In this document: in pieces, positions 1 through 64,000 of the stretch | How positions within the stretch are numbered: position 1 is the first letter of the stretch | How the letters are laid out: each line of letters opens with the position of its first letter | DNA from: Planctomycetia bacterium | GTDB taxonomy: Bacteria; Planctomycetota; Phycisphaerae; Phycisphaerales; SM1A02 | DNA length: 64,000 bases | Assembly: GCA_005776885.1 (NCBI GenBank) | Contig: SXOD01000019.1 | Location: 33,577 to 97,576 of the forward strand | Reading direction: 5' to 3' | The notes under the pieces: model-generated | Seen by the model: only the letters and a program-made list of their open reading frames with translations | Database searches by the model: none | What the model was told of the DNA's origin: nothing | Program-made: the position numbers and the translations under genes

Positions 1-80
1 CACCTGCTCGCAGCCCGGAATGGGCAGCGCCGTCCCGGCCGCGAGCGCCATCGCGGCGGCCCCGCGAGCAGCGTGGGGGA

Positions 81-1808
81 TCACGCCCCGCCCGCCTCGC
101 GAACCTTCTTGTCGATGCGTCGCTGGAGCTCGCCGAAGTACTTCTGGTGTGCCCCCCGCAGGTGGGGTGGCACCGGATCGTCGGGAGTGGCCCCCTCCGT
201 CCCGCGAGCGATGTCCTTGGAGACTTCCTTGAGCTGAGCGGTCACATCGCCAGCCTCTGGATTTGGATTCTCGATCAGCTGTCGAGCGATGACCTCGCCA
301 CCCCGATTCTCCACCTTCGCACGCCGCTCCTTCGTGCCAGTGGCGGTGGATTGCTTCTGCGCCTCGCCACCCACGCCGTGGCCCCTTCCACCCATTCCCG
401 GTCCAACCTCGTCCGAGTTCCCCGGGGTCTGCGTGAGCTGTGCCGGGCCATCGCCCTGACACTGCCCCTTCGCATCCCGGGCCGCTGCCATCATCTGGTC
501 AAACCTCGCAAACTCGTCAAGAGCTTGCCCGTCGGCCCCTTCCGAGAGTTCTGTGGCGCCCTGCTGCCCTTGGCCCGCCCCGTCCGACGGCTTTCCACCT
601 GAGCACGAGCGACACGCCTTTGCGATGTCCCGTGCGGCATCCGACGCCTGCTGCTGTGCCGCCATGGCGTTCTGGAGCGCCTGCCGCTGCGCCTCGGTCA
701 GGCCCTTTGCCGCCTGCATGGCTTGCCGAAGCGCTTCGGGACTGGAGGCCAGGTCTGGGTCCATGCCGGCATCCGCCAACGCATCGCGCAGCGACTGCTG
801 GCGATCGGCCGCCTGCTCCAGGGCCTTGGCCAGTTGTTCCAGTTGTTCGCGCAGCTGATCTCGTGCTTCTGGCGAGAGGTCCCCGCTCTTCGCGGCAGCC
901 GCGAGTTCGCGAAGTTGCTTGGAAGCCTCGGCAAAATCGCCTCGCTTCAGGGCCTCCGCGAGTGGCTTGGCCGCGCCATCTTGCGGAACGGGGAGCGAGG
1001 CCATCGCCCGCTCCATCGCGGCGAGCTGCTGGGCCTGTTCGCTGGCCAACAGCTGCTCGAGCCGCTGGTTGAGTTCCGTCATCCTTCGTGCGGCTGCTCG
1101 CCGAATCTCCTCCGGCGACCGGAGCCCCTCGTTCGCCTCCCGCGTCAAGCTTCCCGACTCGTCACCCAATGCCTTGGCAAGGTCGTCATTCTGGAGAATC
1201 GCTTGCTCGACCGCCTCCACCTTCGCGTTGGCTTCGCTCCGGACATCAGCGAGCAGGGCGGGATCGATCGGCGGCGACACCAACTCCGGCGGCCATGCGG
1301 GTACCGCCAGCGTGACGATGCACGCGGAGCCAAGCATGCCGACGCCCCACCACGCCTTCCCTGGCCAGGCCGTGTCGAAGACGCCGCGCATTCGCTGTCG
1401 GAGTGTCGGGTCCGAGGCGCACCTGACACCATCGGCCACAGCCGCCCGCGCGAACGGGTCCTCCGACCCCGCGAACGCCAACGCCGACGACAGCCGGCTG
1501 GCCAGCTTGAGCCGCTCATCCACCTCTGCGGCGGCGCCGAGGCGGTCGACGCGGGCACCGCGCGCGCCGGTGGCCGCAGCAGCAAGGAGCACGATCCCCG
1601 CCAAGGCCCAGAGTGCCGCAGCCATGGCGATTCCCGAGGCGGGGAACCACCAGTGCGAGCCCAGTTTCGCAAGCAACGCACACGACAGCACGACGACGCC
1701 GACGGGAAACACCATCCGTCCCGCTGCCGCCTTCGCGGCAGCGACGCCGATGGCCCGCCGCGCGTGGTCCGCCAGTCGATCGATCGTCGCGATTCCGGTC
1801 GTGCTCAC
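81..1808 (-). CDS. Membrane-anchored coiled-coil protein of unknown function (about 575 aa)
   Basis: Part of ORF 81..2267(-). I place the start at GTG 1808 because AAGGAG lies 7 nt upstream, and the longer N-terminal extension is low-complexity and overlaps the divergent gene. It has hydrophobic helices near the N-terminus, then a long Ala/Glu/Gln/Leu/Arg-rich heptad-like region. No catalytic motif is recognisable. Confidence 0.55.
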   Translation of the reverse strand: MSTTGIATIDRLADHARRAIGVAAAKAAAGRMVFPVGVVVLSCALLAKLGSHWWFPASGIAMAAALWALAGIVLLAAAATGARGARVDRLGAAAEVDERLKLASRLSSALAFAGSEDPFARAAVADGVRCASDPTLRQRMRGVFDTAWPGKAWWGVGMLGSACIVTLAVPAWPPELVSPPIDPALLADVRSEANAKVEAVEQAILQNDDLAKALGDESGSLTREANEGLRSPEEIRRAAARRMTELNQRLEQLLASEQAQQLAAMERAMASLPVPQDGAAKPLAEALKRGDFAEASKQLRELAAAAKSGDLSPEARDQLREQLEQLAKALEQAADRQQSLRDALADAGMDPDLASSPEALRQAMQAAKGLTEAQRQALQNAMAAQQQASDAARDIAKACRSCSGGKPSDGAGQGQQGATELSEGADGQALDEFARFDQMMAAARDAKGQCQGDGPAQLTQTPGNSDEVGPGMGGRGHGVGGEAQKQSTATGTKERRAKVENRGGEVIARQLIENPNPEAGDVTAQLKEVSKDIARGTEGATPDDPVPPHLRGAHQKYFGELQRRIDKKVREAGGA

Positions 1809-1839
1809 CGATAGACTCCTTGGTGGAGGATAGCCCCGG

Positions 1840-2769
1840 TTGATCGATTGGCCGCGACCAACATGGTTGAATTGCCGGGGTTCCAGGAATCGCGCCGCGC
1901 TCCCGGCGGCGGCACGCACCTTCACCAGGACACTCTGGGTGTCGATTGCGGCCGTGCTGTTGGCAACCGTTTCACTCCCAGCGGCCGCGCAGAGCGATAC
2001 TGATCTTCGCCGCGAGAATGACAGACTTCGCGATCGGGTGAAGGAACTTGAGGGGCAGATCGAGTCACTCGAGGCACGACTCCGGCTGCTCGAGGAGGCC
2101 ACTCGACCACCCAGCGGCGCATCACCCACGCCGGCTGCTCCGCCGGCCCCGGACTCGGCGCCCAGTCCCGCCCCCCTGGAGCCGGCGCCGGCACCTGCCG
2201 TCATCCAGCCCACGATAGAAGACCCCTCCGAATTGCCGGTGGTCTTGGAGTCCGCTTCGCTCCTCATCCACTTCGAGCGACTCCGCTACATCCAGGAGTT
2301 CGGCGCCAACCCGGTCGGGCTGGCCGACTCGAGTTCCGCCATCAAGAACACGCAGCGCCGGATCGATGCCTGGACTGTTGAGGAGGCAAAGGCGTGGCGC
2401 AAGGTGCGGGTCGACTGGCGATTGACCGTCGGCCAGGCGACGCGCGCACGTGATGGCGAGTGGAGCGTGATCGCGGAGGAATCGCTCAGCGCAGCGGACG
2501 TGAAGGCGCGCGACGCGCGCGGCGACCCACCCATCCCGGTGCGATTCATGCTGAAGTCTCGACACGGCGATCGACTCCGGGCCACGCTCGAGGCGGGCGG
2601 CGAACTGCTCGTGAGCGGCCTTGTGCGACTCAACCTGCGCATGGACCCCGACCGTGCCGCGCCAGGAGCCTTCAAGCAAAACCAACGTCCCTACATCGGG
2701 CCGTTCTGCGACGCCGTCATCGGGCTCTCGATTGAATCGGTCGAGCCGGCACCCTCCCATGGGACCTGA
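1840..2769 (+). CDS. Secreted hypothetical protein with an N-terminal coiled coil and a Pro/Ala linker
   Basis: ORF 1840..2769(+), starting at TTG in the track. It has a signal-peptide-like segment (LWVSIAAVLLATVSLPAAAQ), a short coiled coil (RRENDRLRDRVKELEGQIESLEARLRLLEE) and a Pro/Ala-rich linker. The start codon is uncertain; an in-frame TTG at 1867 is also possible. The 3' end overlaps the feoA-fusion start. Confidence 0.5.
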   Translation: MIDWPRPTWLNCRGSRNRAALPAAARTFTRTLWVSIAAVLLATVSLPAAAQSDTDLRRENDRLRDRVKELEGQIESLEARLRLLEEATRPPSGASPTPAAPPAPDSAPSPAPLEPAPAPAVIQPTIEDPSELPVVLESASLLIHFERLRYIQEFGANPVGLADSSSAIKNTQRRIDAWTVEEAKAWRKVRVDWRLTVGQATRARDGEWSVIAEESLSAADVKARDARGDPPIPVRFMLKSRHGDRLRATLEAGGELLVSGLVRLNLRMDPDRAAPGAFKQNQRPYIGPFCDAVIGLSIESVEPAPSHGT

Positions 2770-3331
2770 TGACCATGTCTGCGTCTGCCATCGAGTGTCC
2801 TTGCGGAAGCTCCAGGCCTTCCTCCGTCGGGAACAACCGACGGTGCCGTCCAAGCTGAGCGAGTGCCTCGGTGCGGGCACCGGGTGTGGCTGGTGCAGGC
2901 AGCACCTCCACCGACTCTGGGAGCAGTCGCAGGCGGGAGAAACCCCCTCGATCACGGACGACCCCGATCAGTACCTCGCGAAGCGGGAGCAGGAGAAAAG
3001 GACCAAGAACTCCGAACCACTTGCTCTTGCGAACCAGTCGCAATATGATCTTGAGATGGCCGCCTTGGCCCCTCCACCGCCGACCCGAATCCCACTCAGC
3101 CAGCTCCGCACGGGCGAGCGGGCGCGAGTCGATTGCAGCTCGCTCTCCGACCTCCCCGAAGGAGAGCGTTGCCTGCTCCAGGCGATGGGTATGGGAGATC
3201 GCTGCGAACTCAAGCGCTGTTCCGGGCACGGATGCATCATCCAGATCGATCGGACCCGAATCGCCGTGGGCAGCACCCTGGCGGATCGTGTGTTCGTCGA
3301 ACGACTCAACGACCGCACCGCGCACCCATGA
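2759..3331 (+). CDS. feoA: BFD-like [2Fe-2S]-binding domain fused to FeoA
   Basis: ATG at 2759 inside ORF 2621..3331. The N-terminus has a C-x-C...C-x2-C pattern (HVCVCHRVSL...GAGTGCGWC) typical of bacterioferritin-associated-ferredoxin-like domains. The C-terminus is an FeoA-type SH3-like segment (LSQLRTGERARV...LLQAMGMGDRCELKR...IIQIDRTRIAVGSTLADRVFVE). The stop overlaps the feoB start (ATGA at 3328-3331). Confidence 0.75.
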   Translation: MGPDDHVCVCHRVSLRKLQAFLRREQPTVPSKLSECLGAGTGCGWCRQHLHRLWEQSQAGETPSITDDPDQYLAKREQEKRTKNSEPLALANQSQYDLEMAALAPPPPTRIPLSQLRTGERARVDCSSLSDLPEGERCLLQAMGMGDRCELKRCSGHGCIIQIDRTRIAVGSTLADRVFVERLNDRTAHP

Positions 3332-5337
3332 TCGACCCGCGGAGTGTCGCTCCCCTGACCCGCCCCACTGGGCCGATCGCCGCCATCCTGGTCGGCAATC
3401 CGAACGTGGGGAAGACGACGCTCTTCAATCGGCTCTGCGGACTTCGTGCGCGGACGGCCAACTATCCGGGTTCCACCGTCGAGGAACACATCGGCCGCGC
3501 ATGGTCCGATGACGGGACGGCGATCGACCTGATCGACCTCCCAGGCGTCTACGGCCTGCACCTCCGCACGCCGGAGAGCCAAGTCGCGCTTCGTGCGTTG
3601 GAAGGCGAGGATGGGGCACCGCCCCACGTGGTCGCGATCATCCTGGACGCCACCAACCTTGCCCGGAACCTGCAGTTCGCCGCGACCGTGCTTCGGCGCA
3701 CGACGCGCGCGATCGTGGCACTCAACTTGTCGGACGAGGCCGCTCGACAAGGGCTGACGATCGACACGGACGCACTCGGCCAGCGACTTCGCTGCCGAGT
3801 CATCTCGATTTCCGCCAGGACCGGCGCCGGCTGCCTTGAGTTGCTCGGCGCGATCCAACAGGCCGCGGCCGGCCCAGTCCGGGCGCGCGAGTCGCTGGAT
3901 CCTGGACAGCCCCCACCCGTCGCCGAACCCGGTGATCGCGACCTCGTCGAGTGGGCAGCCGACGTCCTTGCCCAGAGCGCAGGCGGGACCGCGGCGGCCG
4001 GCAGCGCGGACGACTCATTCACGGACCGGCTGGACGTGGCCTTCACGCACCCGGTGGCTGGGCTGCTGATCTTCGCCGCGGTGATGGCCGGCCTCTTTGC
4101 CAGCATCTTCTGGCTTGCGCAATATCCGATGGACTGGATCGATGTGGCGTTCGGCACCGCGGGCGACTGGACGCGCGCGGCGATTCCTCCGGGCCTGCTC
4201 GCCGATCTCGCCGCCGAGGGAATCGTGGCCGGTGTCGCCGGCACCGTCGTCTTCCTCCCACAGATCTGCCTGCTGTTCTTCCTCCTGGCACTGCTGGAGG
4301 ACTGCGGCTATCTCGCCCGGGCTTCCTTTGCGATGGACCGCGTGATGCGGCGGTTTGGATTGCCCGGGCAATCATTCATCCCACTGCTCTCCAGCCACGC
4401 CTGCGCCCTCCCCGGCATCATGTCCACGCGACTGATCCCCAACACGCGGGACCGGCTGGCCACCATCTTCGTGGCACCATTCCTCTCCTGCAGTGCCCGC
4501 GTGCCGGTCTACGTGCTGGTGATCGCCTTGCTGTTCGCCGACCACCCCATGTGGGCGGGCGTGGCCTTCGTCGGCTGTTACGCGCTTGGGGCGATCGCCG
4601 CGCTGGCCACGGCCTGGCTCCTGGGCAAGACCGCGCTCAGGGGCAGTGCCTCCCCCATGCTCCTGGAACTCCCCACCTACCGGCTGCCCGACCTCAAGGT
4701 AGCCACGTCGCTCGCCGTCTCTCGCGGCGGCGTCTTCCTGCGACAGGCGGGCTCGATCATCCTGGCGATCTGCATTGGCATGTGGTGGCTCAGCGCGTTC
4801 CCGCAGGTGCCGGAATCGACGACCGTGGCTGCGATTCGTGCGGAGGCCGCGACGCTCCAGGGGGTCGACGCGGCCCGCGCCGGCGAGCTCCTCTCCGAGG
4901 CCGATTCCCTCCAGGCGCGTGACCAGCGAAGCGGGAGTTTTGCGGGGCAGCTGGGGGGCCTGGCCGAGCCGGTCTTCCGGCCACTGGGCTTTGACCGAGA
5001 CGTCGTCGTGGCCGTCCTGAGCAGCTTCCTGGCCCGAGAGGTCTTCGTCTCCAGCCTCAAGGTGCTGGTCGGGGCGGGCGACGACTCCGAGATAGACGAC
5101 AACACCATCGCGATGATGCGGGATGCGAGACGGGCCGATGGCTCACCCTTGCTCGATCGCCCCGCCGCGGTCTCGCTTCTCGTCTTCTATGTCTTGGCCC
5201 TCCAATGCCTCCCCACGCTCGCCGTCGTGCGGCGAGAGACCGGATCCTGGAGGTGGCCGATCGCCCAGTTGGCCTACATGTCCCTGGTGGCCTGGGGAGC
5301 CGCGGCGATCGCACACGCACTCATGGAGCACGCGTGA
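3328..5337 (+). CDS. feoB: Ferrous iron transporter FeoB
   Basis: ATG at 3328 inside ORF 3133..5337. It has an N-terminal G-domain (GNPNVGKTTLFN, DLPG, NLSD) followed by a polytopic membrane domain typical of FeoB. Translationally coupled to feoA. Confidence 0.95.
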   Translation: MIDPRSVAPLTRPTGPIAAILVGNPNVGKTTLFNRLCGLRARTANYPGSTVEEHIGRAWSDDGTAIDLIDLPGVYGLHLRTPESQVALRALEGEDGAPPHVVAIILDATNLARNLQFAATVLRRTTRAIVALNLSDEAARQGLTIDTDALGQRLRCRVISISARTGAGCLELLGAIQQAAAGPVRARESLDPGQPPPVAEPGDRDLVEWAADVLAQSAGGTAAAGSADDSFTDRLDVAFTHPVAGLLIFAAVMAGLFASIFWLAQYPMDWIDVAFGTAGDWTRAAIPPGLLADLAAEGIVAGVAGTVVFLPQICLLFFLLALLEDCGYLARASFAMDRVMRRFGLPGQSFIPLLSSHACALPGIMSTRLIPNTRDRLATIFVAPFLSCSARVPVYVLVIALLFADHPMWAGVAFVGCYALGAIAALATAWLLGKTALRGSASPMLLELPTYRLPDLKVATSLAVSRGGVFLRQAGSIILAICIGMWWLSAFPQVPESTTVAAIRAEAATLQGVDAARAGELLSEADSLQARDQRSGSFAGQLGGLAEPVFRPLGFDRDVVVAVLSSFLAREVFVSSLKVLVGAGDDSEIDDNTIAMMRDARRADGSPLLDRPAAVSLLVFYVLALQCLPTLAVVRRETGSWRWPIAQLAYMSLVAWGAAAIAHALMEHA

Positions 5338-5534
5338 TCCCCGCAGGCGACTGGCAATTCTGGGCCGTGACGATCCTCGCCGTCGCAGCATTGACGTTGG
5401 TGTCCTGGCCCATGCTCCCGAGGCGCCGGTCGGGACGATCCTGTTGCCGAGGCGGCTCCGGGACCGCGCCGCCCTCGAGGACGCGAACCAAGCTCACGAT
5501 CTCCGCGAACCACGACTCGAAACCGGATGGCTAG
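5334..5534 (+). CDS. Candidate FeoB-associated Cys-rich small membrane protein (66 aa)
   Basis: In-frame GTG at 5334 overlaps the feoB stop (GTGA). The predicted product has one TM helix (WQFWAVTILAVAALTLVSWPML) followed by a basic, Cys-containing tail (PRRRSGRSCCRGGSG). That layout matches the small Cys-rich proteins often encoded right after feoB. Confidence 0.45.
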   Translation: MIPAGDWQFWAVTILAVAALTLVSWPMLPRRRSGRSCCRGGSGTAPPSRTRTKLTISANHDSKPDG

Positions 5535-6334
5535 AAACGAAGGTGCCCCGCTCGGTCCCCGGACGACGCAGGCCTTGTGCTGGAGAGGATCCTGGCCAGC
5601 GCAAGGTCGGACTTGGTCGTCACCTTGAGATTGCGCATCTCGCCCTCGACCACCATCACGCGCACGCCCAGTCGCTCGACGATCGACGCGTCATCCGTGG
5701 CCCCGTCCAGTCCCTCCTGTGCGTACGCGCGGCGGAGCACATCGGCGCGAAACACTTGCGGCGTCTGCACCAGCACGAGCCCCTCGCGATCGATCGTTTC
5801 CCGGACCAACCGCCCCTGCGAGCCTTCCCTTCCGGCGTCACCCAGAATCGCATCGGCCAGCGCGTCATCTTCAGCCGCCGCCACGCGTTCGCTTCCCACT
5901 CGCTTGACAGTGTCCGCCACGTCCACCGCCGGGACGACGGCATCGCGCACGCGGGCGGCCGCGAAGACCCGCTCGAGCAACTCCCCGGAGAGGCACGGGC
6001 GCGCTCCGTCATGGATCGCCACGTGCGTGCAGTCCGCCGGGACATGCTCCAGCGCCGCGCGCACCGACTCCCACCTCGCCTTCGCCCCGCCGGGGACGAT
6101 GACCGCGCCGTGAAAGCTGAGCGTCGGGCCGAACCGGCCGCGAAACTCCTCGATGCTGGCCGGCGGCGCCGCCACCAGGATGCGCACGACCTCGTCGCGC
6201 TTCGTGAACGGTTCCACGGCGCGAAGCAGGACGGGGCGACCGCCCAAGTCCTCCCCAAGCTTGTCGGCGCCGAAGCGCGTGCTGCTGCCGGCCGCGGTCA
6301 CGATGAGGCACACCCTGATGTCGCTGGTGGTCAT
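5531..6334 (-). CDS. ispD: 2-C-methyl-D-erythritol 4-phosphate cytidylyltransferase
   Basis: ORF 5531..6334(-), 267 aa. The N-terminus is [11 protein letters not shown] with a later HDGARP motif, as in IspD. The start overlaps the hscA stop (ATGA). Confidence 0.9.
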
Positions 6335-8187
6335 TGGATTTTTCCCTGGTTCGTCGCAGACATCTCCCGCAAGGTTCGCGCGATGCTCGCCTCGTGGATT
6401 GGCACGCTCGCCCGGTCAAGGGCTTCCTTCGCCCCGTGAAAGGCCTCCGCATCGACCGCATCAACGTCACGACGCGCCTGGGCCACCATGCCCCTGAGCG
6501 TCGAGGCCGCTGCTTCCACGTTGGACTTCGTGGCCTGGTCAAGATCCGAGCCCGCGCGAGCCAGGGCGGCGTCGATCCAGCCCAGGTCCAGCGAGGCGTT
6601 GGCCACGAGGTCTATGACGCGGTGACGCCGCATGTCGTCGCGCGCGTGCGTGAACGACTCCTGCTCCATGGCCTCCACTTCGGCGCGGGAGAGGCCGTAC
6701 GTCGGGACGACCTGCAGCCCTGCGCGAATTCCCGTCCGTCGCTCGACGGCACTCATGGCCAGGATGCCATTCGCATCGATCGTGAACGTGACCTCGACCT
6801 GCGGAATGCCGGCGGGCATCGGGGGGATCGAGAGCGTGCACCGCGCCAGCGACCGGCAGTCGCGGACGAGTTCCCGTTCGCCCTGCACGACGTGGAGCAG
6901 CAGCGTGCGCTGGCCATCGACGCTCGTGGAGAACATCTCGGTGGCCCGCGTGGGGATCGACGCGTTTCGCATCACCAGCTTGGCGAAGGCCCCCCCGACC
7001 GTCTCGATGCCAAGCGACAGTGGAACGACGTCAAGCAGGAGCAAGTCGCGTCGATCCCCGGCGAGCACGGCCGCCTGCACGCTGGCACCCAGTGCCACGA
7101 CGCAGTCCGGGTCCAGCGCGGTGCAGGGCTCCACGCCGAAGAAGTGCCCGACCGCCTCGCGGACGAAGGGTGCGCGGGTTGAGCCCCCCACCATCAGGAG
7201 TCGGTCGATCGGCAGCCGGTCCGCACCGTCCCAGGCACGGGCACACGCGGCGAGGGCGCGATCGAGCAACGGCTGCGCCAGCTCCCGCAGGTGTTCCACG
7301 GCAATCTCATGTTTCCTGCCTCGCCACGCCAGTGACGCGGATGAAGCGCCGCTGAGCGCCACCTTGGCCGCTTCACAGGCTCGAACGAGGTCGTGGCGGT
7401 CTCCCGGTGCCAGTCCGTCAAGCCCTGGATCGATTGATCGCGCCATGGCCACGTCGAGGTCGTCTCCCCCAAGTGACGTGTCTCCGGCGGTGGCGATCAC
7501 CCGGAAGAAGCCTGAATCAGCCGAGCCGGGCAGGTCGCCACTTCCGGAACCGGACACGGGCGGCGTGACTTCAAGGATCGAGATGTCGCAGGTCCCGCCG
7601 CCCAGGTCAAAGACGGCGATGGTCTCCGGCGCCGCTCCCGCGCGACCGATGCCGTACGCCAGCGCGGCGGCTGTGGGCTCATTGATGATGCGCACCGCCT
7701 CCACGCCCGCAAGCCGGGCGGCGTCGCGCGTTGCCTGTCGCTGCGCATCGTCGAAATAGGCCGGCACCGTGATCACGGCGCGTTGGACCGCGGTGGAGAG
7801 TTCGGCGGAAGCGCGATCGGCCAGCGCCCGCAAGATGGCCGACGCCACGCGCTCGGGGGACTGCCTGGTTGCCCCAACGGCATAGGTCGGGCGTCCCTGG
7901 CCATCATCGACCAGCGAACCGATTCCACGGACTTCGGCGGCAGCAGTCTCGTAGGGGCGCCCGATGGCTCGCTTGGCCCCGGACACCGTTCGCGCGGATT
8001 GCGAACTGGCCTGGCCGAGCGCCTCTTCGCCCACGCATTCGACCAGTCCCCCGGCCGTGAACCTCACGACGCTTGGCACCAAGCCGCCGTGGCTCCCGCA
8101 GCCGATGATGCGAGGTCCCCGATCGTCACAGACCGCAACCAACGAGTTGGTCGTGCCGAGATCGATGCCCACAATCACGTCCGCCAT
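6331..8187 (-). CDS. hscA: Hsp70-family Fe-S cluster chaperone, HscA-like
   Basis: 618 aa. Shows [68 protein letters not shown] and the HscA-typical [14 protein letters not shown] and VVPTYGL segments. The length matches HscA (about 616 aa). Confidence 0.8.
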
Positions 8188-8252
8188 GGGGCACGCGATT
8201 CTAAGGGGCCATCGGTCCGCTCACCGGGCGGGACGAGCGCGAGGCCCCTGCA

Positions 8253-8804
8253 TCATCCCGCGTGCCGGCCCGCGCACTCATTGGCACGCTCCCGGACCCG
8301 TGCCATCGCACGCTGCCGGAGGCCGCGCACGGTGGTGGAAGGCAGTCCCAGCGACTCGCCGGCCTGTTCGTTGGTGAGTCCACCAAGAATGGTCAGCCGC
8401 ACGACGTCCCACTCTCGCCGAGACAATCCACGAAGAAGTTCAAACAGCTCGGAGTCCTGGTCGTCGTCCGCGGGAACATCGACGATGGAGGTCGCCAGGC
8501 CAGCGGTTGTTCGTGACTCCAGCTCATGTGTGCGCGACTCGCGCCGCGCCAATCGCATGGCGACTCGGCGCGCGCAGACGTACAGGTAGTTGAACGTGAG
8601 CCGGGCGGGATCGCCTGGGCCCATCCGAAGCAGCCGCATGAACAGCTCCTGCACGGCATCTTCGGCGCACGCTGCGCCGAAGCTGCGCCGGAGTCGATCC
8701 ACGAGCGCGCTTCGCAGCGCCTCATAGGTGTGAATGACGGACGTGCCCTGAAATGGCTGTTCACCACGCGGATCGGGATCTGATTGGTTGTTGCACTCGG
8801 CCAT
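8253..8804 (-). CDS. ECF-type RNA polymerase sigma factor
   Basis: ATG at 8804 with AAGGAGG upstream, inside ORF 8253..8897. It has a region-2-like segment (AEDAVQELFMRLL...TFNYLYVCARRVAMRLARR) and a region-4 HTH (LSRREWDVVRLTILGGLTNEQAGESLGLPSTTVRGLRQRAMARVRE). Confidence 0.8.
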   Translation of the reverse strand: MAECNNQSDPDPRGEQPFQGTSVIHTYEALRSALVDRLRRSFGAACAEDAVQELFMRLLRMGPGDPARLTFNYLYVCARRVAMRLARRESRTHELESRTTAGLATSIVDVPADDDQDSELFELLRGLSRREWDVVRLTILGGLTNEQAGESLGLPSTTVRGLRQRAMARVRERANECAGRHAG

Positions 8805-8905
8805 GTGGACCTCCTTGGAAAGGTCCCAGACAACTCGGGTTGACCAGAGGCTAGCCATGCTCCACGCCGTCCCGTCAAGTGGGACTGGAATGTTCACAAT
8901 TCACC

Positions 8906-8929
8906 AACGCAGCCGGCAGGATGCTGTTC
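8906..8929 (-). promoter_or_regulatory. Weak candidate ECF-type promoter (GAAC-N16-CGTT) upstream of the sigma gene
   Basis: The minus strand reads GAGAAC-agcatcctgccggctg-CGTTGG about 100 nt upstream of the 8804 start. This is a motif resemblance only. Confidence 0.2.
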
Positions 8930-8992
8930 TCGAACATCGCAACGGTCACGACCTTGTGAAGGAATGCACAAAGTCTCTTGTCGACCGCGACC

Positions 8993-9508
8993 TCACTCCA
9001 ACCGCTGCCCCGCCACTGGCAACTTGTCCAGTGCCGGGCCAAGTCGGGCCGCTGCCAAGGCCTGGAGTTCCGCTGGGAGGTCGCCCAGACCGGGGTCCGG
9101 CCATGCGGCCATGACTCGGTGGGACCTGCCTCCGCACCAGAAGTTCAGGTCGAACTGGTCCTGCTGCGAATCGCGTGGTCCCGAGGGAGGGACGGCGGCG
9201 CAGAGGCTCGCGATCGACGCCTCCAGCTTGGCGCACGACTCGGCACTGAGGGCGGCCTCCCAGGTCGACCTCCCCTGCAACGCCGCCGAGCCGCCTGACC
9301 AGCCGAGGATCCCCCGGTGCACCGAGTATCGCTCCGCCTTGCCCTGCGAGGGCCAGGTCACCAGCAACTCAAGATGGACCGAGCACGGCACGGCGGCCTC
9401 ACGAAGCGCCAGCTGCTCATTCAGCACCGGCGCCGTGTTGCATCCCGCAATGATGCCGAACGGTGCACACGCAAGCGCGAGTGACACGCACGCAACAGAT
9501 CGACTCAC
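8993..9508 (-). CDS. Hypothetical lipoprotein
   Basis: 171 aa. Signal peptide plus lipobox-like IIAGC near the N-terminus. The start overlaps the stop of the upstream lipoprotein gene (ATGA). Confidence 0.55.
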   Translation of the reverse strand: MSRSVACVSLALACAPFGIIAGCNTAPVLNEQLALREAAVPCSVHLELLVTWPSQGKAERYSVHRGILGWSGGSAALQGRSTWEAALSAESCAKLEASIASLCAAVPPSGPRDSQQDQFDLNFWCGGRSHRVMAAWPDPGLGDLPAELQALAAARLGPALDKLPVAGQRLE

Positions 9509-10188
9509 TTGGCGCCACCTCGGGGCACCAATGAGACGGGTGGATTGAAGCTGGCGTACGGGTCGGGGCCAAAGTCAAACCGCGGTGGCGCGGTGCGTGC
9601 CGGAAGTCCGTCCCGCTCCCAAGCCAGTGCGGCGCACAACCGTGCCAGGTGGGCGGCGTTTGGCTCCGCGTCGTTCCCGTCGATCGCGGCATGCCACCAC
9701 CGGGAATGTCCGTCGGCACGGACCCAGATCGAAACGGTGCAATCCTGTTCCCCAGGCGCCGGAATCGGGCGAGTGCCTGCTCCGGCCTTGCCAGCGCCGA
9801 CCGTGGGGTCGAACCCGCTTGCGCAGAGTCGCTGCCAGAATGCATCGACATCGTGTTGGTCCAGGTACCGAAGCGGTGCCGGCTTGACCACCGTGGGATC
9901 GACGACCCCCGTCACGACCGCAAACTCCCCGCCCGGCTGCAACAGGTACACGGCCGGGCGGAACTGGGCCTGAATCGCCGGGGTTTCCGGGCTGGCCGGC
10001 TGCACCACGACCTCGATCGCCAGGTCGGTGGGTGCGCGATCCGGGCTGCGCTGGGGAGCGGAAGCACACGCCGTGACCAAGATCAATGCCACGGCGGAAA
10101 TCCACCGGGGCCCCGACACCGGTCGGCACGGTCGGCCTGTCGATTGGAGGAAGAGCGACACCGGTTGGGACTGTACCAACGGCACCAT
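9505..10188 (-). CDS. Hypothetical lipoprotein
   Basis: 227 aa with signal/lipobox ISAVALILVTAC. The start may instead be GTG at 10119. Only 18 nt separate the longest start from the divergent pheT. Confidence 0.55.
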   Translation of the reverse strand: MVPLVQSQPVSLFLQSTGRPCRPVSGPRWISAVALILVTACASAPQRSPDRAPTDLAIEVVVQPASPETPAIQAQFRPAVYLLQPGGEFAVVTGVVDPTVVKPAPLRYLDQHDVDAFWQRLCASGFDPTVGAGKAGAGTRPIPAPGEQDCTVSIWVRADGHSRWWHAAIDGNDAEPNAAHLARLCAALAWERDGLPARTAPPRFDFGPDPYASFNPPVSLVPRGGAK

Positions 10189-10206
10189 CGACTACCTTTC
10201 CGGTCC

Positions 10207-12237
10207 ATGCGCGCCAGCCTCCAATGGCTCAACGAACTCCTGGATCGACCGATCTCCCGAGAGGAAGCGGCCCAGCGGCTGACCTTGGCTGGCTTTCCCG
10301 TGGAATCGTGGGGCGCGACTCCTGAGGGCGATGAATGGCTTGAGGTGGAACTCACCAGCAACCGCGGCGATTGCCTGTGCCACCTCGGACTGGCCAGGGA
10401 GATTGCCGCAGCAACCGGGCGAACGGCACTGGATCCAGGGGCAAGTTCCGACGGGACACCTCGCACGGAGGCGCCTCCTGCCGATGGCGTGACGGTCACG
10501 AACGACGAAGTCGGCTCATGTCCCCTCTATACCGCGCACACGATCCGCGGAATCCAAGTGAGACCAAGCCCGGACTGGATGCAAGCCCGGCTGCGCGCGA
10601 TTGGCCAGATTCCGCGCAACAACGTCGTCGACTGCACCAACTACGTCCTGTTTGAGCTTGGCCAACCCACCCACGTGTTTGACCTCGCCATGCTCTCTGG
10701 GCCAGCGATCGTGGTCCGGCGCGCCCGTGAAGGTGAATCGATCCTCCCCATCGGCGAGGGTGCCAACCCAGTCGCCCTGCGCGCGGGCGACCTGGTCATC
10801 GCGGATGCCCAGGTTCCCGTGGCTGTTGCCGGTGTCAAGGGTGGCGCGTTGACGGCCGTGACTGACGCCACCACCGACGTGCTGGTGGAATCAGCCACCT
10901 TTGACCCTCGCGCCGTTCGCGCCGCGAGCCGTGGGCTTGGCCTCACCAGCGACTCGTCCTATCGATTTGAGCGGGGCGTGGATGCTGGGCAAGTGTCGTC
11001 GGCTGCGTTGCGACTGGTGCAGCTGATCCTTCAGACCGCCGGTGGACGGCTGATGGGCCCGGCCGCGCGTGCCGGCGCCCCCACGGCGCCCCAACGGACC
11101 GTCTCGATGCGCGCCAGCCGCTGCGCCTCGCTGCTCGGTTGCTCCGTGAGCGTGCCGGACATCGTCTCCCGCCTGGAGCCGCTGGGCCTCCACCCGACGG
11201 TTGCGGGGGACGTCATCACGTGCACGATCCCCCCGGCGCGCGTGGACCTGGAGCGCGAAGTCGACCTCATCGAAGAGGTGGCGCGGCTTCGTGGCCTGGA
11301 CTCGATCCCGGTGCGCGACTCGATCACCGTCCGCGCACACGCGATGAGTCCGGTCGTGGCGGCAACGCGCTCCGCGAAGGATCTGCTCGCTGGCCTCGGC
11401 TACCTTGAGGCCGTCACGCACACGCTGGTGACCGAGCGGACCGCCACGGCCTTCACGCCCGCCTCCGCCGCGACCCTTCGCCTGGACGATGAGCGCGCAC
11501 TGGCGCCGATCCTCCGTCCAAGCCTCCTGGGCAGCTTGCTTGAAGTGCTGGCCACCAACATCGACCGCGCCGGTGACAGGCCACCGCTCTTCGAGGTTTC
11601 GCGCGGCTTCACCGTGCGAGGGGGCGAGCACCGCGAGCCGATCCTGGTCTCGATCGTGCATCCGGGATCCGGCGACCCTGCCGCGTGCTACCGAGCGCTT
11701 CGCGGGACAGTGGATCGATTGGTCACCACGCTGACTGGCCATCGCGCCGACGTCGGCGACAGTGGGCCCTGCTCCGCATTCGAGCCCGGCACTCCCGTCC
11801 TGGCGCGGGATCGCACGGTGGGGCACATGGGATTGCTCTCACGGCAAGCCTTGAAGGCCGCTGGGGTCGATGGACCCATCGCCGCGGCGGAACTGGAACT
11901 GCTGGAGTCGATCTCGGCCTTTCCGCCCGACGTCCGCATTCAGGCGCTCCCCACGATGCCCGCCAGCGACCGCGACCTCTCACTCGTGGTGGCCGACGCC
12001 GTCACCTGGCGCGACTTGGAATCGCATGTGGCGGCACTCGGCCTGGAGCACCTGGAGTCGGTCGCGTTCCTCTCCACGTTCCGAGGCACGCAGATCGGCG
12101 ACGGCCGGAAGTCCGTCACCATGCGACTGGCCTTCCGGGCACCCAGCCGAACGCTCAAGCGCGACGAGACGGATTCCCAGACGGCGCGCGCCCTGGCCTC
12201 GCTGCGGGAAGCCTTCGGCGCCGAGGTGCGCGCGTGA
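10207..12237 (+). CDS. pheT: Phenylalanine--tRNA ligase beta subunit (short form, 676 aa)
   Basis: ATG at 10207 inside ORF 9649..12237. Starts MRASLQWLNELL as in the PheT B1 domain. Shows NRGDCL, CPLYTAHTIRGI, VVDCTNYVLFELGQPTHVFD, SYRFERGVD and a C-terminal FDX-ACB-like domain. The OB-fold tRNA-binding insert seen in E. coli PheT is absent. Confidence 0.9.
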   Translation: MRASLQWLNELLDRPISREEAAQRLTLAGFPVESWGATPEGDEWLEVELTSNRGDCLCHLGLAREIAAATGRTALDPGASSDGTPRTEAPPADGVTVTNDEVGSCPLYTAHTIRGIQVRPSPDWMQARLRAIGQIPRNNVVDCTNYVLFELGQPTHVFDLAMLSGPAIVVRRAREGESILPIGEGANPVALRAGDLVIADAQVPVAVAGVKGGALTAVTDATTDVLVESATFDPRAVRAASRGLGLTSDSSYRFERGVDAGQVSSAALRLVQLILQTAGGRLMGPAARAGAPTAPQRTVSMRASRCASLLGCSVSVPDIVSRLEPLGLHPTVAGDVITCTIPPARVDLEREVDLIEEVARLRGLDSIPVRDSITVRAHAMSPVVAATRSAKDLLAGLGYLEAVTHTLVTERTATAFTPASAATLRLDDERALAPILRPSLLGSLLEVLATNIDRAGDRPPLFEVSRGFTVRGGEHREPILVSIVHPGSGDPAACYRALRGTVDRLVTTLTGHRADVGDSGPCSAFEPGTPVLARDRTVGHMGLLSRQALKAAGVDGPIAAAELELLESISAFPPDVRIQALPTMPASDRDLSLVVADAVTWRDLESHVAALGLEHLESVAFLSTFRGTQIGDGRKSVTMRLAFRAPSRTLKRDETDSQTARALASLREAFGAEVRA

Positions 12238-12839
12238 GCACCACTCCTCCCGCATCGCAGACGGTCGATGCGTACCTCGAGCAACTCGCCGCCAAGGTGC
12301 CCGCGCCCGGAGGCGGTGCCGCAGCCGCGATCACGCTGGCCCAAGCGGCGGCCCTTGCCGGAATGGTGATCCAGTACACGCTGGGGAAGTCGAAGTTTGC
12401 GCAGCACGAGGCCGCCAACCACGCGCGCCTCGCCGACGCGACGCGCATTCGGACTGCCGCGCTCTCGCTTGCCCACGAGGACGCGGTCGCCTATGACATC
12501 CTGAACGCCATGCAGCGGTCCGGCTCGGCCAGCGCCTCGGAACTGGCCGTCGCCACGGCCAACGCCATCAAGGTGCCCCACGACGTCATGACACTTTCGG
12601 CGCTCCTCCTCGGCGCGCTCACTGAATATCCGGGCGCGACGACGACCATGCTGGCCAGCGACGTGCGCGTGGCCGCCATCCTCGCGCGCGCGGCGCTCCA
12701 GGCGGCGCGAGCGAACGTCGAGGTGAACCTCGCTTCGTTGCCAGAGCCGGAACGCGCCTCCATCCGGGAACGGCTGGGACTTGAATCGCTGGAGCGCACG
12801 GGTGAAGCGGCTGCCCGGGCGGTCGAGTCGATCTGCTAG
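12234..12839 (+). CDS. Cyclodeaminase/cyclohydrolase family protein (FTCD C-terminal-like)
   Basis: GTG at 12234 overlaps the pheT stop (GTGA). Shows PAPGGGAAAAITLAQAAALAGMVIQYTLGKSKF, typical of the formiminotransferase-cyclodeaminase C-terminal family. About 201 aa. Confidence 0.75.
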   Translation: MSTTPPASQTVDAYLEQLAAKVPAPGGGAAAAITLAQAAALAGMVIQYTLGKSKFAQHEAANHARLADATRIRTAALSLAHEDAVAYDILNAMQRSGSASASELAVATANAIKVPHDVMTLSALLLGALTEYPGATTTMLASDVRVAAILARAALQAARANVEVNLASLPEPERASIRERLGLESLERTGEAAARAVESIC

Positions 12840-12856
12840 CCACACGGCCGCGCGAC

Positions 12857-13819
12857 ATGCTCCCTCCCTTGCTCCTGTTCCTCGCGGCCGCCGGATTGAC
12901 GGCCGCGATCGCCGCCTGGCTGATTGCCCGCGGCGCGCTCCGACCGCGGCGAGCCACGGCTGGGTGGGCCCTCGCCCATGGATCGGCGCCAGATCCTGGT
13001 TCACTTGGCCTGCGATACTCCGAGTGCGGCACCGCCGAATGGCCCGCGTGGCGGATCGAGGGTTCCGGAACCGTTGGCGCCCCAACGCTCATCCTCTTGC
13101 ATGGATGGGGCCGATCCCGCATCGACAGCCTTCGCCGTGTGGGACCCCTCCTCCCCCATGTTCGCGCGGCGATTCTCCCGGACCTTCCTGGCCACGGCGA
13201 GAGCCAGTCTGCCACCGCCGTGGGAGCGTCAGAGCACGCGGCGCTCGTCGCGGAACTCCCGCGGTGGCTGGAAGCCGGTCGCCATCCGAAGGGATGGTCT
13301 CCCCGCGTCATCCTCGCCGGCCACTCACTCGGCGCTGCCGTTGCGATTCGTGCGGCACCACTGCTCAATGGCGTGGCGACGGTCGATGGCGTGATTGCCT
13401 GGGCCCCCTACGAAACGGCTCGCCAACCGGTCGCCGCTCGGCTCGCCGCACAGGGGATTCGCATCCCTGCCCTGGTCCGCGCCGCAACGATCATGCTCCG
13501 ATGGCACACGGGCCAGGAATCCTCGACCATCTCCGCCCTCCGTTCCTTGACCGCACGATCCGTCCCGACGGTCATCGTTGGCTCATCGGGAGATCGAGTG
13601 GTGGAACTTGGCGTGGTGCGGCAACTGGCGACCGAGGCGGGAGTGGCTCGGGATGAAGCCAACTCGTTCCTCGTCGGCCAGAGTGGCCACGCTGACCTGG
13701 GCACCGAAGCCGATGGCACCACCGACGCCGTCGCGGTGCGGTGCGCCACGTGGAGTGCGGGGCCGATCAGGGATTCAAGATCGCCCACTCGTAGCGCAGG
13801 CTCGTCCGATCCTGCGTGA
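12857..13819 (+). CDS. Alpha/beta hydrolase with N-terminal membrane anchor
   Basis: 320 aa. Has an N-terminal hydrophobic helix, the oxyanion-region LILLHGWG and the nucleophile elbow GHSLGA. Confidence 0.8.
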   Translation: MLPPLLLFLAAAGLTAAIAAWLIARGALRPRRATAGWALAHGSAPDPGSLGLRYSECGTAEWPAWRIEGSGTVGAPTLILLHGWGRSRIDSLRRVGPLLPHVRAAILPDLPGHGESQSATAVGASEHAALVAELPRWLEAGRHPKGWSPRVILAGHSLGAAVAIRAAPLLNGVATVDGVIAWAPYETARQPVAARLAAQGIRIPALVRAATIMLRWHTGQESSTISALRSLTARSVPTVIVGSSGDRVVELGVVRQLATEAGVARDEANSFLVGQSGHADLGTEADGTTDAVAVRCATWSAGPIRDSRSPTRSAGSSDPA

Positions 13820-15500
13820 CCGAGTAGATGGTCAATCCGATGAACTCGCGGAGCGCCTTGTAGTCGACGTGCTTCCAGGACTCGGAAACTTCCCCGAGCG
13901 TCTTGTCGCCGGCCAACTCGTCCGCCACTCCGGCTTGGCGGATCATCCCCAATTGGCCCCCCATCGCCTCTCCGGACGCTTCAGCCTGGGCAACGGTATC
14001 GGTGAATCCCCAGCCGACGAACTCGCCTGAACCGATCACCGACGTTGCTCGCGCCCAGGCCGGGGTGGCGGCCAACGACTCCGCGTCGGTGGCGGCTGCG
14101 GCGCGAAGGCCCGCCTCGACGGCAGTCCGCGACCCGAAGTAGAGCCCGGTCGATCCAAGGCCCAGAGCCACCGGCATGCCCTCATTGCTGTCGGCAAAGA
14201 TCTGGGCGCCCTGGAACTCCTGGGGCTGAAGCCCCAGCATGGGGCCCCACAGCTGGATGAGGGGGAGCGCAGAAGTCTCGTCAGAGCAGGCAATGCGGGT
14301 GACCGAGCTGATGCCGCCTTCCTCCGCGCCGTCACGGCGCGAGGCCGATTCAATCCGGGGACCCATCGCACCGAATGCCTTCGACAGCGCGGGCATGTAC
14401 CCGCGGATCATCGGCTCCACTTCGTCGGCGACGTCCTCGGGGATGGCGGCGAGAACCTCCTCCAGCAAGCGAGGGAACCCGGCGAGGTTGACATTCCAGG
14501 CGGAGTAGGAGAGGCAATCGTCTCCCATGGCCTTGGTGGCAGGAGTCACGGGAGCCGGCTTCTCCAGGAGTTTGAAGAGGCCCGCGGGTCCCGCTGGGTG
14601 CACGACGCTGGCTCGAAGCGCCAGCTGGCGTTCGCCCGTCCCGACGCTCACGCCAAGCGCTGCGGCCGTGACGTCGCCGACCAGCGCCTGCATGACGCCC
14701 TGCGCGCCAGCGGCGGGCCCGGCCATGAGTGGCTGCATCAGCTTGGCGAACTCGGAAAAATAGACACCGATCGCGAGTTGGCTGTCGGCGAGTCCTGGTT
14801 GTGCATCCTTCCACCCAGTGGAGTTGCCCAGGCGGCCTGTCGCCGACGGCGAGTCCAGTTCCCTGGCCAGATCCTCGGCGAGATGGACGGCGCTGGCGGC
14901 AACCAGCACGCTGCCATGCCGCGAAAGGACAAACGACTCAGGCGGAAGTACCAGCTGCCCCAACATCTCCATGGGGCCGGCCTCGAAGTCCCCGTCGTCG
15001 GAATCATCGGGGAATGTCACGACGAGTGCCGCTTGGCCATCCAGGTCCTCCTCATCGATCGTCCACCCTGACTCCTCCGCGGCCCGGCGAAGCCCCTTCG
15101 CGCACAGGTCCCAGGCCTTGTCGGCGCGATCGCCGAAGTCGGCGTAAAGGAAATACGCCATGCGCGTGGCGTCCAGTTCCACGTCCTCCTCGGGGAAGAC
15201 CGCGCCGCCGACTGCGCCGGGAAGGCCAACGGCCTTGCCCGCGTCCGCATCACCGTCGGCCAGTTCGGTGCGGCGATCAACCAGCGCCTGCCGGGCCTTG
15301 CCCAACGACGCCGCGAGTCGCGGGTCGTCCATGGCCTTCGCCATGGGCGTGGCTTCCAGGGCCGCGACGACAGCCGCGACGTCCGCACACCAGAGCGAGA
15401 CAAACGTCTTCTCGGGCGCAACGCGCTCGATGGACGGGGGTGTGGCCAATGCCGTGCCAGCAAGGCCGGCGGCGAGGATCCAGGTGAAGAGACTTCGCAT
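13767..15500 (-). CDS. Secreted hypothetical protein (about 577 aa)
   Basis: ATG at 15500 inside ORF 13767..16085, giving the signal peptide MRSLFTWILAAGLAGTALA. The remaining ORF extension is Arg/Pro-rich and antisense-like. No motif is recognised. Likely co-transcribed after the protease gene. Confidence 0.6.
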   Translation of the reverse strand: MRSLFTWILAAGLAGTALATPPSIERVAPEKTFVSLWCADVAAVVAALEATPMAKAMDDPRLAASLGKARQALVDRRTELADGDADAGKAVGLPGAVGGAVFPEEDVELDATRMAYFLYADFGDRADKAWDLCAKGLRRAAEESGWTIDEEDLDGQAALVVTFPDDSDDGDFEAGPMEMLGQLVLPPESFVLSRHGSVLVAASAVHLAEDLARELDSPSATGRLGNSTGWKDAQPGLADSQLAIGVYFSEFAKLMQPLMAGPAAGAQGVMQALVGDVTAAALGVSVGTGERQLALRASVVHPAGPAGLFKLLEKPAPVTPATKAMGDDCLSYSAWNVNLAGFPRLLEEVLAAIPEDVADEVEPMIRGYMPALSKAFGAMGPRIESASRRDGAEEGGISSVTRIACSDETSALPLIQLWGPMLGLQPQEFQGAQIFADSNEGMPVALGLGSTGLYFGSRTAVEAGLRAAAATDAESLAATPAWARATSVIGSGEFVGWGFTDTVAQAEASGEAMGGQLGMIRQAGVADELAGDKTLGEVSESWKHVDYKALREFIGLTIYSVTQDRTSLRYEWAILNP

Positions 15501-15541
15501 GGTTGGGTTCCAGGTATCGGGGTCGGGGGGAACGATGCGCC

Positions 15542-16555
15542 TCACTGGGCGGTCGATGATCCGTCGCGCACTTGCGGCGGCGGCGTGAAATCGCGCCGCG
15601 TCGGCGGCACGTGGTAGTTGTGGCCGGAGTTGGGGTTCCGGTGGTCGTAGGCGAAGGCCTCGCGGTTGCGGACGAAATCCTTGACGTAACGGCTGGGGAT
15701 CGCGAAACCTAGGGCCTCGCCGCCGCGAATGCCCATGTTGGTGATCCCGATCACCTCCCCGCGGGTGTTGAACAGCGGGCCACCCGAGTTCCCCGGGTTG
15801 ATCGGCGTGTCCGTCTGGATGTAGGTGAGGCCGTCGAAGTCGCGCTGCGTCGTGGAGATCACCCCTTGCGTCAGGCTGCGCTCGAGCCCGAGCGGGTTGC
15901 CGATGGCGAAGACCTGCTGGCCGTTCTCGAACTTCTCTTGCTGCACGATGGGAGCCGCCTCGAACGGGAGCCCATCGGGATGCTTCATCTTGAGGAGCGC
16001 GAGGTCGAGGTGGTTGTTCACGCCGACGATCTCCACGTCGTCGATGTCGGTCCGCTTCAAGGTGCCGTCTGGCTGCGGGAACCACACCGTGCAGCGGATC
16101 GCGCTCTCGCCTTGCACGACATGCGCATTCGTGATCGCGAAGCCTTCGGCGCTGATGATGACTCCCGAGCCCAGCCCCCCAGGCGTACTGACCTTGATGA
16201 CCGCCGGCCCAATGCGCTTGGCGTGCTCCTTGGGGGCCAGCTGCGGCGGGTCGATCGCGTGGAAGTAGAGATCCTCGGCCTCGACCTTGGCCGGTGCCTC
16301 GGCGCCGCCGCTCACCACGTCGGTGACGTCCTCCATCTCGAACATGAGCACGTCGGAGCCCACGTCGATCCAGACCCGCCGGTCCGTGCGCTTGAGGACG
16401 GTGCCTTCGATTCGCGCCCCGCCCTTGAGTTGCACCACGTCCAACCCGTCCTGCGGCGCCGCGGCGGCGGGCTGGGTGGCCAGGAACGTGACGGAAGCGA
16501 TGGCCAAGGCGACGAGGCTCGCGCGGCTGGATGATCGGGTGGAGAGTGCTCGCAT
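15542..16555 (-). CDS. Trypsin-like (S1C, HtrA-related) serine protease without a PDZ domain
   Basis: 337 aa. Signal peptide; catalytic His region TNAHVV, Asp region DLALLK and Ser region GNSGGPLF. Confidence 0.85.
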   Translation of the reverse strand: MRALSTRSSSRASLVALAIASVTFLATQPAAAAPQDGLDVVQLKGGARIEGTVLKRTDRRVWIDVGSDVLMFEMEDVTDVVSGGAEAPAKVEAEDLYFHAIDPPQLAPKEHAKRIGPAVIKVSTPGGLGSGVIISAEGFAITNAHVVQGESAIRCTVWFPQPDGTLKRTDIDDVEIVGVNNHLDLALLKMKHPDGLPFEAAPIVQQEKFENGQQVFAIGNPLGLERSLTQGVISTTQRDFDGLTYIQTDTPINPGNSGGPLFNTRGEVIGITNMGIRGGEALGFAIPSRYVKDFVRNREAFAYDHRNPNSGHNYHVPPTRRDFTPPPQVRDGSSTAQ

Positions 16556-16602
16556 GCGTGGTCCGGGTTGGATGGGAGGCGAAGCCCTAGCATAGACACT
16601 CC

Positions 16603-18951
16603 ATGCTCAATCGAAGCACCCGATCGCCGGCACCCTCCACGTCAGTCGCCTCGCTCATCGCTTGCACGGCCGTCGCCGCCATGGCCACCACCGTCGGGCG
16701 CGCGGACGACCAACTCGCCTCGCACTACGGGTTCGACGGCCTGGACGTGATCAAGATCGACGCCTCTGCCGGCCCGCTGGTGGTGGCCGACATGAACGGC
16801 GACGGGGCCCAGGACGTCATCGTGGCCAACAACCGCCGCAGCCGCATCGACGTGCACCTCCAGAAGCCCGGTGCCACGCCGGGGGATGAGGTCGCCCCCA
16901 CCAAGGTCAACGAGTTTCCGGAACACTGGCGCTATCGTCGCATCGAGGTGCCGGCGAGTGAGGCCGTCGCCGCCATCCTCCCCATCGACTTCGACCATGA
17001 CGGCTTGATGGACCTGGTCCACGTCGGCAACCCGGAGAAGTTGGTCTTCACGCGCCAGACGGCTCCCGGCGTGTTCGAGGTGGCGCAGCGGCACAAGGTC
17101 AAGAAGCTCCTCCCCGGGCGAGACACGCTCGTCGCCGCCGACGTGATCGGGGACGGGAAGCCCGAGCTGCTTGCCATCGCTGATGGCCGGATCCAGGTTT
17201 TCCCGCTCGATGGGTCCAAGCTGGGTGCTCCGGAGGAACTTTCCGCGGGCGGCGCGACGATCGTGGCGCTCGTCCTCGAGGACTTCAACGGCGATGGCCT
17301 CACGGACGTCGTCGGCCTGGTGCCCGATGACGCGGCACCCGTGCGCGCATGGTTTGGCACGAAAGAGGGAGCGTCGAAGGTTCTCGGGGCTCAGAGCCGT
17401 TTTGAGATGCCGTCGCTCCACGACGCCGCCGCCGTCCGTGTCCCCGGCCGCACCGCTGCCCTGCTCGCGTGCATCGAACGCCCCAGCAAGCGCACCGTCC
17501 TCTACGAAATCGGCAGCGCGAAGGTCACGCCGGGCGGCGATGGCGAGGGATCGATGCGCACATGGTCCTTCACCGATCCCAGCAACCGCAAGCGGCAGGT
17601 CGCCATCGCGGACATCGACGGTGACGGGCTCCCGGAGGTGCTGGCGACGAACACCGAGCGGAACGCCATCTCGGTCTTCCCGCAGCGTGCGGGAGTCGGG
17701 CTTGGGACCTCCACGGATGCACCCAGCTATGCGGACCTTGACGCACTGGCCGCGGCCGATCTCGACGGTGACGGCAAGTCCGAAGTCCTTGTCGCCAGCG
17801 AGAAGGAAGGCGTGGCCGGCATCGCGCGAGTCGATTCCACCGGTGCGCTGGGCTTCCCGCAATCGCTGCCCTTGGAGAAGGGCCGCGTCCCGGGAACGCT
17901 TGGCGTCGTGCCGATCAAGTCGGAGCAGTGGATCGCCGTCGTCACCAAGGATGGCCGCAACTACTCGCTGGAGCTCTTCCCCGCCAAGGATCCATCGACC
18001 GGCAAGGCCACCGTCGACCTCGGCTCGCTCAGTCGGGCCCCAAGCACGATCCTTTCGCTCGACGCTGACCAGGACGGACTCAAGGACATCCTGCTCTTCA
18101 CGCCGGAGAAGCCGATGATGATGGTCCGGCAGGTCCCCGTCGAGGGCGAGGCCGCCGCAACCCCTTCTTTCAAGCTCCTGGAGTCCAAGGACATGGCGCA
18201 GTTCGGCCTCGCGCAGGCCGCGGGCGCGGACAACTCCGTCGCGCTGGACATCGACGGCGATGGGAAGGATGAACTGGTGATCGCGGATCGAAACTACCTG
18301 CGCGCGCTCCGCTACGACCCGACAGCGGGGTGGACCGTCGTGAAGCAGGTCAATGCTCCCCGCGGCGATGCCAAGCTGGTGGCGCTCGACAAGCTTGACG
18401 ACCGACTGGCGGCACTGGACAAGGAAAACGCACAGGTCCTCCTCTTCGCCAGGCAGGCGGACGGCGCGTGGGCAAGCGCGGAGTCCCTTCCGCTGGGCGA
18501 CGGCGCGTTCCAGAGCATGCGTGCCGGTCAGCTCACCGGCGGGGGCGACAAGGCGTTGCTGCTCGTTGGCGCCGATGCGTTTGGCGTCATGGCGTTTGGG
18601 GGAACTCGCCCCAAGCTGGAAACGAGGTCCACCTGGCGAAGCGAATCGACCGAACGCACGCCGCACGAGCTGATCACTGGAGACATCAACAGCGATGGGC
18701 TCATGGACGTCGTGGCCCTGGACGCCACGGAGCAGATGGCCGACATCCTGGCGCTGACCGAGGCCATGAACCTCATGCACGCCACTGGCTTCGAGGTCTA
18801 CGAGACCAAGATGTTCTCGGCGGGCGACAAGCGGGAGTTTGAGCCCAGCCAGGGGTTCATCGTGGATGTCACCGGCGACGGCGCCGCAGACCTGGTGCTC
18901 CTCTGCCACGACCGCGTGCTGATCTACCCGCAGATGACCAAGGGCGAGTGA
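16603..18951 (+). CDS. FG-GAP/VCBS repeat protein
   Basis: 782 aa. Signal peptide, then at least eight calcium-loop repeats (DMNGDGAQDVIV, DFNGDGLTDVVG, DIDGDGLPEVLA, DLDGDGKSEVLV, DADQDGLKDILL, DIDGDGKDELVI, DINSDGLMDVVA, DVTGDGAADLVL). Confidence 0.8.
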   Translation: MLNRSTRSPAPSTSVASLIACTAVAAMATTVGRADDQLASHYGFDGLDVIKIDASAGPLVVADMNGDGAQDVIVANNRRSRIDVHLQKPGATPGDEVAPTKVNEFPEHWRYRRIEVPASEAVAAILPIDFDHDGLMDLVHVGNPEKLVFTRQTAPGVFEVAQRHKVKKLLPGRDTLVAADVIGDGKPELLAIADGRIQVFPLDGSKLGAPEELSAGGATIVALVLEDFNGDGLTDVVGLVPDDAAPVRAWFGTKEGASKVLGAQSRFEMPSLHDAAAVRVPGRTAALLACIERPSKRTVLYEIGSAKVTPGGDGEGSMRTWSFTDPSNRKRQVAIADIDGDGLPEVLATNTERNAISVFPQRAGVGLGTSTDAPSYADLDALAAADLDGDGKSEVLVASEKEGVAGIARVDSTGALGFPQSLPLEKGRVPGTLGVVPIKSEQWIAVVTKDGRNYSLELFPAKDPSTGKATVDLGSLSRAPSTILSLDADQDGLKDILLFTPEKPMMMVRQVPVEGEAAATPSFKLLESKDMAQFGLAQAAGADNSVALDIDGDGKDELVIADRNYLRALRYDPTAGWTVVKQVNAPRGDAKLVALDKLDDRLAALDKENAQVLLFARQADGAWASAESLPLGDGAFQSMRAGQLTGGGDKALLLVGADAFGVMAFGGTRPKLETRSTWRSESTERTPHELITGDINSDGLMDVVALDATEQMADILALTEAMNLMHATGFEVYETKMFSAGDKREFEPSQGFIVDVTGDGAADLVLLCHDRVLIYPQMTKGE

Positions 18952-18963
18952 TCGCCCGGCGGC

Positions 18964-20136
18964 TCAACGGTCCGAGACCGGCACGTACGGCACGCCGTGC
19001 GGCCCGGTGTACTCCGCATGCGGACGGATGAGGCGGTTCCCGTCAAGCTGCTCGATGCAGTGGCCGGTCCATCCGGCCATGCGGCTCATCGCGAAGAGGC
19101 ACGTAAAAAGGTCCAGGTCCAGCCCGAGCGACGCATAGGTCGTCGCGCTGTAGAAATCGACGTTCGGGTAGATCCCCTTCGCGGCCACGGCGTCGTGCAT
19201 GATCGCCTCGATGCGCTTGCTCATCTCGTAGAGCTTCTCGTTCCCCGTGTCGGCCGCGATCTTCTCGGCAAACGTCTTGAGGTACGTCGCGCGCGGGTCG
19301 TACGCCTTGTAGACGCGGTGCCCGAAACCCATCACCTTGTCCTTGCGCGCCAGCTTGTCCTGCACGTAGGCATCCACCCGTTCGACGGAGCCGATCTCGG
19401 CCAGCATGTGCATCACCCCCTCGTTGGCGCCGCCGTGGAGTGGTCCCTTGAGCGTGCCAACGGCCGTCGCCATGGCCGAGTACATGTCGCTCAGCGTGGC
19501 GATCGTCACCCGGGCACCAAATGTGCTGGCGTTCAGGCCGTGATCCGCGTGGAGGACCAGGCAGATGTCCAGCGCGTGCGCCATGGCGGGCGTCGGGTCG
19601 ACGCCGTTGAGCATCCGCAGGAAATCGCGCGCGATCGAGGTCGTTGGGTCGGCCTGGACGATCGGCTTCCCCTTTCGATGGCGGTCGAACGCCGCAATCA
19701 AGCCGGGCGTCCTCGCCACGAGCCGCATGGCCTTTCGAGCGTTGGCCTCGGCCGATGGATCATCGGACTCGGGGTCGTAGAGCCCCAGCGCAGACACGAG
19801 GGTCCGAAGGGCATGCATCGGCGGCGCCGACCGAGGGAATCCGCGGAGCAGGTCGATCACTCCCGGTGGGAGCGGCGCGCATGCGTGGAGTTCACGCTCA
19901 AACTCGCCAAGCTCCTGCGAGGTCGGGAGTCGACGATGCCACAGCAGGAACGTGGTCTCCTCGAAGGTGGAATGCCTCGCCAGCGAGTCGATGTCAATGC
20001 CAACGTATTCCAGCACCCCCTTCTCGCCGTCGATGAACGACAGGCTGGTCTCGGCAGCGATGGTGTTGGCAAGTCCCTTGTCGAAATGGAGCGCGGGGGG
20101 CATCTGGGGGGTAGAGCGTGAGGGGTCAAGGATCAC
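18964..20136 (-). CDS. gltA: Citrate synthase
   Basis: 390 aa with the citrate synthase signature GFGHRVYKAYDPR and typical flanking helices. The longest ORF starts at GTG 20136; an ATG at 20103 is an alternative start. Confidence 0.9.
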   Translation of the reverse strand: MILDPSRSTPQMPPALHFDKGLANTIAAETSLSFIDGEKGVLEYVGIDIDSLARHSTFEETTFLLWHRRLPTSQELGEFERELHACAPLPPGVIDLLRGFPRSAPPMHALRTLVSALGLYDPESDDPSAEANARKAMRLVARTPGLIAAFDRHRKGKPIVQADPTTSIARDFLRMLNGVDPTPAMAHALDICLVLHADHGLNASTFGARVTIATLSDMYSAMATAVGTLKGPLHGGANEGVMHMLAEIGSVERVDAYVQDKLARKDKVMGFGHRVYKAYDPRATYLKTFAEKIAADTGNEKLYEMSKRIEAIMHDAVAAKGIYPNVDFYSATTYASLGLDLDLFTCLFAMSRMAGWTGHCIEQLDGNRLIRPHAEYTGPHGVPYVPVSDR

Positions 20137-20187
20137 CCTGCGCGGCGCGGGGTCGTGTCGGCAAACTCTATAGTAAGGCGCTCCCCC

Positions 20188-21399
20188 ATGATTCCACTTG
20201 GCACCGACAGGGACCCCAGCCGCCCAACTCCCGCCACCTTCTCCATCGCTGCGGCCTGCGTCGTGGTCGCGGTGGTCGCCACGATCCAGCTTCGCGGGGG
20301 GGAGACCGTGCTAGTCGGCGGCGGACCCGTGCCTCGCCTCATTGCGCTGCTCGCGGTGCTCCCGGGACACGGCGCCGAAGTCTGGCGGTGGGCGACGTAC
20401 GCCTTTACCCACGACTGGAATGGCATCTGGCACCTCATCGGCAACATGATCTTCTTGCTGGCGTTTGGACGCGCCGTCGAGAGACGGATCGGATCGTGGG
20501 GATTCGTCGCACTCTTCCTCTCCTGTTCAGTCGCCAGTGGCCTGGTCCAGGCGGCCCTGGAGCCGGCCTCGGTCCTCGTTGGCGCAAGCGGGGCTATCTG
20601 CGGCGTCACCGGCGCCTTCCTGGCGCTCTTCCCCCGCGCCCGCGTCCGATTCCTGAATCTCTTCATCCTGCTGGGAGTCTTCACCCTTCCCGCCCCGGTG
20701 GCGGTGGGACTCCAGGTCTTCTTCGACCTATACGGCTTCCTTGGTGCCAACCAGGGCGTGGCCTACGCGGCGCACCTTGGCGGCTATGTCTCTGGCTTCC
20801 TCGCGATGGTGATCTTGCTCCGGCTGGGATGGCTGCCGCGGACAGAATGGGACATCGTCTATGCCTGGAAACAGCGCGGACGGCGGACGGCCATGCGACG
20901 CGCGGTCGAGGAGAGCCAAAAGGGAGGCGTCTGGCAGCAGCCGGCGGCTCGCCAAGCGCCCCCCGAGCGCATCGAAGCCAGCGGACTCACCAAGACAGCC
21001 TTGGGAACAGGCGTCGCACCCCCGGCACCTCCCGCCCCGGACGCCCCCACCCGGCTCGCGCTGGCCAGGACGGATGACGCCGCTGCGTCCGCGGGATGGT
21101 CTTCACTGCCCGGTGAGTGGCAGGGAAAGTTCACGGGCGCGGAACTGATCCGCATCGGCAATGCGCATGCAGGCGCCCAGCGGTGGGTGGATGCCGTGAA
21201 CGCATGGACCACCGCCCTCCCCAAGCTGGAGGGCGGCGCGCAGGCAGACGACATTCGAGTGCTCGCTGCGCTCATCTCGTGGCGCCGGATCGGCGACCGC
21301 GACTCCGCGTCTCGATTCCTGGATGGACTCCGCGACCGAGCAAGTGAAGTAGCCAAGTCGACGGCCGCCATGCTTCGAGCCGAGATCGCCGCGTCATGA
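20188..21399 (+). CDS. Rhomboid-family intramembrane serine protease with a long C-terminal soluble extension
   Basis: ATG at 20188 inside ORF 20155..21399. Shows WRWATYAFTH, HLIGNM, the catalytic GASGAICG and AHLGGY. This is followed by about 190 aa of helical, TPR-like sequence. Confidence 0.85.
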   Translation: MIPLGTDRDPSRPTPATFSIAAACVVVAVVATIQLRGGETVLVGGGPVPRLIALLAVLPGHGAEVWRWATYAFTHDWNGIWHLIGNMIFLLAFGRAVERRIGSWGFVALFLSCSVASGLVQAALEPASVLVGASGAICGVTGAFLALFPRARVRFLNLFILLGVFTLPAPVAVGLQVFFDLYGFLGANQGVAYAAHLGGYVSGFLAMVILLRLGWLPRTEWDIVYAWKQRGRRTAMRRAVEESQKGGVWQQPAARQAPPERIEASGLTKTALGTGVAPPAPPAPDAPTRLALARTDDAAASAGWSSLPGEWQGKFTGAELIRIGNAHAGAQRWVDAVNAWTTALPKLEGGAQADDIRVLAALISWRRIGDRDSASRFLDGLRDRASEVAKSTAAMLRAEIAAS

Positions 21400-22079
21400 C
21401 TCGCCCATCCGCCGATGGCGATCACGCAGCCAGCCTGGAGGGAATCACCCCTCCTTGGATCAAGGTGTGTGGGCTGCGCGACGCCGAGTTGGGACACGTC
21501 GCAGTCGATGCCGGCGCCAACGTGCTCGGGTGCGTCCTCGCCGAGGGAAGTCCTCGTCAGGTCTCCCTCGACCAGGCGCTCGCCCTGGCTGACCGGTGGG
21601 AGTCGCTCCCCTGCGCCGTGGTCGCCGTCGTCGTCGATCTCGCCGAAAGCGACCCGTTGCTCAAGTCCTGGCGCGGGCCCATCCAGGTGCACGGCACGAT
21701 CGCCGAAGCGGCACTGGAACGGCTGTGGACACGACGGCTTCCGGTCATCGTTGCCGGCCCAGACGCAGGACACCGATCCCTGTTGCTCGCCGGCGCGACC
21801 GTCGAGCCGGCCGCGCGACTCCTGGATCATGCCAACCCAGGGTCTGGGGTCGCCCATGATTGGAGCCGAGTCGGCCAGGCCATCGCCCCATTCCGCACAC
21901 GCGCCATCGTGGCCGGCGGGCTGGGACCCGACAATGTCGCGGAGGCGATCAGCGTCGCCCGGCCAGCAGGCGTGGATGCCTCGAGCGGCTTGGAATCGGC
22001 ACGCGGCACCAAGAGTGAGGCACTCATCCGCGACTATTGCCGAGCGGCGGTCGACGCCTTCCGCAACAGCGGCATGTGA
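21396..22079 (+). CDS. trpF: Phosphoribosylanthranilate isomerase
   Basis: 227 aa. Has IKVCGL near the N-terminus, AGGLGPDNV and VDASSGLE near the C-terminus, as in TrpF. The start overlaps the rhomboid stop (ATGA). Confidence 0.85.
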   Translation: MTRPSADGDHAASLEGITPPWIKVCGLRDAELGHVAVDAGANVLGCVLAEGSPRQVSLDQALALADRWESLPCAVVAVVVDLAESDPLLKSWRGPIQVHGTIAEAALERLWTRRLPVIVAGPDAGHRSLLLAGATVEPAARLLDHANPGSGVAHDWSRVGQAIAPFRTRAIVAGGLGPDNVAEAISVARPAGVDASSGLESARGTKSEALIRDYCRAAVDAFRNSGM

Positions 22080-22097
22080 TGGTGTAGAACTCCGCCC

Positions 22098-22679
22098 ATG
22101 GCCACCTTCATGAAGCACGGACTCCTCGGCTCACTCGCCGCTTTCGTCACCGCTGTTGCATGCACGGGGTGCGACTCCGCTCCCAAGACTCGGGGGGGAC
22201 AGCTGGCACTTCAGTCGGCGGTCAAGTCGGCCATCGCGCAATCCCAAGAAACGGACAGCAGCCTGACGACGTTTTACAGGGACTCCTACGGCTACGTGGT
22301 CTTCCCCGAGGTGGGGACTGGGGCCTTCATCGTCGGCGGCTCGTACGGCGAAGGCATCGTCTTCCAGGACGACAACATGACCGGCTACGCCAACATGACG
22401 CAGGGTTCCATCGGCCTGCAGGTTGGCGGCGCGCAGTTCTCCGAGATGATCTTCTTCAAGGACAAGGCCTCCTACGAGAAGTTCATCGGCGGCCAATGGG
22501 CTCCCAACGCGAACGCCACGGCGACCGCCATCTCCGCCGGCGCGTCCGCCACCGCCGACTACGACCACGGGGTCGCGGTCTTCACCCTGGATCCCAAGGG
22601 GCTCATGGCCTCCGCGGCCATCGGGGCACAGCGATTTGAATTCACGCCGTCTGGGCCGAACGATCCGCCGTTGCGCTGA
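22098..22679 (+). CDS. SYLF (DUF500/Ysc84-like) domain lipoprotein
   Basis: 193 aa. Has a lipobox (VACTGC), then GYVVFPEVGTGAFIVGGSYGEGIVF...GSIGLQVGGAQFSEMIFF, typical of SYLF domains. Confidence 0.7.
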   Translation: MATFMKHGLLGSLAAFVTAVACTGCDSAPKTRGGQLALQSAVKSAIAQSQETDSSLTTFYRDSYGYVVFPEVGTGAFIVGGSYGEGIVFQDDNMTGYANMTQGSIGLQVGGAQFSEMIFFKDKASYEKFIGGQWAPNANATATAISAGASATADYDHGVAVFTLDPKGLMASAAIGAQRFEFTPSGPNDPPLR

Positions 22680-23874
22680 CCGATCCGCTGGTTGATGCGT
22701 GGACGGGGCTCGCGTGGACCCAACTCGCGATCTCCTTCTCCGCTGCACGCCAGTCGGGAGAGAGGCGTATCCGCACGAACTGCTCAAACAGCCCGCGAAT
22801 CGTCCGTTCAAACGTCAGGATTCGATCAACGCGCTGTTCCATCGCCTCGCGCTCGGTTGGCGGCGAGTCTTCATCCCTGGGCAGCGAGAGGCCGGCGACG
22901 GCGAGCGACTCACCGCGGATCGTCGCACGGTAGGCGTCACCACCGATGTCAATGGTCATTCCCATCCGGCGAGGCCACTTCCCGGAAGCCAGGGCCCGGC
23001 GCGTTTCGCGGAGGCGAGTGGGGTATTCCGTGCGGATCGCAGTGGTGCCTGTGGTGTCCCACGCACACGCCAAGTCGAGCACGCGCTCGGGGAGGACCGT
23101 GATCGATTGCCCGTCCAGTTCCAGCGATTCCGCGGACTCCGCGTGCCACCAGAGCCAGACCAGGAATTCGTTGCCGAGGATGTCGCCATGGTCGCCCGAA
23201 CACCACGCGGGGCGCGGCGTTGGCTGTCCGGGATCGACCGGCGTCACGCCAAACGTCGCGGAAGCGAGGTCATCGATCGCCCGTCGGCCGCCCGCTTGGG
23301 CGTCTGCGGCGAGAACGCCTGCGGCGACGGGACCCAGGATCGACCCGAACGATTCCTTGAAGAGCCGGGCGAGCTGGCTGCGCGCCTCGTCGCTGCCACT
23401 CGGCGCGTACACCATTGCGGCAGGGACGTCCCAGAGGATCGGGACCTGCCGCATCGTGCGGTGGTGTCCGCGTGCAATCTCGTCCATGCCCTGCCGATCG
23501 GCAACTGTCTTGGCCTCGGCTCGTTCACGCCGGGACAGCTGGCGGGCACGTTGCTCGCCCGGGAGCGTCGCGCGATAGGCCTCCTCGGCGAGGGCCCGGT
23601 AGGCATGTCGAAGGTCGGCAGGAACACGTGCCACATCGCGGCGCATCGCCGCCGTGACACTCCCGCCGAAGGAGTTGGTTTCCCATCCGAAGGCCAGGTC
23701 CAGGATGTGCCTTCCTCCGATCCACCCGATCGATGGCTCGCCGCCCTGGCCCGCCCCCTCCGGCGAGATCTTGCAGGCTCGGAATGAGTCCCAGAGCGCG
23801 TCCGACCCTGGATCGGGTGCTGGACCGGTCGGACGGAAGCGGGAGTACGAAACGGATCCTGAGCGGAAGGACAT
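22642..23874 (-). CDS. Hypothetical protein, possibly RdgC-like recombination-associated
   Basis: ATG at 23874 inside ORF 22642..23937. The CDS call is solid on length and composition. The RdgC-like assignment rests only on loose resemblance (N-terminal MSFRSGSVSYSRF, GW motifs, FLVWLWW segment). The 3' end overlaps the convergent SYLF gene by 38 nt. Confidence 0.4.
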   Translation of the reverse strand: MSFRSGSVSYSRFRPTGPAPDPGSDALWDSFRACKISPEGAGQGGEPSIGWIGGRHILDLAFGWETNSFGGSVTAAMRRDVARVPADLRHAYRALAEEAYRATLPGEQRARQLSRRERAEAKTVADRQGMDEIARGHHRTMRQVPILWDVPAAMVYAPSGSDEARSQLARLFKESFGSILGPVAAGVLAADAQAGGRRAIDDLASATFGVTPVDPGQPTPRPAWCSGDHGDILGNEFLVWLWWHAESAESLELDGQSITVLPERVLDLACAWDTTGTTAIRTEYPTRLRETRRALASGKWPRRMGMTIDIGGDAYRATIRGESLAVAGLSLPRDEDSPPTEREAMEQRVDRILTFERTIRGLFEQFVRIRLSPDWRAAEKEIASWVHASPVHASTSGSVSATADRSAQTA

Positions 23875-24114
23875 GGCCCCGAAGTCTCCTCGACTCACCC
23901 GTGGGAGGCCCCTCGTGGACACCTTCCGCACAATCACGAAAAATCTGGCGTCGAACCGTGAACTACATCGGCATGCCGGGGCATATCGACCCCCATGTGC
24001 ATTGTGGGTGCGATTTCAGCAGCCCTGCCCGCCGGCCCGTCAGCCGCGTTGATGGCATCGATCGGGGCCGCGTCGCATCGAGGACCGGAGCGTGCTCGCG
24101 ACGCTTCTTCTACG

Positions 24115-24744
24115 ATGGCTGCCATGGCCGCGGAGGCGAAGAAGGACCTTGAGGACATGGAGGATTCCACCCTCCTCCTTGCCCACCAGAGCGGCTCAGA
24201 GCACGCCCTGCGGGTCTTGATTGAACGTTATCGGAACGAGATTTTTGGGTATCTGTATCGCTACACCGGCAATGCGACACTTGCCGAGGACGCTTTTCAG
24301 GAGACCTTTGTGCAAGTGCACCTGGCGGGGCACACGTTTGACCCCACCCGTCCGTTCAGGCCCTGGCTGTACGCGATCGCCACCAACAAGGCCCGCGACC
24401 TCCATCGGCGCTCCAAGAAGCACAAGATGCCGAGCTTGGACGCCCCCATCGGAGAGGACGGCGACACGTCCCCTGCCGCGCTGATTGGCGATGGCGGCCC
24501 CAGCGTCGAGAGCCACCTCCAGCGAGCGGAACTCGCGGGATTGGTCCGCGACACCGTACACACACTCCCCCCACTGCATCGCGAAGTCTTGCTCCTGGGC
24601 TATTTCCAGCGCATGAGCTACCAACAGATCGCCGATGTCCTTGAAATCCCGCTCGGGACCGTGAAGAGCCGCCTGCATGCCGCGGTCGCCCGATTCTCGG
24701 AGATTTGGATGCGCACGAATTCCCACAACGACCTCGAATCATGA
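24115..24744 (+). CDS. ECF RNA polymerase sigma factor
   Basis: ATG at 24115 inside ORF 23995..24744. Region 2 is RYRNEIFGYLYRYTGNATLAEDAFQETFVQV...RPWLYAIATNKARDLHRR. Region 4 is LPPLHREVLLLGYFQRMSYQQIADVLEIPLGTVKSRLHAA. Confidence 0.9.
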   Translation: MAAMAAEAKKDLEDMEDSTLLLAHQSGSEHALRVLIERYRNEIFGYLYRYTGNATLAEDAFQETFVQVHLAGHTFDPTRPFRPWLYAIATNKARDLHRRSKKHKMPSLDAPIGEDGDTSPAALIGDGGPSVESHLQRAELAGLVRDTVHTLPPLHREVLLLGYFQRMSYQQIADVLEIPLGTVKSRLHAAVARFSEIWMRTNSHNDLES

Positions 24745-25856
24745 ACGACGTGCCCAACCAGAGTGACCACCAAGCCACGGATCGCGATGACCCGTGCCTC
24801 TCGCCGGCGGACGCCTCGCTGCTGGATGCGCTCGTCGAACATGGCTGGGATGCCGACAGCATTGCCGATCCGTCGGTGCGTGAACGAGCCACCGCGCTGA
24901 AGGCCCGACTCCTCGGCCCGCTTGGGCTGATCGCCGACCGCATGGACGTGTCCGAGGACAGCGCGCCGCCCGATGACCTGCTGGTCGATGCGACCCTGGC
25001 CCGCATCGGGCAAGAGGACGCCCGGCGCCGCGAACGGCTGCAGGTGGATGCACCCAAACGATCCCGCGCCGGACTCGGCATCCGCATCCCCGACTTCATC
25101 ACCGTGGCGGCACTGCTCCTGCTGGGCATTGCCATCCTGTTCCCCATGGCCAATCGCGTGCGCCACACCGCCGACCTGACAGCGTGTGCCGCCAACTTCG
25201 CCGACCTCTTCCAGGGTTTTGACTGCTACGCCAATGACCACAACGGCTACGCGCCGACCGCTGAGCTCTTCGGGCCATTGTTCGACCAGCCACGCGCCGA
25301 GGGATTGGATGCCGATGACGAGACCATCGAAGCGGGCGCCTCCGCCTGCTTGCACACCCTGGAATCACGCGGATACTGCCACGGGACCTGCACAAAGTGC
25401 GGCGGAGTCAACCCGGTCTCCATCCGGATTCCGATGCACCGCCGCCATCTCGTGCTTGCCTTCCAAAAAGACACCCCGCTGGCTGCCGATGCCAATCCAT
25501 TCATCTGCAAGCTGCGGAAGGGAGATCGCATTTGCGCCGAGTCTCGCGGTTGCCGTCTCATGGGCCAGCCCTGTGGAGCCGATGCGGCGCGTGAATCCAT
25601 GCCCACCTGCGGACAGGTGCTGGCCGGTGGGTTCCGGGTTGTTGACCCCGACTCGAATTCGCCGAACCATGGTGGCCTCGGGCAGAACCTGCTGGGTGGT
25701 GACGGTTCCGTCCGGTGGATCACCACCCCGGTCCTCCTGGGACAGGGGCACGCGGAGAGCGACAACATCTGGCTGCCCCGGGGCATGGATGGCGTCGAAC
25801 GACTCCAGTTCTCCGGGCTTCGCGAAGACCCCTTTGAGATCGTGCTGGCGCACTAG
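24741..25856 (+). CDS. Anti-sigma factor with a single TM helix and a DUF1559/H-X9-DG-like extracytoplasmic domain
   Basis: ATG at 24741 overlaps the sigma stop (ATGA). It has an N-terminal cytoplasmic segment (LSPADASLLDALVEHGWD). The TM helix resembles a prepilin N-terminus (DFITVAALLLLGIAILFP) and is followed by TACAANFADLFQGFDCYANDHNG. The C-terminus has SPNHGGLGQNLLGGDGSVRWIT. Confidence 0.7.
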   Translation: MNDVPNQSDHQATDRDDPCLSPADASLLDALVEHGWDADSIADPSVRERATALKARLLGPLGLIADRMDVSEDSAPPDDLLVDATLARIGQEDARRRERLQVDAPKRSRAGLGIRIPDFITVAALLLLGIAILFPMANRVRHTADLTACAANFADLFQGFDCYANDHNGYAPTAELFGPLFDQPRAEGLDADDETIEAGASACLHTLESRGYCHGTCTKCGGVNPVSIRIPMHRRHLVLAFQKDTPLAADANPFICKLRKGDRICAESRGCRLMGQPCGADAARESMPTCGQVLAGGFRVVDPDSNSPNHGGLGQNLLGGDGSVRWITTPVLLGQGHAESDNIWLPRGMDGVERLQFSGLREDPFEIVLAH

Positions 25857-25887
25857 GCGGGGGTGGGGAGGGCAACGGCACACAGCC

Positions 25888-25916
25888 TTGCCGCGAGAGC
25901 CACCCCCTGCTACACT
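25888..25916 (+). promoter_or_regulatory. Candidate sigma-70-type promoter for rpmI-rplT
   Basis: TTGCCG (25888-25893), a 17-nt spacer, then TACACT (25911-25916), about 30 nt upstream of the rpmI ATG. Motif match only. Confidence 0.3.
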
Positions 25917-25945
25917 GCTCGGCTCCCCCAAAGAGGGGTCCAGCC

Positions 25946-26221
25946 ATGCCCAAGAACAAGTCGCACAAGGGCCTGCTCAAGCGGGTCAAGATCACCAAGA
26001 GCGGTAAGGTCCGCTTCAAGGCGCCCCACGGGCGGCATTTGAAGAGCAACAAGACCGGTACGCAGGTGCAGTCGTACCGCAAGAGCCGTTACGCCCGTGG
26101 CGGCAACCTCAAGGAACTCAAGAAGCTCCTCTTCCGGCCGCTTCGGTCGCAGGAGCAGCACGAAGCTGCCATCGCAGCGCGCGAGCGCGCTGCGGCGAAG
26201 GCCGGCGAGAGCGCCAACTGA
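25946..26221 (+). CDS. rpmI: 50S ribosomal protein L35 (with C-terminal extension)
   Basis: Starts MPKNKSHKGLLKRVKITKSGKVRFKAPHGRHL, typical of L35. At 91 aa it is about 25 aa longer than usual (Ala/Glu-rich tail). Confidence 0.9.
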   Translation: MPKNKSHKGLLKRVKITKSGKVRFKAPHGRHLKSNKTGTQVQSYRKSRYARGGNLKELKKLLFRPLRSQEQHEAAIAARERAAAKAGESAN

Positions 26222-26328
26222 TTATTTCGGTCGTCCGTTTCCTGTTTCACACCCGCCTGCCGGGCCCCAAGCGCTGATCGGCCACCTGCCGCCAGCCCCC
26301 GTCAAGGCAAACTTCAAGGAGTGCCACC

Positions 26329-26688
26329 ATGGCACGTGCACGCAAGGGCGCAGCCCGCACCCAAGCCCGCCGCAAACTGCTTCGCGAAGCTCGCGGCTAC
26401 TACGGAACCAAGAGTCGCCACAAGCAACAGGCCAAGGTCGCGCTCATGCGCGCCGGCCGGAACGCTTGGCGTGACCGCCGCGCCCGCCGACGCGAGATGC
26501 GCAGCCTCTGGATCACGCGCATCACCGCGGCCTGCCGGATGAACGGCACTCGATACAGCATCTTCATCAACGGCCTCAACAAGGCGTGTTGCTCGCTCAA
26601 TCGCAAGATGCTCTCGCAGATCGCGATCGAGGACCCGACCACCTTTGAAACGCTCGTGAAGACCGCCAACGCCGCACGCGCGGCTTGA
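26329..26688 (+). CDS. rplT: 50S ribosomal protein L20
   Basis: Shows MARARKGAARTQARRKLLREARGYYG...WITRITAACR...YSIFINGL...LNRKMLSQIAI, typical of L20. AAGGAG lies upstream. Confidence 0.95.
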   Translation: MARARKGAARTQARRKLLREARGYYGTKSRHKQQAKVALMRAGRNAWRDRRARRREMRSLWITRITAACRMNGTRYSIFINGLNKACCSLNRKMLSQIAIEDPTTFETLVKTANAARAA

Positions 26689-26734
26689 GTCGGTCGACCA
26701 CGTCGATCGCGCGTCGAGGCGTAGCCTCCCGTCG

Positions 26735-28969
26735 ATGGACGCGAGCGTCGAGCCCAACCCCGGTCCCCCGCCAACCCGCCCGCCGATCGCTCGGCAGGCG
26801 GGTTTTTTCTCGAGTGCCTCTTCCAGAGGCTGGCTCTCTGGCGTCGCGGTCGGTGGCGTCACGATCGTCGTCGCATGGATGATCGTGCTGCTCGCGAGCT
26901 CCGACTGGGGAGCACCCAGTGCCTTTCCATCGATCCTGCTCGTGGACGGATCACTGGCAGCCCTCTGGCTTGCCGCTGCATTGGGGATCGGGATGCTGGT
27001 GGTGCGGCAGGCCGGGATGGCGTCAGCATTGTTGAGGTTCGATTTCTTGTGGCTCTCCTGGGGTGTTGGGGTCGCGCTGCTCGCGGCCATCGACAGCGCG
27101 CTCGGCTCGCTCGGGTGGCTGGGTGGGTTCTCCGTCGTACTCATCGTGGCCGGGGTCCTGTCCATCCTCTGGGTCGCCCGAAGCGCTGAGGGACGGGTTG
27201 GCTGGCCAGGAGCTGTCGGTGTTCGCGACAACAGCACACGACTCACGCTCACCATCCTCCCGATTGCGGCACTCCTCGCCGCAGCGGCATCCGCCCCCGG
27301 ATGGCTCTGGCCCACTGAGTTTGGCGGGTACGACGCGCTGGCTTACCACTTGCAGGGCCCACGTGAGTGGATGGAGATCGGCCGAATCCAGCCCCTCGGG
27401 CACAACGCCTACACCTTTCTCCCCAACTGGATCGAATCCGCATTCCTCCACCTCATGCTGCTCAAGGGAGGCACGCCCACCACGGCCGCATGGGAATCCG
27501 CCGTCGCGTGCCAGTTCCTGTGTGCTGGAATCACCGTCGTCGCGGCGGGTGCAGCGGGCTCCGCAGCAGGAATGATCGCGGGCAGCGGAACTCGGGGGAT
27601 CGCACGGGGGCTGGTCTTGGCCACGCCTTGGGTGGTGGTGACGGGATCACTGGCCTACACGGAGTGTGGCGTCATGCTGGGATGCTCGCTCGCGATCGCG
27701 ACCACGGCGATCATGGTTCGCGAAGACCTGGGACGACGACAGCGGACGTGTGCTGCGGCGATCGCGGGATTGGGCGTGGCACTCGCGATCGGCAGCAAGG
27801 CCTCCTCCGTCGCCCTTGTGGCCCTTCCATTGGCACCGCTGGCCATCGCAAGTCTCCTGTCCTGCCCGCGAAACCAGCGTCCTTGGCTGGTGCTGGCGGC
27901 GCTTGGGGCGATCTTCGTGCCTCTGGCGCCGTGGCTCGTTCGCAATGCGATCGCCATCGGCAACCCCGTGTTCCCCTTTGGAGTCAGCCTCCTTGGGTCC
28001 GGCAGCGGAGAGACGGCACTCGCTTGGACCACAGAGGAGTGTGCTCGATTTGCCGAGGCCCACCACGAAACGATCGCTCCGTGGGGTTGGCTCGCACAGC
28101 TCTGGGACCAATGGTTCCGCTTCGGATTCGGGACCGCTCCCAATGAAGAACCGTGGCTGCCACAGTGGGGGCCGATGCCGTGGCTCATCGCGGTGGGTGC
28201 GGTGGTTGCGTGGGGTGCGGCCGCTCGGCGCGCCGCTCCGCTCCTGCGATGGATTTCGCTTGGGCTGGCGCTGCAGTTGGCCCTGTGGGTGGGCGTCACG
28301 CACATGCACAGTCGGTTCCTCATCCCGACCATCGTGCTCGGGGCCGTGCTGGCGTCGCCATTGCTCCTGGCGATTGCAGCCCCTCGATCACGCCGTGGGT
28401 TTGGCCCACGCCTCATGACGGCGACGTTGGTGCTCTTGAGTGCCTTCCCGGCCGTCCTCCTGCTTGGCTTGCGGACGGCTCCCGTCAAGCCGCTCGACTT
28501 TGTCGGGGCGGAACGCATCGCGACGGGCGAGCTGGTGGGTGCGATGCTGCGCGACGGGGGCGCAGACCGCCGAGAGTGGCTCTCCATCGCCGAGCAGTCC
28601 GGGTCGCCGTTCGTGCTCAACGAAATGCTGGAAGCGGGAACGCGCGTGCTGCTCATTGGTGAGTCGGCACCCTTCTGGATCCGCGGCCCATTCGAATACG
28701 CCACCGTCTGGGATGGAGCCGGGCTGGTCCCACACGGGGCGCTGTCGCTTCCCACCCCCGAAGCATGGATCGAAGGGCTTCGGGCTCGTGACATTCAGGC
28801 TGTCCTCGTGGACGAGTCCATGCTGCGCCGCTGGCGTTCGCGCGGCTGGCTCCATCCGGCCATCGACCCCGACGAACTGGACTGGCTATTCGCGGAACTC
28901 CAACCATTGACGACGACGCGCTCGGGCACGCTGTATGCCGTGCCTCCGGCCAAGGAGCAGGGCCAATGA
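26735..28969 (+). CDS. Large polytopic membrane protein, possibly a GT-C-fold glycosyltransferase
   Basis: 744 aa with more than 10 hydrophobic helices followed by a soluble C-terminal domain. The function is a guess from architecture only. Confidence 0.6.
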   Translation: MDASVEPNPGPPPTRPPIARQAGFFSSASSRGWLSGVAVGGVTIVVAWMIVLLASSDWGAPSAFPSILLVDGSLAALWLAAALGIGMLVVRQAGMASALLRFDFLWLSWGVGVALLAAIDSALGSLGWLGGFSVVLIVAGVLSILWVARSAEGRVGWPGAVGVRDNSTRLTLTILPIAALLAAAASAPGWLWPTEFGGYDALAYHLQGPREWMEIGRIQPLGHNAYTFLPNWIESAFLHLMLLKGGTPTTAAWESAVACQFLCAGITVVAAGAAGSAAGMIAGSGTRGIARGLVLATPWVVVTGSLAYTECGVMLGCSLAIATTAIMVREDLGRRQRTCAAAIAGLGVALAIGSKASSVALVALPLAPLAIASLLSCPRNQRPWLVLAALGAIFVPLAPWLVRNAIAIGNPVFPFGVSLLGSGSGETALAWTTEECARFAEAHHETIAPWGWLAQLWDQWFRFGFGTAPNEEPWLPQWGPMPWLIAVGAVVAWGAAARRAAPLLRWISLGLALQLALWVGVTHMHSRFLIPTIVLGAVLASPLLLAIAAPRSRRGFGPRLMTATLVLLSAFPAVLLLGLRTAPVKPLDFVGAERIATGELVGAMLRDGGADRREWLSIAEQSGSPFVLNEMLEAGTRVLLIGESAPFWIRGPFEYATVWDGAGLVPHGALSLPTPEAWIEGLRARDIQAVLVDESMLRRWRSRGWLHPAIDPDELDWLFAELQPLTTTRSGTLYAVPPAKEQGQ

Positions 28970-29967
28970 CATCAGCCGTGCTTCAGCTCGCCGAACGCGG
29001 ATCGGTCAGCGCCGCCGCCATGACGATGAGAGTCGCGGCCTTGGTCGGTGCGTCGATCGTGGTCTCGGGCTGCGCGCCAGGCCCGCAGGTGTCGCGCGTG
29101 AAATCGGAGCCGCCCGCGGCCGAATCGGCGCCAGCAGGCCAGGGCACGTCCTCCCAGGGCGCTTCGCCGCGGCCGGTGGCGCTGGCCAACGGCGAGGCCA
29201 TCATGCCCGCGCAGCTGGAAACTCGACTCCGCGAGATGGCGGGGCCCGACGTGCTGGACGAGCTGGTCCTGGAATCGGCATTGCGCGAGGCGCTGCGCGC
29301 GCGCGGCCTGTCAGTCACGGAAGGCCAGTCCTCCTCGGAAGAGCAACTCTTCATCGAACTTCTGGGAGGCGATGAGCCGGGAGCGGTGCTCGCAGCGTTT
29401 CGGTCCCGCCGTGGAATGGGGGATGTGCGCTGGAAGGCCTTGCTGTGGCGAAACGCCGCGCTCCGCGCGCTCACCGCGCCGGATGTGCGCGTGCCGGCAT
29501 CGGCGGCGGAGCAACTGCACGCCATCCGCCACGGCGAGCGCCGGGTGGTGCGGCTCATTGCCGTTCGGACCGCCGAGGACCTGGCCAGCGTGCGGGCCGC
29601 CCTGGAGTCCGGTGATCGGTTCGAGTCCGTTGCGCTCGCACAGAGCATCGATCCCAGCGCGTCGCTCGGCGGACTCATCGGCCCGGTCAGCGTCGCAGAT
29701 CCGGCGATTCCCCCGGCGCTGCGCAAGGCGGTCTCCCAAGCCGCCGAAGGCGCCATGACCGAACCCATCATGCTTCCAGGGTCCATCGTGATCGCTCGCG
29801 TGGAGCGAGTCCTTCCCGCCGACGACGTCAGCCTGGAACTGGTCCGCACGCAACTGGAACGAGAGGCACTGCTCCGTGCGCAGCGCGCTGCGATGGACTC
29901 TCTGGCGGCTCGATTGCGGTCCGAGAGCCGCGTGACGGTCATCGACCCGACGCTTGAGCGACGGTGA
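28966..29967 (+). CDS. SurA/PrsA-like lipoprotein with a degenerate parvulin PPIase domain
   Basis: ATGA overlap with the upstream gene. Has a lipobox (IVVSGC). The C-terminal segment RVVRLIAVRTAEDLASVRAALESGDRFESVALAQSIDPSASLGGLIGPV...PGSIVIARVE resembles parvulin-type rotamase. An alternative start lies at 29020. Confidence 0.6.
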   Translation: MTSAVLQLAERGSVSAAAMTMRVAALVGASIVVSGCAPGPQVSRVKSEPPAAESAPAGQGTSSQGASPRPVALANGEAIMPAQLETRLREMAGPDVLDELVLESALREALRARGLSVTEGQSSSEEQLFIELLGGDEPGAVLAAFRSRRGMGDVRWKALLWRNAALRALTAPDVRVPASAAEQLHAIRHGERRVVRLIAVRTAEDLASVRAALESGDRFESVALAQSIDPSASLGGLIGPVSVADPAIPPALRKAVSQAAEGAMTEPIMLPGSIVIARVERVLPADDVSLELVRTQLEREALLRAQRAAMDSLAARLRSESRVTVIDPTLERR

Positions 29968-30006
29968 CGGACGTGACGACGAAGGTCTCGGCGGTGCCGG
30001 GATGGG

Positions 30007-31140
30007 TCACGTCCGCATGGCGGCGATGCGCCAGGCGGCCAGGGGGACCAGCAGCGCGATGGGCAGCATGAGGCCGACGGCGGTCCCGAGCCACGGGTTC
30101 GGCACGGCGAGCGCCCCGAGCGACACGATCCCGAGCGGCACCATGAGTGCCGCGGATTCGATCGCCGGCTTGAGGAGGCCGCCCGGCTCGCGCGTGAGGA
30201 GGAACGGGATGCTGATCGCCAGCAGGGCGAGGTTCACGATGAGCACGGCGATCCGCGAGCCAACCAAGTGGCGGTAGGACACCGGGCCGATGGCACTGGT
30301 GGATCGCATCTGGCGAAGCGTGGCGGTCGAGATCAGGTGGGCACTGAGGGCGCTTCGACGAAGGGCAAGGCTCGCCGGACTCAGGTCCGAGGGCACTGCT
30401 GCGACCGGCGTCGTCAACTGAACCTGCGACCCTGTGGCGACCGCCCCCTGCCGATCCTGCGCACGCCCGTCGACCAGGACCCACGCGCGATCGCGCTCGG
30501 ACCAGTTCGCCCGTGGGGCCGAGACGCGCCGCTGGATCCGGCCATCGTCACCGCGCCGGTAGATCACGACGTTTTCCATCGTCCCTTCTGCCGCGTTGAA
30601 CGTCGAGGCCCGAAACAGATTGCCGGCGGAATCCACCTCGAGCGGGATCGCCCAGTGCGGCCCCTTGCCGTGGAGGTCACGGATGTCCATCGAGAGGCGG
30701 CCGGCCAGCCGAGGAAGCACCACTTCCTGGTTCACGACTTGGAGGGCACAGAGAAACGCGCCTCCAAGGAGGATCGGTGCGGCGACTCGCTGCAGCGAGA
30801 TTCCGGCGCAGAGCATCGCTATCAACTCGCGGTCCTTTTGCATCCTGGCGACCGTGAAGCCTGCCGCGGCAACCGAAACGAGGCCGAACAGGTACTGATA
30901 GAACTGGAAGACCCTGGGGCCGTGGAACGCCGCGATGGTCCCCAGCACCTGCCACCACTCGACGTTGTCGCCCTTGGGAAGGATCGCGGCGGTCGCCCGG
31001 CGGAACTCCTCAAGACGGAGGACGGCATCGATGAGTGTCGCGAAGGCGAAGAGCATCGCGAAGAGGATGACGAAGTCCTGGAGGAATCGGCGGAGAATGT
31101 GCCGGTCCAGCCGCGTCCCCAGTGGCAGGAACGCGCTCAT
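30007..31140 (-). CDS. LptF/LptG-family LPS export permease
   Basis: ATG at 31140 inside ORF 30007..31203; overlaps the upstream paralog's stop (ATGA). Shows LDRHILRRFLQDFVILFAMLFAFATLID, typical of the YjgP/YjgQ family, with six TM segments and a central periplasmic domain. Confidence 0.8.
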   Translation of the reverse strand: MSAFLPLGTRLDRHILRRFLQDFVILFAMLFAFATLIDAVLRLEEFRRATAAILPKGDNVEWWQVLGTIAAFHGPRVFQFYQYLFGLVSVAAAGFTVARMQKDRELIAMLCAGISLQRVAAPILLGGAFLCALQVVNQEVVLPRLAGRLSMDIRDLHGKGPHWAIPLEVDSAGNLFRASTFNAAEGTMENVVIYRRGDDGRIQRRVSAPRANWSERDRAWVLVDGRAQDRQGAVATGSQVQLTTPVAAVPSDLSPASLALRRSALSAHLISTATLRQMRSTSAIGPVSYRHLVGSRIAVLIVNLALLAISIPFLLTREPGGLLKPAIESAALMVPLGIVSLGALAVPNPWLGTAVGLMLPIALLVPLAAWRIAAMRT

Positions 31141-32804
31141 GGGTAGGTTGCCTTTCGGAGTCCCAGGAGCGCCATCGTGAGCATCACGGCCGGGCCGCTC
31201 CACATGACGAGGAGGCCGGCGAGTGGATCACCATCCCGCAGCAGTTCCTTCCCCTGCGCAGCGAGAATCACGGCGATGAGGGTTGGCAGGAAGGCGACCA
31301 GGTACACGGCAAGCGGCGACGCCCGCCGAAGCAGGACCGCCGCAACGGCGCCCAGGAGCGCGACGATCGGCACCAACACGGCCGCATGCACGCGCAGGTG
31401 GAGGTACGCCCCCGCGTGGCGCTGCACGGTCTTGCTGGACTGTTCCCACTGCGCCAGGAGTCGATCAACTTGTGCGGACCACGGTCCCTTGGAGTCGATC
31501 GCGGCGGCGGCGGCGGCTCGAAGCTGTTCGTCGGTCGCGCCCAGGAGCGGCTCCGTGGCCACACGGAGGCCCTCCACCCGGTGAGGCCACCGCAGCGGCG
31601 CGCCATTCGCGGCACTGGTGGCGCGGGGTTCCTGGCACACCATGTCGGTCGCAACCCACATCCCCCCCTCCAGGTCCAGCCATTCACCGCGGGCCCGATC
31701 GAGTGATGCCGACGCCATGGTGGCCGTGCGAAGGAGCGTCTCGCCGTCCCGTTCCTCGATCCGGATCTGGGACGCGCCGGCGACGGGCCGAAGCACTCGC
31801 CCCTGCAACTGCGCCCCGCTGACGGTGTAGGTTCGTGACGTGGCGGGGTCAACCAGCACCATTGGGTTCCCCTGCGCCAGCTGCGCGCTCGCCGAGAGGA
31901 ATGCCGCGGCATCGGCCACGTCCATCTCCAGTCGTCGCCGGGCCTCCAGCGCCTGCGCCGTCTGGCCCGGCTCGCTGAGTGCCGCGACGAGCGCGTCGCC
32001 GGTGAGGAACTGGGTCGGACGCGCACCCACCGCTCCGATCACGAAGGCGCTTGGCTCCACCACCGGAACACTGGCCGCGCTGCCATCGATGGGTCGAACC
32101 AGCACGGCGTCTTCCAGCCGAAGCTTGAGGGCCGTCGCTGGCGGCTGCGCACCGCGCGCGGGGAGCTCATAGAGGTCCACGACAGCGCGCTTGGCCACGA
32201 ACTCAGTCAGCGGCTGCCCCTTGGCATCCGTCTCGAACGCAGCCACTCCCTCCAGGAGCAGTCGTTCCCGGGGACGCAGCTCGCCAGGGGAAGCGGACGC
32301 CACGGGGATGGCCAAGTCGCTGGCCGCATCGGCATGGATGACGACATTGCCGGCGGCGACACTCTCGCCATCGCGCAGCTGCGAGAGGACCACACGCCCC
32401 GCCTCGCGGGCCAGCATCTCCCGCATGAGGTTTTCGACTTCCGGTACGGCGGTGTTCACCAGCACGAAAAGCCCCAACCCGCAGAGCGTCCCCACCGCGG
32501 CCTGCGGGACCAGGATTCGCGTCATCGGGATCCCAGCCGAACTCATGGCGGTGATCTCGTTGTCCACCGCCATCCGGTGCGTGGCCAAGGTGCACGCAAA
32601 TCCAGTGGCAAACGGCACGGCGTACTCAAGGACCGGGACGGCCGCCATCAACGCATACCGCAGCGCGGAGAGCGGCCCCAGCAGATTGGCGGCGAGCGGC
32701 TTGATGAGCGAGCCGAACGCCACCACCACGACCAGGACGGCGGCCGTGACGACAAAGACCTTGAGCAGGTCTGAAGTGGCGTAGCGAAAGAGGATGCCGC
32801 GCAT
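31137..32804 (-). CDS. LptF/LptG-family LPS export permease with an enlarged periplasmic domain
   Basis: 555 aa. Starts MRGILFRYATSDLLKVFVVTAAVLVVVVAFGSLIK. It has three N-terminal and three C-terminal TM segments flanking about 300 aa of soluble insert. Confidence 0.8.
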   Translation of the reverse strand: MRGILFRYATSDLLKVFVVTAAVLVVVVAFGSLIKPLAANLLGPLSALRYALMAAVPVLEYAVPFATGFACTLATHRMAVDNEITAMSSAGIPMTRILVPQAAVGTLCGLGLFVLVNTAVPEVENLMREMLAREAGRVVLSQLRDGESVAAGNVVIHADAASDLAIPVASASPGELRPRERLLLEGVAAFETDAKGQPLTEFVAKRAVVDLYELPARGAQPPATALKLRLEDAVLVRPIDGSAASVPVVEPSAFVIGAVGARPTQFLTGDALVAALSEPGQTAQALEARRRLEMDVADAAAFLSASAQLAQGNPMVLVDPATSRTYTVSGAQLQGRVLRPVAGASQIRIEERDGETLLRTATMASASLDRARGEWLDLEGGMWVATDMVCQEPRATSAANGAPLRWPHRVEGLRVATEPLLGATDEQLRAAAAAAIDSKGPWSAQVDRLLAQWEQSSKTVQRHAGAYLHLRVHAAVLVPIVALLGAVAAVLLRRASPLAVYLVAFLPTLIAVILAAQGKELLRDGDPLAGLLVMWSGPAVMLTMALLGLRKATYP

Positions 32805-32820
32805 CGCGAGTGGCAGCGCG

Positions 32821-34221
32821 TCAGCGCATGCCGTATTCCTTCAGCTTGCGATAGAGCGTCCGCTCGCCCATGCCGAGGAGCTGCGCCGTCTTTTCCCTAT
32901 TCCCCTGCGTGAGCGACAGGGTCTGGCGGATCGCCTCGCGCTCCAGCTGCTCGATGCCAATCCCGGCCAGGCTCCCCCGCACGGGATGCGAGGCCGCTTC
33001 GTCCCCTTCGGCCTGGCGGATCTCGTCGGGGACATCCGTGACCTCGATCGTGCCACCCGGCACCATCACCAGCACCCGGTGCACGGTGTTCATGAGCTCG
33101 CGAACATTGCCGGGCCATGCGTAGGTGACGAGGCGCATCATGGCGCCGTCCGTGAAGTTCGGGGCGGGCCGACCCAGCTCGTGCGCAAAGCGCGCGGCCG
33201 CGTGCTTGACCAGGACAGGGATGTCCTCGCGGCGTTCACGGAGCGCCGGCAGGTGGATCTCGGTGCCGCGGAGACGGAAGTAGAGGTCCTCCCGGAACTG
33301 GCCCGACGAACACATCGCCTTGAGGTCCCTGTTCGTGGCGCTGACGAACCGGACGTCGACCCTTCGCGGCTCGTTGGCTCCCAGCCTGATGATCTCGCCC
33401 TTCTCCAGGGCCCGGAGGATCTTGGGCTGCATGCCGATGGGCATGTCCCCGATCTCGTCGATGAAGAGCGTCCCTCGGTCGGCGTACTCAAACACCCCCT
33501 CGCGGTCCCGATCGGCCCCGGTGTACGCGCCCCGCATGTGGCCAAACAACTGGTCCTCCACGAGGCTCTCGCTCATGCCCGCGGCGTTGAAGGGGACAAA
33601 TCGCTTCTCGGCCCGCTGGGACAGCTGGTGGATGGCTCGAGCCACCAGTTCCTTGCCCGTGCCGCTCTCGCCCGTCACCAGGACCGGCAGCATGCTGGGG
33701 GCCACACGCCGAATGGCGTCGGTGACGGCCCGCATGCCGGGAGAGACGCCGATGATCCCGCCAAGTCCGTAGGCAGCGTCCACCTGCCCGCGCAAGTCAG
33801 CATTCGCGGCCCGAAGTGCCACGGTCTCGGCGGCCCGTTGCACGAGGGTCCGAAAGACGTCCAGGTCCAGTGGTTTCTCGATGAAGTCGTACGCCCCGCC
33901 CTTGAGGGCCGCCTTGGCCGTCGGGATGTCGCCGTGGGCGGTGACCATGATGGTGGCGGCCGCGGGCTGGTGCTCCTTGACGAGCCGGAGGACCTCCAGG
34001 CCGGCGTCGGGACGCTCCATCACGAGGTCGGTCACGACCACGTCGAAGTTGCCGAAGGAGAGCTCCTCCGAGGCCGCGGCGAGCGAGTCCACGACCGTGC
34101 AGATGTGGCCCGGCTTGCGCAGCGCGTCCGCCATGACCTCGCCGTGCTCCGGTTCGTCGTCAACGATGAGGACCTGGGCCTGAAGCGAGCTCGTTCCGGC
34201 GTCGGTCATCGAGGTGCCCAT
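32821..34221 (-). CDS. Sigma-54-dependent response regulator (NtrC family)
   Basis: Receiver domain (VLIVDDE...VVTDLVM), AAA+ sigma-54 interaction domain (VLVTGESGTGKELVARAIH, GAYTGA, GTLFIDEIGDM, RFVSATNRDL) and a Fis-type HTH (REKTAQLLGMGERTLYRKLKEYG). Start at ATG 34221 or 34209. Confidence 0.9.
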   Translation of the reverse strand: MGTSMTDAGTSSLQAQVLIVDDEPEHGEVMADALRKPGHICTVVDSLAAASEELSFGNFDVVVTDLVMERPDAGLEVLRLVKEHQPAAATIMVTAHGDIPTAKAALKGGAYDFIEKPLDLDVFRTLVQRAAETVALRAANADLRGQVDAAYGLGGIIGVSPGMRAVTDAIRRVAPSMLPVLVTGESGTGKELVARAIHQLSQRAEKRFVPFNAAGMSESLVEDQLFGHMRGAYTGADRDREGVFEYADRGTLFIDEIGDMPIGMQPKILRALEKGEIIRLGANEPRRVDVRFVSATNRDLKAMCSSGQFREDLYFRLRGTEIHLPALRERREDIPVLVKHAAARFAHELGRPAPNFTDGAMMRLVTYAWPGNVRELMNTVHRVLVMVPGGTIEVTDVPDEIRQAEGDEAASHPVRGSLAGIGIEQLEREAIRQTLSLTQGNREKTAQLLGMGERTLYRKLKEYGMR

Positions 34222-34277
34222 TGTAGAGTTTCGTGACGCGCCGCATTCGCCACAGTGGCCCCGCGGCGCGGGCCGAT

Positions 34278-35801
34278 ATGGATGCCGTGAACCAACCATC
34301 AGTACCAGTCGTGCCGAACGGGGAGGGCGTCACGGCGTGGGCTCTGCCCCCAGTCGCCGCTCGCTCAAGCGTCGCTGGCCGTCGAGTTCACTTCGTCGGC
34401 ATAGGAGGGTCGGGGATGTCTGGGCTGGCGATGCTGGCACGGTCCATGGGTGCGATCGTCACTGGCGAAGACCGGGAGGCGTCGGAACTGACCGATGCGC
34501 TCGCCGCCGCCGGCGTGCCAATCGCCCTCCAGACACCGGGCAGCCTCCCCGCGGACTGTGACCTGCTGGTCTCGAGCGCCGCCGTCCCGGCCGAGCACCC
34601 CGCCCGACAGCTGGCCGTCTCCCGACACTTGGGTGTTCGGACGTACGCGGAGTTCCTGGGAGACCTCCAGCGTGAACGCACCGGCATCTCCGTCGCCGGC
34701 ACACACGGCAAGAGCACCACCTCGTCGCTTCTGGGGTACCTCCTGGCGCACGCGGGACTTGACCCGAGCGTGGTGGTCGGGGCGACCTGCTCCCAACTTG
34801 GCGGCGGATTCCGGACTGGTGCAATGACGGTCCCCGCCGGCCCCCTGGCGGGGGAGCCTGGGTTCTTCGTGGCGGAGGCGTGCGAATACACCAACTCGTT
34901 CCACCGCCATTCGCCGCGATTCGGGCTCGTCAACAACATCGAGGCCGATCACCTCGACTTCTTCGCGGACCTGAATGCTGTCATCGACGCCTTTGCCGGC
35001 TTTGCGCGCCGGCTCCCGTCAGCGCGCGATGGAGGTCGACTCCTCATCGCGTCGCAAGGCGCCTTCGCCGAGCGGGTGACTGCCGACGCCACGTGCGACA
35101 CGAGGACTTTCGGCACCGATGACGCTGCGCACTATCGAGTGTCGTGGTCGCCCTCCACGCGGACCGTTGCCGTCCACGAGGGATCAATCGAGGTGCTTTC
35201 CTGGCACCCATCCCTCCCGGGGGCACACAATCGGCTCAACGCAGCTGCGGCAGGCATCTTGGCGCTCTGGGCGGGTGCCTCGCGTGCGGCGGTCGAAGAG
35301 GGGCTCGCCACTTTTGCGGGTGTGGACCGCCGGATGCAACGGCTGGGCACCTACGCCACCCGTGACGGCGGGACCGCCGTGGTGGTGGACGATTACGGAC
35401 ACCATCCCACCGAGTGCCGTCTCAGCCTCCAGGCGCTCCGTGAGCACTACCAGCCGAGACGGCTCTACTGCGTGTTCCAGCCCCACCAGCACAGCCGCAC
35501 ACGATTCCTCCTCGAGGACTTTGCCCGATCGTTCCACGCGGCGGACCGGGTCCTGCTGCCCGACATCTACTTCGTGCGCGACTCCGAGTCCGAGCGGCAA
35601 CTTGTCTCCGCGAGGGACTTGGTCGATCGCATCCGTGCGCTCGGTGGGTCGGCCGCGTACACGGCCCCCTTCAGCCTGGCCACGTCCACACTCATGGACG
35701 AACTCCGTGATGGCGACGTCGTGGTCACGATGGGTGCTGGGCCAGTCTTCAAAGTTGCCCGCGCGCTTCTGGCCGGGAGCCCGGCCGACGCGGACCGGTA
35801 G
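34278..35801 (+). CDS. murC: UDP-N-acetylmuramate--L-alanine ligase
   Basis: Shows VHFVGIGGSGMSGLA and AGTHGKSTTSSLLGY with Mur ligase middle and C-terminal domains. Start at ATG 34278, or at 34233 as the longest ORF. Confidence 0.9.
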   Translation: MDAVNQPSVPVVPNGEGVTAWALPPVAARSSVAGRRVHFVGIGGSGMSGLAMLARSMGAIVTGEDREASELTDALAAAGVPIALQTPGSLPADCDLLVSSAAVPAEHPARQLAVSRHLGVRTYAEFLGDLQRERTGISVAGTHGKSTTSSLLGYLLAHAGLDPSVVVGATCSQLGGGFRTGAMTVPAGPLAGEPGFFVAEACEYTNSFHRHSPRFGLVNNIEADHLDFFADLNAVIDAFAGFARRLPSARDGGRLLIASQGAFAERVTADATCDTRTFGTDDAAHYRVSWSPSTRTVAVHEGSIEVLSWHPSLPGAHNRLNAAAAGILALWAGASRAAVEEGLATFAGVDRRMQRLGTYATRDGGTAVVVDDYGHHPTECRLSLQALREHYQPRRLYCVFQPHQHSRTRFLLEDFARSFHAADRVLLPDIYFVRDSESERQLVSARDLVDRIRALGGSAAYTAPFSLATSTLMDELRDGDVVVTMGAGPVFKVARALLAGSPADADR

Positions 35802-36805
35802 TGGTGTCCTCCAGCGGAGTCAGCATGTCCATGGCCACGAACAGCAAGTCATCCCCTGGCAACAGGGCGGAGGGCCGCGACGCGATGCTCCTCAGTGACC
35901 TGGATGTCACGGTGGAACCGATGGCGGACTTGGGCCAAAGGACGTGGTTCAAGACGGGGGGCCGCGCCGACCTCCTGGTCACGCCGCAGTCCGTCGAGGC
36001 GCTGGCAACGTTGACGCGTCGAGCGTGGCACGATGACGTCCCCGTTCGCCTCCTCGGTGGTGGCGCCAACCTGCTGGTGTTGGACGAGGGGGTGGACGGC
36101 CTCGTGGTGTCGCTCGACGCTCCGGCGTTTCGACTGCTTCAGGTGGAGCGCGGCGGAGCCTCGGCATCGATTCGAGCCGGGGCGGGCCATGACCTTTTCG
36201 CGCTGATGCATGAGCTCAATCGGGCGGGGCTCGGCGGGCTGGAACACCTCGCCGGGATTCCGGGCACCATCGGCGGCGCCGTCGTCATGAATGCGGGGGG
36301 CACCTATGGCGATACCGCGCAAGCGTTGACGACGGTCGAGGTGATGGATGCCCGCGGTGACCTCGCGATCCACGAGCGCGCCAGTCTGGAGTGCAGCTAC
36401 CGTCATGGCGGCATCCCGTCCGGGATCGTCACCCGAGCGACCTTCCGGGTGGAACCGACGGACCCGGCGACGCTTCGCAAGAAGTTCCAGGAGCTGTTCT
36501 CCTGGAAGAAGTCTCGCCAGCCATTCGCAGCCTCCAGCGCTGGATGCATGTTCAAGAACCCAATCGATCCCCTGTCCGGGGCGCGCGTGAGTGCCGGGCT
36601 GCTCATCGACCGCGCCGGGCTCAAGGGCCTTCGCTCGGGTGGCGCGTACGTCAGCCCCGTCCACGCCAACTTCATGGCACTTGACGCCGGCGGGACTGCG
36701 ACGGACATCGCGGCGCTCGCCAACGTCGTGGTGGCACGAGTGCTTGACCACTCCGGAGTCCGGCTTGAACGCGAAGTCGTGTTCTGGGGACGCCACCCGG
36801 CCTGA
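35801..36805 (+). CDS. murB: UDP-N-acetylenolpyruvoylglucosamine reductase
   Basis: Shows TWFKTGGRADLLV, LLGGGANLLV, AGIPGTIGGAVVMNAGG and SAGCMFKNP, typical of MurB. The GTG at 35801 overlaps the last base of the murC stop; an ATG at 35825 is an alternative start. Confidence 0.9.
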   Translation: MVSSSGVSMSMATNSKSSPGNRAEGRDAMLLSDLDVTVEPMADLGQRTWFKTGGRADLLVTPQSVEALATLTRRAWHDDVPVRLLGGGANLLVLDEGVDGLVVSLDAPAFRLLQVERGGASASIRAGAGHDLFALMHELNRAGLGGLEHLAGIPGTIGGAVVMNAGGTYGDTAQALTTVEVMDARGDLAIHERASLECSYRHGGIPSGIVTRATFRVEPTDPATLRKKFQELFSWKKSRQPFAASSAGCMFKNPIDPLSGARVSAGLLIDRAGLKGLRSGGAYVSPVHANFMALDAGGTATDIAALANVVVARVLDHSGVRLEREVVFWGRHPA

Positions 36806-36834
36806 CACCCCTGCGAGACGTTGAGGAAAGAAAC

Positions 36835-37809
36835 ATGGTGCCGCACGCCAACGAACACGACTTGCCGCTCGTCCTCGTCCTGATGGGCGGCCCCGACGCC
36901 GAGCGCGAGGTCAGCCTCAACTCAGGCACACGCGTCGCCGATGGATTGCGACGGTCGGGTCGGTACCGGGTGAATCCGCAGGTCATCGATCGACTGGACG
37001 CCGACGGGCTCGCCCGCCTGGCCGGAGACTTGGTCGCGCCAATCGTCCACGGGCCGTGGGGTGAAGGCGGAGAACTGCAGGCGTTGCTCGAGCGTGATGG
37101 CCGCCCCTACCTCGGTTCGGGGCCGGAGGCCTCCCGCCTGGCCATGAACAAGGTGGCCACCAAGGAAATGGCGCGCCGGATCGGCGTGCCAACCCCCGAC
37201 TGGCAACTGGTGACCCCGGGAGCCAAGGTAACCCTCCCCCCGCCAGCCGTCGTCAAGCCAGTCGATGACGGGTCGAGCGTGGACCTGTACCTCTGCGACA
37301 CGATCGAGGCCGTTGAGACGGCGGCCCAGGGCGTGGCTTCGCGTCGGGGAGCTGCCCTCGTGGAACGGCTCGTCAAGGGTCGAGAGGTCACGGTGGGGAT
37401 AGTTGGCGGCGTGACCCTTCCCATCATTGAAATCATCCCCCACCCAGGGACCTACGACTACGAGGCCAAGTACATCCGGTCCGACACGACCTACCGGGTC
37501 GACCCGGCCGACATGCCCGCCCCGGTCAAGCTGCAGGCGTCCCGCGACGCGTTGGCGATCGCCGAGGCGCTCGGGTGCCGGGACGTGTCGCGCGTGGACT
37601 TCCTCGTGGCCGACGGAAAGGCTTGGCTGCTTGAAGTGAACACGATGCCCGGCATGACCGATCACTCACTGGTTCCCAAAGCCGCGGCAGCGACTGGCCT
37701 GGACTTCCCGGGCCTCTGCTGCCGCCTCATGGGGCTCGCGGCGGATCGGGCCAGTGCGTCGGCTGTGGATGGCCGAAATCTCCGTGCAAGCCGGGCCGGG
37801 ATCCGATAA
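36835..37809 (+). CDS. ddl: D-alanine--D-alanine ligase
   Basis: Shows LMGGPDAEREVSLNSG, HGPWGEGGELQALLE, MNKVATK, VVKPVDDGSSVD and LLEVNTMPGMTDHSLVPK, typical of Ddl. GAGGAAAG lies upstream of the ATG. Confidence 0.9.
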   Translation: MVPHANEHDLPLVLVLMGGPDAEREVSLNSGTRVADGLRRSGRYRVNPQVIDRLDADGLARLAGDLVAPIVHGPWGEGGELQALLERDGRPYLGSGPEASRLAMNKVATKEMARRIGVPTPDWQLVTPGAKVTLPPPAVVKPVDDGSSVDLYLCDTIEAVETAAQGVASRRGAALVERLVKGREVTVGIVGGVTLPIIEIIPHPGTYDYEAKYIRSDTTYRVDPADMPAPVKLQASRDALAIAEALGCRDVSRVDFLVADGKAWLLEVNTMPGMTDHSLVPKAAAATGLDFPGLCCRLMGLAADRASASAVDGRNLRASRAGIR

Positions 37810-37819
37810 GACTCCGTCC

Positions 37820-38692
37820 ATGTCGCAGGATGCGCACGCGGCCATCGAGCCGTCCGATCAACGTTCAAGCCCAGCCTGGCAGTGGGCCTTCGATGGGGTG
37901 CTGGCCATCCTCGTGGTCGCCGGCTTGGTGGCCTTTGGAGCGAGTGGCGTGCCAAGCCTTCGGCAGCGTGCCGGCGCAGACGCCTATACGATCACCAGCC
38001 TCCGCCTGGTTGATCGGCCGGCGTGGATGGACGACGAGCTGCTCAGGCCGCTCGCTCGAAACCTGAAGGACAACATCGAGCTTGGCGGCGTCAGCCACGA
38101 CTCCCTCGAACTCGCGCGGACGCTCCTGGAGCGCTCCGGGTGGTTCGACCGGGTCTGGCAGCTGAGCCTGGAGGAGGGGGCACTCATCATCCGCGCGGAC
38201 TATGCCACTCCTTGCGCGCTGGTGGAAACCGGCGGACGCGAGTGGCTGGTGGGCTCTCGCGGGCAGCGACTCCCCCGCGACTACGCCCCTTCCACCGGCC
38301 CAAAGATGGTTCGTGTCCGCGGCGTGGGTGCCGCCCCGCCCGAAATGGCTGGGGATGCCTGGGAGGGCGAGCCCGTTGCCGCGGCGCTTCGCACCATCGC
38401 GCTCATGGAGTCCCGTCCATGGTTCCCCCAGGTCGCGCGACTGGACGTCAGTGACCTCGAAGGCGAAGGACTGGTGATCGAGACGACTCACGGCACGCGG
38501 TTTCGCTGGGGTTCCACGGCAGTCGAGCCGACACCCGGCCAACTGCCGCCGGCACAGCGCATCGCCGTCCTTGACATGCTCAACAGCCAGGTCGGCTCGC
38601 TGGACCGAACGGGGTACGACGAGATCGACCTCACGCTCGACATCACGCTTGGCCGACGGAACCATCGCGGGGCCTTGGCCGCCGCTGACTGA
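37820..38692 (+). CDS. ftsQ: FtsQ-like cell-division protein (TM helix plus POTRA-like domain)
   Basis: ATG at 37820 inside ORF 37754..38692. It has a single TM helix (WAFDGVLAILVVAGLVAFG), a POTRA-like segment (ITSLRLVDRPAWMDDELL...) and sits immediately after ddl. The assignment rests mainly on synteny and architecture. Confidence 0.55.
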   Translation: MSQDAHAAIEPSDQRSSPAWQWAFDGVLAILVVAGLVAFGASGVPSLRQRAGADAYTITSLRLVDRPAWMDDELLRPLARNLKDNIELGGVSHDSLELARTLLERSGWFDRVWQLSLEEGALIIRADYATPCALVETGGREWLVGSRGQRLPRDYAPSTGPKMVRVRGVGAAPPEMAGDAWEGEPVAAALRTIALMESRPWFPQVARLDVSDLEGEGLVIETTHGTRFRWGSTAVEPTPGQLPPAQRIAVLDMLNSQVGSLDRTGYDEIDLTLDITLGRRNHRGALAAAD

Positions 38693-39285
38693 TGGAGACG
38701 ACCTCGCACGGCACGATGTTCCGGTGCCGGGCCATCGTCATCGGGTGCGTCATCTGGATGCTGGCCTCTTGGCTGCTCGTGGTTGGGTGGCCCGGCCCGG
38801 GAACACCTACGGTAGGGCTTGCGAGCCCGCTCGCCGGCCGAATCCTGGCGATCTGGCTGGTTGGCGTCATCGTGGCGTGGCCGATCCTTGTGCTCATCCT
38901 CCACTGGACGGGCGCCGATGCCCTCGCCCGGGTCGGCACCGTGCTTGTCGTGCTCGCGCTCGGGCTCGCACCGCTTTCCTGGTGGGCTGGATGGCCGAGA
39001 ACAGTTGATGTCGCCATTCTTGTCGGTGCGGCAGTGGCGATGGCGGCCCTGGAGGGCGCCGTGGCGCTCGTGAGGCACCAAGGCTTGCCCGGCAGGGTTG
39101 CCGCGGCCGTCGCCGTCGTCGTCGCTGGGTCGATGGGTGGCGCGACCCAGATGGCGCTGCAACTGGGTGAATCCCCAGCAGCACATGATGCCGCCGGGGT
39201 GGCACTCTCCATCGTCGGGCCAGCGGTCATCCCGCTCGCCGTGGCAGCGCTCGGCCTCGTTGCGAAGGCGATTGGGGCCCGATAG
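38692..39285 (+). CDS. Hypothetical multi-pass membrane protein
   Basis: 197 aa with about five hydrophobic helices. The start ATG shares one base with the ftsQ-like stop (TGATG). Confidence 0.5.
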   Translation: METTSHGTMFRCRAIVIGCVIWMLASWLLVVGWPGPGTPTVGLASPLAGRILAIWLVGVIVAWPILVLILHWTGADALARVGTVLVVLALGLAPLSWWAGWPRTVDVAILVGAAVAMAALEGAVALVRHQGLPGRVAAAVAVVVAGSMGGATQMALQLGESPAAHDAAGVALSIVGPAVIPLAVAALGLVAKAIGAR

Positions 39286-39295
39286 GCTTGCCGTC

Positions 39296-39766
39296 ATGGA
39301 GATGCTGACCAAGGCCGACAAGGCCAAATTGGAAGAGCAGCTCGCGGCAATGGTCGCGGCGGAACGCAACTTGATCGACCGGATCGCCGAGGCTCGTGCA
39401 CACGGAGACCTGCGCGAGAATGCGGAGTATCACGCCGCTCGCGAGGAGAAGGCGCTCAATGACAGCAAGATCCGCGCCCTGCGGGACCGATTGTCCGTTG
39501 CGCAAGTCGTGGATGATGCGGAGCTCCCCTCGGACATGGTTTTCCTTGGCGCGATGATCGAAGTCCGCGACGAGGACCACGGCCGCATCGAACGCCTCCG
39601 CATCGTGGCCAGCCTGAGTGACGATGACCCGGACGGCCACCGCGAAGTGACGGGCACCAGCCCGATGGGAGAGGCGCTCATGAAGGTCCGCATTGGCGAA
39701 ACGGTCCGCGTCGACCTCCCCAAGGGCGTTCGGCGCCTGACGGTCGTCTCGATCGTCTCCGGGTAA
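39296..39766 (+). CDS. greA: Transcription elongation factor GreA
   Basis: ATG at 39296 inside ORF 39098..39766. Shows AEARAHGDLRENAEYHAAREE and a C-terminal SPMGEALMKVRIGETV, typical of GreA. 156 aa. Confidence 0.9.
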   Translation: MEMLTKADKAKLEEQLAAMVAAERNLIDRIAEARAHGDLRENAEYHAAREEKALNDSKIRALRDRLSVAQVVDDAELPSDMVFLGAMIEVRDEDHGRIERLRIVASLSDDDPDGHREVTGTSPMGEALMKVRIGETVRVDLPKGVRRLTVVSIVSG

Positions 39767-39769
39767 ACC

Positions 39770-41236
39770 GTGGCCCCAGATCCCTCCGCCCTCTCCAACC
39801 TCACGGCACTCTCTGGGTTTCTCGTCGGGGCGTTGGACTTGGCGCTGCGCCTGGGCGGCGCGTCCCTGGTCCTGCTGCGCCGGAGTACGCAACCCGCCCG
39901 GGCCGTGCCGTGGATGCTGGTCGTCCTGGCGATCCCCTTCTTCGGGCTGGCGATGTACCTGGTGTTTGGCGAGTCCAGCTTTGGGTTTGCGCGGCGTCGC
40001 CGCTACATGAAGTCGGTCGAGTGGCTCAAGAGCCAGGCCCCAGCCTGGGACACGGTGACCACGCCGCCGCTCCCACCGATGGACCAGCACGATGTGCAGG
40101 TCGCTGCCGCGGCGCTCACCCTGGATGCCGCGCCGATCCGGGGCGGCAATGCCGTGGAGGTCACGAGCGATGGCACCGTCATGGAGTCGTGGTCCATCGA
40201 GGCCATCCGCCAGGCCCGCGAATCGATCGACCTCACGACGTACATCTTTGAGGACGATCGTTGCGGCCAAGCCGTGGCGAAGGCGCTCGCCGAGGCACGC
40301 GGGCGGGGCGTCCGCTGTCGTGCACTCGTGGATGGATTCGGCTCCTCACGGTTCGTCCGCTCGCCGCTCTTTTCGCAGATGAAGCGCGACGGCATCGAAC
40401 TCCGCATTGCGTTGCCGGGCAGCCTCCTGCGTGGGCTGTTCCACCGCATCGACATGCGCAACCACCGCAAGGTGTTGGTCGTGGACGGAGCCCTCGGGTT
40501 CACGGGCAGCCGGAACTTTGTTGCGCCGGAGTTCCTGGCGAAGAAGGACTACGCACCGTGGGTCGACTGCCTCCTTCGCGTCCGGGGGCCCGCGGTCGCC
40601 GACCTCCACCGCGTGTTTGCGGTCGACTGGAACTTCGAGACGGGCGAGGTGGTGGATGTCAACCCCGCGCGCGCGGTCGCGGCGGGCACGGCACCCGTGC
40701 AGGTGCTTCCGACTGGCCCGACGTTTGATTCCGAGGCCGTGGCGCAGCTGCTCCACGCCGCGGTGCAGGTGGCTCGCCACGAAATCGTGCTGACGACTCC
40801 CTATTTCGTCCCCGACAGCGCCTTCATCCGAGGATTGGCGGTCGCTTCGCGGCGTGGAGTCGCCGTTCAGTTGGTCATCCCAGAGCGCAATGACTCGCGA
40901 CTGGTGGCCCTCGCCAGCCGAGCGCTCCTTGGTCCCCTGCTCGACGCTGGCATCCAGATTTGGGAGTTCCCGGACGGCCTGCTCCACGCCAAGACCGTGA
41001 CGGTGGACGGCGTGCTGTCCATCATCACGAGCGCCAACCTCGACCGGCGGAGCTTTGAACTGAACTTCGAGGTGACGGCGGCGATCTATGACAACGAATC
41101 GACCACTTCGATCCGCGCCATGCAACAGCGGTGGATCGACGTGAGCCATCGATTCGTCCGGGCCAACTGGGATCGACGCGGGAAATGGGAGCGCTATCAG
41201 GAAGGGCTGGCCGGCCTCCTGGCCCCGCTCCTCTGA
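39770..41236 (+). CDS. cls: Cardiolipin synthase (PLD family)
   Basis: Two N-terminal TM helices and two HKD motifs (HRKVLVVDG..GSRN and LHAKTVTVDG..SANLD). 488 aa, GTG start. Confidence 0.9.
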   Translation: MAPDPSALSNLTALSGFLVGALDLALRLGGASLVLLRRSTQPARAVPWMLVVLAIPFFGLAMYLVFGESSFGFARRRRYMKSVEWLKSQAPAWDTVTTPPLPPMDQHDVQVAAAALTLDAAPIRGGNAVEVTSDGTVMESWSIEAIRQARESIDLTTYIFEDDRCGQAVAKALAEARGRGVRCRALVDGFGSSRFVRSPLFSQMKRDGIELRIALPGSLLRGLFHRIDMRNHRKVLVVDGALGFTGSRNFVAPEFLAKKDYAPWVDCLLRVRGPAVADLHRVFAVDWNFETGEVVDVNPARAVAAGTAPVQVLPTGPTFDSEAVAQLLHAAVQVARHEIVLTTPYFVPDSAFIRGLAVASRRGVAVQLVIPERNDSRLVALASRALLGPLLDAGIQIWEFPDGLLHAKTVTVDGVLSIITSANLDRRSFELNFEVTAAIYDNESTTSIRAMQQRWIDVSHRFVRANWDRRGKWERYQEGLAGLLAPLL

Positions 41237-41261
41237 TCGAGCCCTCGCCTGGATGGCACGC

Positions 41262-42875
41262 TCACCGCTTGACCGTGAGGCGCTCGCCGGCTCGAGCCTC
41301 CGCTGACTGCGTCACCCCGTCCGGCCATCGAACCGTGATGGTCAAGGGGGTGGATCGCATCGACTCGGGGATGCCGACGTGGACCTCGCGCGAGGCCGTC
41401 GACTGAAACGGCCCGCCGCCGATGACCCAGCGCCGGGCCAGTCGCGCGCCGTCGGGGCCAGCCACGTCGATGCGTGCACCGATTCCCCGGAGGTTCCCCG
41501 GGTGCACCGAGTCGATCAGCCTGATGGCGATCGCGGATCCAGGAACCGCGCCCGCCGAGCGGTTCTCGATCACTCGGACGGGGCCGTTGAGCTCGATGAC
41601 AACCAGGTCAACGTCGAGGTCGCCATCAAGGTCCGTGGCCACCATCGATCGATCCACGTGGCTTCCCAAGCCGGAGTCCCGCGCCACGAATCGTGGCCCC
41701 ATCCGCTCCATCACCATCAACGGCTGTCGGTACTCGCTGTCCATCAGCTCCCGCGTGGCCTGCGGGTAGACGTGCCCATTGACGCCGACGAGGTCCTCGT
41801 CGCCATCATGATCCAGGTCCACGAACGACGCACCCCAACCGCACCAGGTCCGGCTCGGCGCACCGATGCCGTATTGGCTCGTCCGGTCATCCAGGAACCC
41901 CCCGTCCAGATTGAGATGGAGCGTGTTGGTGTCGCTGGAAAAATTGGTGGTCAGCAGGTCGGGGAAGCCGTTGGCATCGACATCGCCCACGGCGATGCCC
42001 ATCGTGGCTTGGCCCGACCCCTCGAGGTTTGTCGAGGCGCCACTTGGCGCGCCACGATCGTTGAAGTGCCCAGTCCCGTCATTCACCCACAGCGAGTCGG
42101 GCTGCGAATCGTTGCCCACGAACAGGTCGATTCGCCCATCGCCACTTACGTCGAGGGCAACCACGTTGAGCGCAAAGCGATCGGGTCCGGCGCGGATGCC
42201 AAGTGCCTCGGAGTGATCCACGAATCGCCCACCCTCGTTCAGGAGCAGCCGGTCGGGTTCGGCCACGTAACCGCGCGGGCCCGCCAGGACCGGAATCCCC
42301 TTGAACGAGGCCGCCGGGAGAGGCGCAGCGGGATCGACCTTGACATAACCGCAGACGTAGAGATCCAGGTCGCCATCCAGGTCGATGTCTGCGAGCGCGG
42401 CCCCCGTGTTCCAGTCGTCATCTGGCGGAAGCCAGTCGGCCGTGGCGTCGACGAATCGGCCGCCGCCTTGCCCCAAGAGCAGCACGTCCTGCCCGAGGCA
42501 CGCGATGAAGAGGTCCTCGTGCCCATTGCCGTCGATGTCGCCAGACGCCACGCCGAATCCCCAGCGCCGAAACGCAACGCCCATGCGAGCCGTGGCGTCG
42601 GCAAATCGGAGTCCTCCCAGGTTTTCGTAGAGGCGGGCACCCGGCCCGGATTCAGGTGCCGCCAACGTCGCACCGTTGGGGAAGAACAGGTCCTCGTCGC
42701 CGTCCTCGTCAAAGTCGATCAGGGCCACGCCGCCTCCCTTGACCTCAAGAATGTGGGTCGATGGCACGGCGCCGCTGGTGGTCACGAACTGGAGGCCGCT
42801 CGACTCGGTGACGTCGGCCAGGGAGACCGGCGGATCCGAGCTCAGCATCACGGCCCACAGGATGATCGGAATCAC
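41262..42875 (-). CDS. CRTAC1-family protein (FG-GAP/VCBS repeats plus ASPIC/UnbV C-terminal domain)
   Basis: GTG at 42875 with GGAGG upstream, overlapping the TPR gene stop (GTGA). Repeats are DFDEDGDEDLFF, GDIDGNGHEDLFI, ADIDLDGDLDLYV, LDVSGDGRIDLFV, GDVDANGFPDLLT, VDLDHDGDEDLVG and TDLDGDLDVDLVV. The C-terminus GIGARIDV...RRWVIGGGPFQS...VHVGI is typical of ASPIC/UnbV. Confidence 0.85.
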   Translation of the reverse strand: MIPIILWAVMLSSDPPVSLADVTESSGLQFVTTSGAVPSTHILEVKGGGVALIDFDEDGDEDLFFPNGATLAAPESGPGARLYENLGGLRFADATARMGVAFRRWGFGVASGDIDGNGHEDLFIACLGQDVLLLGQGGGRFVDATADWLPPDDDWNTGAALADIDLDGDLDLYVCGYVKVDPAAPLPAASFKGIPVLAGPRGYVAEPDRLLLNEGGRFVDHSEALGIRAGPDRFALNVVALDVSGDGRIDLFVGNDSQPDSLWVNDGTGHFNDRGAPSGASTNLEGSGQATMGIAVGDVDANGFPDLLTTNFSSDTNTLHLNLDGGFLDDRTSQYGIGAPSRTWCGWGASFVDLDHDGDEDLVGVNGHVYPQATRELMDSEYRQPLMVMERMGPRFVARDSGLGSHVDRSMVATDLDGDLDVDLVVIELNGPVRVIENRSAGAVPGSAIAIRLIDSVHPGNLRGIGARIDVAGPDGARLARRWVIGGGPFQSTASREVHVGIPESMRSTPLTITVRWPDGVTQSAEARAGERLTVKR

Positions 42876-43870
42876 TGGCCCCCTCCTCCATCCCCGACAC
42901 GGCCAAGTTGTTCCAGCACTCGCTGCTGCTGCTCCCGAGCCTTCGCGGCCGCCTCGGGCTGATGGAGTCGATCCAACACCCGGGCCAGTTTTGCCCATCC
43001 CTCGTGGTGGGCGGGCCACAACGTGACGGCCTCCTCGTACTGGGCGCGAGCCTCTTCCACCTGGTCCCTGCGCAATGCGACATCTCCAAGTCGCACCAGC
43101 ACCTTCGCACGATCCTTTGGCCGCGGCATCGCGAGCTGGCCGTCGGCCCCGGGCACATCGATCAACTGAAGGGCCAAGTGGAGATGCTGCTGCGCCGCCT
43201 CGAGGTCGTCTTGGTCGATGGCCACGATGCCACGGCCGAACTGGCTGTCAAACTCGCCGGGAACAAGCGCAATGTGTGCGTCAAAGTGTCGGGCGGAAGC
43301 GTCAAGGTCGCCCAGGTAGTAGGTGCACCATCCAAGGAAGTGCGGAACATGCGCCGCCTCAGGGAAGATCGCCGCCACGACATCGCCGTCCATCGACGAG
43401 GCCAGCGCATCGGATCGTTCCAGCAGCGGGCGCGCCTCGGCATACCGCTTCTGCTTGTGAATCGCCAGCCCGAGCAGGAAGCTGGCCCGGGGATGGTCGG
43501 GATGGCTCTGATGGAGTGCCCTGAAGACCGCTTCCGCCCCGGCGAAGTTTCCATTCGAGAGCAGTCGCTTCCCGACCGACAGCCGCATCTGCTCCTCTTT
43601 TGCCAGCCGGTCCGAAGTGGCTGGGGGCTGGAGTTGACTGGGGGTGACGTGCATCGCATCTGCATCGATGACAATGACGGGCCCCCCATCAGTCGGCGTT
43701 GCATCTGGCTGGGAAGGCACGTTAGGGGACGCCGTTATCGGACCTTGCCCTGAGTGATCTGGTGGGGTCGGTGGCTCTTGTACCGGGTCGCAGGAGCAGC
43801 AACCACAGAGCACGGCCACCCCAGCGAGGGAACGCGAGAGGCTGGATCCATGCCTGTGAATCTGTTTCAT
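42872..43870 (-). CDS. TPR-repeat probable lipoprotein
   Basis: ATG at 43870 inside ORF 42872..44089. Has a signal/Cys-rich lipobox region (AGVAVLCGCC), then TPR-like helices (GNFAGAEAVFRALHQSHPDHPRASFLLGLAIHKQKRYAEARPLLE...). Confidence 0.75.
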   Translation of the reverse strand: MKQIHRHGSSLSRSLAGVAVLCGCCSCDPVQEPPTPPDHSGQGPITASPNVPSQPDATPTDGGPVIVIDADAMHVTPSQLQPPATSDRLAKEEQMRLSVGKRLLSNGNFAGAEAVFRALHQSHPDHPRASFLLGLAIHKQKRYAEARPLLERSDALASSMDGDVVAAIFPEAAHVPHFLGWCTYYLGDLDASARHFDAHIALVPGEFDSQFGRGIVAIDQDDLEAAQQHLHLALQLIDVPGADGQLAMPRPKDRAKVLVRLGDVALRRDQVEEARAQYEEAVTLWPAHHEGWAKLARVLDRLHQPEAAAKAREQQQRVLEQLGRVGDGGGGQ

Positions 43871-44045
43871 GAAGACGCGTGGAATGGTAGGGCTACAGAA
43901 ATGGGGATGAATGTCCCGAGTTTCAGTATCCGGACTTGCCGGGCACGAATCCAGTGATAGGTTGTAACGAATCACGCCGCCGCTGGCGAGTTTGTTCTTT
44001 CGCGGACCCCGACCGGCCCCGCGGTGACTCGGTATTGGACTGCAT

Positions 44046-45704
44046 ATGTCGACCACGCCACGCATTCTGAGTCTCGCTTCCCTGCTCACTTTTTCAACCG
44101 CCGCCCTTTCTCACGCTGGCGGAGGGATCACACTCCAACCCAAGGCCGGCGCCCCGCTGCAGGGACTGACCGCCGACGAGTTGGCCCTCTTCGAGACCGG
44201 GAAGATCCTGTTTGCCACACCACCGACCATCGAGCAAGGTCTCGGGCCCATCTTCAACAAGTCCAACTGCCAATCGTGCCACTCGGTGCCGACTGGCGGA
44301 TGGGGATCCATCACCGTCACTCGATTCGGACTCGAGAAAAAGGGCGAGTTTGTTGAGTACCCCGGCGAGGTGCAGTCGCTCCTCCAGGCGGAAGCGATCA
44401 GCGAATCGTGCCGCGAGATCCTCCCGGCCGACGCGACGGTCGTGTCGCTGCGGGTCACGAACAGCTCCCTTGCGTTCGGCATCGTTGACGCGATCGCCGA
44501 CGCGGACATCATCGCCAACGGCGATCCGACCGACGCCGATGGCGACGGCATCTCCGGCAAGGTCCACTATGTGGATGTGCTGGAAGACCCCACCGGCGGG
44601 CTCCGCCCGGGCCGCTTTGGCTGGAAGGCTCAGGTCGCCACGCTCTTCTCCTTCTCGGGCGATGCCACGCGAAATGAGATGGGCTTCACCAACTCCCTGG
44701 TGCCCTCTGAAAATCCACCCAACGGCGATTACGCCCTGCTTGCCCAGTGCGACGTGGCCTCGGATCCCGAGGATGTCCCGGATGCGGCCGGATTCACCTT
44801 CATCGAGCGCGTCACGCACTTCCAGCGCTTCCTCGGAATGCCGCCCCAGACGCCGAAAGTTGGCATGACCGGCGAGGCGATCTTCAATCAGGTCGGCTGT
44901 GCCAAGTGCCACATCCGCGACTGGCAGACGCCCAACGATCCCAGCCTGGCCGAGGCGCTGCGCGGCCAGAACGCCAAGATCTACAGCGACTTCCTCCTGC
45001 ACGACATGGGAACCCTGGCGGACGGCATCCAGCAGGGTGACGCGAATGAGTTTGAGTTCCGCACGCCGGTCCTCTGGAACCTGGCCACCCGTGATCCCAT
45101 GCTCCACGACGGCCGCGTGGCTGGCGGGACCTTTGCTGAGCGAGTGACCGCCGTGATCGTCGCGCACGGGCCATTCGGCGAAGGCGCCGCGTCGGCGGCC
45201 GCCTTCTCCGCGCTCAGCGAGGGCGAAAAGGGACAGTTGGTCTCGTTCTTGCGGTCGCTCGGTCGGCTTGAGTTTGATGCCGACTTCTCCGGGGTGATCG
45301 ACATCGTGGACTTCTATTCCTTCTGGTCCTGCGCGAACATTGCCATCGCGCCGGATGATGAATGCGCCGTCCATGACATCAACGCCAGTGGATCCTTGGA
45401 ACCCGACGACCTTTCCATGTTCCTGCAGGCCTGGGGCGGACCAGCGGATGACTGCGATGCCAATTCCTTCCCGGACGCCATCGACATCGCGCTTGATGCC
45501 TCGCTGGACTCCAACGGCGATGGCATCCTGGACAGTTGCTCCACCTGCCCCGCCGACCTGGACGGCAACGGCTCCGTGGATGGCTCCGACCTGGCCACGC
45601 TCCTCAGCGGCTGGGGTGGCTCCGACGCGGACATCGACGGGAGCGGAACGGTCGACGGCCAGGATCTTGCCCAAATGCTCTCCGCTTGGGGCCCCTGCGC
45701 CTGA
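44046..45704 (+). CDS. DUF1111-type di-haem oxidoreductase with a C-terminal dockerin-like module
   Basis: 552 aa. Signal peptide; two CXXCH motifs (CQSCH, CAKCH). FNKSNCQSCHSVP, GRFGWKAQ and FLLHDMG are typical of the di-haem DUF1111/COG3488 family. The last 52 aa are CPADLDGNGSVDGSDLATLLSGWG..DIDGSGTVDGQDLAQMLSAWGPCA. Confidence 0.85.
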   Translation: MSTTPRILSLASLLTFSTAALSHAGGGITLQPKAGAPLQGLTADELALFETGKILFATPPTIEQGLGPIFNKSNCQSCHSVPTGGWGSITVTRFGLEKKGEFVEYPGEVQSLLQAEAISESCREILPADATVVSLRVTNSSLAFGIVDAIADADIIANGDPTDADGDGISGKVHYVDVLEDPTGGLRPGRFGWKAQVATLFSFSGDATRNEMGFTNSLVPSENPPNGDYALLAQCDVASDPEDVPDAAGFTFIERVTHFQRFLGMPPQTPKVGMTGEAIFNQVGCAKCHIRDWQTPNDPSLAEALRGQNAKIYSDFLLHDMGTLADGIQQGDANEFEFRTPVLWNLATRDPMLHDGRVAGGTFAERVTAVIVAHGPFGEGAASAAAFSALSEGEKGQLVSFLRSLGRLEFDADFSGVIDIVDFYSFWSCANIAIAPDDECAVHDINASGSLEPDDLSMFLQAWGGPADDCDANSFPDAIDIALDASLDSNGDGILDSCSTCPADLDGNGSVDGSDLATLLSGWGGSDADIDGSGTVDGQDLAQMLSAWGPCA

Positions 45705-45789
45705 GCAACCGCCTACTCTGCAGCATCGTTTGAGGGAAACGGTTTCCCACTGACCCACGACCTCCGAACATCCGAACGGACCGAGACCG

Positions 45790-48300
45790 ATGATCCGAAC
45801 CACCACCGTCTCTGCCATGTTCGTCGCCGCCCTGGCCGTTGGCTCCACCGCCTTCGGTCAGTGGGTGACGCTCGCCAACGAATCCGCCAGCCGCCTCAGT
45901 CCGGCTTCGCTCCAGAACGCCGACAATCTGGAGAAGGACTTCACCTTCGGTGACTGGGACCACGATGGCGACATCGATCTTGTCATGATGAAGAAGTTCC
46001 CCGGATCCATCCAGGGCGGCTTCCCCGATGTGCTCCTCATGAACGAGGGCGGCGTGCTGGTGGATCGCACCGTGGCGCTGGCGACCGCGTCTGATTACGC
46101 GGGGTCGCAGGGATTCTTGGACAACACCAACGACCGCGATGTCAAGGCCGTCGATGTTGACTTGGACGGCTGGCTGGACTTGGTGACCTGCACCACGATG
46201 TCCGACGGATTGCAGCAGTACATCGGCCAGCCGCGCGTGTACATGAACCGTGGCGACGATGCGCAGGGCAACTGGCTTGGCTTCCGATTCGAGGACAACC
46301 GCATTCCGACCATGTTCGCGGCCAACGGAACCGCGGCCAATCCGAGGTTCTGCGAGTTCGCCTTCGGCGACCTCACCGGTGACGGCTATCCCGACCTCTT
46401 CTTCGCCGACTACGACACGCCCGAGACGAGCGGGACCGTCTGCATCGACCTCAACGGCGACGGCGACACCAACGACGCAGGCGAGTGCCAGCAGTCGCCC
46501 GGCGAGACTTCCTCCAACGACTACCAGAACAAGTTGCTGATCAACCAGGGCGCCGCCAATCCCGGGTACTTCACCGACAGCACGACGACGCGTGCCACGT
46601 CAGCGCAGCTCGCCGCAGGCTTTGGCAATGCCGCCGAGATCGCGGACATGAATGGCGACGGGCTGCTGGACATCATCCGGACCAACACGCTCACGGGTGG
46701 GCAGGCCACCGGGTTCCTCTACAACACCAACTCCGGCGGCGGCCCTGGGAATGCCTTCTCCGGGCCGCATGACCTGATCACCGGCACGCCGTACGAGTTC
46801 GCGGTCAGCGACCTCAATGGCGACGGCCGCCTGGACATCGTGGACGCCAACGACGGCGTCGACAAGTACTGGATCAACACCAGCACGCAGGCCAATGGCC
46901 AGATCACGATGACCTCGTACAGCTTGACCGGCGCCCTCAGCGAGTTTGGCAACGCGATTCACTGCGACGACCTCGACAGGGATGGCCGGCCAGACTGCAT
47001 CATTGTTGATGTGGACGCCGACTTGCCCTCCTTCTGCCCCACCACGGGCCGCCGCACGCACATCTATCACAACAAGCCGGTCACGACTTCCGGCATGCTG
47101 GTGGAGGAAGGCAATGTCATCGCCAACAGCGCTCTTGCCGCATGGTTCGATGTCGCGATCGTTGACCTCAACGGTGACGGGTGGCTGGATGTGGTGTCCG
47201 GCGCCTGCTCGGGCGTTCGTGTGTGGATGAACCAGCCGCCGCTCAGCCTGGCGTTCTCTTTCCCCGCGGGTGTTCCCTCCACCGTCGAGCCCAACACGCC
47301 GGTTGCCGTGGAAGTCACCGCGGCCATCGCCGGCGGCGGCACGCTCCTGAACGCACAGCAGCACACTCGCATCAACCATGGCGCGTGGTCGGGGGCTCCC
47401 CTGGTTTCCACCGGCGGGAACAACTACCGCGCCACGCTCCCAGCCGTTTCGTGCGGCGATGAACTCGATTTCTATGTCTCCGGACAACTCTCCAACGGCG
47501 GTTCCACGGTCTACGTCGCACCAGTCGGCGGGGCCAACAGCCCCTACACCTTCAGTGTCTCGACTGGGACGGAGACGATCTTCGCGACTGACTTCGAGGC
47601 GGGCGACGCGGGCTTCACCGTCACCAACGACCCGTCGCTGAGCGTCGGCGCGTGGGCACGCGCTGACCCCAACGGCACGGTGACCACCGGTGGCGCGACG
47701 GCAGAGCCCTACGACGATCACACGGCTGCGGGAACGCAGTGCTTCGTGACCTACCCAGCTGCGGCGGGCAGCACCTCAGGCGCGAGCGACGTGGACCTCG
47801 GGCCGACCTATCTCACCTCTGCGCCGATCGCGAATGGTGGCGGCGACGCACTCGTGTCGTACTGGTCGTGGATTTTCTGCGACGACGCGGCAATCCCCTC
47901 GTCGGCTGACTCACTGCTCACCCAGGTGTCCATCGACGGCGGCGCTTGGGTGACTGTCCAGAGCATGACCGGCTCCGGCGGATGGACCGAGCGATCTTTC
48001 CTGCTGTCCGCCGGAGGCACGCCAGGACAATCGTTCCGGCTGCGCTTCGTGATCGGCGACAACCCGAACGATTCCGTCACGGAAGCCGCTCTCGATGACA
48101 TTTCGGTCTCGCAAGTCCAGTGCGACGCCGGCACTCCGTGCCCCGCCGACCTCACAGGCGATGGAGTCATTGACGGCGCCGACCTTGGCGGCGTCTTGGC
48201 AGGCTGGGGCACCGCCGGCGGCGACATCGACGGCGATGGCGCGACGGACGGGTCCGACCTGGCGGCACTCCTGAGCATCTTCGGCAGCGCCTGCCCGTAA
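45790..48300 (+). CDS. FG-GAP/VCBS repeat protein with a C-terminal dockerin-like module
   Basis: 836 aa. Signal peptide; repeats are GDWDHDGDIDLVM, VDVDLDGWLDLVT, GDLTGDGYPDLFF, ADMNGDGLLDIIR, SDLNGDGRLDIVD, DDLDRDGRPDCII and VDLNGDGWLDVVS. The last 53 aa are CPADLTGDGVIDGADLGGVLAGWG..DIDGDGATDGSDLAALLSIFGSACP. Confidence 0.8.
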   Translation: MIRTTTVSAMFVAALAVGSTAFGQWVTLANESASRLSPASLQNADNLEKDFTFGDWDHDGDIDLVMMKKFPGSIQGGFPDVLLMNEGGVLVDRTVALATASDYAGSQGFLDNTNDRDVKAVDVDLDGWLDLVTCTTMSDGLQQYIGQPRVYMNRGDDAQGNWLGFRFEDNRIPTMFAANGTAANPRFCEFAFGDLTGDGYPDLFFADYDTPETSGTVCIDLNGDGDTNDAGECQQSPGETSSNDYQNKLLINQGAANPGYFTDSTTTRATSAQLAAGFGNAAEIADMNGDGLLDIIRTNTLTGGQATGFLYNTNSGGGPGNAFSGPHDLITGTPYEFAVSDLNGDGRLDIVDANDGVDKYWINTSTQANGQITMTSYSLTGALSEFGNAIHCDDLDRDGRPDCIIVDVDADLPSFCPTTGRRTHIYHNKPVTTSGMLVEEGNVIANSALAAWFDVAIVDLNGDGWLDVVSGACSGVRVWMNQPPLSLAFSFPAGVPSTVEPNTPVAVEVTAAIAGGGTLLNAQQHTRINHGAWSGAPLVSTGGNNYRATLPAVSCGDELDFYVSGQLSNGGSTVYVAPVGGANSPYTFSVSTGTETIFATDFEAGDAGFTVTNDPSLSVGAWARADPNGTVTTGGATAEPYDDHTAAGTQCFVTYPAAAGSTSGASDVDLGPTYLTSAPIANGGGDALVSYWSWIFCDDAAIPSSADSLLTQVSIDGGAWVTVQSMTGSGGWTERSFLLSAGGTPGQSFRLRFVIGDNPNDSVTEAALDDISVSQVQCDAGTPCPADLTGDGVIDGADLGGVLAGWGTAGGDIDGDGATDGSDLAALLSIFGSACP

Positions 48301-48340
48301 GGGCCTCCTGCGGCCTCCGGAGCGTCGCGAGCCTCCAGAG

Positions 48341-48439
48341 TTCCTGAGGTTCCTGAGGTGCCTGAGGTGCCTGAGGTTCCTGAGGTGCCTGAGGTTCCTG
48401 AGGTTCCTAAGGTTCCTGAGGTTCCTGAGGTTCCTGAGC
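48341..48439. repeat. Tandem 9-bp repeat, 11 head-to-tail copies (TTCCTGAGG / TGCCTGAGG)
   Basis: Read directly: units start at 48341, 48350, 48359 ... 48431. Variants are T/G at position 2, one A in copy 8 and a C at the end of copy 11. The array starts 40 nt after the FG-GAP gene stop. Confidence 0.95.
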
Positions 48440-48453
48440 AGAACTCGCGCCGC

Positions 48454-48640
48454 ACGTCGGCGCGGAAACGGACTTCGTTTCAGACGTCGACGCGGAATCG
48501 GACTTCGTTTCAGGCGTTGGCGCGGAAACGGACTTCGTTTCAGGCGTTGGCGCGGAAACGGACTTCGTTTCGGACGTTGGCGCGGAATCGGACTTCGTTT
48601 CGCACGTTGGCGCGGAAACGGACTTCCGAAGTCCGGTTCC
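48454..48640. repeat. Tandem 30-bp repeat, about 6 copies (ACGTTGGCGCGGAAACGGACTTCGTTTCGG-like)
   Basis: Units start at 48454, 48484, 48514, 48544, 48574 and 48604, with a few substitutions. Each carries a small inverted repeat, GAAACG-gactt-CGTTTC. The last unit degenerates into a longer hairpin. Confidence 0.95.
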
Positions 48641-48666
48641 GTGCAAAGGTCCGGCAGGAGGCCGGA
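48613..48666. terminator. Two hairpins between convergent genes (possible bidirectional terminator region)
   Basis: CGGAAACGGACTTC/GAAGTCCGGTTCCG is a 14-bp stem with one mismatch (48613-48641). TCCGGC-aggag-GCCGGA lies at 48650-48666. Neither has a clear U-tract, so the terminator role is tentative. Confidence 0.3.
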
Positions 48667-48693
48667 TTGGGCGAGTTCTCGCTTGCGTGCGTC

Positions 48694-50568
48694 TCAGTCT
48701 TGGACGACGGTGAGCGCGACGGTCGACGGCACCCGGGCGGGGATGGGGATCGACTGCTCCTTCCCATCCGGCCACTGGAGCGTGAGTGACTGCAGTGACT
48801 CGCCCGGAGCCAGGACAAGGCGCGCCACGGGCTCGCTGCTGGAGAGGTAGCCGCGGTGGGGCGCGATCGTCCGACGCCGCTTCGAACCGTCAGAGAGCAC
48901 GGCGGTGACCGTTGCGCCGAGGCCCTGGCGATTGCCTTTGGGACCCTCGGCCCGAAGCGTGATGATTTGCCCACCCACGGGGATGCCCGCAGATCCAAGG
49001 ATGACTTCGACGGGCCCGGCGTTGGATGTGAACACGAAATCGATGGCGCCGTCTGCGTTGAGGTCGCCTGACGCCAAACCGCGCCCGACACGCTTCGCGC
49101 CAATCGGGCCGTGCGCATCGGGTTCGGCAAGCTGGAACATCCCCATTCCCGGCGCCTGAAGCAACACCTGACCGGGCTGCCGGAACTCCTGCCCGGCCTG
49201 GACCGCACTGATCTCTGGTTCCAAGTGGCCGTTGGACTGGACCAGATCCAGCGAGCCGTCCTGATTGACATCTTCCAAGAGAAGGCCAAATGTCAGCACG
49301 CGACGGGTCGGGACGCCAACGCCGCAGAGTATGGCGTCATCGGTGAACTGGAGGCGGCCGGAGGGCGAGGTGTAGAACGAATCGGGCTCGTTGGCAAAGT
49401 TCCCGATGGCGATGGCCAGCTTGCCTGAGCGCGCCGGCCCGCCCTGGGAATCGGCTCGCTCGTCCACGATGATCGCAGAATCGATGCCCATGGCCCCGGT
49501 CGCCGCACCCATCTTGTCGAATGCCAGCCCGGTTGCGACGCCGGACTCCACGAACTTCCCTTGTCCATCATTGACGAAGACGAAGTTGGCCACCGTGTCA
49601 TTGGCGAGCACAACGTCCAGGTCACCGTCGCCATCGATGTCCCGGGCAATGGCGCCAAGCGTCTTCCCGACGGGAACCCCCGTGGCGCGGTTGCGGACGA
49701 TGAATCCGGCCCCGGCGGTGTCGTCCACAAATGTGCCATCAGCCTGCTGTCGGTAGAAGATCGGGTCCGCCCCTTCGAATCCGGTTGGGGGGCCATAGGA
49801 ACGCCCCACACCGGTGAGCGTGTAGCCGACACTTCGGTCGATCTCGGGGCTCCAACTGACGTATTGGGCGGCAAGGAGGTCCAGGTCTCCGTCTCGGTCG
49901 GCGTCGAACCAGACTGCGGCGGTGCCCCAGCCTGGTTCGGTGGTCAATCCTCGCGCGGAGGTGACGTCTTCAAACGCCATCGCGCCACCAGGCGGTGTGG
50001 TGTTGCGCAACAGGAGGTGGCCCGGCGTGTTGGGTGTCTTGACGCCGGTGACATAGAGGTCTGTTCGATCGTCTCCATCGACGTCGACTGCGTACACCCC
50101 CATCGCGTAGATCGGCCGGTTCGCCAGCGGGACCGTTTCAAAACGCGCATCCGCGGCATCGGGCCCTGCGGATGAGCGAAGGATGCGCAGGCCCGTGGTA
50201 CCTGGGGAAGGTGCGCTCGCAAAGGAATCTCCCGACCAGTTCAGCCCGTCCGCGAGGACGATGTCCAAGGCCCCGTCGTTGTCCAGGTCGGCGATCGCGG
50301 CGCCGCCGCCAAGCGTCTCGGGGAGGAGGCGCTCACCGCGAGCTCCGTTGGTGTGCGACCACGCGGGGAGCGCCGAGACCGACTTGAAGGCAGGCTGCTG
50401 GATGGTCGCGTCCTTCGGCTTGGAAGGAACGACCTCCGGCTTGTCGATGGGCTTCGGCGCGGGGCGTGAGAACCACCAGAACCCTGCGATCACCGCAGCG
50501 ATCGCCACACCGCCAAGGACCATACGGGTGGACGAGGACGATGCGGCCACACCTTGCTGCTCAGTCAT
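48694..50568 (-). CDS. CRTAC1-family protein (N-terminal TM anchor, FG-GAP/VCBS repeats, ASPIC/UnbV domain)
   Basis: 624 aa. TM helix VLGGVAIAAVIAGFWWF. Repeats are ADLDNDGALDIVL, VDVDGDDRTDLYV, FDADRDGDLDLLA, RDIDGDGDLDVVL, EDVNQDGSLDLVQ and GDLNADGAIDFVF. The C-terminus has GLGATVTAV...RRRTIAPHRGYLSSSEPV. The start overlaps the cytochrome gene stop by 8 nt. Confidence 0.85.
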   Translation of the reverse strand: MTEQQGVAASSSSTRMVLGGVAIAAVIAGFWWFSRPAPKPIDKPEVVPSKPKDATIQQPAFKSVSALPAWSHTNGARGERLLPETLGGGAAIADLDNDGALDIVLADGLNWSGDSFASAPSPGTTGLRILRSSAGPDAADARFETVPLANRPIYAMGVYAVDVDGDDRTDLYVTGVKTPNTPGHLLLRNTTPPGGAMAFEDVTSARGLTTEPGWGTAAVWFDADRDGDLDLLAAQYVSWSPEIDRSVGYTLTGVGRSYGPPTGFEGADPIFYRQQADGTFVDDTAGAGFIVRNRATGVPVGKTLGAIARDIDGDGDLDVVLANDTVANFVFVNDGQGKFVESGVATGLAFDKMGAATGAMGIDSAIIVDERADSQGGPARSGKLAIAIGNFANEPDSFYTSPSGRLQFTDDAILCGVGVPTRRVLTFGLLLEDVNQDGSLDLVQSNGHLEPEISAVQAGQEFRQPGQVLLQAPGMGMFQLAEPDAHGPIGAKRVGRGLASGDLNADGAIDFVFTSNAGPVEVILGSAGIPVGGQIITLRAEGPKGNRQGLGATVTAVLSDGSKRRRTIAPHRGYLSSSEPVARLVLAPGESLQSLTLQWPDGKEQSIPIPARVPSTVALTVVQD

Positions 50569-53356
50569 TCGAACTCACCTTGTCAAACGCACTCTCGCGC
50601 TGGAGGTCATAGATCACGATGGCTTCCGCGGCGGCGTTGGCCGCGGCGTCTTTCTCGCGCGCCAGGCGCAGCGCACGGTCCGCCGCGTTGTCGTCGGGCT
50701 TGTAGCGGAGGTACTGCGACTGGGCCTTGCCCTCAAGGGCAGCATCGCCTTGCGCAGCAGCCAACTGCATGCGGAGGTACCACGCTCGGATGTTTTCCGG
50801 ATCCAGCGCAAGCGCCTCGGTCACGGCGTCCTGCGCGGTAACCATCAGCGCGCCGGAAGCGGTTGGGTCGGCGGACTCCGCTTGCCGCGCCAACTCGAAT
50901 CGAACTTCAGCCAGTGCCAGCCACACTCGCTCATCCCTTGAGAAATCAAACTGCCGCTCCTTCGCCATCGGCCAGGGCGTGGCCAGCACGGTCTCGAAGC
51001 CCTTGGCGGCCTCAGCGAGCGCGCCGCGTTCCCGGTTGATGCGAGCCACCCAGTACTCGTGCATCCAAGGGAAGGCGGGCATCGTGCCCTCGCCAGCGCG
51101 GGCGAATGCTTCGGCAGCTTCATCGATGCGTCCTTCGACGAGGAACGCGCGACCGCGAGCGGCGGCGCCCAAGCCGCCCTGCAGTTCCTCGACCTTGGTG
51201 AAGCACAATTGTGCCAGCCGCAGGTTGCCCTTGGTCATGCCACCCTGTTGGCGCATCGACGCGATGCCGTAGTCGTACCAGCGCTGCCAGAGCGGGATCG
51301 CGGACTCCTGCGCCGCAATCTTCGCGACAGCATCGTTGCCGTCGCGCGGCGCCACGGGGAAAGTCACGCTGTCGGTGGCCAGCACCAGGATCGGCAGGTC
51401 CATCACGATGGGCTTTCCCGCGACGGCCTCCGTGTAGACATGCGTGAACTTCCGGTACTTCATCGTCGCGGTCACGGTCACCGTGGGGCCGGCGTCGTCT
51501 GGCACGACGAAGGAGTAGTGCGTCAGGTCAGCCGCGCCCGGCGGGATCTGGTGGTTGTAGAGCGCCGTGAAGATGTCCTGCACATTGCGAAGGACGATGT
51601 GGTTGCCGTCTCGGTCAACGATGTAGGCATTGAGGAACTTGGACCAAGGATCAACGGCGCCAACCTGATCCATGCCGCCGCTGAGGCCAATGCGCTTCCC
51701 GCCCGAGGTGAGTTCCACCTCGATCCAGGTCTCGTTGCTGTCCGCAGTCCCCTGCGTGAACATGTGCCCCATCTTGAGGGTGCGCATGAGGACATCGACC
51801 AGATACTCCTGCCCACGCTTGAGTGAGGGCACTTCGGGGCGCAGTGGCGCGATAGGCTCGACTTCCACGCTGGTCCCCTCCCGGAGCGCGATGATGTCCG
51901 CTCGGAAGACGCCCTTGTTGAACTCCTCGGCGTTGTCCAGCACTTCCTGCTTGCAGGGCAGGTCCAGGTACGCGGCGATGGCCGGGTTCCCCGACGGGAA
52001 GGCGTGCGACGGGATCTTGAGCTGGCCCGAGTCATCCAGGCGGTCCGCGCCCAGGTCAGCACTCGCCATCGTCGGCATGTGGCAGCCGTTGCAGTTGAGT
52101 TGGGCCGTCGGTGGGTAGTACCACGACTCGATGCCGTTGCCCGAGACCCCGCTGGTCCGCCAGGCGTCGTAGTGGTCCTGCCCCCGCAGCCACTTGTAGT
52201 GCGTGAGTTCTTCGGGAATGAAGACCTTGTGGCACGATGCACAGAACTCCGCGCTCTTGTGGATTTCTGGCTTGAGGAACGACCGCTTGTGGAACGATGG
52301 CCTCGCCTTGATGAGCGAGTGGTTGATCCACTTCAGCATCGCGTTGTCGGACCCCTGGAACGGGTACGGCTTTGGGGCCTCAAAGATGTATCCGCCGTTG
52401 CCCTCCACGCCGTCGAGGCCCACGATGCCGTGGCAGGCGGTGCAGGTGAGCGAGGCCTTCCCCAGCGGGTCTGAGGCCACGTCGTAGGAGGGATCGTCCC
52501 ACTTCTCCAGCTCAAAGGCGCCCGTGAGGAACGGCACGGGGTCGTGGCAACCCGCGCAGAACCGAGAACCATGCACATTGCCGTCGCGCTCGAACATCGC
52601 CTTGCGGGTGTTTCGGACGGAGAAGGCATAGAAAGGATTGTTGAACGAACTGAAGTTGTGGACGCTCTGCTCGTGCGTCTTGACGGAGTCTTCGTGGCAG
52701 GCGATGCACTCTTCGTCGAAGGCGAAATCGGACAGGTCCGCCAGGTTGCCGGTGCTGGTGCGCACGAGGCTGGGCTGGAAGTACTGCTCGCCGCCGACCG
52801 GTGGCCGACCCTTGCTGGCCATGACCGTGCCATGCCAGAGTCCGACCACGATGAATGCCGCGATCGCGGCGCCACCCCACTTGAGGCCGTCCTTCCAGTA
52901 GATCCGGCCAGCCTCCTTGCGGTGGAGGATGAAGAGAACGATCACCATCACCGGCGTGATGACATGCAGGGCGTAGTTGGCGATGCGCCACGCCGGGTCG
53001 GTCACGCCAAATCGAATGGACCCGACATCCACGCGAGTGAGGACGATGCCCGTGAGCAGCAGGATGATGGCCGTCGAAAAGAGCGCCAGCCCCAGGTTGC
53101 GCGCGCGGCGGTTTGGGTGCTCCCATGCCATCCGCATGTGGAGGATGCCAAATCCGATGACCGGGACCGTGATGACCAGGCCCAGGATCAGGTGCGCCAA
53201 GAACATCCACAGATAGAGACCGTCTTCGACATTCCGCTGGAGCACCTTCTCCGTGAGCGTCGTCCCCACCAAGTAGAGCGAGTTCACCAGGAGGAGTGCG
53301 AAGAGCCCCGCGATCACGAGGTAGGTCTTCTTCAGGCGCGGGGTGACGACTTCCAT
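50561..53356 (-). CDS. Membrane-anchored pentahaem c-type cytochrome with a C-terminal TPR domain
   Basis: 931 aa. Five N-terminal TM helices; five CXXCH motifs (CIACH, CAGCH, CTACH, CASCH, CNGCH); a C-terminal TPR-like region (ARGRAFLVEGRIDEAAEAFARA...WLALAEVRFELARQ...AWYLRMQLAAAQGD). Confidence 0.85.
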   Translation of the reverse strand: MEVVTPRLKKTYLVIAGLFALLLVNSLYLVGTTLTEKVLQRNVEDGLYLWMFLAHLILGLVITVPVIGFGILHMRMAWEHPNRRARNLGLALFSTAIILLLTGIVLTRVDVGSIRFGVTDPAWRIANYALHVITPVMVIVLFILHRKEAGRIYWKDGLKWGGAAIAAFIVVGLWHGTVMASKGRPPVGGEQYFQPSLVRTSTGNLADLSDFAFDEECIACHEDSVKTHEQSVHNFSSFNNPFYAFSVRNTRKAMFERDGNVHGSRFCAGCHDPVPFLTGAFELEKWDDPSYDVASDPLGKASLTCTACHGIVGLDGVEGNGGYIFEAPKPYPFQGSDNAMLKWINHSLIKARPSFHKRSFLKPEIHKSAEFCASCHKVFIPEELTHYKWLRGQDHYDAWRTSGVSGNGIESWYYPPTAQLNCNGCHMPTMASADLGADRLDDSGQLKIPSHAFPSGNPAIAAYLDLPCKQEVLDNAEEFNKGVFRADIIALREGTSVEVEPIAPLRPEVPSLKRGQEYLVDVLMRTLKMGHMFTQGTADSNETWIEVELTSGGKRIGLSGGMDQVGAVDPWSKFLNAYIVDRDGNHIVLRNVQDIFTALYNHQIPPGAADLTHYSFVVPDDAGPTVTVTATMKYRKFTHVYTEAVAGKPIVMDLPILVLATDSVTFPVAPRDGNDAVAKIAAQESAIPLWQRWYDYGIASMRQQGGMTKGNLRLAQLCFTKVEELQGGLGAAARGRAFLVEGRIDEAAEAFARAGEGTMPAFPWMHEYWVARINRERGALAEAAKGFETVLATPWPMAKERQFDFSRDERVWLALAEVRFELARQAESADPTASGALMVTAQDAVTEALALDPENIRAWYLRMQLAAAQGDAALEGKAQSQYLRYKPDDNAADRALRLAREKDAAANAAAEAIVIYDLQRESAFDKVSSND

Positions 53357-53382
53357 GGTTGCATCCTATCGGCGATTGAGAC

Positions 53383-56300
53383 TCAGTCGCTTTCGAGTCC
53401 GTCACCCGGGCGACGGGTGTTGAAGAGGTCGTGCAAGGCGCGAGCCGTGGGGCTGAGCGAAGTTCCATCGCGGGTCGGGAGTGGCTCGAGCGTGGCGCCG
53501 GCCCCCGTAAATCGATCCATGTCCTTGCACCAGCCGTTGAGTTCCAGGATCCAATGTCGGGAGGCTCCTACGCTGGGAGCTGAATCTTGCGGCGGCTCAA
53601 ATCGAAGCCGCACTTCTTCTCCGGGCCCAAAGATTGCGCAGGCATCATCGATGCCCGAGAGCAGCGGCGTGCAGTCGCCGAACGCCGTGTACTGGCCGGC
53701 CTGCGACCGTGTGTCCCACAGCGGAGCGCGCCGCGAGTAGTCGAAGTGCGGGCGCTTCTGGGGGAGCGTGGTGCGGGCGGGGAAGCCGCATTCGTGGACG
53801 CCTCCTGAGAGCAGCACACTCTCGCGGCGAACCGCATCTGGGCACCGTTCAACGCCCACACAGCGAACGCGGTCGATGTACAGCTCCACGGTCGTCGTCA
53901 GGCGAAGCGTTGTGGCGCCTGCGGGAAGGAGGGACGCGTCCAGCGGGAACGCTGCAAGCCGAGGCATGCCGGCCGGATAGCCGTACTGCTCTTGGAGCAT
54001 GACCCACTCGCCAGTCGCCGGATCAAGCGCCTCAATGGTGGGAGCTTCGGGTGAGATCCCCTCCTGCCACATGGCGAAGTTGGTCTGGCCATACGGGTAC
54101 TCCACCCAGCCGTCCATGAGGAGGACGGGGGCCCCGGGGAGTTGGTCGAGCGGGCGGTCGAACGCAAGCGTCAGCACCAGCGGCGACGAGAGGAGACCAA
54201 TGTGGCGAGGGTGTTGGGGTGGGCCGATTGCGGCGAGGCCGTCCGCACTGGCCAGCGCGACAGTTGCATCACCGTGCCCGGCCACGGTCGCAGCTCGCAG
54301 GCTGGCCACCGAGCCATCACGCCAGAAGATCGGCTCTCCCGTCGCTGGCGGACCGAGGACCGCAAGCCGTTCATCGACCCCCATGTTCCAGCCTGAAGGA
54401 ATGTCGAAGGCGACCAGCCGCGCGGCATCGAGGCAGCACGATTCTTCCATTGGTTCGCCAAGCCGGATCTCAATGGCGCCTTCGCGTGGGACGACAGCCG
54501 ACGCAGGAAGCAGCACGCCCTCGCGCGGCGTCGGCGGCGCATACTGCGGCAGAAGTCCGTGTGGCGTGCACTCCACGCCGGTCAGGTACCCGATGCCGCC
54601 AACACCGAGACAATCCGTCACGAACTGAAACTGCTCACCGTCCCACCCGAAGATGACCGGGCACGATGACACCTGCCGCTGTGTCTCCACGATTCCGGTG
54701 TGGCCAGGCTTGAGATCAAGCTCTGTCTGAAAGAGTGCGTCGGGCCAATCCAGCCGAATGAAGTCCGCCCGGGGCCGACCGGCGAGGCCCACCGCTTCCG
54801 GCTGCACGCCCTGCGCGCCAGCACTGGAGTGCGGCAACACGCTTCCCTGCGACCATGCTGCGCCATTGCGGATCGCGTAGGCCGTGCCGACGCCAGACGC
54901 ATTGGATCGCATGCTCTGCGACGGGTCCACTCGACCACTGAGCGTGAACGAAGCGAACGGCAAACGGCCGCGACCCGGAAGGCATGCCGCAAGCCGGACG
55001 GGACTGGCGTGGCCGCCCTGAGCCGTGTCCAACGCACCGATCAGGGTTGGGCCACGGTCATCTCGATTCACAAGCACATTCAGAAGCGCTAGCCCCTCGA
55101 ACTCCTGCACCAGCTGCCCTTCAAGGCTCCAGATCTTGGTGACACAATCCCGATCCCTCTGAGTGGCCACGAGCGCCGGGCGACCAGTGCCATCCACATC
55201 GACGACCGCCGCGTCAATGGAGTACCCGGGTGCATCGAGCAACACTCGAGGCGGGTTGAGTTCCCAGACCGTCACTCCACCGCCGGGCATCAGTCGGCGC
55301 ACCGTCACGCCGCACGTCTTCCCGGAGTCCGGGTGGACGAACGTGGTCGCGACAGGGCCATGCGTCCACGACTGGTCTTGAGCCCAGGACAGGAGGCCCT
55401 CGTTGCGCCAGAGTTGGCTCGCGCCAAATTCCTTGTTCAGGATGAGGTCGACATCGCCGTCTTGGTCGATGTCGCACAGCGTGGTGGAACGAGGTCCACT
55501 TGCTTGTGGGGCAAACTCCCCCGGCGCACCGGGCGCCGCTCCGCGAAGGACCGCCAGCGACTGGAAGGTCGCATCGCCAGCATTGATCCAGATGGACCAC
55601 CCATCCTTGGTCACCACCACCACATCCAGGTCGGCGTCGCCGTCCAGGTCCGCCAACTTGAGGTCCACGGGCTCGGCATTTCCAAGGTCAATGCCTCCCG
55701 CAAAGTCTTGCACACTCCACACCCCCTCCTTGGATTGCTGCGCCCATGCGGCGGCGCCCGAACGCAGCGCAAGGATGTCCGTTCGCGCATCCCCATTCAG
55801 GTCGCCAGCAGCTGAGACGCCATGCAACGCGATGAGTCCCTGGGTCGCCGCATCACTGTCTGGGACCGCACTCAACCCAGCGTCCGATCCAACGAGCACA
55901 TGCGTCACGGGAACAGGATCACCCTCCCGAACCCACGGTCGAGGGATCTGCAAGAGGTCAGTCCATGGGTCGCCATTGAGATCAACGGCCAGGGTCTGTG
56001 ACTCGAAGCCACCCTTCAATGGAACGCTCCCTCCGTCGATCAGGGCCGGGGGAAGAAACGGCTCCCCCTCCGGCTTGGTGACCGTGATCGCCTCCCGAGC
56101 GAGCGTCGCCATGGCGAGCGGACCCATCCTCGTGTACTTGAACTCGGCGAGATGAGCGCGGGGGTCGTTGGCGAGTTCCTCGAAGCGGGCGAGCAACCTC
56201 TCGCCCTCCGCAGTGTCCCCCGCCCGCATCGCACACCGGGAAAGCGCAAGCACGGCACTTCGCAGGAGCGGGTCCAGCTGCATCGCTCTCGCGTAATGCG

Positions 56301-56811
56301 GACGCGCCTGCTCCATCTCGCCAGCCATCTCGAAGGTCTGCCCGAGATAGAACGCGGCGAAGGCATCGTCGGGGCGCGACTTCACGGCACGCTCCAGCAC
56401 AACACGAGCGCTCTCCGGCTCGCCCAAGAACAAGTCGATAAGCCCGATGCAGTATGCGGCGCGGACGGCGATGTCGTCAGGTTCATCGCCCGCCGCCAGC
56501 GGAACCAGCATGGCTCGCGCACGCGATTGGCTGTCTTCATCGGAACCATTGAGCGTGGCGATGGCCAGATTGAGCGCGGCGAGTTGATCAGCCGGGTCGA
56601 TCGCCTGCGCCTCGGCAAACGCCTTGGCCGCACCCACGAAGTCGAACTGCCCCATGAGGCCCACGCCCCGATCCAGAGCGGCATTGAGTTCATCGCTTCG
56701 CTGGGACACGGCGGTGGGCGGCCGAGAGATCGTCCAGATCAGCGCCAGGCCAAGGACGAGCGCGCTCACCACGGTGAGGACTGCACCGCGATCGACGGCG
56801 CCTCGCTTCAC
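53383..56811 (-). CDS. Giant TPR plus FG-GAP/VCBS plus ASPIC/UnbV-like protein with a large conserved C-terminal extension
   Basis: 1142 aa. The GTG start overlaps the amidase stop (GTGA). It has an N-terminal TM helix (VLTVVSALVLGLALIW), a TPR block (aa about 40-220) and FG-GAP loops (DLNGDPWTDLLQ, GDLNGDARTDILA, ADLDGDADLDVVVV, CDIDQDGDVDLIL). An ASPIC-like segment follows, then about 400 aa more (SCPVIFGWDGEQFQFVTDCLGVGGIGYL...LLMDGWVEYPYGQTNF...ELNGWCKDMDRFTGAGATLEPLP). Confidence 0.8.
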   Translation of the reverse strand: MKRGAVDRGAVLTVVSALVLGLALIWTISRPPTAVSQRSDELNAALDRGVGLMGQFDFVGAAKAFAEAQAIDPADQLAALNLAIATLNGSDEDSQSRARAMLVPLAAGDEPDDIAVRAAYCIGLIDLFLGEPESARVVLERAVKSRPDDAFAAFYLGQTFEMAGEMEQARPHYARAMQLDPLLRSAVLALSRCAMRAGDTAEGERLLARFEELANDPRAHLAEFKYTRMGPLAMATLAREAITVTKPEGEPFLPPALIDGGSVPLKGGFESQTLAVDLNGDPWTDLLQIPRPWVREGDPVPVTHVLVGSDAGLSAVPDSDAATQGLIALHGVSAAGDLNGDARTDILALRSGAAAWAQQSKEGVWSVQDFAGGIDLGNAEPVDLKLADLDGDADLDVVVVTKDGWSIWINAGDATFQSLAVLRGAAPGAPGEFAPQASGPRSTTLCDIDQDGDVDLILNKEFGASQLWRNEGLLSWAQDQSWTHGPVATTFVHPDSGKTCGVTVRRLMPGGGVTVWELNPPRVLLDAPGYSIDAAVVDVDGTGRPALVATQRDRDCVTKIWSLEGQLVQEFEGLALLNVLVNRDDRGPTLIGALDTAQGGHASPVRLAACLPGRGRLPFASFTLSGRVDPSQSMRSNASGVGTAYAIRNGAAWSQGSVLPHSSAGAQGVQPEAVGLAGRPRADFIRLDWPDALFQTELDLKPGHTGIVETQRQVSSCPVIFGWDGEQFQFVTDCLGVGGIGYLTGVECTPHGLLPQYAPPTPREGVLLPASAVVPREGAIEIRLGEPMEESCCLDAARLVAFDIPSGWNMGVDERLAVLGPPATGEPIFWRDGSVASLRAATVAGHGDATVALASADGLAAIGPPQHPRHIGLLSSPLVLTLAFDRPLDQLPGAPVLLMDGWVEYPYGQTNFAMWQEGISPEAPTIEALDPATGEWVMLQEQYGYPAGMPRLAAFPLDASLLPAGATTLRLTTTVELYIDRVRCVGVERCPDAVRRESVLLSGGVHECGFPARTTLPQKRPHFDYSRRAPLWDTRSQAGQYTAFGDCTPLLSGIDDACAIFGPGEEVRLRFEPPQDSAPSVGASRHWILELNGWCKDMDRFTGAGATLEPLPTRDGTSLSPTARALHDLFNTRRPGDGLESD

Positions 56812-57818
56812 CGCGCTCCCCCACTCATGTGCCCCGCAACGAGAGCCGACTTCGCCGCGGCAATGCGCTCATCGTTGGAGGCAATGGTCGGCGGCAGAAC
56901 AGCGGGCTGGATGTACTCACGCGTCCCGTAGTGGTACGCCGACGAACGGTGGTGCGCGAGCATGTCGTGGCCGCGACGGCGTGCGCGCTCGGCCCGGAGT
57001 GCATCGATGTCAATGGGCGCGACAACGACTCGCTCGCCCTCCCCGGCGTCCGCCTGCGCCAGGATGCGACCATCAAAGTCCACCACCATGCTCGCGCCCG
57101 GCCACGAGAACGGGGGGTACTCCGACAGCTTGGCGCCTTGGTTCGCGGCCAACACAAACGCGGTGTTCTCAACGGCACGCGCCCGGTTCATGAGGGTCCA
57201 CCAGTCCATCGGAGCGGTGGCGCCCCAAGGGTCCATGTAGGCGCTCACGCGGATGAGGACCTCCGCGCCCGCAAACGCCATCTCACGAAGCGGCTCGGGG
57301 AAGAGCCAGTCGTAGCAGATGGCGCAGCCAAGCCGCCCAATCTCTGTTTCCACGACGGGAAAGAGAGGCTCCGAATACCCCTGCGCCAGCAAGTCGTGCG
57401 GGCTGGTGTTGACCTCCCACGGAATCCAGGGATTCACCTTGCGGTAGCGAGACAGCACGCCCGACGGCCCCACCAAGAGCGTGGTGTTGAAGACATGTCC
57501 CGGCCACTTGGGGTCGCGCTCGAGGAAGGTGCCCGTCTGGATGAAGCACCCGCGCTCGCGGCAAAAGGTTTCGTAGGCAGGCGCGATGTCCCCCGCCTCG
57601 ACAGCGTAGTGCTCCAGAAGTTCAGGCACGGTCAGCTTGATCGGAACCGCGTGCGCAAACTCAGGGAACGCAAAGAGTCGAATGTCGTGAAAGGGCTCGT
57701 ATCCAACGCGCGCACCATCGGCCATCGAAAGCATGCGAGCGATGCGCCCAGGAATCGCGTCACGATTGGCTGGGCACTCCATGGCCGTCTGGATCGCGGC
57801 GGCGTAGTAGCGCGGCAT
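56808..57818 (-). CDS. Carbon-nitrogen hydrolase (nitrilase superfamily; aliphatic amidase/formamidase-like)
   Basis: 336 aa. Putative Glu-Lys-Cys triad contexts are FAFPEF, RYRKVNPW and LGCAICYDWLFPE. Confidence 0.85.
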   Translation of the reverse strand: MPRYYAAAIQTAMECPANRDAIPGRIARMLSMADGARVGYEPFHDIRLFAFPEFAHAVPIKLTVPELLEHYAVEAGDIAPAYETFCRERGCFIQTGTFLERDPKWPGHVFNTTLLVGPSGVLSRYRKVNPWIPWEVNTSPHDLLAQGYSEPLFPVVETEIGRLGCAICYDWLFPEPLREMAFAGAEVLIRVSAYMDPWGATAPMDWWTLMNRARAVENTAFVLAANQGAKLSEYPPFSWPGASMVVDFDGRILAQADAGEGERVVVAPIDIDALRAERARRRGHDMLAHHRSSAYHYGTREYIQPAVLPPTIASNDERIAAAKSALVAGHMSGGAR

Positions 57819-58076
57819 GGGCGGAGGCTAGCGGAGGGGTACACAGGGGAACCGGGGGCGACCCCAGCCGTGGTAGGCGAGGCACGGCGCATTCGAAGTG
57901 GCGATTCGACAGGTAGAATGTTCGCATGGAACGCTCCTGTCGATCCCGCGATCACTGGCCGATTTCCATCCGACCACTCCATGATCCCGACCAGGACCGG
58001 CGCGACCGCGAGTATTGGCTGTCGCGCCCACCTCACGAGCGAATGGAGGCTTCCGACAGGCTTCGAGAGGAGCGAC

Positions 58077-58520
58077 ATGGCCCACAACCAAGATTGGCGA
58101 GAGTGGCTCGAGTCATTGAACGCGAGCCGCGTTGAGTACATCGTGGTTGGCGCCATCGCGCTGGCCCAGCACGGGTTCGTGCGGTACACCGGGGACCTCG
58201 ATGTCTTTGTTCAACCCTCGCAAGACAATGCCAATCGCGTACTGGACGCGTTGCGGCGGTTCGGGTTCGGATCACTCAAGGTCGGAGCAGCAGACTTCGC
58301 GGTTGAGGGCCGGGTCGTGCAACTGGGCTATCCACCGGGGCGCATTGACATCCTGACCTCGATTGACGGCGTCGGTTGGGATGAGGCCAACGCAGAGGCG
58401 GTCTCAGGCGAGTACGGCGGCGTCCCGGCCCGGTTTCTGAGTCGGGACCTCCTCATCAAGAACAAGTTCGCGACAGGTCGCCCTCAGGACCTTGCGGATG
58501 CGAAGCGGCTGGAGGGATGA
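58077..58520 (+). CDS. Small nucleotidyltransferase-fold protein (DUF6036-like), 147 aa
   Basis: ATG at 58077 with GAGGAG upstream, inside ORF 56829..58520. Shows VEYIVVGAIALAQHGFVRYTGDLDVFV (a G-x...D-x-D NTase-like pattern) and a C-terminal LLIKNKFATGRPQDLADAKRLE, common in this small family. Confidence 0.6.
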   Translation: MAHNQDWREWLESLNASRVEYIVVGAIALAQHGFVRYTGDLDVFVQPSQDNANRVLDALRRFGFGSLKVGAADFAVEGRVVQLGYPPGRIDILTSIDGVGWDEANAEAVSGEYGGVPARFLSRDLLIKNKFATGRPQDLADAKRLEG

Positions 58521-58556
58521 TGCGGGACGGCACCTGGCGTTCCTAGCATCGGCCCG

Positions 58557-59174
58557 ATGTCCACGCGCCCATCGACCACCAACATCGACGGCCGCCGCCG
58601 GTGCTGGTGGTGTGGTGACGATCCACTGTACATGGACTACCACGACCTCGAATGGGGAGTCCCGGTGCGCGACGACCGCGAGCTCTTCGCCAAGCTGATG
58701 CTGGACGGCTTCCAGGCCGGCCTCTCGTGGAGCACCATCCTTCGCCAGCGCCCGGCGTTCGAGGAGGCCTTCTGGGGATGGGACCCAGAACGGATCGCGC
58801 GTGCGACGGCGCGAGACGAAGCCCGCCTCATGCAATGCGAGGGGATCATCCGAAGCGGGGCGAAGATCAGGTCCAGCATCGGCAACGCAAGGGCATACCT
58901 CAGAATCATGGACAAGGGCGGCGACGTGGCGTTCTCGGAGTTCCTGTGGCAGCATGTGGATCACCGCACGATCCAGCCGCGGTTCGTTCGGCGAGCGCAG
59001 GTCCCCGCGATCACCACGGAGAGCGAAGCCATGTCCAAGTCACTTCGCGCTGCCGGGTTCAAGTTCTGCGGCCCGACGATTTGCTACGCATTCATGCAGG
59101 CCGTCGGCATGACCAATGATCACCTGCGGGCATGCTGGCGGCATGTGGGATGTCTCATCCACGCTGATCGCTAG
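58557..59174 (+). CDS. tag: DNA-3-methyladenine glycosylase I
   Basis: Shows CWWCGDDPLYMDYHDLEWGVPVRDDRELFAKLMLDGFQAGLSWSTIL and FKFCGPTICYAFMQAVGMTNDH, typical of Tag. Confidence 0.9.
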   Translation: MSTRPSTTNIDGRRRCWWCGDDPLYMDYHDLEWGVPVRDDRELFAKLMLDGFQAGLSWSTILRQRPAFEEAFWGWDPERIARATARDEARLMQCEGIIRSGAKIRSSIGNARAYLRIMDKGGDVAFSEFLWQHVDHRTIQPRFVRRAQVPAITTESEAMSKSLRAAGFKFCGPTICYAFMQAVGMTNDHLRACWRHVGCLIHADR

Positions 59175-60385
59175 AGCAGTCTCCACCACGGCGCCGCGAG
59201 GACACCCGGCGCCAGCCACTCGACCGTGCTGCCTGTGTGAAGGAGGAGCCCGGCGCGGGCCTTGTCTCCGTACTCCGCCTGGAAGGTCCGCAGATGGGCA
59301 CAGTCACGGAGCCTCGGGCGCGTAGTCGCCTTGACTTCAATCGGCAAGAGTTGGCTCCCCGTCTCGACCACAAAGTCCACTTCGTCGCCAACGGCCGTCC
59401 GCCAATGCCCCAGTTCGGCGCGCTCGATACGCGAATCGCGCCAGGCCAACAGGTCATGCAACACCAGATTCTCAAGATGGGCACCGTCTGCCTCGGCGCC
59501 AGAGAGGTGCATCGCGACTCCTGTGTCTCCCCAGTAGATCTTCGGTGCCTTGATCAGGCGCTTGGTCCGGTTGACGGAATACGCCGGTAGTCGCACGAGC
59601 AAGTATGAGGTCTCCAACAGGTTGAGCCAGCGATGAACCGTGGGTTGCGGCAACGCCACATCGCGCCCCAACTCGGTCTGGTTGAGGACTTGACCGATCC
59701 GCAAGCATGCCGCGCGCATCAATCGACGAAAGTCCGGCAGGACGCCAATCGAGGCCAAGTCCTGCAAGTCGCGCTCCAAGTAGGTACGCACGAAGCCATC
59801 GAACCAGATGGCCCGATCCGCGGGCCGTTTCAGTTCGATCGCCGGGGTGGGGAAACCACCACGCCGCGCGAGTGCACGCCAGTCTTCCGGAGTGTCGTCT
59901 CCATCCGTCAGGAGCTCGCGCCACTCGTCGTCGGGAGTCGCGATCAGTTCCTCCCAGCGTCCAGCCTGCCCCTGCCCAGCCTGCTCGCGCCGAGTCATCG
60001 GCCACAGAGTGAGGTAACTGGCGCGGCCGGCCAGAGACTCCGACACCCGTCGCATGAGGAGCAGGTTGGCCGAGCCCGCCAGCAGGAAGCGTCCGGGCGT
60101 GCGATTCCGATCGATGGCCCGCTTCACTGCGGCGAGCATTCCAGGCTCGCGCTGCACCTCGTCGAGGGTCACCGGTCCCGGGTCCACGAACAGCGCCTCC
60201 GGTTCGCGCCGCGCGAGTTCGAGCACATCGAAATCGTCGAGGGTGAGGTAGCGCCGATGGCCTGGCAGAAGCTGCTCGGCAAGAGTGCTCTTGCCGGTCT
60301 GCCGCGCGCCGGTGACGACCACGGCCGGCATGACCCGCAGCCGCTCAGAGAGCGCACGAGCCACCAGACGAGGCAGAGTATTCAT
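59171..60385 (-). CDS. AAA+ ATPase with a DUF4143 / PD-(D/E)XK-like C-terminal domain
   Basis: ATG at 60385; the ATG at 60403 is the longest alternative. Walker A is VVTGARQTGKSTL and Walker B is VTLDEVQ. The C-terminus GDEVDFVV...LLPIEVK resembles a restriction-endonuclease-like fold. Its stop overlaps the stop of the convergent tag gene (CTAG). Confidence 0.85.
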   Translation of the reverse strand: MNTLPRLVARALSERLRVMPAVVVTGARQTGKSTLAEQLLPGHRRYLTLDDFDVLELARREPEALFVDPGPVTLDEVQREPGMLAAVKRAIDRNRTPGRFLLAGSANLLLMRRVSESLAGRASYLTLWPMTRREQAGQGQAGRWEELIATPDDEWRELLTDGDDTPEDWRALARRGGFPTPAIELKRPADRAIWFDGFVRTYLERDLQDLASIGVLPDFRRLMRAACLRIGQVLNQTELGRDVALPQPTVHRWLNLLETSYLLVRLPAYSVNRTKRLIKAPKIYWGDTGVAMHLSGAEADGAHLENLVLHDLLAWRDSRIERAELGHWRTAVGDEVDFVVETGSQLLPIEVKATTRPRLRDCAHLRTFQAEYGDKARAGLLLHTGSTVEWLAPGVLAAPWWRLL

Positions 60386-60389
60386 GCCA

Positions 60390-60406
60390 TGAATGATAAT
60401 CATTCA
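60390..60406. promoter_or_regulatory. Perfect 17-bp AT-rich palindrome TGAATGATAATCATTCA, Fur-box-like operator candidate
   Basis: Read directly. The central 13 bp AATGATAATCATT are identical to the core of the classical 19-bp Fur box GATAATGATAATCATTATC, and 14 of 19 positions match overall. It lies over the start-codon region of the ATPase gene. Confidence 0.5.
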
Positions 60407-60471
60407 CGCCGTGGATTGGCAAGCCACAGGCCTGATTTTCGAATCGCCCCCGTGCCGCTCTGCGTCACTCA

Positions 60472-60640
60472 CCCCTCCGGCGCGAAGTCGCCGGACTCAG
60501 CCCTCCGGCGCGAAGTCGCCGGACTCAGCCCTCCGGCGCGAAGTCGCCGGACTCAGCCCTCCGGCGCGAAGTCGCCGGACTCAGCCCTCCGGCGCCAAGT
60601 CGCCGGACTCAGTCCTCCGGCGCCAAGTCGCCGGACTCAG
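60472..60640. repeat. Tandem 28-bp repeat, 6 copies (TCCGGCGCGAAGTCGCCGGACTCAGCCC-like)
   Basis: Units start at 60476, 60504, 60532, 60560, 60588 and 60616. Each contains the hairpin CCGGCG-n6-CGCCGG. Copies 5 and 6 differ by one base in the loop (CGAAGT to CCAAGT), leaving the stem intact. The array abuts the fdx stop codon and ends about 70 nt from the palindrome. Confidence 0.95.
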
Positions 60641-61039
60641 TCAGTGCGGCACTTCCTTGACCGCATTGCGGTTCCACGCGGGCACGCGCAGCTGGATCGG
60701 GCCGTCGCCCTTCACTTCGCACTGGCAGGCCAGTCGAGAGTTGCGCTGGATCCCGGGAGCCTCTTCCACGCGGTCGTCTTCGGCCTCGGTGGAATCTGTG
60801 ACCGCGTCCATTCCCTTCTCGATGTACACATGGCAGGTGCTGCACGCACACACGCCGCCGCAGGCGTGTTCGATGTTGATGCCGTGGTCGAGCGCCACCT
60901 CCAGGAGGTGCTCTCCCTTGGCCGCCATCACGCGAACCACCTTGTCGGACTTGCCGGTCAGAGCCTCAGGGTCCTCGAGATGGAACTCAACCGGCACCGT
61001 GGCTGGGCCGTGGTCCGTGTGGTCGTGGCGCATGTGCAT
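60641..61039 (-). CDS. fdx: ISC-type (adrenodoxin-like) [2Fe-2S] ferredoxin
   Basis: ATG at 61039 inside ORF 60641..61603. Shows IEHACGGVCACSTCHVYI...SRLACQ, matching the C-x5-C-x2-C...C pattern of Fdx. 132 aa. Confidence 0.85.
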   Translation of the reverse strand: MHMRHDHTDHGPATVPVEFHLEDPEALTGKSDKVVRVMAAKGEHLLEVALDHGINIEHACGGVCACSTCHVYIEKGMDAVTDSTEAEDDRVEEAPGIQRNSRLACQCEVKGDGPIQLRVPAWNRNAVKEVPH

Positions 61040-61105
61040 GGAAGTGCGATTGTAGGAGATCGACCTCGCCAAACTAGACTGGTCGATCCGCCGATCTCCT
61101 TGCCC

Positions 61106-62272
61106 ATGTCGTCGCCGCTGCCCCAACTTCCTGCCTCCCCCGCCACGCCGACCGCGGGTGGCACCCCAACCGCGCCCGACCCCCTCAGCCTGACGGCCGA
61201 GGAGTTCATCCGCGCGGCGCACGCCGTCGGCGTCAGGCACGACAGCGATGCACTCAACGCCTACCGAACCGCGCATCGCAGCGGCGTCTTCACGGATTGG
61301 ATGGCTCCCCCGCCGGCGGCCGTCGCACGTGTGCAGCAAGACGACTCCACGCTCAAGTTCCTGCTGCCGGTCGAAGGCAACTACGAGACCGAGAGCGTCC
61401 TGATCCCGATGGACCACACGGCGCGGGGCCGGACTCGGACGCTGTGCGTGTCCAGCCAGGTTGGCTGCGCCATGGGCTGTCGATTCTGCGAGACCGCGCA
61501 GATGGGGTTGCTTCGACACCTCTCCGTTCGCGAGATCGTGCAGCAATTCTGGTCGGCTCGACACGCCGTCGCCAACCCATTCGTCGATGAACCCGCGACT
61601 CACCGGGCGACCGCGGCTGTCGGTGACTCCGGCGCCCGCCGCGGCTTCCCCGTCAAGAACATCGTGTTCATGGGGATGGGCGAGCCGATGGACAACCTGG
61701 ACTCGGTGCTCCAGGCGATCCGCGTGCTCTGCGATGGCAATGGCTGCGGCGTTGGCTCCAGCATGGTCTGCGTGAGCACCGTCGGCCGGACTGACGGCAT
61801 TCGCAGGCTGGGCGACTTCATCCAGCAGCCAGGATTCCGGCGCGTCACGCTGGCGGTGAGCCTCAACGCCCCCAACGACGAGATCCGTTCATCGATTATG
61901 CCGATCAATCGCGCCGAGCCGATGGCGCAACTGCGCGAGGCGATGGTCGCCTTCCCGATGCGCCCCACCAGCGCCCTGTGCGTGGAGTATGTCCTGATTC
62001 CAGACGCCAACGACCGGCCCGAGCATGCGCGCGAAGTGTGCTCGTTCCTCAAGGGCATCCGGTGCAGCCTGAACATCATCCCCTACAACCCGCGCCGCGA
62101 CTCGCCCTGGCGCGCGCCCACCGAGGAGGAAGTCGCCGCGTTCGTGCGGCAATGCATCGAGTGCGGCCAGTTCACCAAGCGCCGGGGGACGAAGGGACGC
62201 AGCGCGATGGCGGCGTGCGGGCAGCTGGGCAACGAGCAGATCCGCGCGCGGAAGCGGCTTGTGGAGTCTTGA
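61106..62272 (+). CDS. rlmN: Radical SAM 23S rRNA/tRNA adenine-C2 methyltransferase RlmN
   Basis: ATG at 61106 inside ORF 59633..62272. Shows TLCVSSQVGCAMGCRFCETAQMG (CxxxCxxC), NIVFMGMGEP, VSTVG and NIIPYNP, typical of RlmN/Cfr. Confidence 0.9.
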   Translation: MSSPLPQLPASPATPTAGGTPTAPDPLSLTAEEFIRAAHAVGVRHDSDALNAYRTAHRSGVFTDWMAPPPAAVARVQQDDSTLKFLLPVEGNYETESVLIPMDHTARGRTRTLCVSSQVGCAMGCRFCETAQMGLLRHLSVREIVQQFWSARHAVANPFVDEPATHRATAAVGDSGARRGFPVKNIVFMGMGEPMDNLDSVLQAIRVLCDGNGCGVGSSMVCVSTVGRTDGIRRLGDFIQQPGFRRVTLAVSLNAPNDEIRSSIMPINRAEPMAQLREAMVAFPMRPTSALCVEYVLIPDANDRPEHAREVCSFLKGIRCSLNIIPYNPRRDSPWRAPTEEEVAAFVRQCIECGQFTKRRGTKGRSAMAACGQLGNEQIRARKRLVES

Positions 62273-62281
62273 GGGAGCGCC

Positions 62282-63622
62282 CTAGACCAGCAGTGTCGCC
62301 GGGTTTTCCAGAGTCTGCTTGACGGTCTGCAGGAATTGCGCGGCCATGGCGCCGTCGATCACGCGGTGGTCCAGGCTCAGCGTCAACTTCATCTCGGTGC
62401 CAACCGCCAGCTGCCCATTGCGGACGACGGGCTGCTGGATCGCCGCGCCCACCGCCAGGATCGCGGAGTTGGGCGGGTTGATGATTGCGGTGAAGTCGTC
62501 GACGCCGTACATCCCCAGGTTGGAGATCGTGAAGGTGGCGTCGGACATCTCTTCCATCGTGAGTCCTTTGGTACGGGCCTTTTCGGCCAGCGACTTGGAC
62601 TCTTCGCTCAGTTCACGCAAGCCACGGCGATCCGCATCTCGCAGGACGGCCACCACCAGCCCGCCGCCCCGTTCCGCAGGCAGCGACACGGCGATCCCGA
62701 TGTTGACGGCCCCGTGGATCACGATGCGGTCGCCCGCCCACGAGGCATTGAAGAAGGGATGGCGGCCCATTGCGATCGCGCAGGCGCGAACCACGAAATC
62801 GTTCATGCTCAGCTTCACGCCCTGAGGCTGCAACTGCGTGTTGAGCATGCCGCGCAGTTCCAGGAGCGCATCGCAATCGACGCTCATCGCCACCTGGTAG
62901 TGCGGGATCTGCTGCTTGCTTTCGACGAGCCGCCGCGCGATCGTCTGCCGCATGCCGGACACGGCGACTTCACGGCCCTCGGGATTGAGCGCCAGGTCGG
63001 TGCGGGGTCGCGAGACGATGGGCGCGATCGCGGTGGACGGCTTCGGCGCGGTCGGCGTCGATGGAGCCGGAGCCGAGCCGGCCGTCGCACCACCCTTCCC
63101 AGCCGCCGCCTCCTCGATGTCTCGCTTGACGATCCGGCCGCCTGGGCCAGATCCCTGCAGTCGGTTCAGATCCACCCCGAGCTCGTCGGCAAGCCGCCGC
63201 GCGATGGGGCTCACCCGCATGCGGTCGGCGTCGCCGGTGCCGTCGCTGGTGTCGGTCTTTGACGCAATGAAGGCTGCGGAAGGCGCGCTGCTGGCAGGAG
63301 CAACGGCTGGCGCGCTGGCTGTCGGTGCCGCGGTGGCGCTCGTCTGCTGCGCGCTGGCTGTCGGCGACTCGCTCCCGTCCTCATCCTCCAACGCCACCAC
63401 GGCGATGGGTGTCCCGACTGGCACCTGCTTGCCCGGCTCCACCAGGATCTTGCTCAGCACGCCGTCGTCAAAGCACTGCATCTCCATCGTGGCCTTGTCG
63501 GTTTCGATGTCGGCCACGACGCTTCCGGAACTCACCGGGTCGCCCTCCTTCACATGCCACTTGATGACCGTGCCAGCCTCCATGGTGTCGGAGAGTCGGG
63601 GCATGGTGATCGTGGCGGGCAT
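62282..63622 (-). CDS. pdhC: Dihydrolipoamide acetyltransferase (2-oxoacid dehydrogenase E2, PDH-type)
   Basis: Lipoyl domain (IETDKATME), Ala/Pro linkers, a peripheral subunit-binding domain (SPIARRLADELGVDL..GSGPGGRIVKRD) and a catalytic domain with DHRVIDGA. Confidence 0.9.
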   Translation of the reverse strand: MPATITMPRLSDTMEAGTVIKWHVKEGDPVSSGSVVADIETDKATMEMQCFDDGVLSKILVEPGKQVPVGTPIAVVALEDEDGSESPTASAQQTSATAAPTASAPAVAPASSAPSAAFIASKTDTSDGTGDADRMRVSPIARRLADELGVDLNRLQGSGPGGRIVKRDIEEAAAGKGGATAGSAPAPSTPTAPKPSTAIAPIVSRPRTDLALNPEGREVAVSGMRQTIARRLVESKQQIPHYQVAMSVDCDALLELRGMLNTQLQPQGVKLSMNDFVVRACAIAMGRHPFFNASWAGDRIVIHGAVNIGIAVSLPAERGGGLVVAVLRDADRRGLRELSEESKSLAEKARTKGLTMEEMSDATFTISNLGMYGVDDFTAIINPPNSAILAVGAAIQQPVVRNGQLAVGTEMKLTLSLDHRVIDGAMAAQFLQTVKQTLENPATLLV

Positions 63623-63670
63623 GGGAGGCGCTGTTGTCGGTCTATCGGCTCGCGACGCGGGTTTGGTCGA

Positions 63671-64000
63671 TTAGGCGAGATACAGGCACGCCCGCACCGC
63701 TTCGGTGATCCGGCGGGCGTTGGGCAGGTATTCCGCCTCGAGGTTGGTGGCGTAAGGGGTGGGGACATCCGCCGTGTGGACGCGGTGGACGAAGTTGTCC
63801 AGGTCGTCAAAGCAGCGCGCATGCACCTGCGCCGCGACCTCGCTGCCGGGGGAACCGAAGCTCCAGGACTGGTCCACCACGACGCAGCGATTGGTCTTCT
63901 TGACGCTCCGCACGATCGATTCGATGTCCAGCGGCCGGATGGTCCGCATGTCCAGGACTTCACAGTCGACGCCTTCCCTGGCCAGGGCCTCGGCGGCCTC
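63671..64000 (-). CDS. pdhB: Pyruvate dehydrogenase E1 beta subunit, C-terminal part (gene continues beyond the window)
   Basis: The reading frame is open to the window edge. Shows DMRTIRPLDIESIVRSVKKTNRCVVVDQSW..GSEVAAQV, typical of the transketolase C-terminal domain of E1-beta. It lies directly upstream of E2. Confidence 0.85.
   Translation of the reverse strand, partial: EAAEALAREGVDCEVLDMRTIRPLDIESIVRSVKKTNRCVVVDQSWSFGSPGSEVAAQVHARCFDDLDNFVHRVHTADVPTPYATNLEAEYLPNARRITEAVRACLYLA

Follow-up and report, generated by a model that had tools for sequence, protein, structure and literature searches.

What is the role of a membrane-bound multiheme cytochrome that is encoded next to proteins of the CRTAC1/ASPIC-UnbV family? 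The question is raised by a block of genes in a stretch of 64,000 nucleotides from a Planctomycetia bacterium, referred to here as the window. An earlier note on this DNA described the block as four minus-strand genes with almost no spacing, and suggested that it encodes a heme-based electron conduit bracketed by two propeller proteins. In the literature searched we found no biochemical role for bacterial members of the CRTAC1/ASPIC-UnbV family, and no published account of a pairing between a multiheme cytochrome and a CRTAC1-type protein. The pairing analysed below gives this family, which lacks an assigned function, a first consistent context, and that context is redox.

Organization of the gene cluster

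ORF calling returned the four minus-strand genes with the same ends as in the earlier note:

56808..57818, minus strand: CN-hydrolase (nitrilase-superfamily amidase), 336 aa; first gene of module A
53383..56811, minus strand: giant TPR/FG-GAP protein, 1142 aa, GTG start; second gene of module A
50561..53356, minus strand: cytochrome, 931 aa; first gene of module B
48694..50568, minus strand: CRTAC1-type protein, 624 aa; second gene of module B

The junctions were also reproduced. The amidase and giant genes share a GTGA start/stop overlap, a 26-nt gap separates the giant gene from the cytochrome gene, and the stop of the cytochrome gene overlaps the start of the CRTAC1 gene by 8 nt (ATGACTGA). 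No terminator-like site was found on the minus strand within the block. Pfam searches bore out the proposed CN_hydrolase, TPR and FG-GAP content together with the UnbV_ASPIC domain of the 624-aa protein, but gave no significant UnbV_ASPIC match in the 1142-aa protein.

The block consists of two separable and conserved two-gene modules, with the amidase and giant protein forming module A and the cytochrome and CRTAC1 protein forming module B, which is the core. The amidase–giant pair also occurs without any cytochrome. Of 27 metagenome loci, 21 show the order amidase–giant gene, and in 12 of these 21 the cytochrome gene comes next; viewed from the cytochrome, the amidase–giant pair lies upstream in 19 of 53 loci, and the fused order of A and B is found in approximately one third. 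Because the amidase and giant protein are a conserved pair in their own right, and precede the cytochrome in no more than roughly one locus in three, the idea of a single conduit flanked by two propellers needs revision.

The earlier note gave a range from 48694 to 57818. The conserved cluster is larger than this and also includes:

44046..45704, plus strand: di-heme DHOR-family protein with a C-terminal EF-hand (Pfam DHOR, E 2.3e-35; EF-hand_6); convergent with the four-gene block; accessory
45790..48300, plus strand: FG-GAP protein, 836 aa (Pfam FG-GAP_3, E 7.5e-25); downstream of the DHOR gene; accessory
41262..43588, minus strand: second TPR→CRTAC1 pair from gene calls and Pfam, comprising a small TPR protein (42872-43588) and a CRTAC1-type protein (41262-42875) with a 4-nt overlap

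The DHOR and 836-aa FG-GAP genes each co-occur in 13 of 48 loci, the DHOR gene mostly in those that also contain the giant protein. DHOR is the only other recurring heme gene in the neighborhoods examined, and neither a porin gene nor a gene for a multiheme outer-membrane-type cytochrome was found among the called neighbors or recurrent ORF clusters of 83 loci. The CRTAC1-type protein of the second pair is 29% identical to the 624-aa protein. Within the window there are three cases of coupling between TPR and CRTAC1 modules, namely the fusion in the giant protein, the overlapping pair at 41262-43588, and the TPR-bearing cytochrome with its CRTAC1 neighbor.

Conservation of the cytochrome–CRTAC1 pair

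Of the 67 loci that could be evaluated, 62 have a CRTAC1 gene as the immediate downstream neighbor of the cytochrome gene, and the neighborhood is thus conserved beyond the source genome. The pair is found in at least five phyla: Planctomycetota, Verrucomicrobiota, Acidobacteriota, Proteobacteria (Gamma- and Betaproteobacteria) and Latescibacterota. The commonest overlap between the two genes is 4 nt, and a cytochrome relative of 30% identity has its CRTAC1 neighbor in inverted order, still overlapping. One divergent member of the cytochrome family has no CRTAC1 neighbor, and no cytochrome–CRTAC1 fusion was seen among nine long family members. The flanking genes all differ between phyla while the pair is kept; ferredoxin, RlmN-like and PLD genes are common to a few loci, and beyond the cluster genes listed above no further gene family recurs across phyla. 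Conservation on this scale places the arrangement far beyond chance.

The CRTAC1 proteins encoded beside the cytochrome are, by sequence comparison, a distinct orthologous subfamily, with 34–57% identity as against 27–32% for paralogues from the same loci. The 624-aa protein has an N-terminal anchor, an FG-GAP propeller (FG-GAP_3, E 8.1e-22) with DxDxDG calcium loops and a UnbV_ASPIC domain (E 8e-10; 38.9 bits against a cut-off of 23.4 bits), and it matches human CRTAC1 (PDB 9etn) with an E value of 2.8e-10. In the orthologues from cytochrome loci the DxDxDG aspartates are invariant, and neither a conserved cluster of Cys or His residues nor an obvious site for a cofactor was found.

Structure of the cytochrome

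The cytochrome belongs to a large family, with more than 3198 full-length homologues and 478 clusters of a 50%-identity library matching at E≤1e-30. An AF2 model (pLDDT 86.5, pTM 0.83) divides it as follows:

52823..53341, minus strand: five-helix membrane domain, residues 6-178 (AF2 helices)
51917..52801, minus strand: pentaheme c-type domain, residues 186-480 (CXXCH motifs, fold match)
51353..51907, minus strand: Ig-like beta-sandwich, residues 484-668 (strands in the AF2 model)
50630..51292, minus strand: C-terminal TPR solenoid, residues 689-909 (AF2 helices; Foldseek and PDB TPR matches)

N-terminal TM anchors had been proposed for all three large products. The giant and CRTAC1 proteins do carry them, but in the cytochrome the single anchor gives way to five predicted TM helices (residues 6-39, 46-77, 83-107, 121-149 and 154-178). 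Since positive charges cluster at the N-terminus, in the loop between helices 2 and 3 and in that between helices 4 and 5, the C-terminus is placed outside. The TPR solenoid is followed by a conserved tail (YKPDDNARD...AANHAAEAIVIYDL), and the TPR domain is retained in divergent members of the family.

To describe conservation we used 59 close homologues and a divergent set of 81 sequences, made up of the window cytochrome and 80 relatives with 23–46% identity. The five CXXCH motifs, at residues 217, 267, 305, 372 and 422, are invariant in the former and present in 80–81 of the latter, which upholds the identification of the protein as a cytochrome. With both the neighborhood and the heme motifs conserved, a functional link between the heme protein and the CRTAC1-type propeller is well supported.

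The membrane domain contains four histidines, His55 and His73 on TM2 and His131 and His145 on TM4, that are invariant in the 59 homologues and kept in 65–76 of the 81 divergent sequences. Their depths match, with H55 and H131 lying 9–10 residues from the outer ends of their helices and H73 and H145 lying 4 residues from the inner ends. On the predicted structure, these pairs probably hold two b-type hemes, one near each face of the membrane. In the periplasmic part the only universally conserved histidines outside the motifs are H233, H356, H451 and H531, the last of which is found in 81 of 81 sequences and forms part of a conserved loop of the Ig-like domain, G530-H531-x-F-T-Q-G-T-A-D-S-N541. 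As only four conserved extra histidines are available for five c-hemes, one of these hemes is probably special: four would have a conserved candidate distal histidine, and the fifth would be a reactive or specially ligated heme.

We searched with Foldseek using residues 1-690 of the AF2 model, so that a heme-free prediction is being compared with crystal structures. The top match was the pentaheme cytochrome c552 of Thermochromatium tepidum (5ZE8; E 4.6e-8), with a TM value of 0.58 normalised on the target and 506 aligned columns; this alignment to 5ZE8, which has 385 residues, probably extends into the Ig-like domain. A sequence-profile search gave weak matches to 5ze8 (E 2.3e-4) and MccSep (9wt8), and there were weak Pfam matches to MtrC/MtrF domains and cytochrome c554. 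MccSep has a heme cap and Ig-like domain with four bis-His hemes and one catalytic heme, the latter served by a loop of the Ig-like domain (bioRxiv 10.1101/2025.11.18.688581). By analogy, the conserved histidine loop of the window cytochrome is a candidate neighbor of the special heme. Membrane cytochromes were absent from the 50 Foldseek matches listed, and no cytochrome-b Pfam family matched the TM domain in the window protein or 14 relatives, the only hit being a weak one to DUF4405 (E 0.076).

The amidase and giant protein

The 336-aa amidase (CN_hydrolase, E 1.5e-33) has no signal peptide, and the closest solved structure is the formamidase 5g3o (E 5.6e-20). Assignment as a formamidase or aliphatic amidase equivalog was rejected, the protein being far below every NCBIfam equivalog cut-off (92.6 bits against 406 for formamidase, 60.8 against 427 for aliphatic amidase). 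All of 21 homologues keep residues E53, K127 and C168, which we read as the Glu-Lys-Cys triad of the nitrilase superfamily. Homologues of the amidase are 62–72% identical. Sequence comparison places the amidase in its own tightly conserved clade, the hallmark of which is the downstream giant TPR/FG-GAP gene. The puzzle of why an amidase is present has thus been answered in part, as far as its conserved partner and not its chemistry is concerned.

In the giant protein an N-terminal hydrophobic anchor is followed by TPR, a divergent FG-GAP propeller, a UnbV_ASPIC-like motif and a conserved C-terminal region:

about 56062-56694, minus strand: TPR block (Pfam TPR)
54952-56034, minus strand: divergent FG-GAP propeller (Pfam FG-GAP_3)
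53386-54951, minus strand: conserved C-terminal region, matching no family

Residues 621-1142 gave no Pfam match, leaving the last 440–520 residues or so unmatched. Most homologues of the giant protein carry PF07593, and a matching motif is found at about residues 626-696 of the 1142-aa protein. Conserved motifs include ETQRQxSSCPVIFxWDG, EPMEE, DGWVEYPYSQT, GYPAGMP and GWCKDMD. Sub-threshold matches to TPR_CcmH_CycH occur in the giant protein and in some members of the cytochrome family, and no specific kinship between the TPRs of the two proteins was found.

A proposed mechanism and its alternatives

On balance we consider it probable that module B is a membrane-to-periplasm redox module that includes a propeller, with module A as an accessory. 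The cytochrome would be anchored in the cytoplasmic membrane by its five TM helices, with the CRTAC1 protein as its dedicated partner. The two putative b-hemes would join the c552/MccSep-type pentaheme cap, which sits on the Ig-like domain in the periplasm, to the quinone pool or to the cytoplasmic side, while the TPR solenoid would be a likely docking surface for the membrane-anchored calcium propeller, which may either present an extracytoplasmic substrate to the hemes or exchange electrons with them. Module A would add a cytoplasmic CN-hydrolase and a giant anchored protein, often but not always encoded upstream and probably co-transcribed. Judged from the model, the cytochrome goes beyond a simple conduit: its polytopic membrane domain is joined to a pentaheme–Ig-like module of the c552/MccSep type, which is catalytic in MccSep. 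As for the propeller, we infer, as the earlier note did, that it could be a redox partner or substrate-capture module. It is possible, and is put forward here only tentatively, that the cytochrome and CRTAC1 protein form a physical, membrane-anchored periplasmic redox machine of an undescribed kind with seven hemes (two b and five c), in which the propeller is the substrate-binding or electron-accepting subunit and to whose pathway the amidase/giant module adds a second, optional stage. If true, this would be the first biochemical role for a family that reaches human cartilage acidic protein 1.

An alternative that we regard as unlikely has catalysis carried out by the cytochrome alone, as a membrane-tethered MccSep-like reductase or oxidase whose special heme would act on a small soluble substrate, while the propeller would share no more than its regulation, as a nonredox structural, adhesive or envelope-organizing partner. 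The fold match to the c552/MccSep family, with catalysis at one heme in MccSep, would fit this explanation, as would the four distal histidines for five hemes, the conserved Ig-like loop and the conservation in CRTAC1 orthologues of calcium loops but of no redox motif. However, the TPR domain is constant in the cytochrome family and the active-site Cys/Sec of MccSep is absent, and the adjacency across at least five phyla, the overlapping start and stop codons and the survival of the pair on inversion argue for stoichiometric co-production and a direct partnership of cytochrome and CRTAC1. Inherited synteny without joint function, which the survey largely refutes, is the least credible explanation: although synteny could by itself keep gene order in the related Planctomycetota that supply many of the loci, and a few loci also have the ferredoxin, RlmN-like and PLD flanks in common, the pair is kept with entirely different flanks in Verrucomicrobiota, Acidobacteriota, Gamma- and Betaproteobacteria and Latescibacterota, typically with start/stop overlaps, and persists inverted at 30% identity.

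The combination of conserved His pairs in a polytopic membrane domain with a multiheme domain in the periplasm, together with the weak MtrC/MtrF and c554 matches, could also suggest an inner-membrane quinol dehydrogenase, similar to CbcL or ImcH, that feeds extracellular electron transfer in mineral or electrode respiration. This is improbable given that DHOR is the sole recurring heme companion, with no recurring porin or outer-membrane-type multiheme cytochrome gene in the examined neighborhoods, and that, beyond the genes of the cluster, the comparison across phyla gave no other recurrent gene family. Also against it, the recorded hosts belong mostly to lineages known as aerobic heterotrophs: Phycisphaerae, Rhodopirellula, Singulisphaera, Lysobacterales and Verrucomicrobiota. 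We give similarly little credence to the TPR-cytochrome being a factor, outside metabolic electron transfer, that serves envelope FG-GAP/CRTAC1 proteins in maturation, quality control or redox sensing, much as the TPR-containing helpers CcmI and NrfG serve cytochrome biogenesis. The sub-threshold TPR_CcmH_CycH matches and the threefold coupling of TPR and CRTAC1 modules would be in keeping with such a factor, but the TPR matches are generic, five invariant heme sites and a polytopic membrane domain would be a heavy investment for a chaperone, and the CRTAC1 orthologues have no conserved cysteines needing redox handling. The redox module with a dedicated propeller is the explanation that we prefer.

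Comparison with known systems

The amidase shares the CN_hydrolase fold and triad positions with nitrilase-superfamily amidases such as AmiF and AmiE, and among solved structures formamidases come nearest to it. Geobacter CbcL and ImcH and the NapC/NirT/NrfH family are membrane quinol dehydrogenases in which multiheme c domains are fused or anchored. The cytochrome shares with them the logic of a membrane module joined to a periplasmic multiheme c domain, but differs in helix count and heme-domain fold, and we know of no counterpart in these systems to the TPR tail and CRTAC1 partner. Membership of the NapC/NirT/NrfH group, which has a single TM helix and a tetraheme domain, was rejected on the five TM helices, the five hemes and a Cytochrom_NNT match that is not significant (E 0.86). 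A porin–cytochrome extracellular conduit was rejected on the gene content of the cluster in the 83 loci, which includes no porin or outer-surface multiheme cytochrome.

A CRTAC1-family gene is also found between genes for HZS-alpha-like and HZS-beta-gamma-like heme proteins in non-anammox hydrazine-synthase-like clusters (PMC12758564). These resemble the window cluster in having a CRTAC1-type FG-GAP gene among periplasmic multiheme genes, and a CCP-like di-heme DHOR and FG-GAP propellers are present here too. PDB sequence searches, which covered the amidase, the giant protein, the cytochrome, its CRTAC1 partner and DHOR, returned no hydrazine-synthase chain, and the window cluster is of another type because its heme protein is a PHC-type membrane cytochrome. 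The 624-aa protein has the FG-GAP repeats, DxDxDG calcium loops and following UnbV_ASPIC domain of the CRTAC1/ASPIC-UnbV family (human CRTAC1, 9ETN), and differs in its N-terminal membrane anchor and in belonging to a subfamily that travels with the cytochrome gene.

The PHC fold family (c552, 5ZE8; Geobacter MccSep, 9WT8; cable-bacteria sPHC/lPHC; PtdA) is the best and only strong structural match of the cytochrome among the 50 Foldseek matches listed. Its alpha-helical cap with five CXXCH motifs, followed by an Ig-like beta-sandwich, is shared at approximately 14% sequence identity. MccSep is a polysulfide reductase with Cys as the distal ligand of heme 2 and a selenocysteine on the Ig-like loop. 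A Cys/Sec active site of this type was rejected for the window cytochrome, which has no conserved Cys outside CXXCH in the 59 or the 81 sequences and is encoded by a continuous ORF with no in-frame UGA. A likeness to MccSep lies in the four conserved candidate distal histidines for five hemes, a pattern consistent with four bis-His hemes and one special heme. The matched c552/MccSep chains have 385–450 residues and are described as heme cap and Ig-like domain only; unlike these, the window cytochrome has a five-helix membrane domain with four conserved histidines, a TPR solenoid and a dedicated CRTAC1 partner gene.

The four-gene block

Our comparison shows that a membrane-anchored pentahaem cytochrome of the PHC type, carrying a TPR tail, is co-inherited with a dedicated CRTAC1-type calcium propeller, and that the start and stop codons of the two genes usually overlap. 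In the window this pair belongs to a block of four minus-strand genes, which stands within a wider cluster.

Genes of the block and of the wider conserved cluster
41262-43588, minus strand: second pair, small TPR protein then CRTAC1-type protein, with a 4-nt start/stop overlap
44046-48300, plus strand: DHOR-family di-haem protein with a C-terminal EF-hand, then an 836-aa FG-GAP protein; convergent with the four-gene block
48694-50568, minus strand: CRTAC1-type protein, 624 aa (Pfam FG-GAP_3 and UnbV_ASPIC)
50561-53356, minus strand: cytochrome, 931 aa, with five CXXCH motifs at residues 217, 267, 305, 372 and 422
53383-56811, minus strand: giant protein, 1142 aa, GTG start (Pfam TPR and FG-GAP_3)
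56808-57818, minus strand: amidase, 336 aa (Pfam CN_hydrolase, E 1.5e-33)

The four ORFs of the block lie where the earlier note had placed them, and the three junctions it described are borne out: a GTGA overlap between amidase and giant protein, a 26-nt spacer between giant protein and cytochrome, and an 8-nt overlap, ATGACTGA, between cytochrome and CRTAC1-type gene. The domain assignments that it proposed checking against Pfam agree gene by gene with one exception. The giant had been called a TPR/FG-GAP/ASPIC protein; its TPR and FG-GAP parts are assigned directly, while UnbV_ASPIC is recognised only from its homologues and from a motif near residues 626-696. The limits of the block (48694-57818) also stand, although the conserved cluster extends further, to the plus-strand DHOR and FG-GAP genes and the second TPR and CRTAC1 pair on the minus strand. 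A terminator scan found no minus-strand terminator-like site within the block, which is weak evidence since such scans are uninformative for a GC-rich organism. The same holds for a sigma-70 promoter scan, which gave no match, and Rfam has no match in 40000-60000.

A dedicated CRTAC1 partner for the cytochrome

A one-genome-per-species scan returned at least 580 relatives of the cytochrome. Analysis covered 80 loci, spread over Planctomycetota, Verrucomicrobiota, Acidobacteriota, Gamma- and Betaproteobacteria and Latescibacterota. Most of the hosts are MAGs obtained from lake, marine and soil metagenomes, and the cytochrome-CRTAC1 pair is carried by the cultured Rhodopirellula maiorica SM1 and R. 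europaea 6C. The neighbourhood is conserved outside this genome: by tblastn, a CRTAC1-type gene lies directly downstream of the cytochrome and on the same strand in 62 of the 67 loci with enough sequence, and anywhere downstream in 65 of them. The commonest start/stop overlap is 4 nt.

CRTAC1 proteins adjacent to the cytochrome are 34-57% identical to that of the window, against 27-32% for other CRTAC1 paralogues in the same loci, so the partner of the cytochrome is a dedicated orthologous CRTAC1 subfamily. At locus L171 of another genome, where the cytochrome is 30% identical, the genes run TPR, CRTAC1, cytochrome, and the second and third overlap by 4 nt; the association therefore survives rearrangement. 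One other divergent cytochrome is without a CRTAC1 neighbour. All-against-all ORF clustering of 83 loci yielded only the cluster genes listed here, shadow ORFs and local synteny, with no further recurrent partner outside locally related genomes, and none of nine unusually long members of the family is a cytochrome-CRTAC1 fusion. A functional link between haem protein and propeller is strongly indicated.

Architecture of the cytochrome

The cytochrome has more than 3198 full-length homologues (about 48% identity), and a search with its residues 1-690 against a representative library clustered at 50% identity gives 2294 matching clusters at E<=1e-3, of which 478 reach E<=1e-30. Annotation of the homologues goes no further than "multiheme c-type cytochrome", "tetratricopeptide repeat protein" or hypothetical. 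Conservation of the CXXCH motifs in orthologues had been set beforehand as a refutation test of the cytochrome assignment; all five are invariant in 59 of 59 homologues and are kept in 80-81 of the 81 sequences of a divergent set, which comprises the window cytochrome and 80 relatives of 23-46% identity. The AF2 model of the full protein (pLDDT 86.5, pTM 0.83) has five TM helices instead of the N-terminal TM anchor that had been described.

Domains of the cytochrome in the AF2 model
Residues 6-39, 46-77, 83-107, 121-149 and 154-178: five TM helices
Residues ~189-480: helical haem domain
Residues 484-668: beta-sandwich (Ig-like domain)
Residues 689-909: TPR solenoid

Positive charges, as read from the sequence, are concentrated in the N-terminus, in loop 2-3 and in loop 4-5, a pattern that places the N-terminus inside and puts the haem domain on the periplasmic side. 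Two histidines on TM2 (H55 and H73) and two on TM4 (H131 and H145) are invariant in close homologues, and H55, H73, H131 and H145 are kept in 76, 65, 76 and 68 of the 81 divergent sequences respectively. In the model the periplasmic helix ends are 9-10 residues away from H55 and H131, the cytoplasmic ends 4 residues from H73 and H145, and an invariant proline, P65, stands between H55 and H73 on TM2. This geometry is that expected of two membrane-spanning bis-His b-haems. No cytochrome-b Pfam family matches the TM domain in any of 15 members (the window protein and 14 relatives), and the sole Pfam match is DUF4405 at E 0.076. The binding of b-haem by the membrane domain is therefore best treated as a hypothesis, one that we consider somewhat probable.

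Foldseek with the whole model finds TPR proteins only. We therefore re-predicted residues 1-690 (model pLDDT 81) to expose the haem core, and this predicted model gives one strong match, 5ZE8, the pentahaem cytochrome c552 of Thermochromatium tepidum (E 4.6e-8, TM 0.58 on target, 506 aligned columns). By sequence, the family profile reaches both 5ze8 (E 2.3e-4) and 9wt8 (E 2.7e-3), the Geobacter polysulfide reductase MccSep; a single-sequence search of the PDB with the haem and Ig-like region gave no meaningful match. Outside the CXXCH motifs, the only histidines of the periplasmic part that are universally conserved in the divergent set are H233, H356, H451 and H531, while H366 and H395 are not conserved. 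H531 belongs to a loop that is conserved in the Ig-like domain and reads G-H-x-F-[TP]-Q-G-T-x-D. By analogy with MccSep, we infer four bis-His c-haems and one special haem, possibly near the H531 loop.

A CcsBA-like cytochrome-c assembly pair was considered as a feature of the family and rejected, since tblastn finds it in one genome only. There, in a Planctomycetota MAG (locus L086, 5540-9993), an 862-aa protein and a 617-aa Cytochrom_C_asm (CcsA-like) protein are encoded directly upstream of the cytochrome, an arrangement seen in no other locus.

The amidase, the giant protein and the fusion of two modules

The amidase belongs to a clade whose members are 62-72% identical, with invariant E53, K127 and C168, which we read as the Glu-Lys-Cys catalytic triad. 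Its score falls far short of the equivalog cut-offs for formamidase and for aliphatic amidase, and it lacks a signal peptide. Its coupling to the block had been left unexplained; the coupling itself stands, and its conserved partner is the giant protein.

By tblastn the giant lies directly upstream of the cytochrome in 19 of 53 loci, and 15 of 48 cytochrome loci have the amidase. Aquisphaera insulae and a 7.6-Mb genome have the amidase followed by a TPR/FG-GAP/UnbV_ASPIC protein of about 1250 aa, with neither a cytochrome nor a CRTAC1 gene after the pair, and in a Wenzhouxiangellaceae MAG the amidase and giant genes overlap by 4 nt. In a metagenome scan that started from the amidase, 27 loci had 5 kb or more of downstream sequence. 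In 21 of these the amidase is followed by the giant gene, and a cytochrome follows the giant in 12, all within the 14 whose giant is at least 42% identical to that of the window; it never follows the giant paralogues of 31-33% identity. This survey makes the window a recurrent fusion of two modules, amidase with giant and cytochrome with CRTAC1, and this replaces the earlier picture of a haem conduit bracketed by two propellers.

At two loci from other genomes, L087 (9507-14948) and L089 (9127-14826), a small TPR gene lies directly upstream of the amidase, overlapping it by 4 nt in L087, and the pair is without the cytochrome; this suggests a TPR-amidase-giant three-gene unit where the cytochrome is absent.

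The C-terminal region of the giant (residues 621-1142; 53386-54951, minus strand) contains several conserved cysteines and the strongly conserved motifs ETQRQxSSCPVIFxWDG, EPMEE, DGWVEYPYSQT, GYPAGMP and GWCKDMD. The last ~440-520 residues of the giant have no Pfam match, and the C-terminal region of about 520 residues matches no family in Pfam or NCBIfam. Other proteins encoded near cytochrome or amidase genes have regions that resemble it, with 27-33% identity.

The wider cluster and its flanks

The CRTAC1 protein of the second pair is 29% identical to the 624-aa CRTAC1-type protein, and the same TPR-to-CRTAC1 pairing occurs in L171 and in another compared locus, L085. The DHOR and FG-GAP genes are found in 13 of 48 loci (tblastn), for the most part in those that also have the giant, and in L085 they are rearranged; the DHOR protein is linked only weakly to di-haem peroxidases.

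Between the convergent FG-GAP and CRTAC1 genes, a spacer of 393 nt at 48301-48693 holds two tandem arrays, at 48340-48438 and 48454-48626: a 9-nt unit, GTTCCTGAG, repeated 11 times, and a 30-nt unit repeated 5.8 times with a GAAACG/CGTTTC hairpin in every unit. On the minus strand the stop codon of the CRTAC1 gene has a strong hairpin, CGGACTTCGGAAGTCCG, directly 3' of it. These repeats and the hairpin could be terminators or REP-like elements; the repeats have no Rfam match. Upstream of the block are a methyladenine glycosylase gene (58557-59174, plus strand) and an AAA_14/DUF4143 ATPase gene (59171-60403, minus strand), neither conserved with the cluster.

A possible mechanism and its significance

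Two putative b-haems would carry electrons between the haems of the periplasm and either the quinone pool or the cytoplasmic side, and one c-haem may be reactive. The TPR domain of the cytochrome might dock the CRTAC1 propeller, which once docked could bind substrate or exchange electrons. TPR occurs with CRTAC1 three times in the window: fused in the giant, as the pair at 41262-43588, and as the TPR-bearing cytochrome with its CRTAC1 neighbour. Such recurrence would fit a general theme of TPR-propeller pairing. We rejected a common CRTAC1-binding module shared by the cytochrome and the giant, as their TPR domains are not specifically related (E 2.2).

The earlier interpretation, in which propeller proteins serve an extracytoplasmic electron-transfer complex as redox partners or substrate-capture modules, is partly supported overall. 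Every component is of a known kind: the cytochrome has the PHC fold, the propeller is of the CRTAC1 type, the amidase belongs to the nitrilase superfamily, and the others are TPR domains. The novelty lies in the architecture, a membrane domain with a PHC core and a TPR tail, and in the conserved partnership. That the cytochrome and its CRTAC1 partner make up a distinct, undescribed redox machine we think rather unlikely. In the literature searched we found no paper describing either the cytochrome-TPR/CRTAC1 pair or the amidase/giant pair. The co-inheritance of a dedicated CRTAC1 subfamily with a membrane multihaem cytochrome provides a concrete hypothesis, and this is testable in cultured bacteria because R. 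europaea 6C and R. maiorica SM1 carry the pair. Should the module turn out to oxidise or reduce a compound outside the cytoplasm, it could represent a redox activity that is widespread in the environment and has escaped notice.

Comparison with known systems

Bacterial genomes commonly encode CRTAC1/ASPIC-UnbV proteins, and animals have them too. In the literature searched we found no biochemical function for the bacterial members, and searches for CRTAC1, UnbV, ASPIC or FG-GAP together with multihaem, pentahaem or TPR found only a paper on hydrazine-synthase homologues. This 2025 study places CRTAC1-family genes between hydrazine-synthase-like multihaem genes in non-anammox bacteria (PMC12758564), which makes it another and distinct instance of CRTAC1 accompanying periplasmic haem proteins. 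The PDB sequence searches that we ran, with the cytochrome, giant, CRTAC1, amidase and DHOR proteins, yielded no hydrazine-synthase chain.

The c552/MccSep pentahaem fold family has one member recently shown to be an enzyme. Cytochrome c552 belongs to a pentahaem family with Geobacter ExtKL, cable-bacteria PHCs and PtdA (PMC11976967; bioRxiv 10.1101/2023.11.21.568154). In the polysulfide reductase MccSep, an alpha-helical cap with five haems sits on a stem that is Ig-like; haems 1, 3, 4 and 5 are bis-His and haem 2 is the active site, reached by a loop of the Ig-like domain. The MccSep preprint itself draws the comparison with c552 (bioRxiv 10.1101/2025.11.18.688581). Unlike MccSep, the window cytochrome is without the Cys/Sec active site, since no cysteine outside the CXXCH motifs is conserved in its family. 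Within the c552/MccSep fold family it represents a membrane-integrated, TPR-bearing branch.
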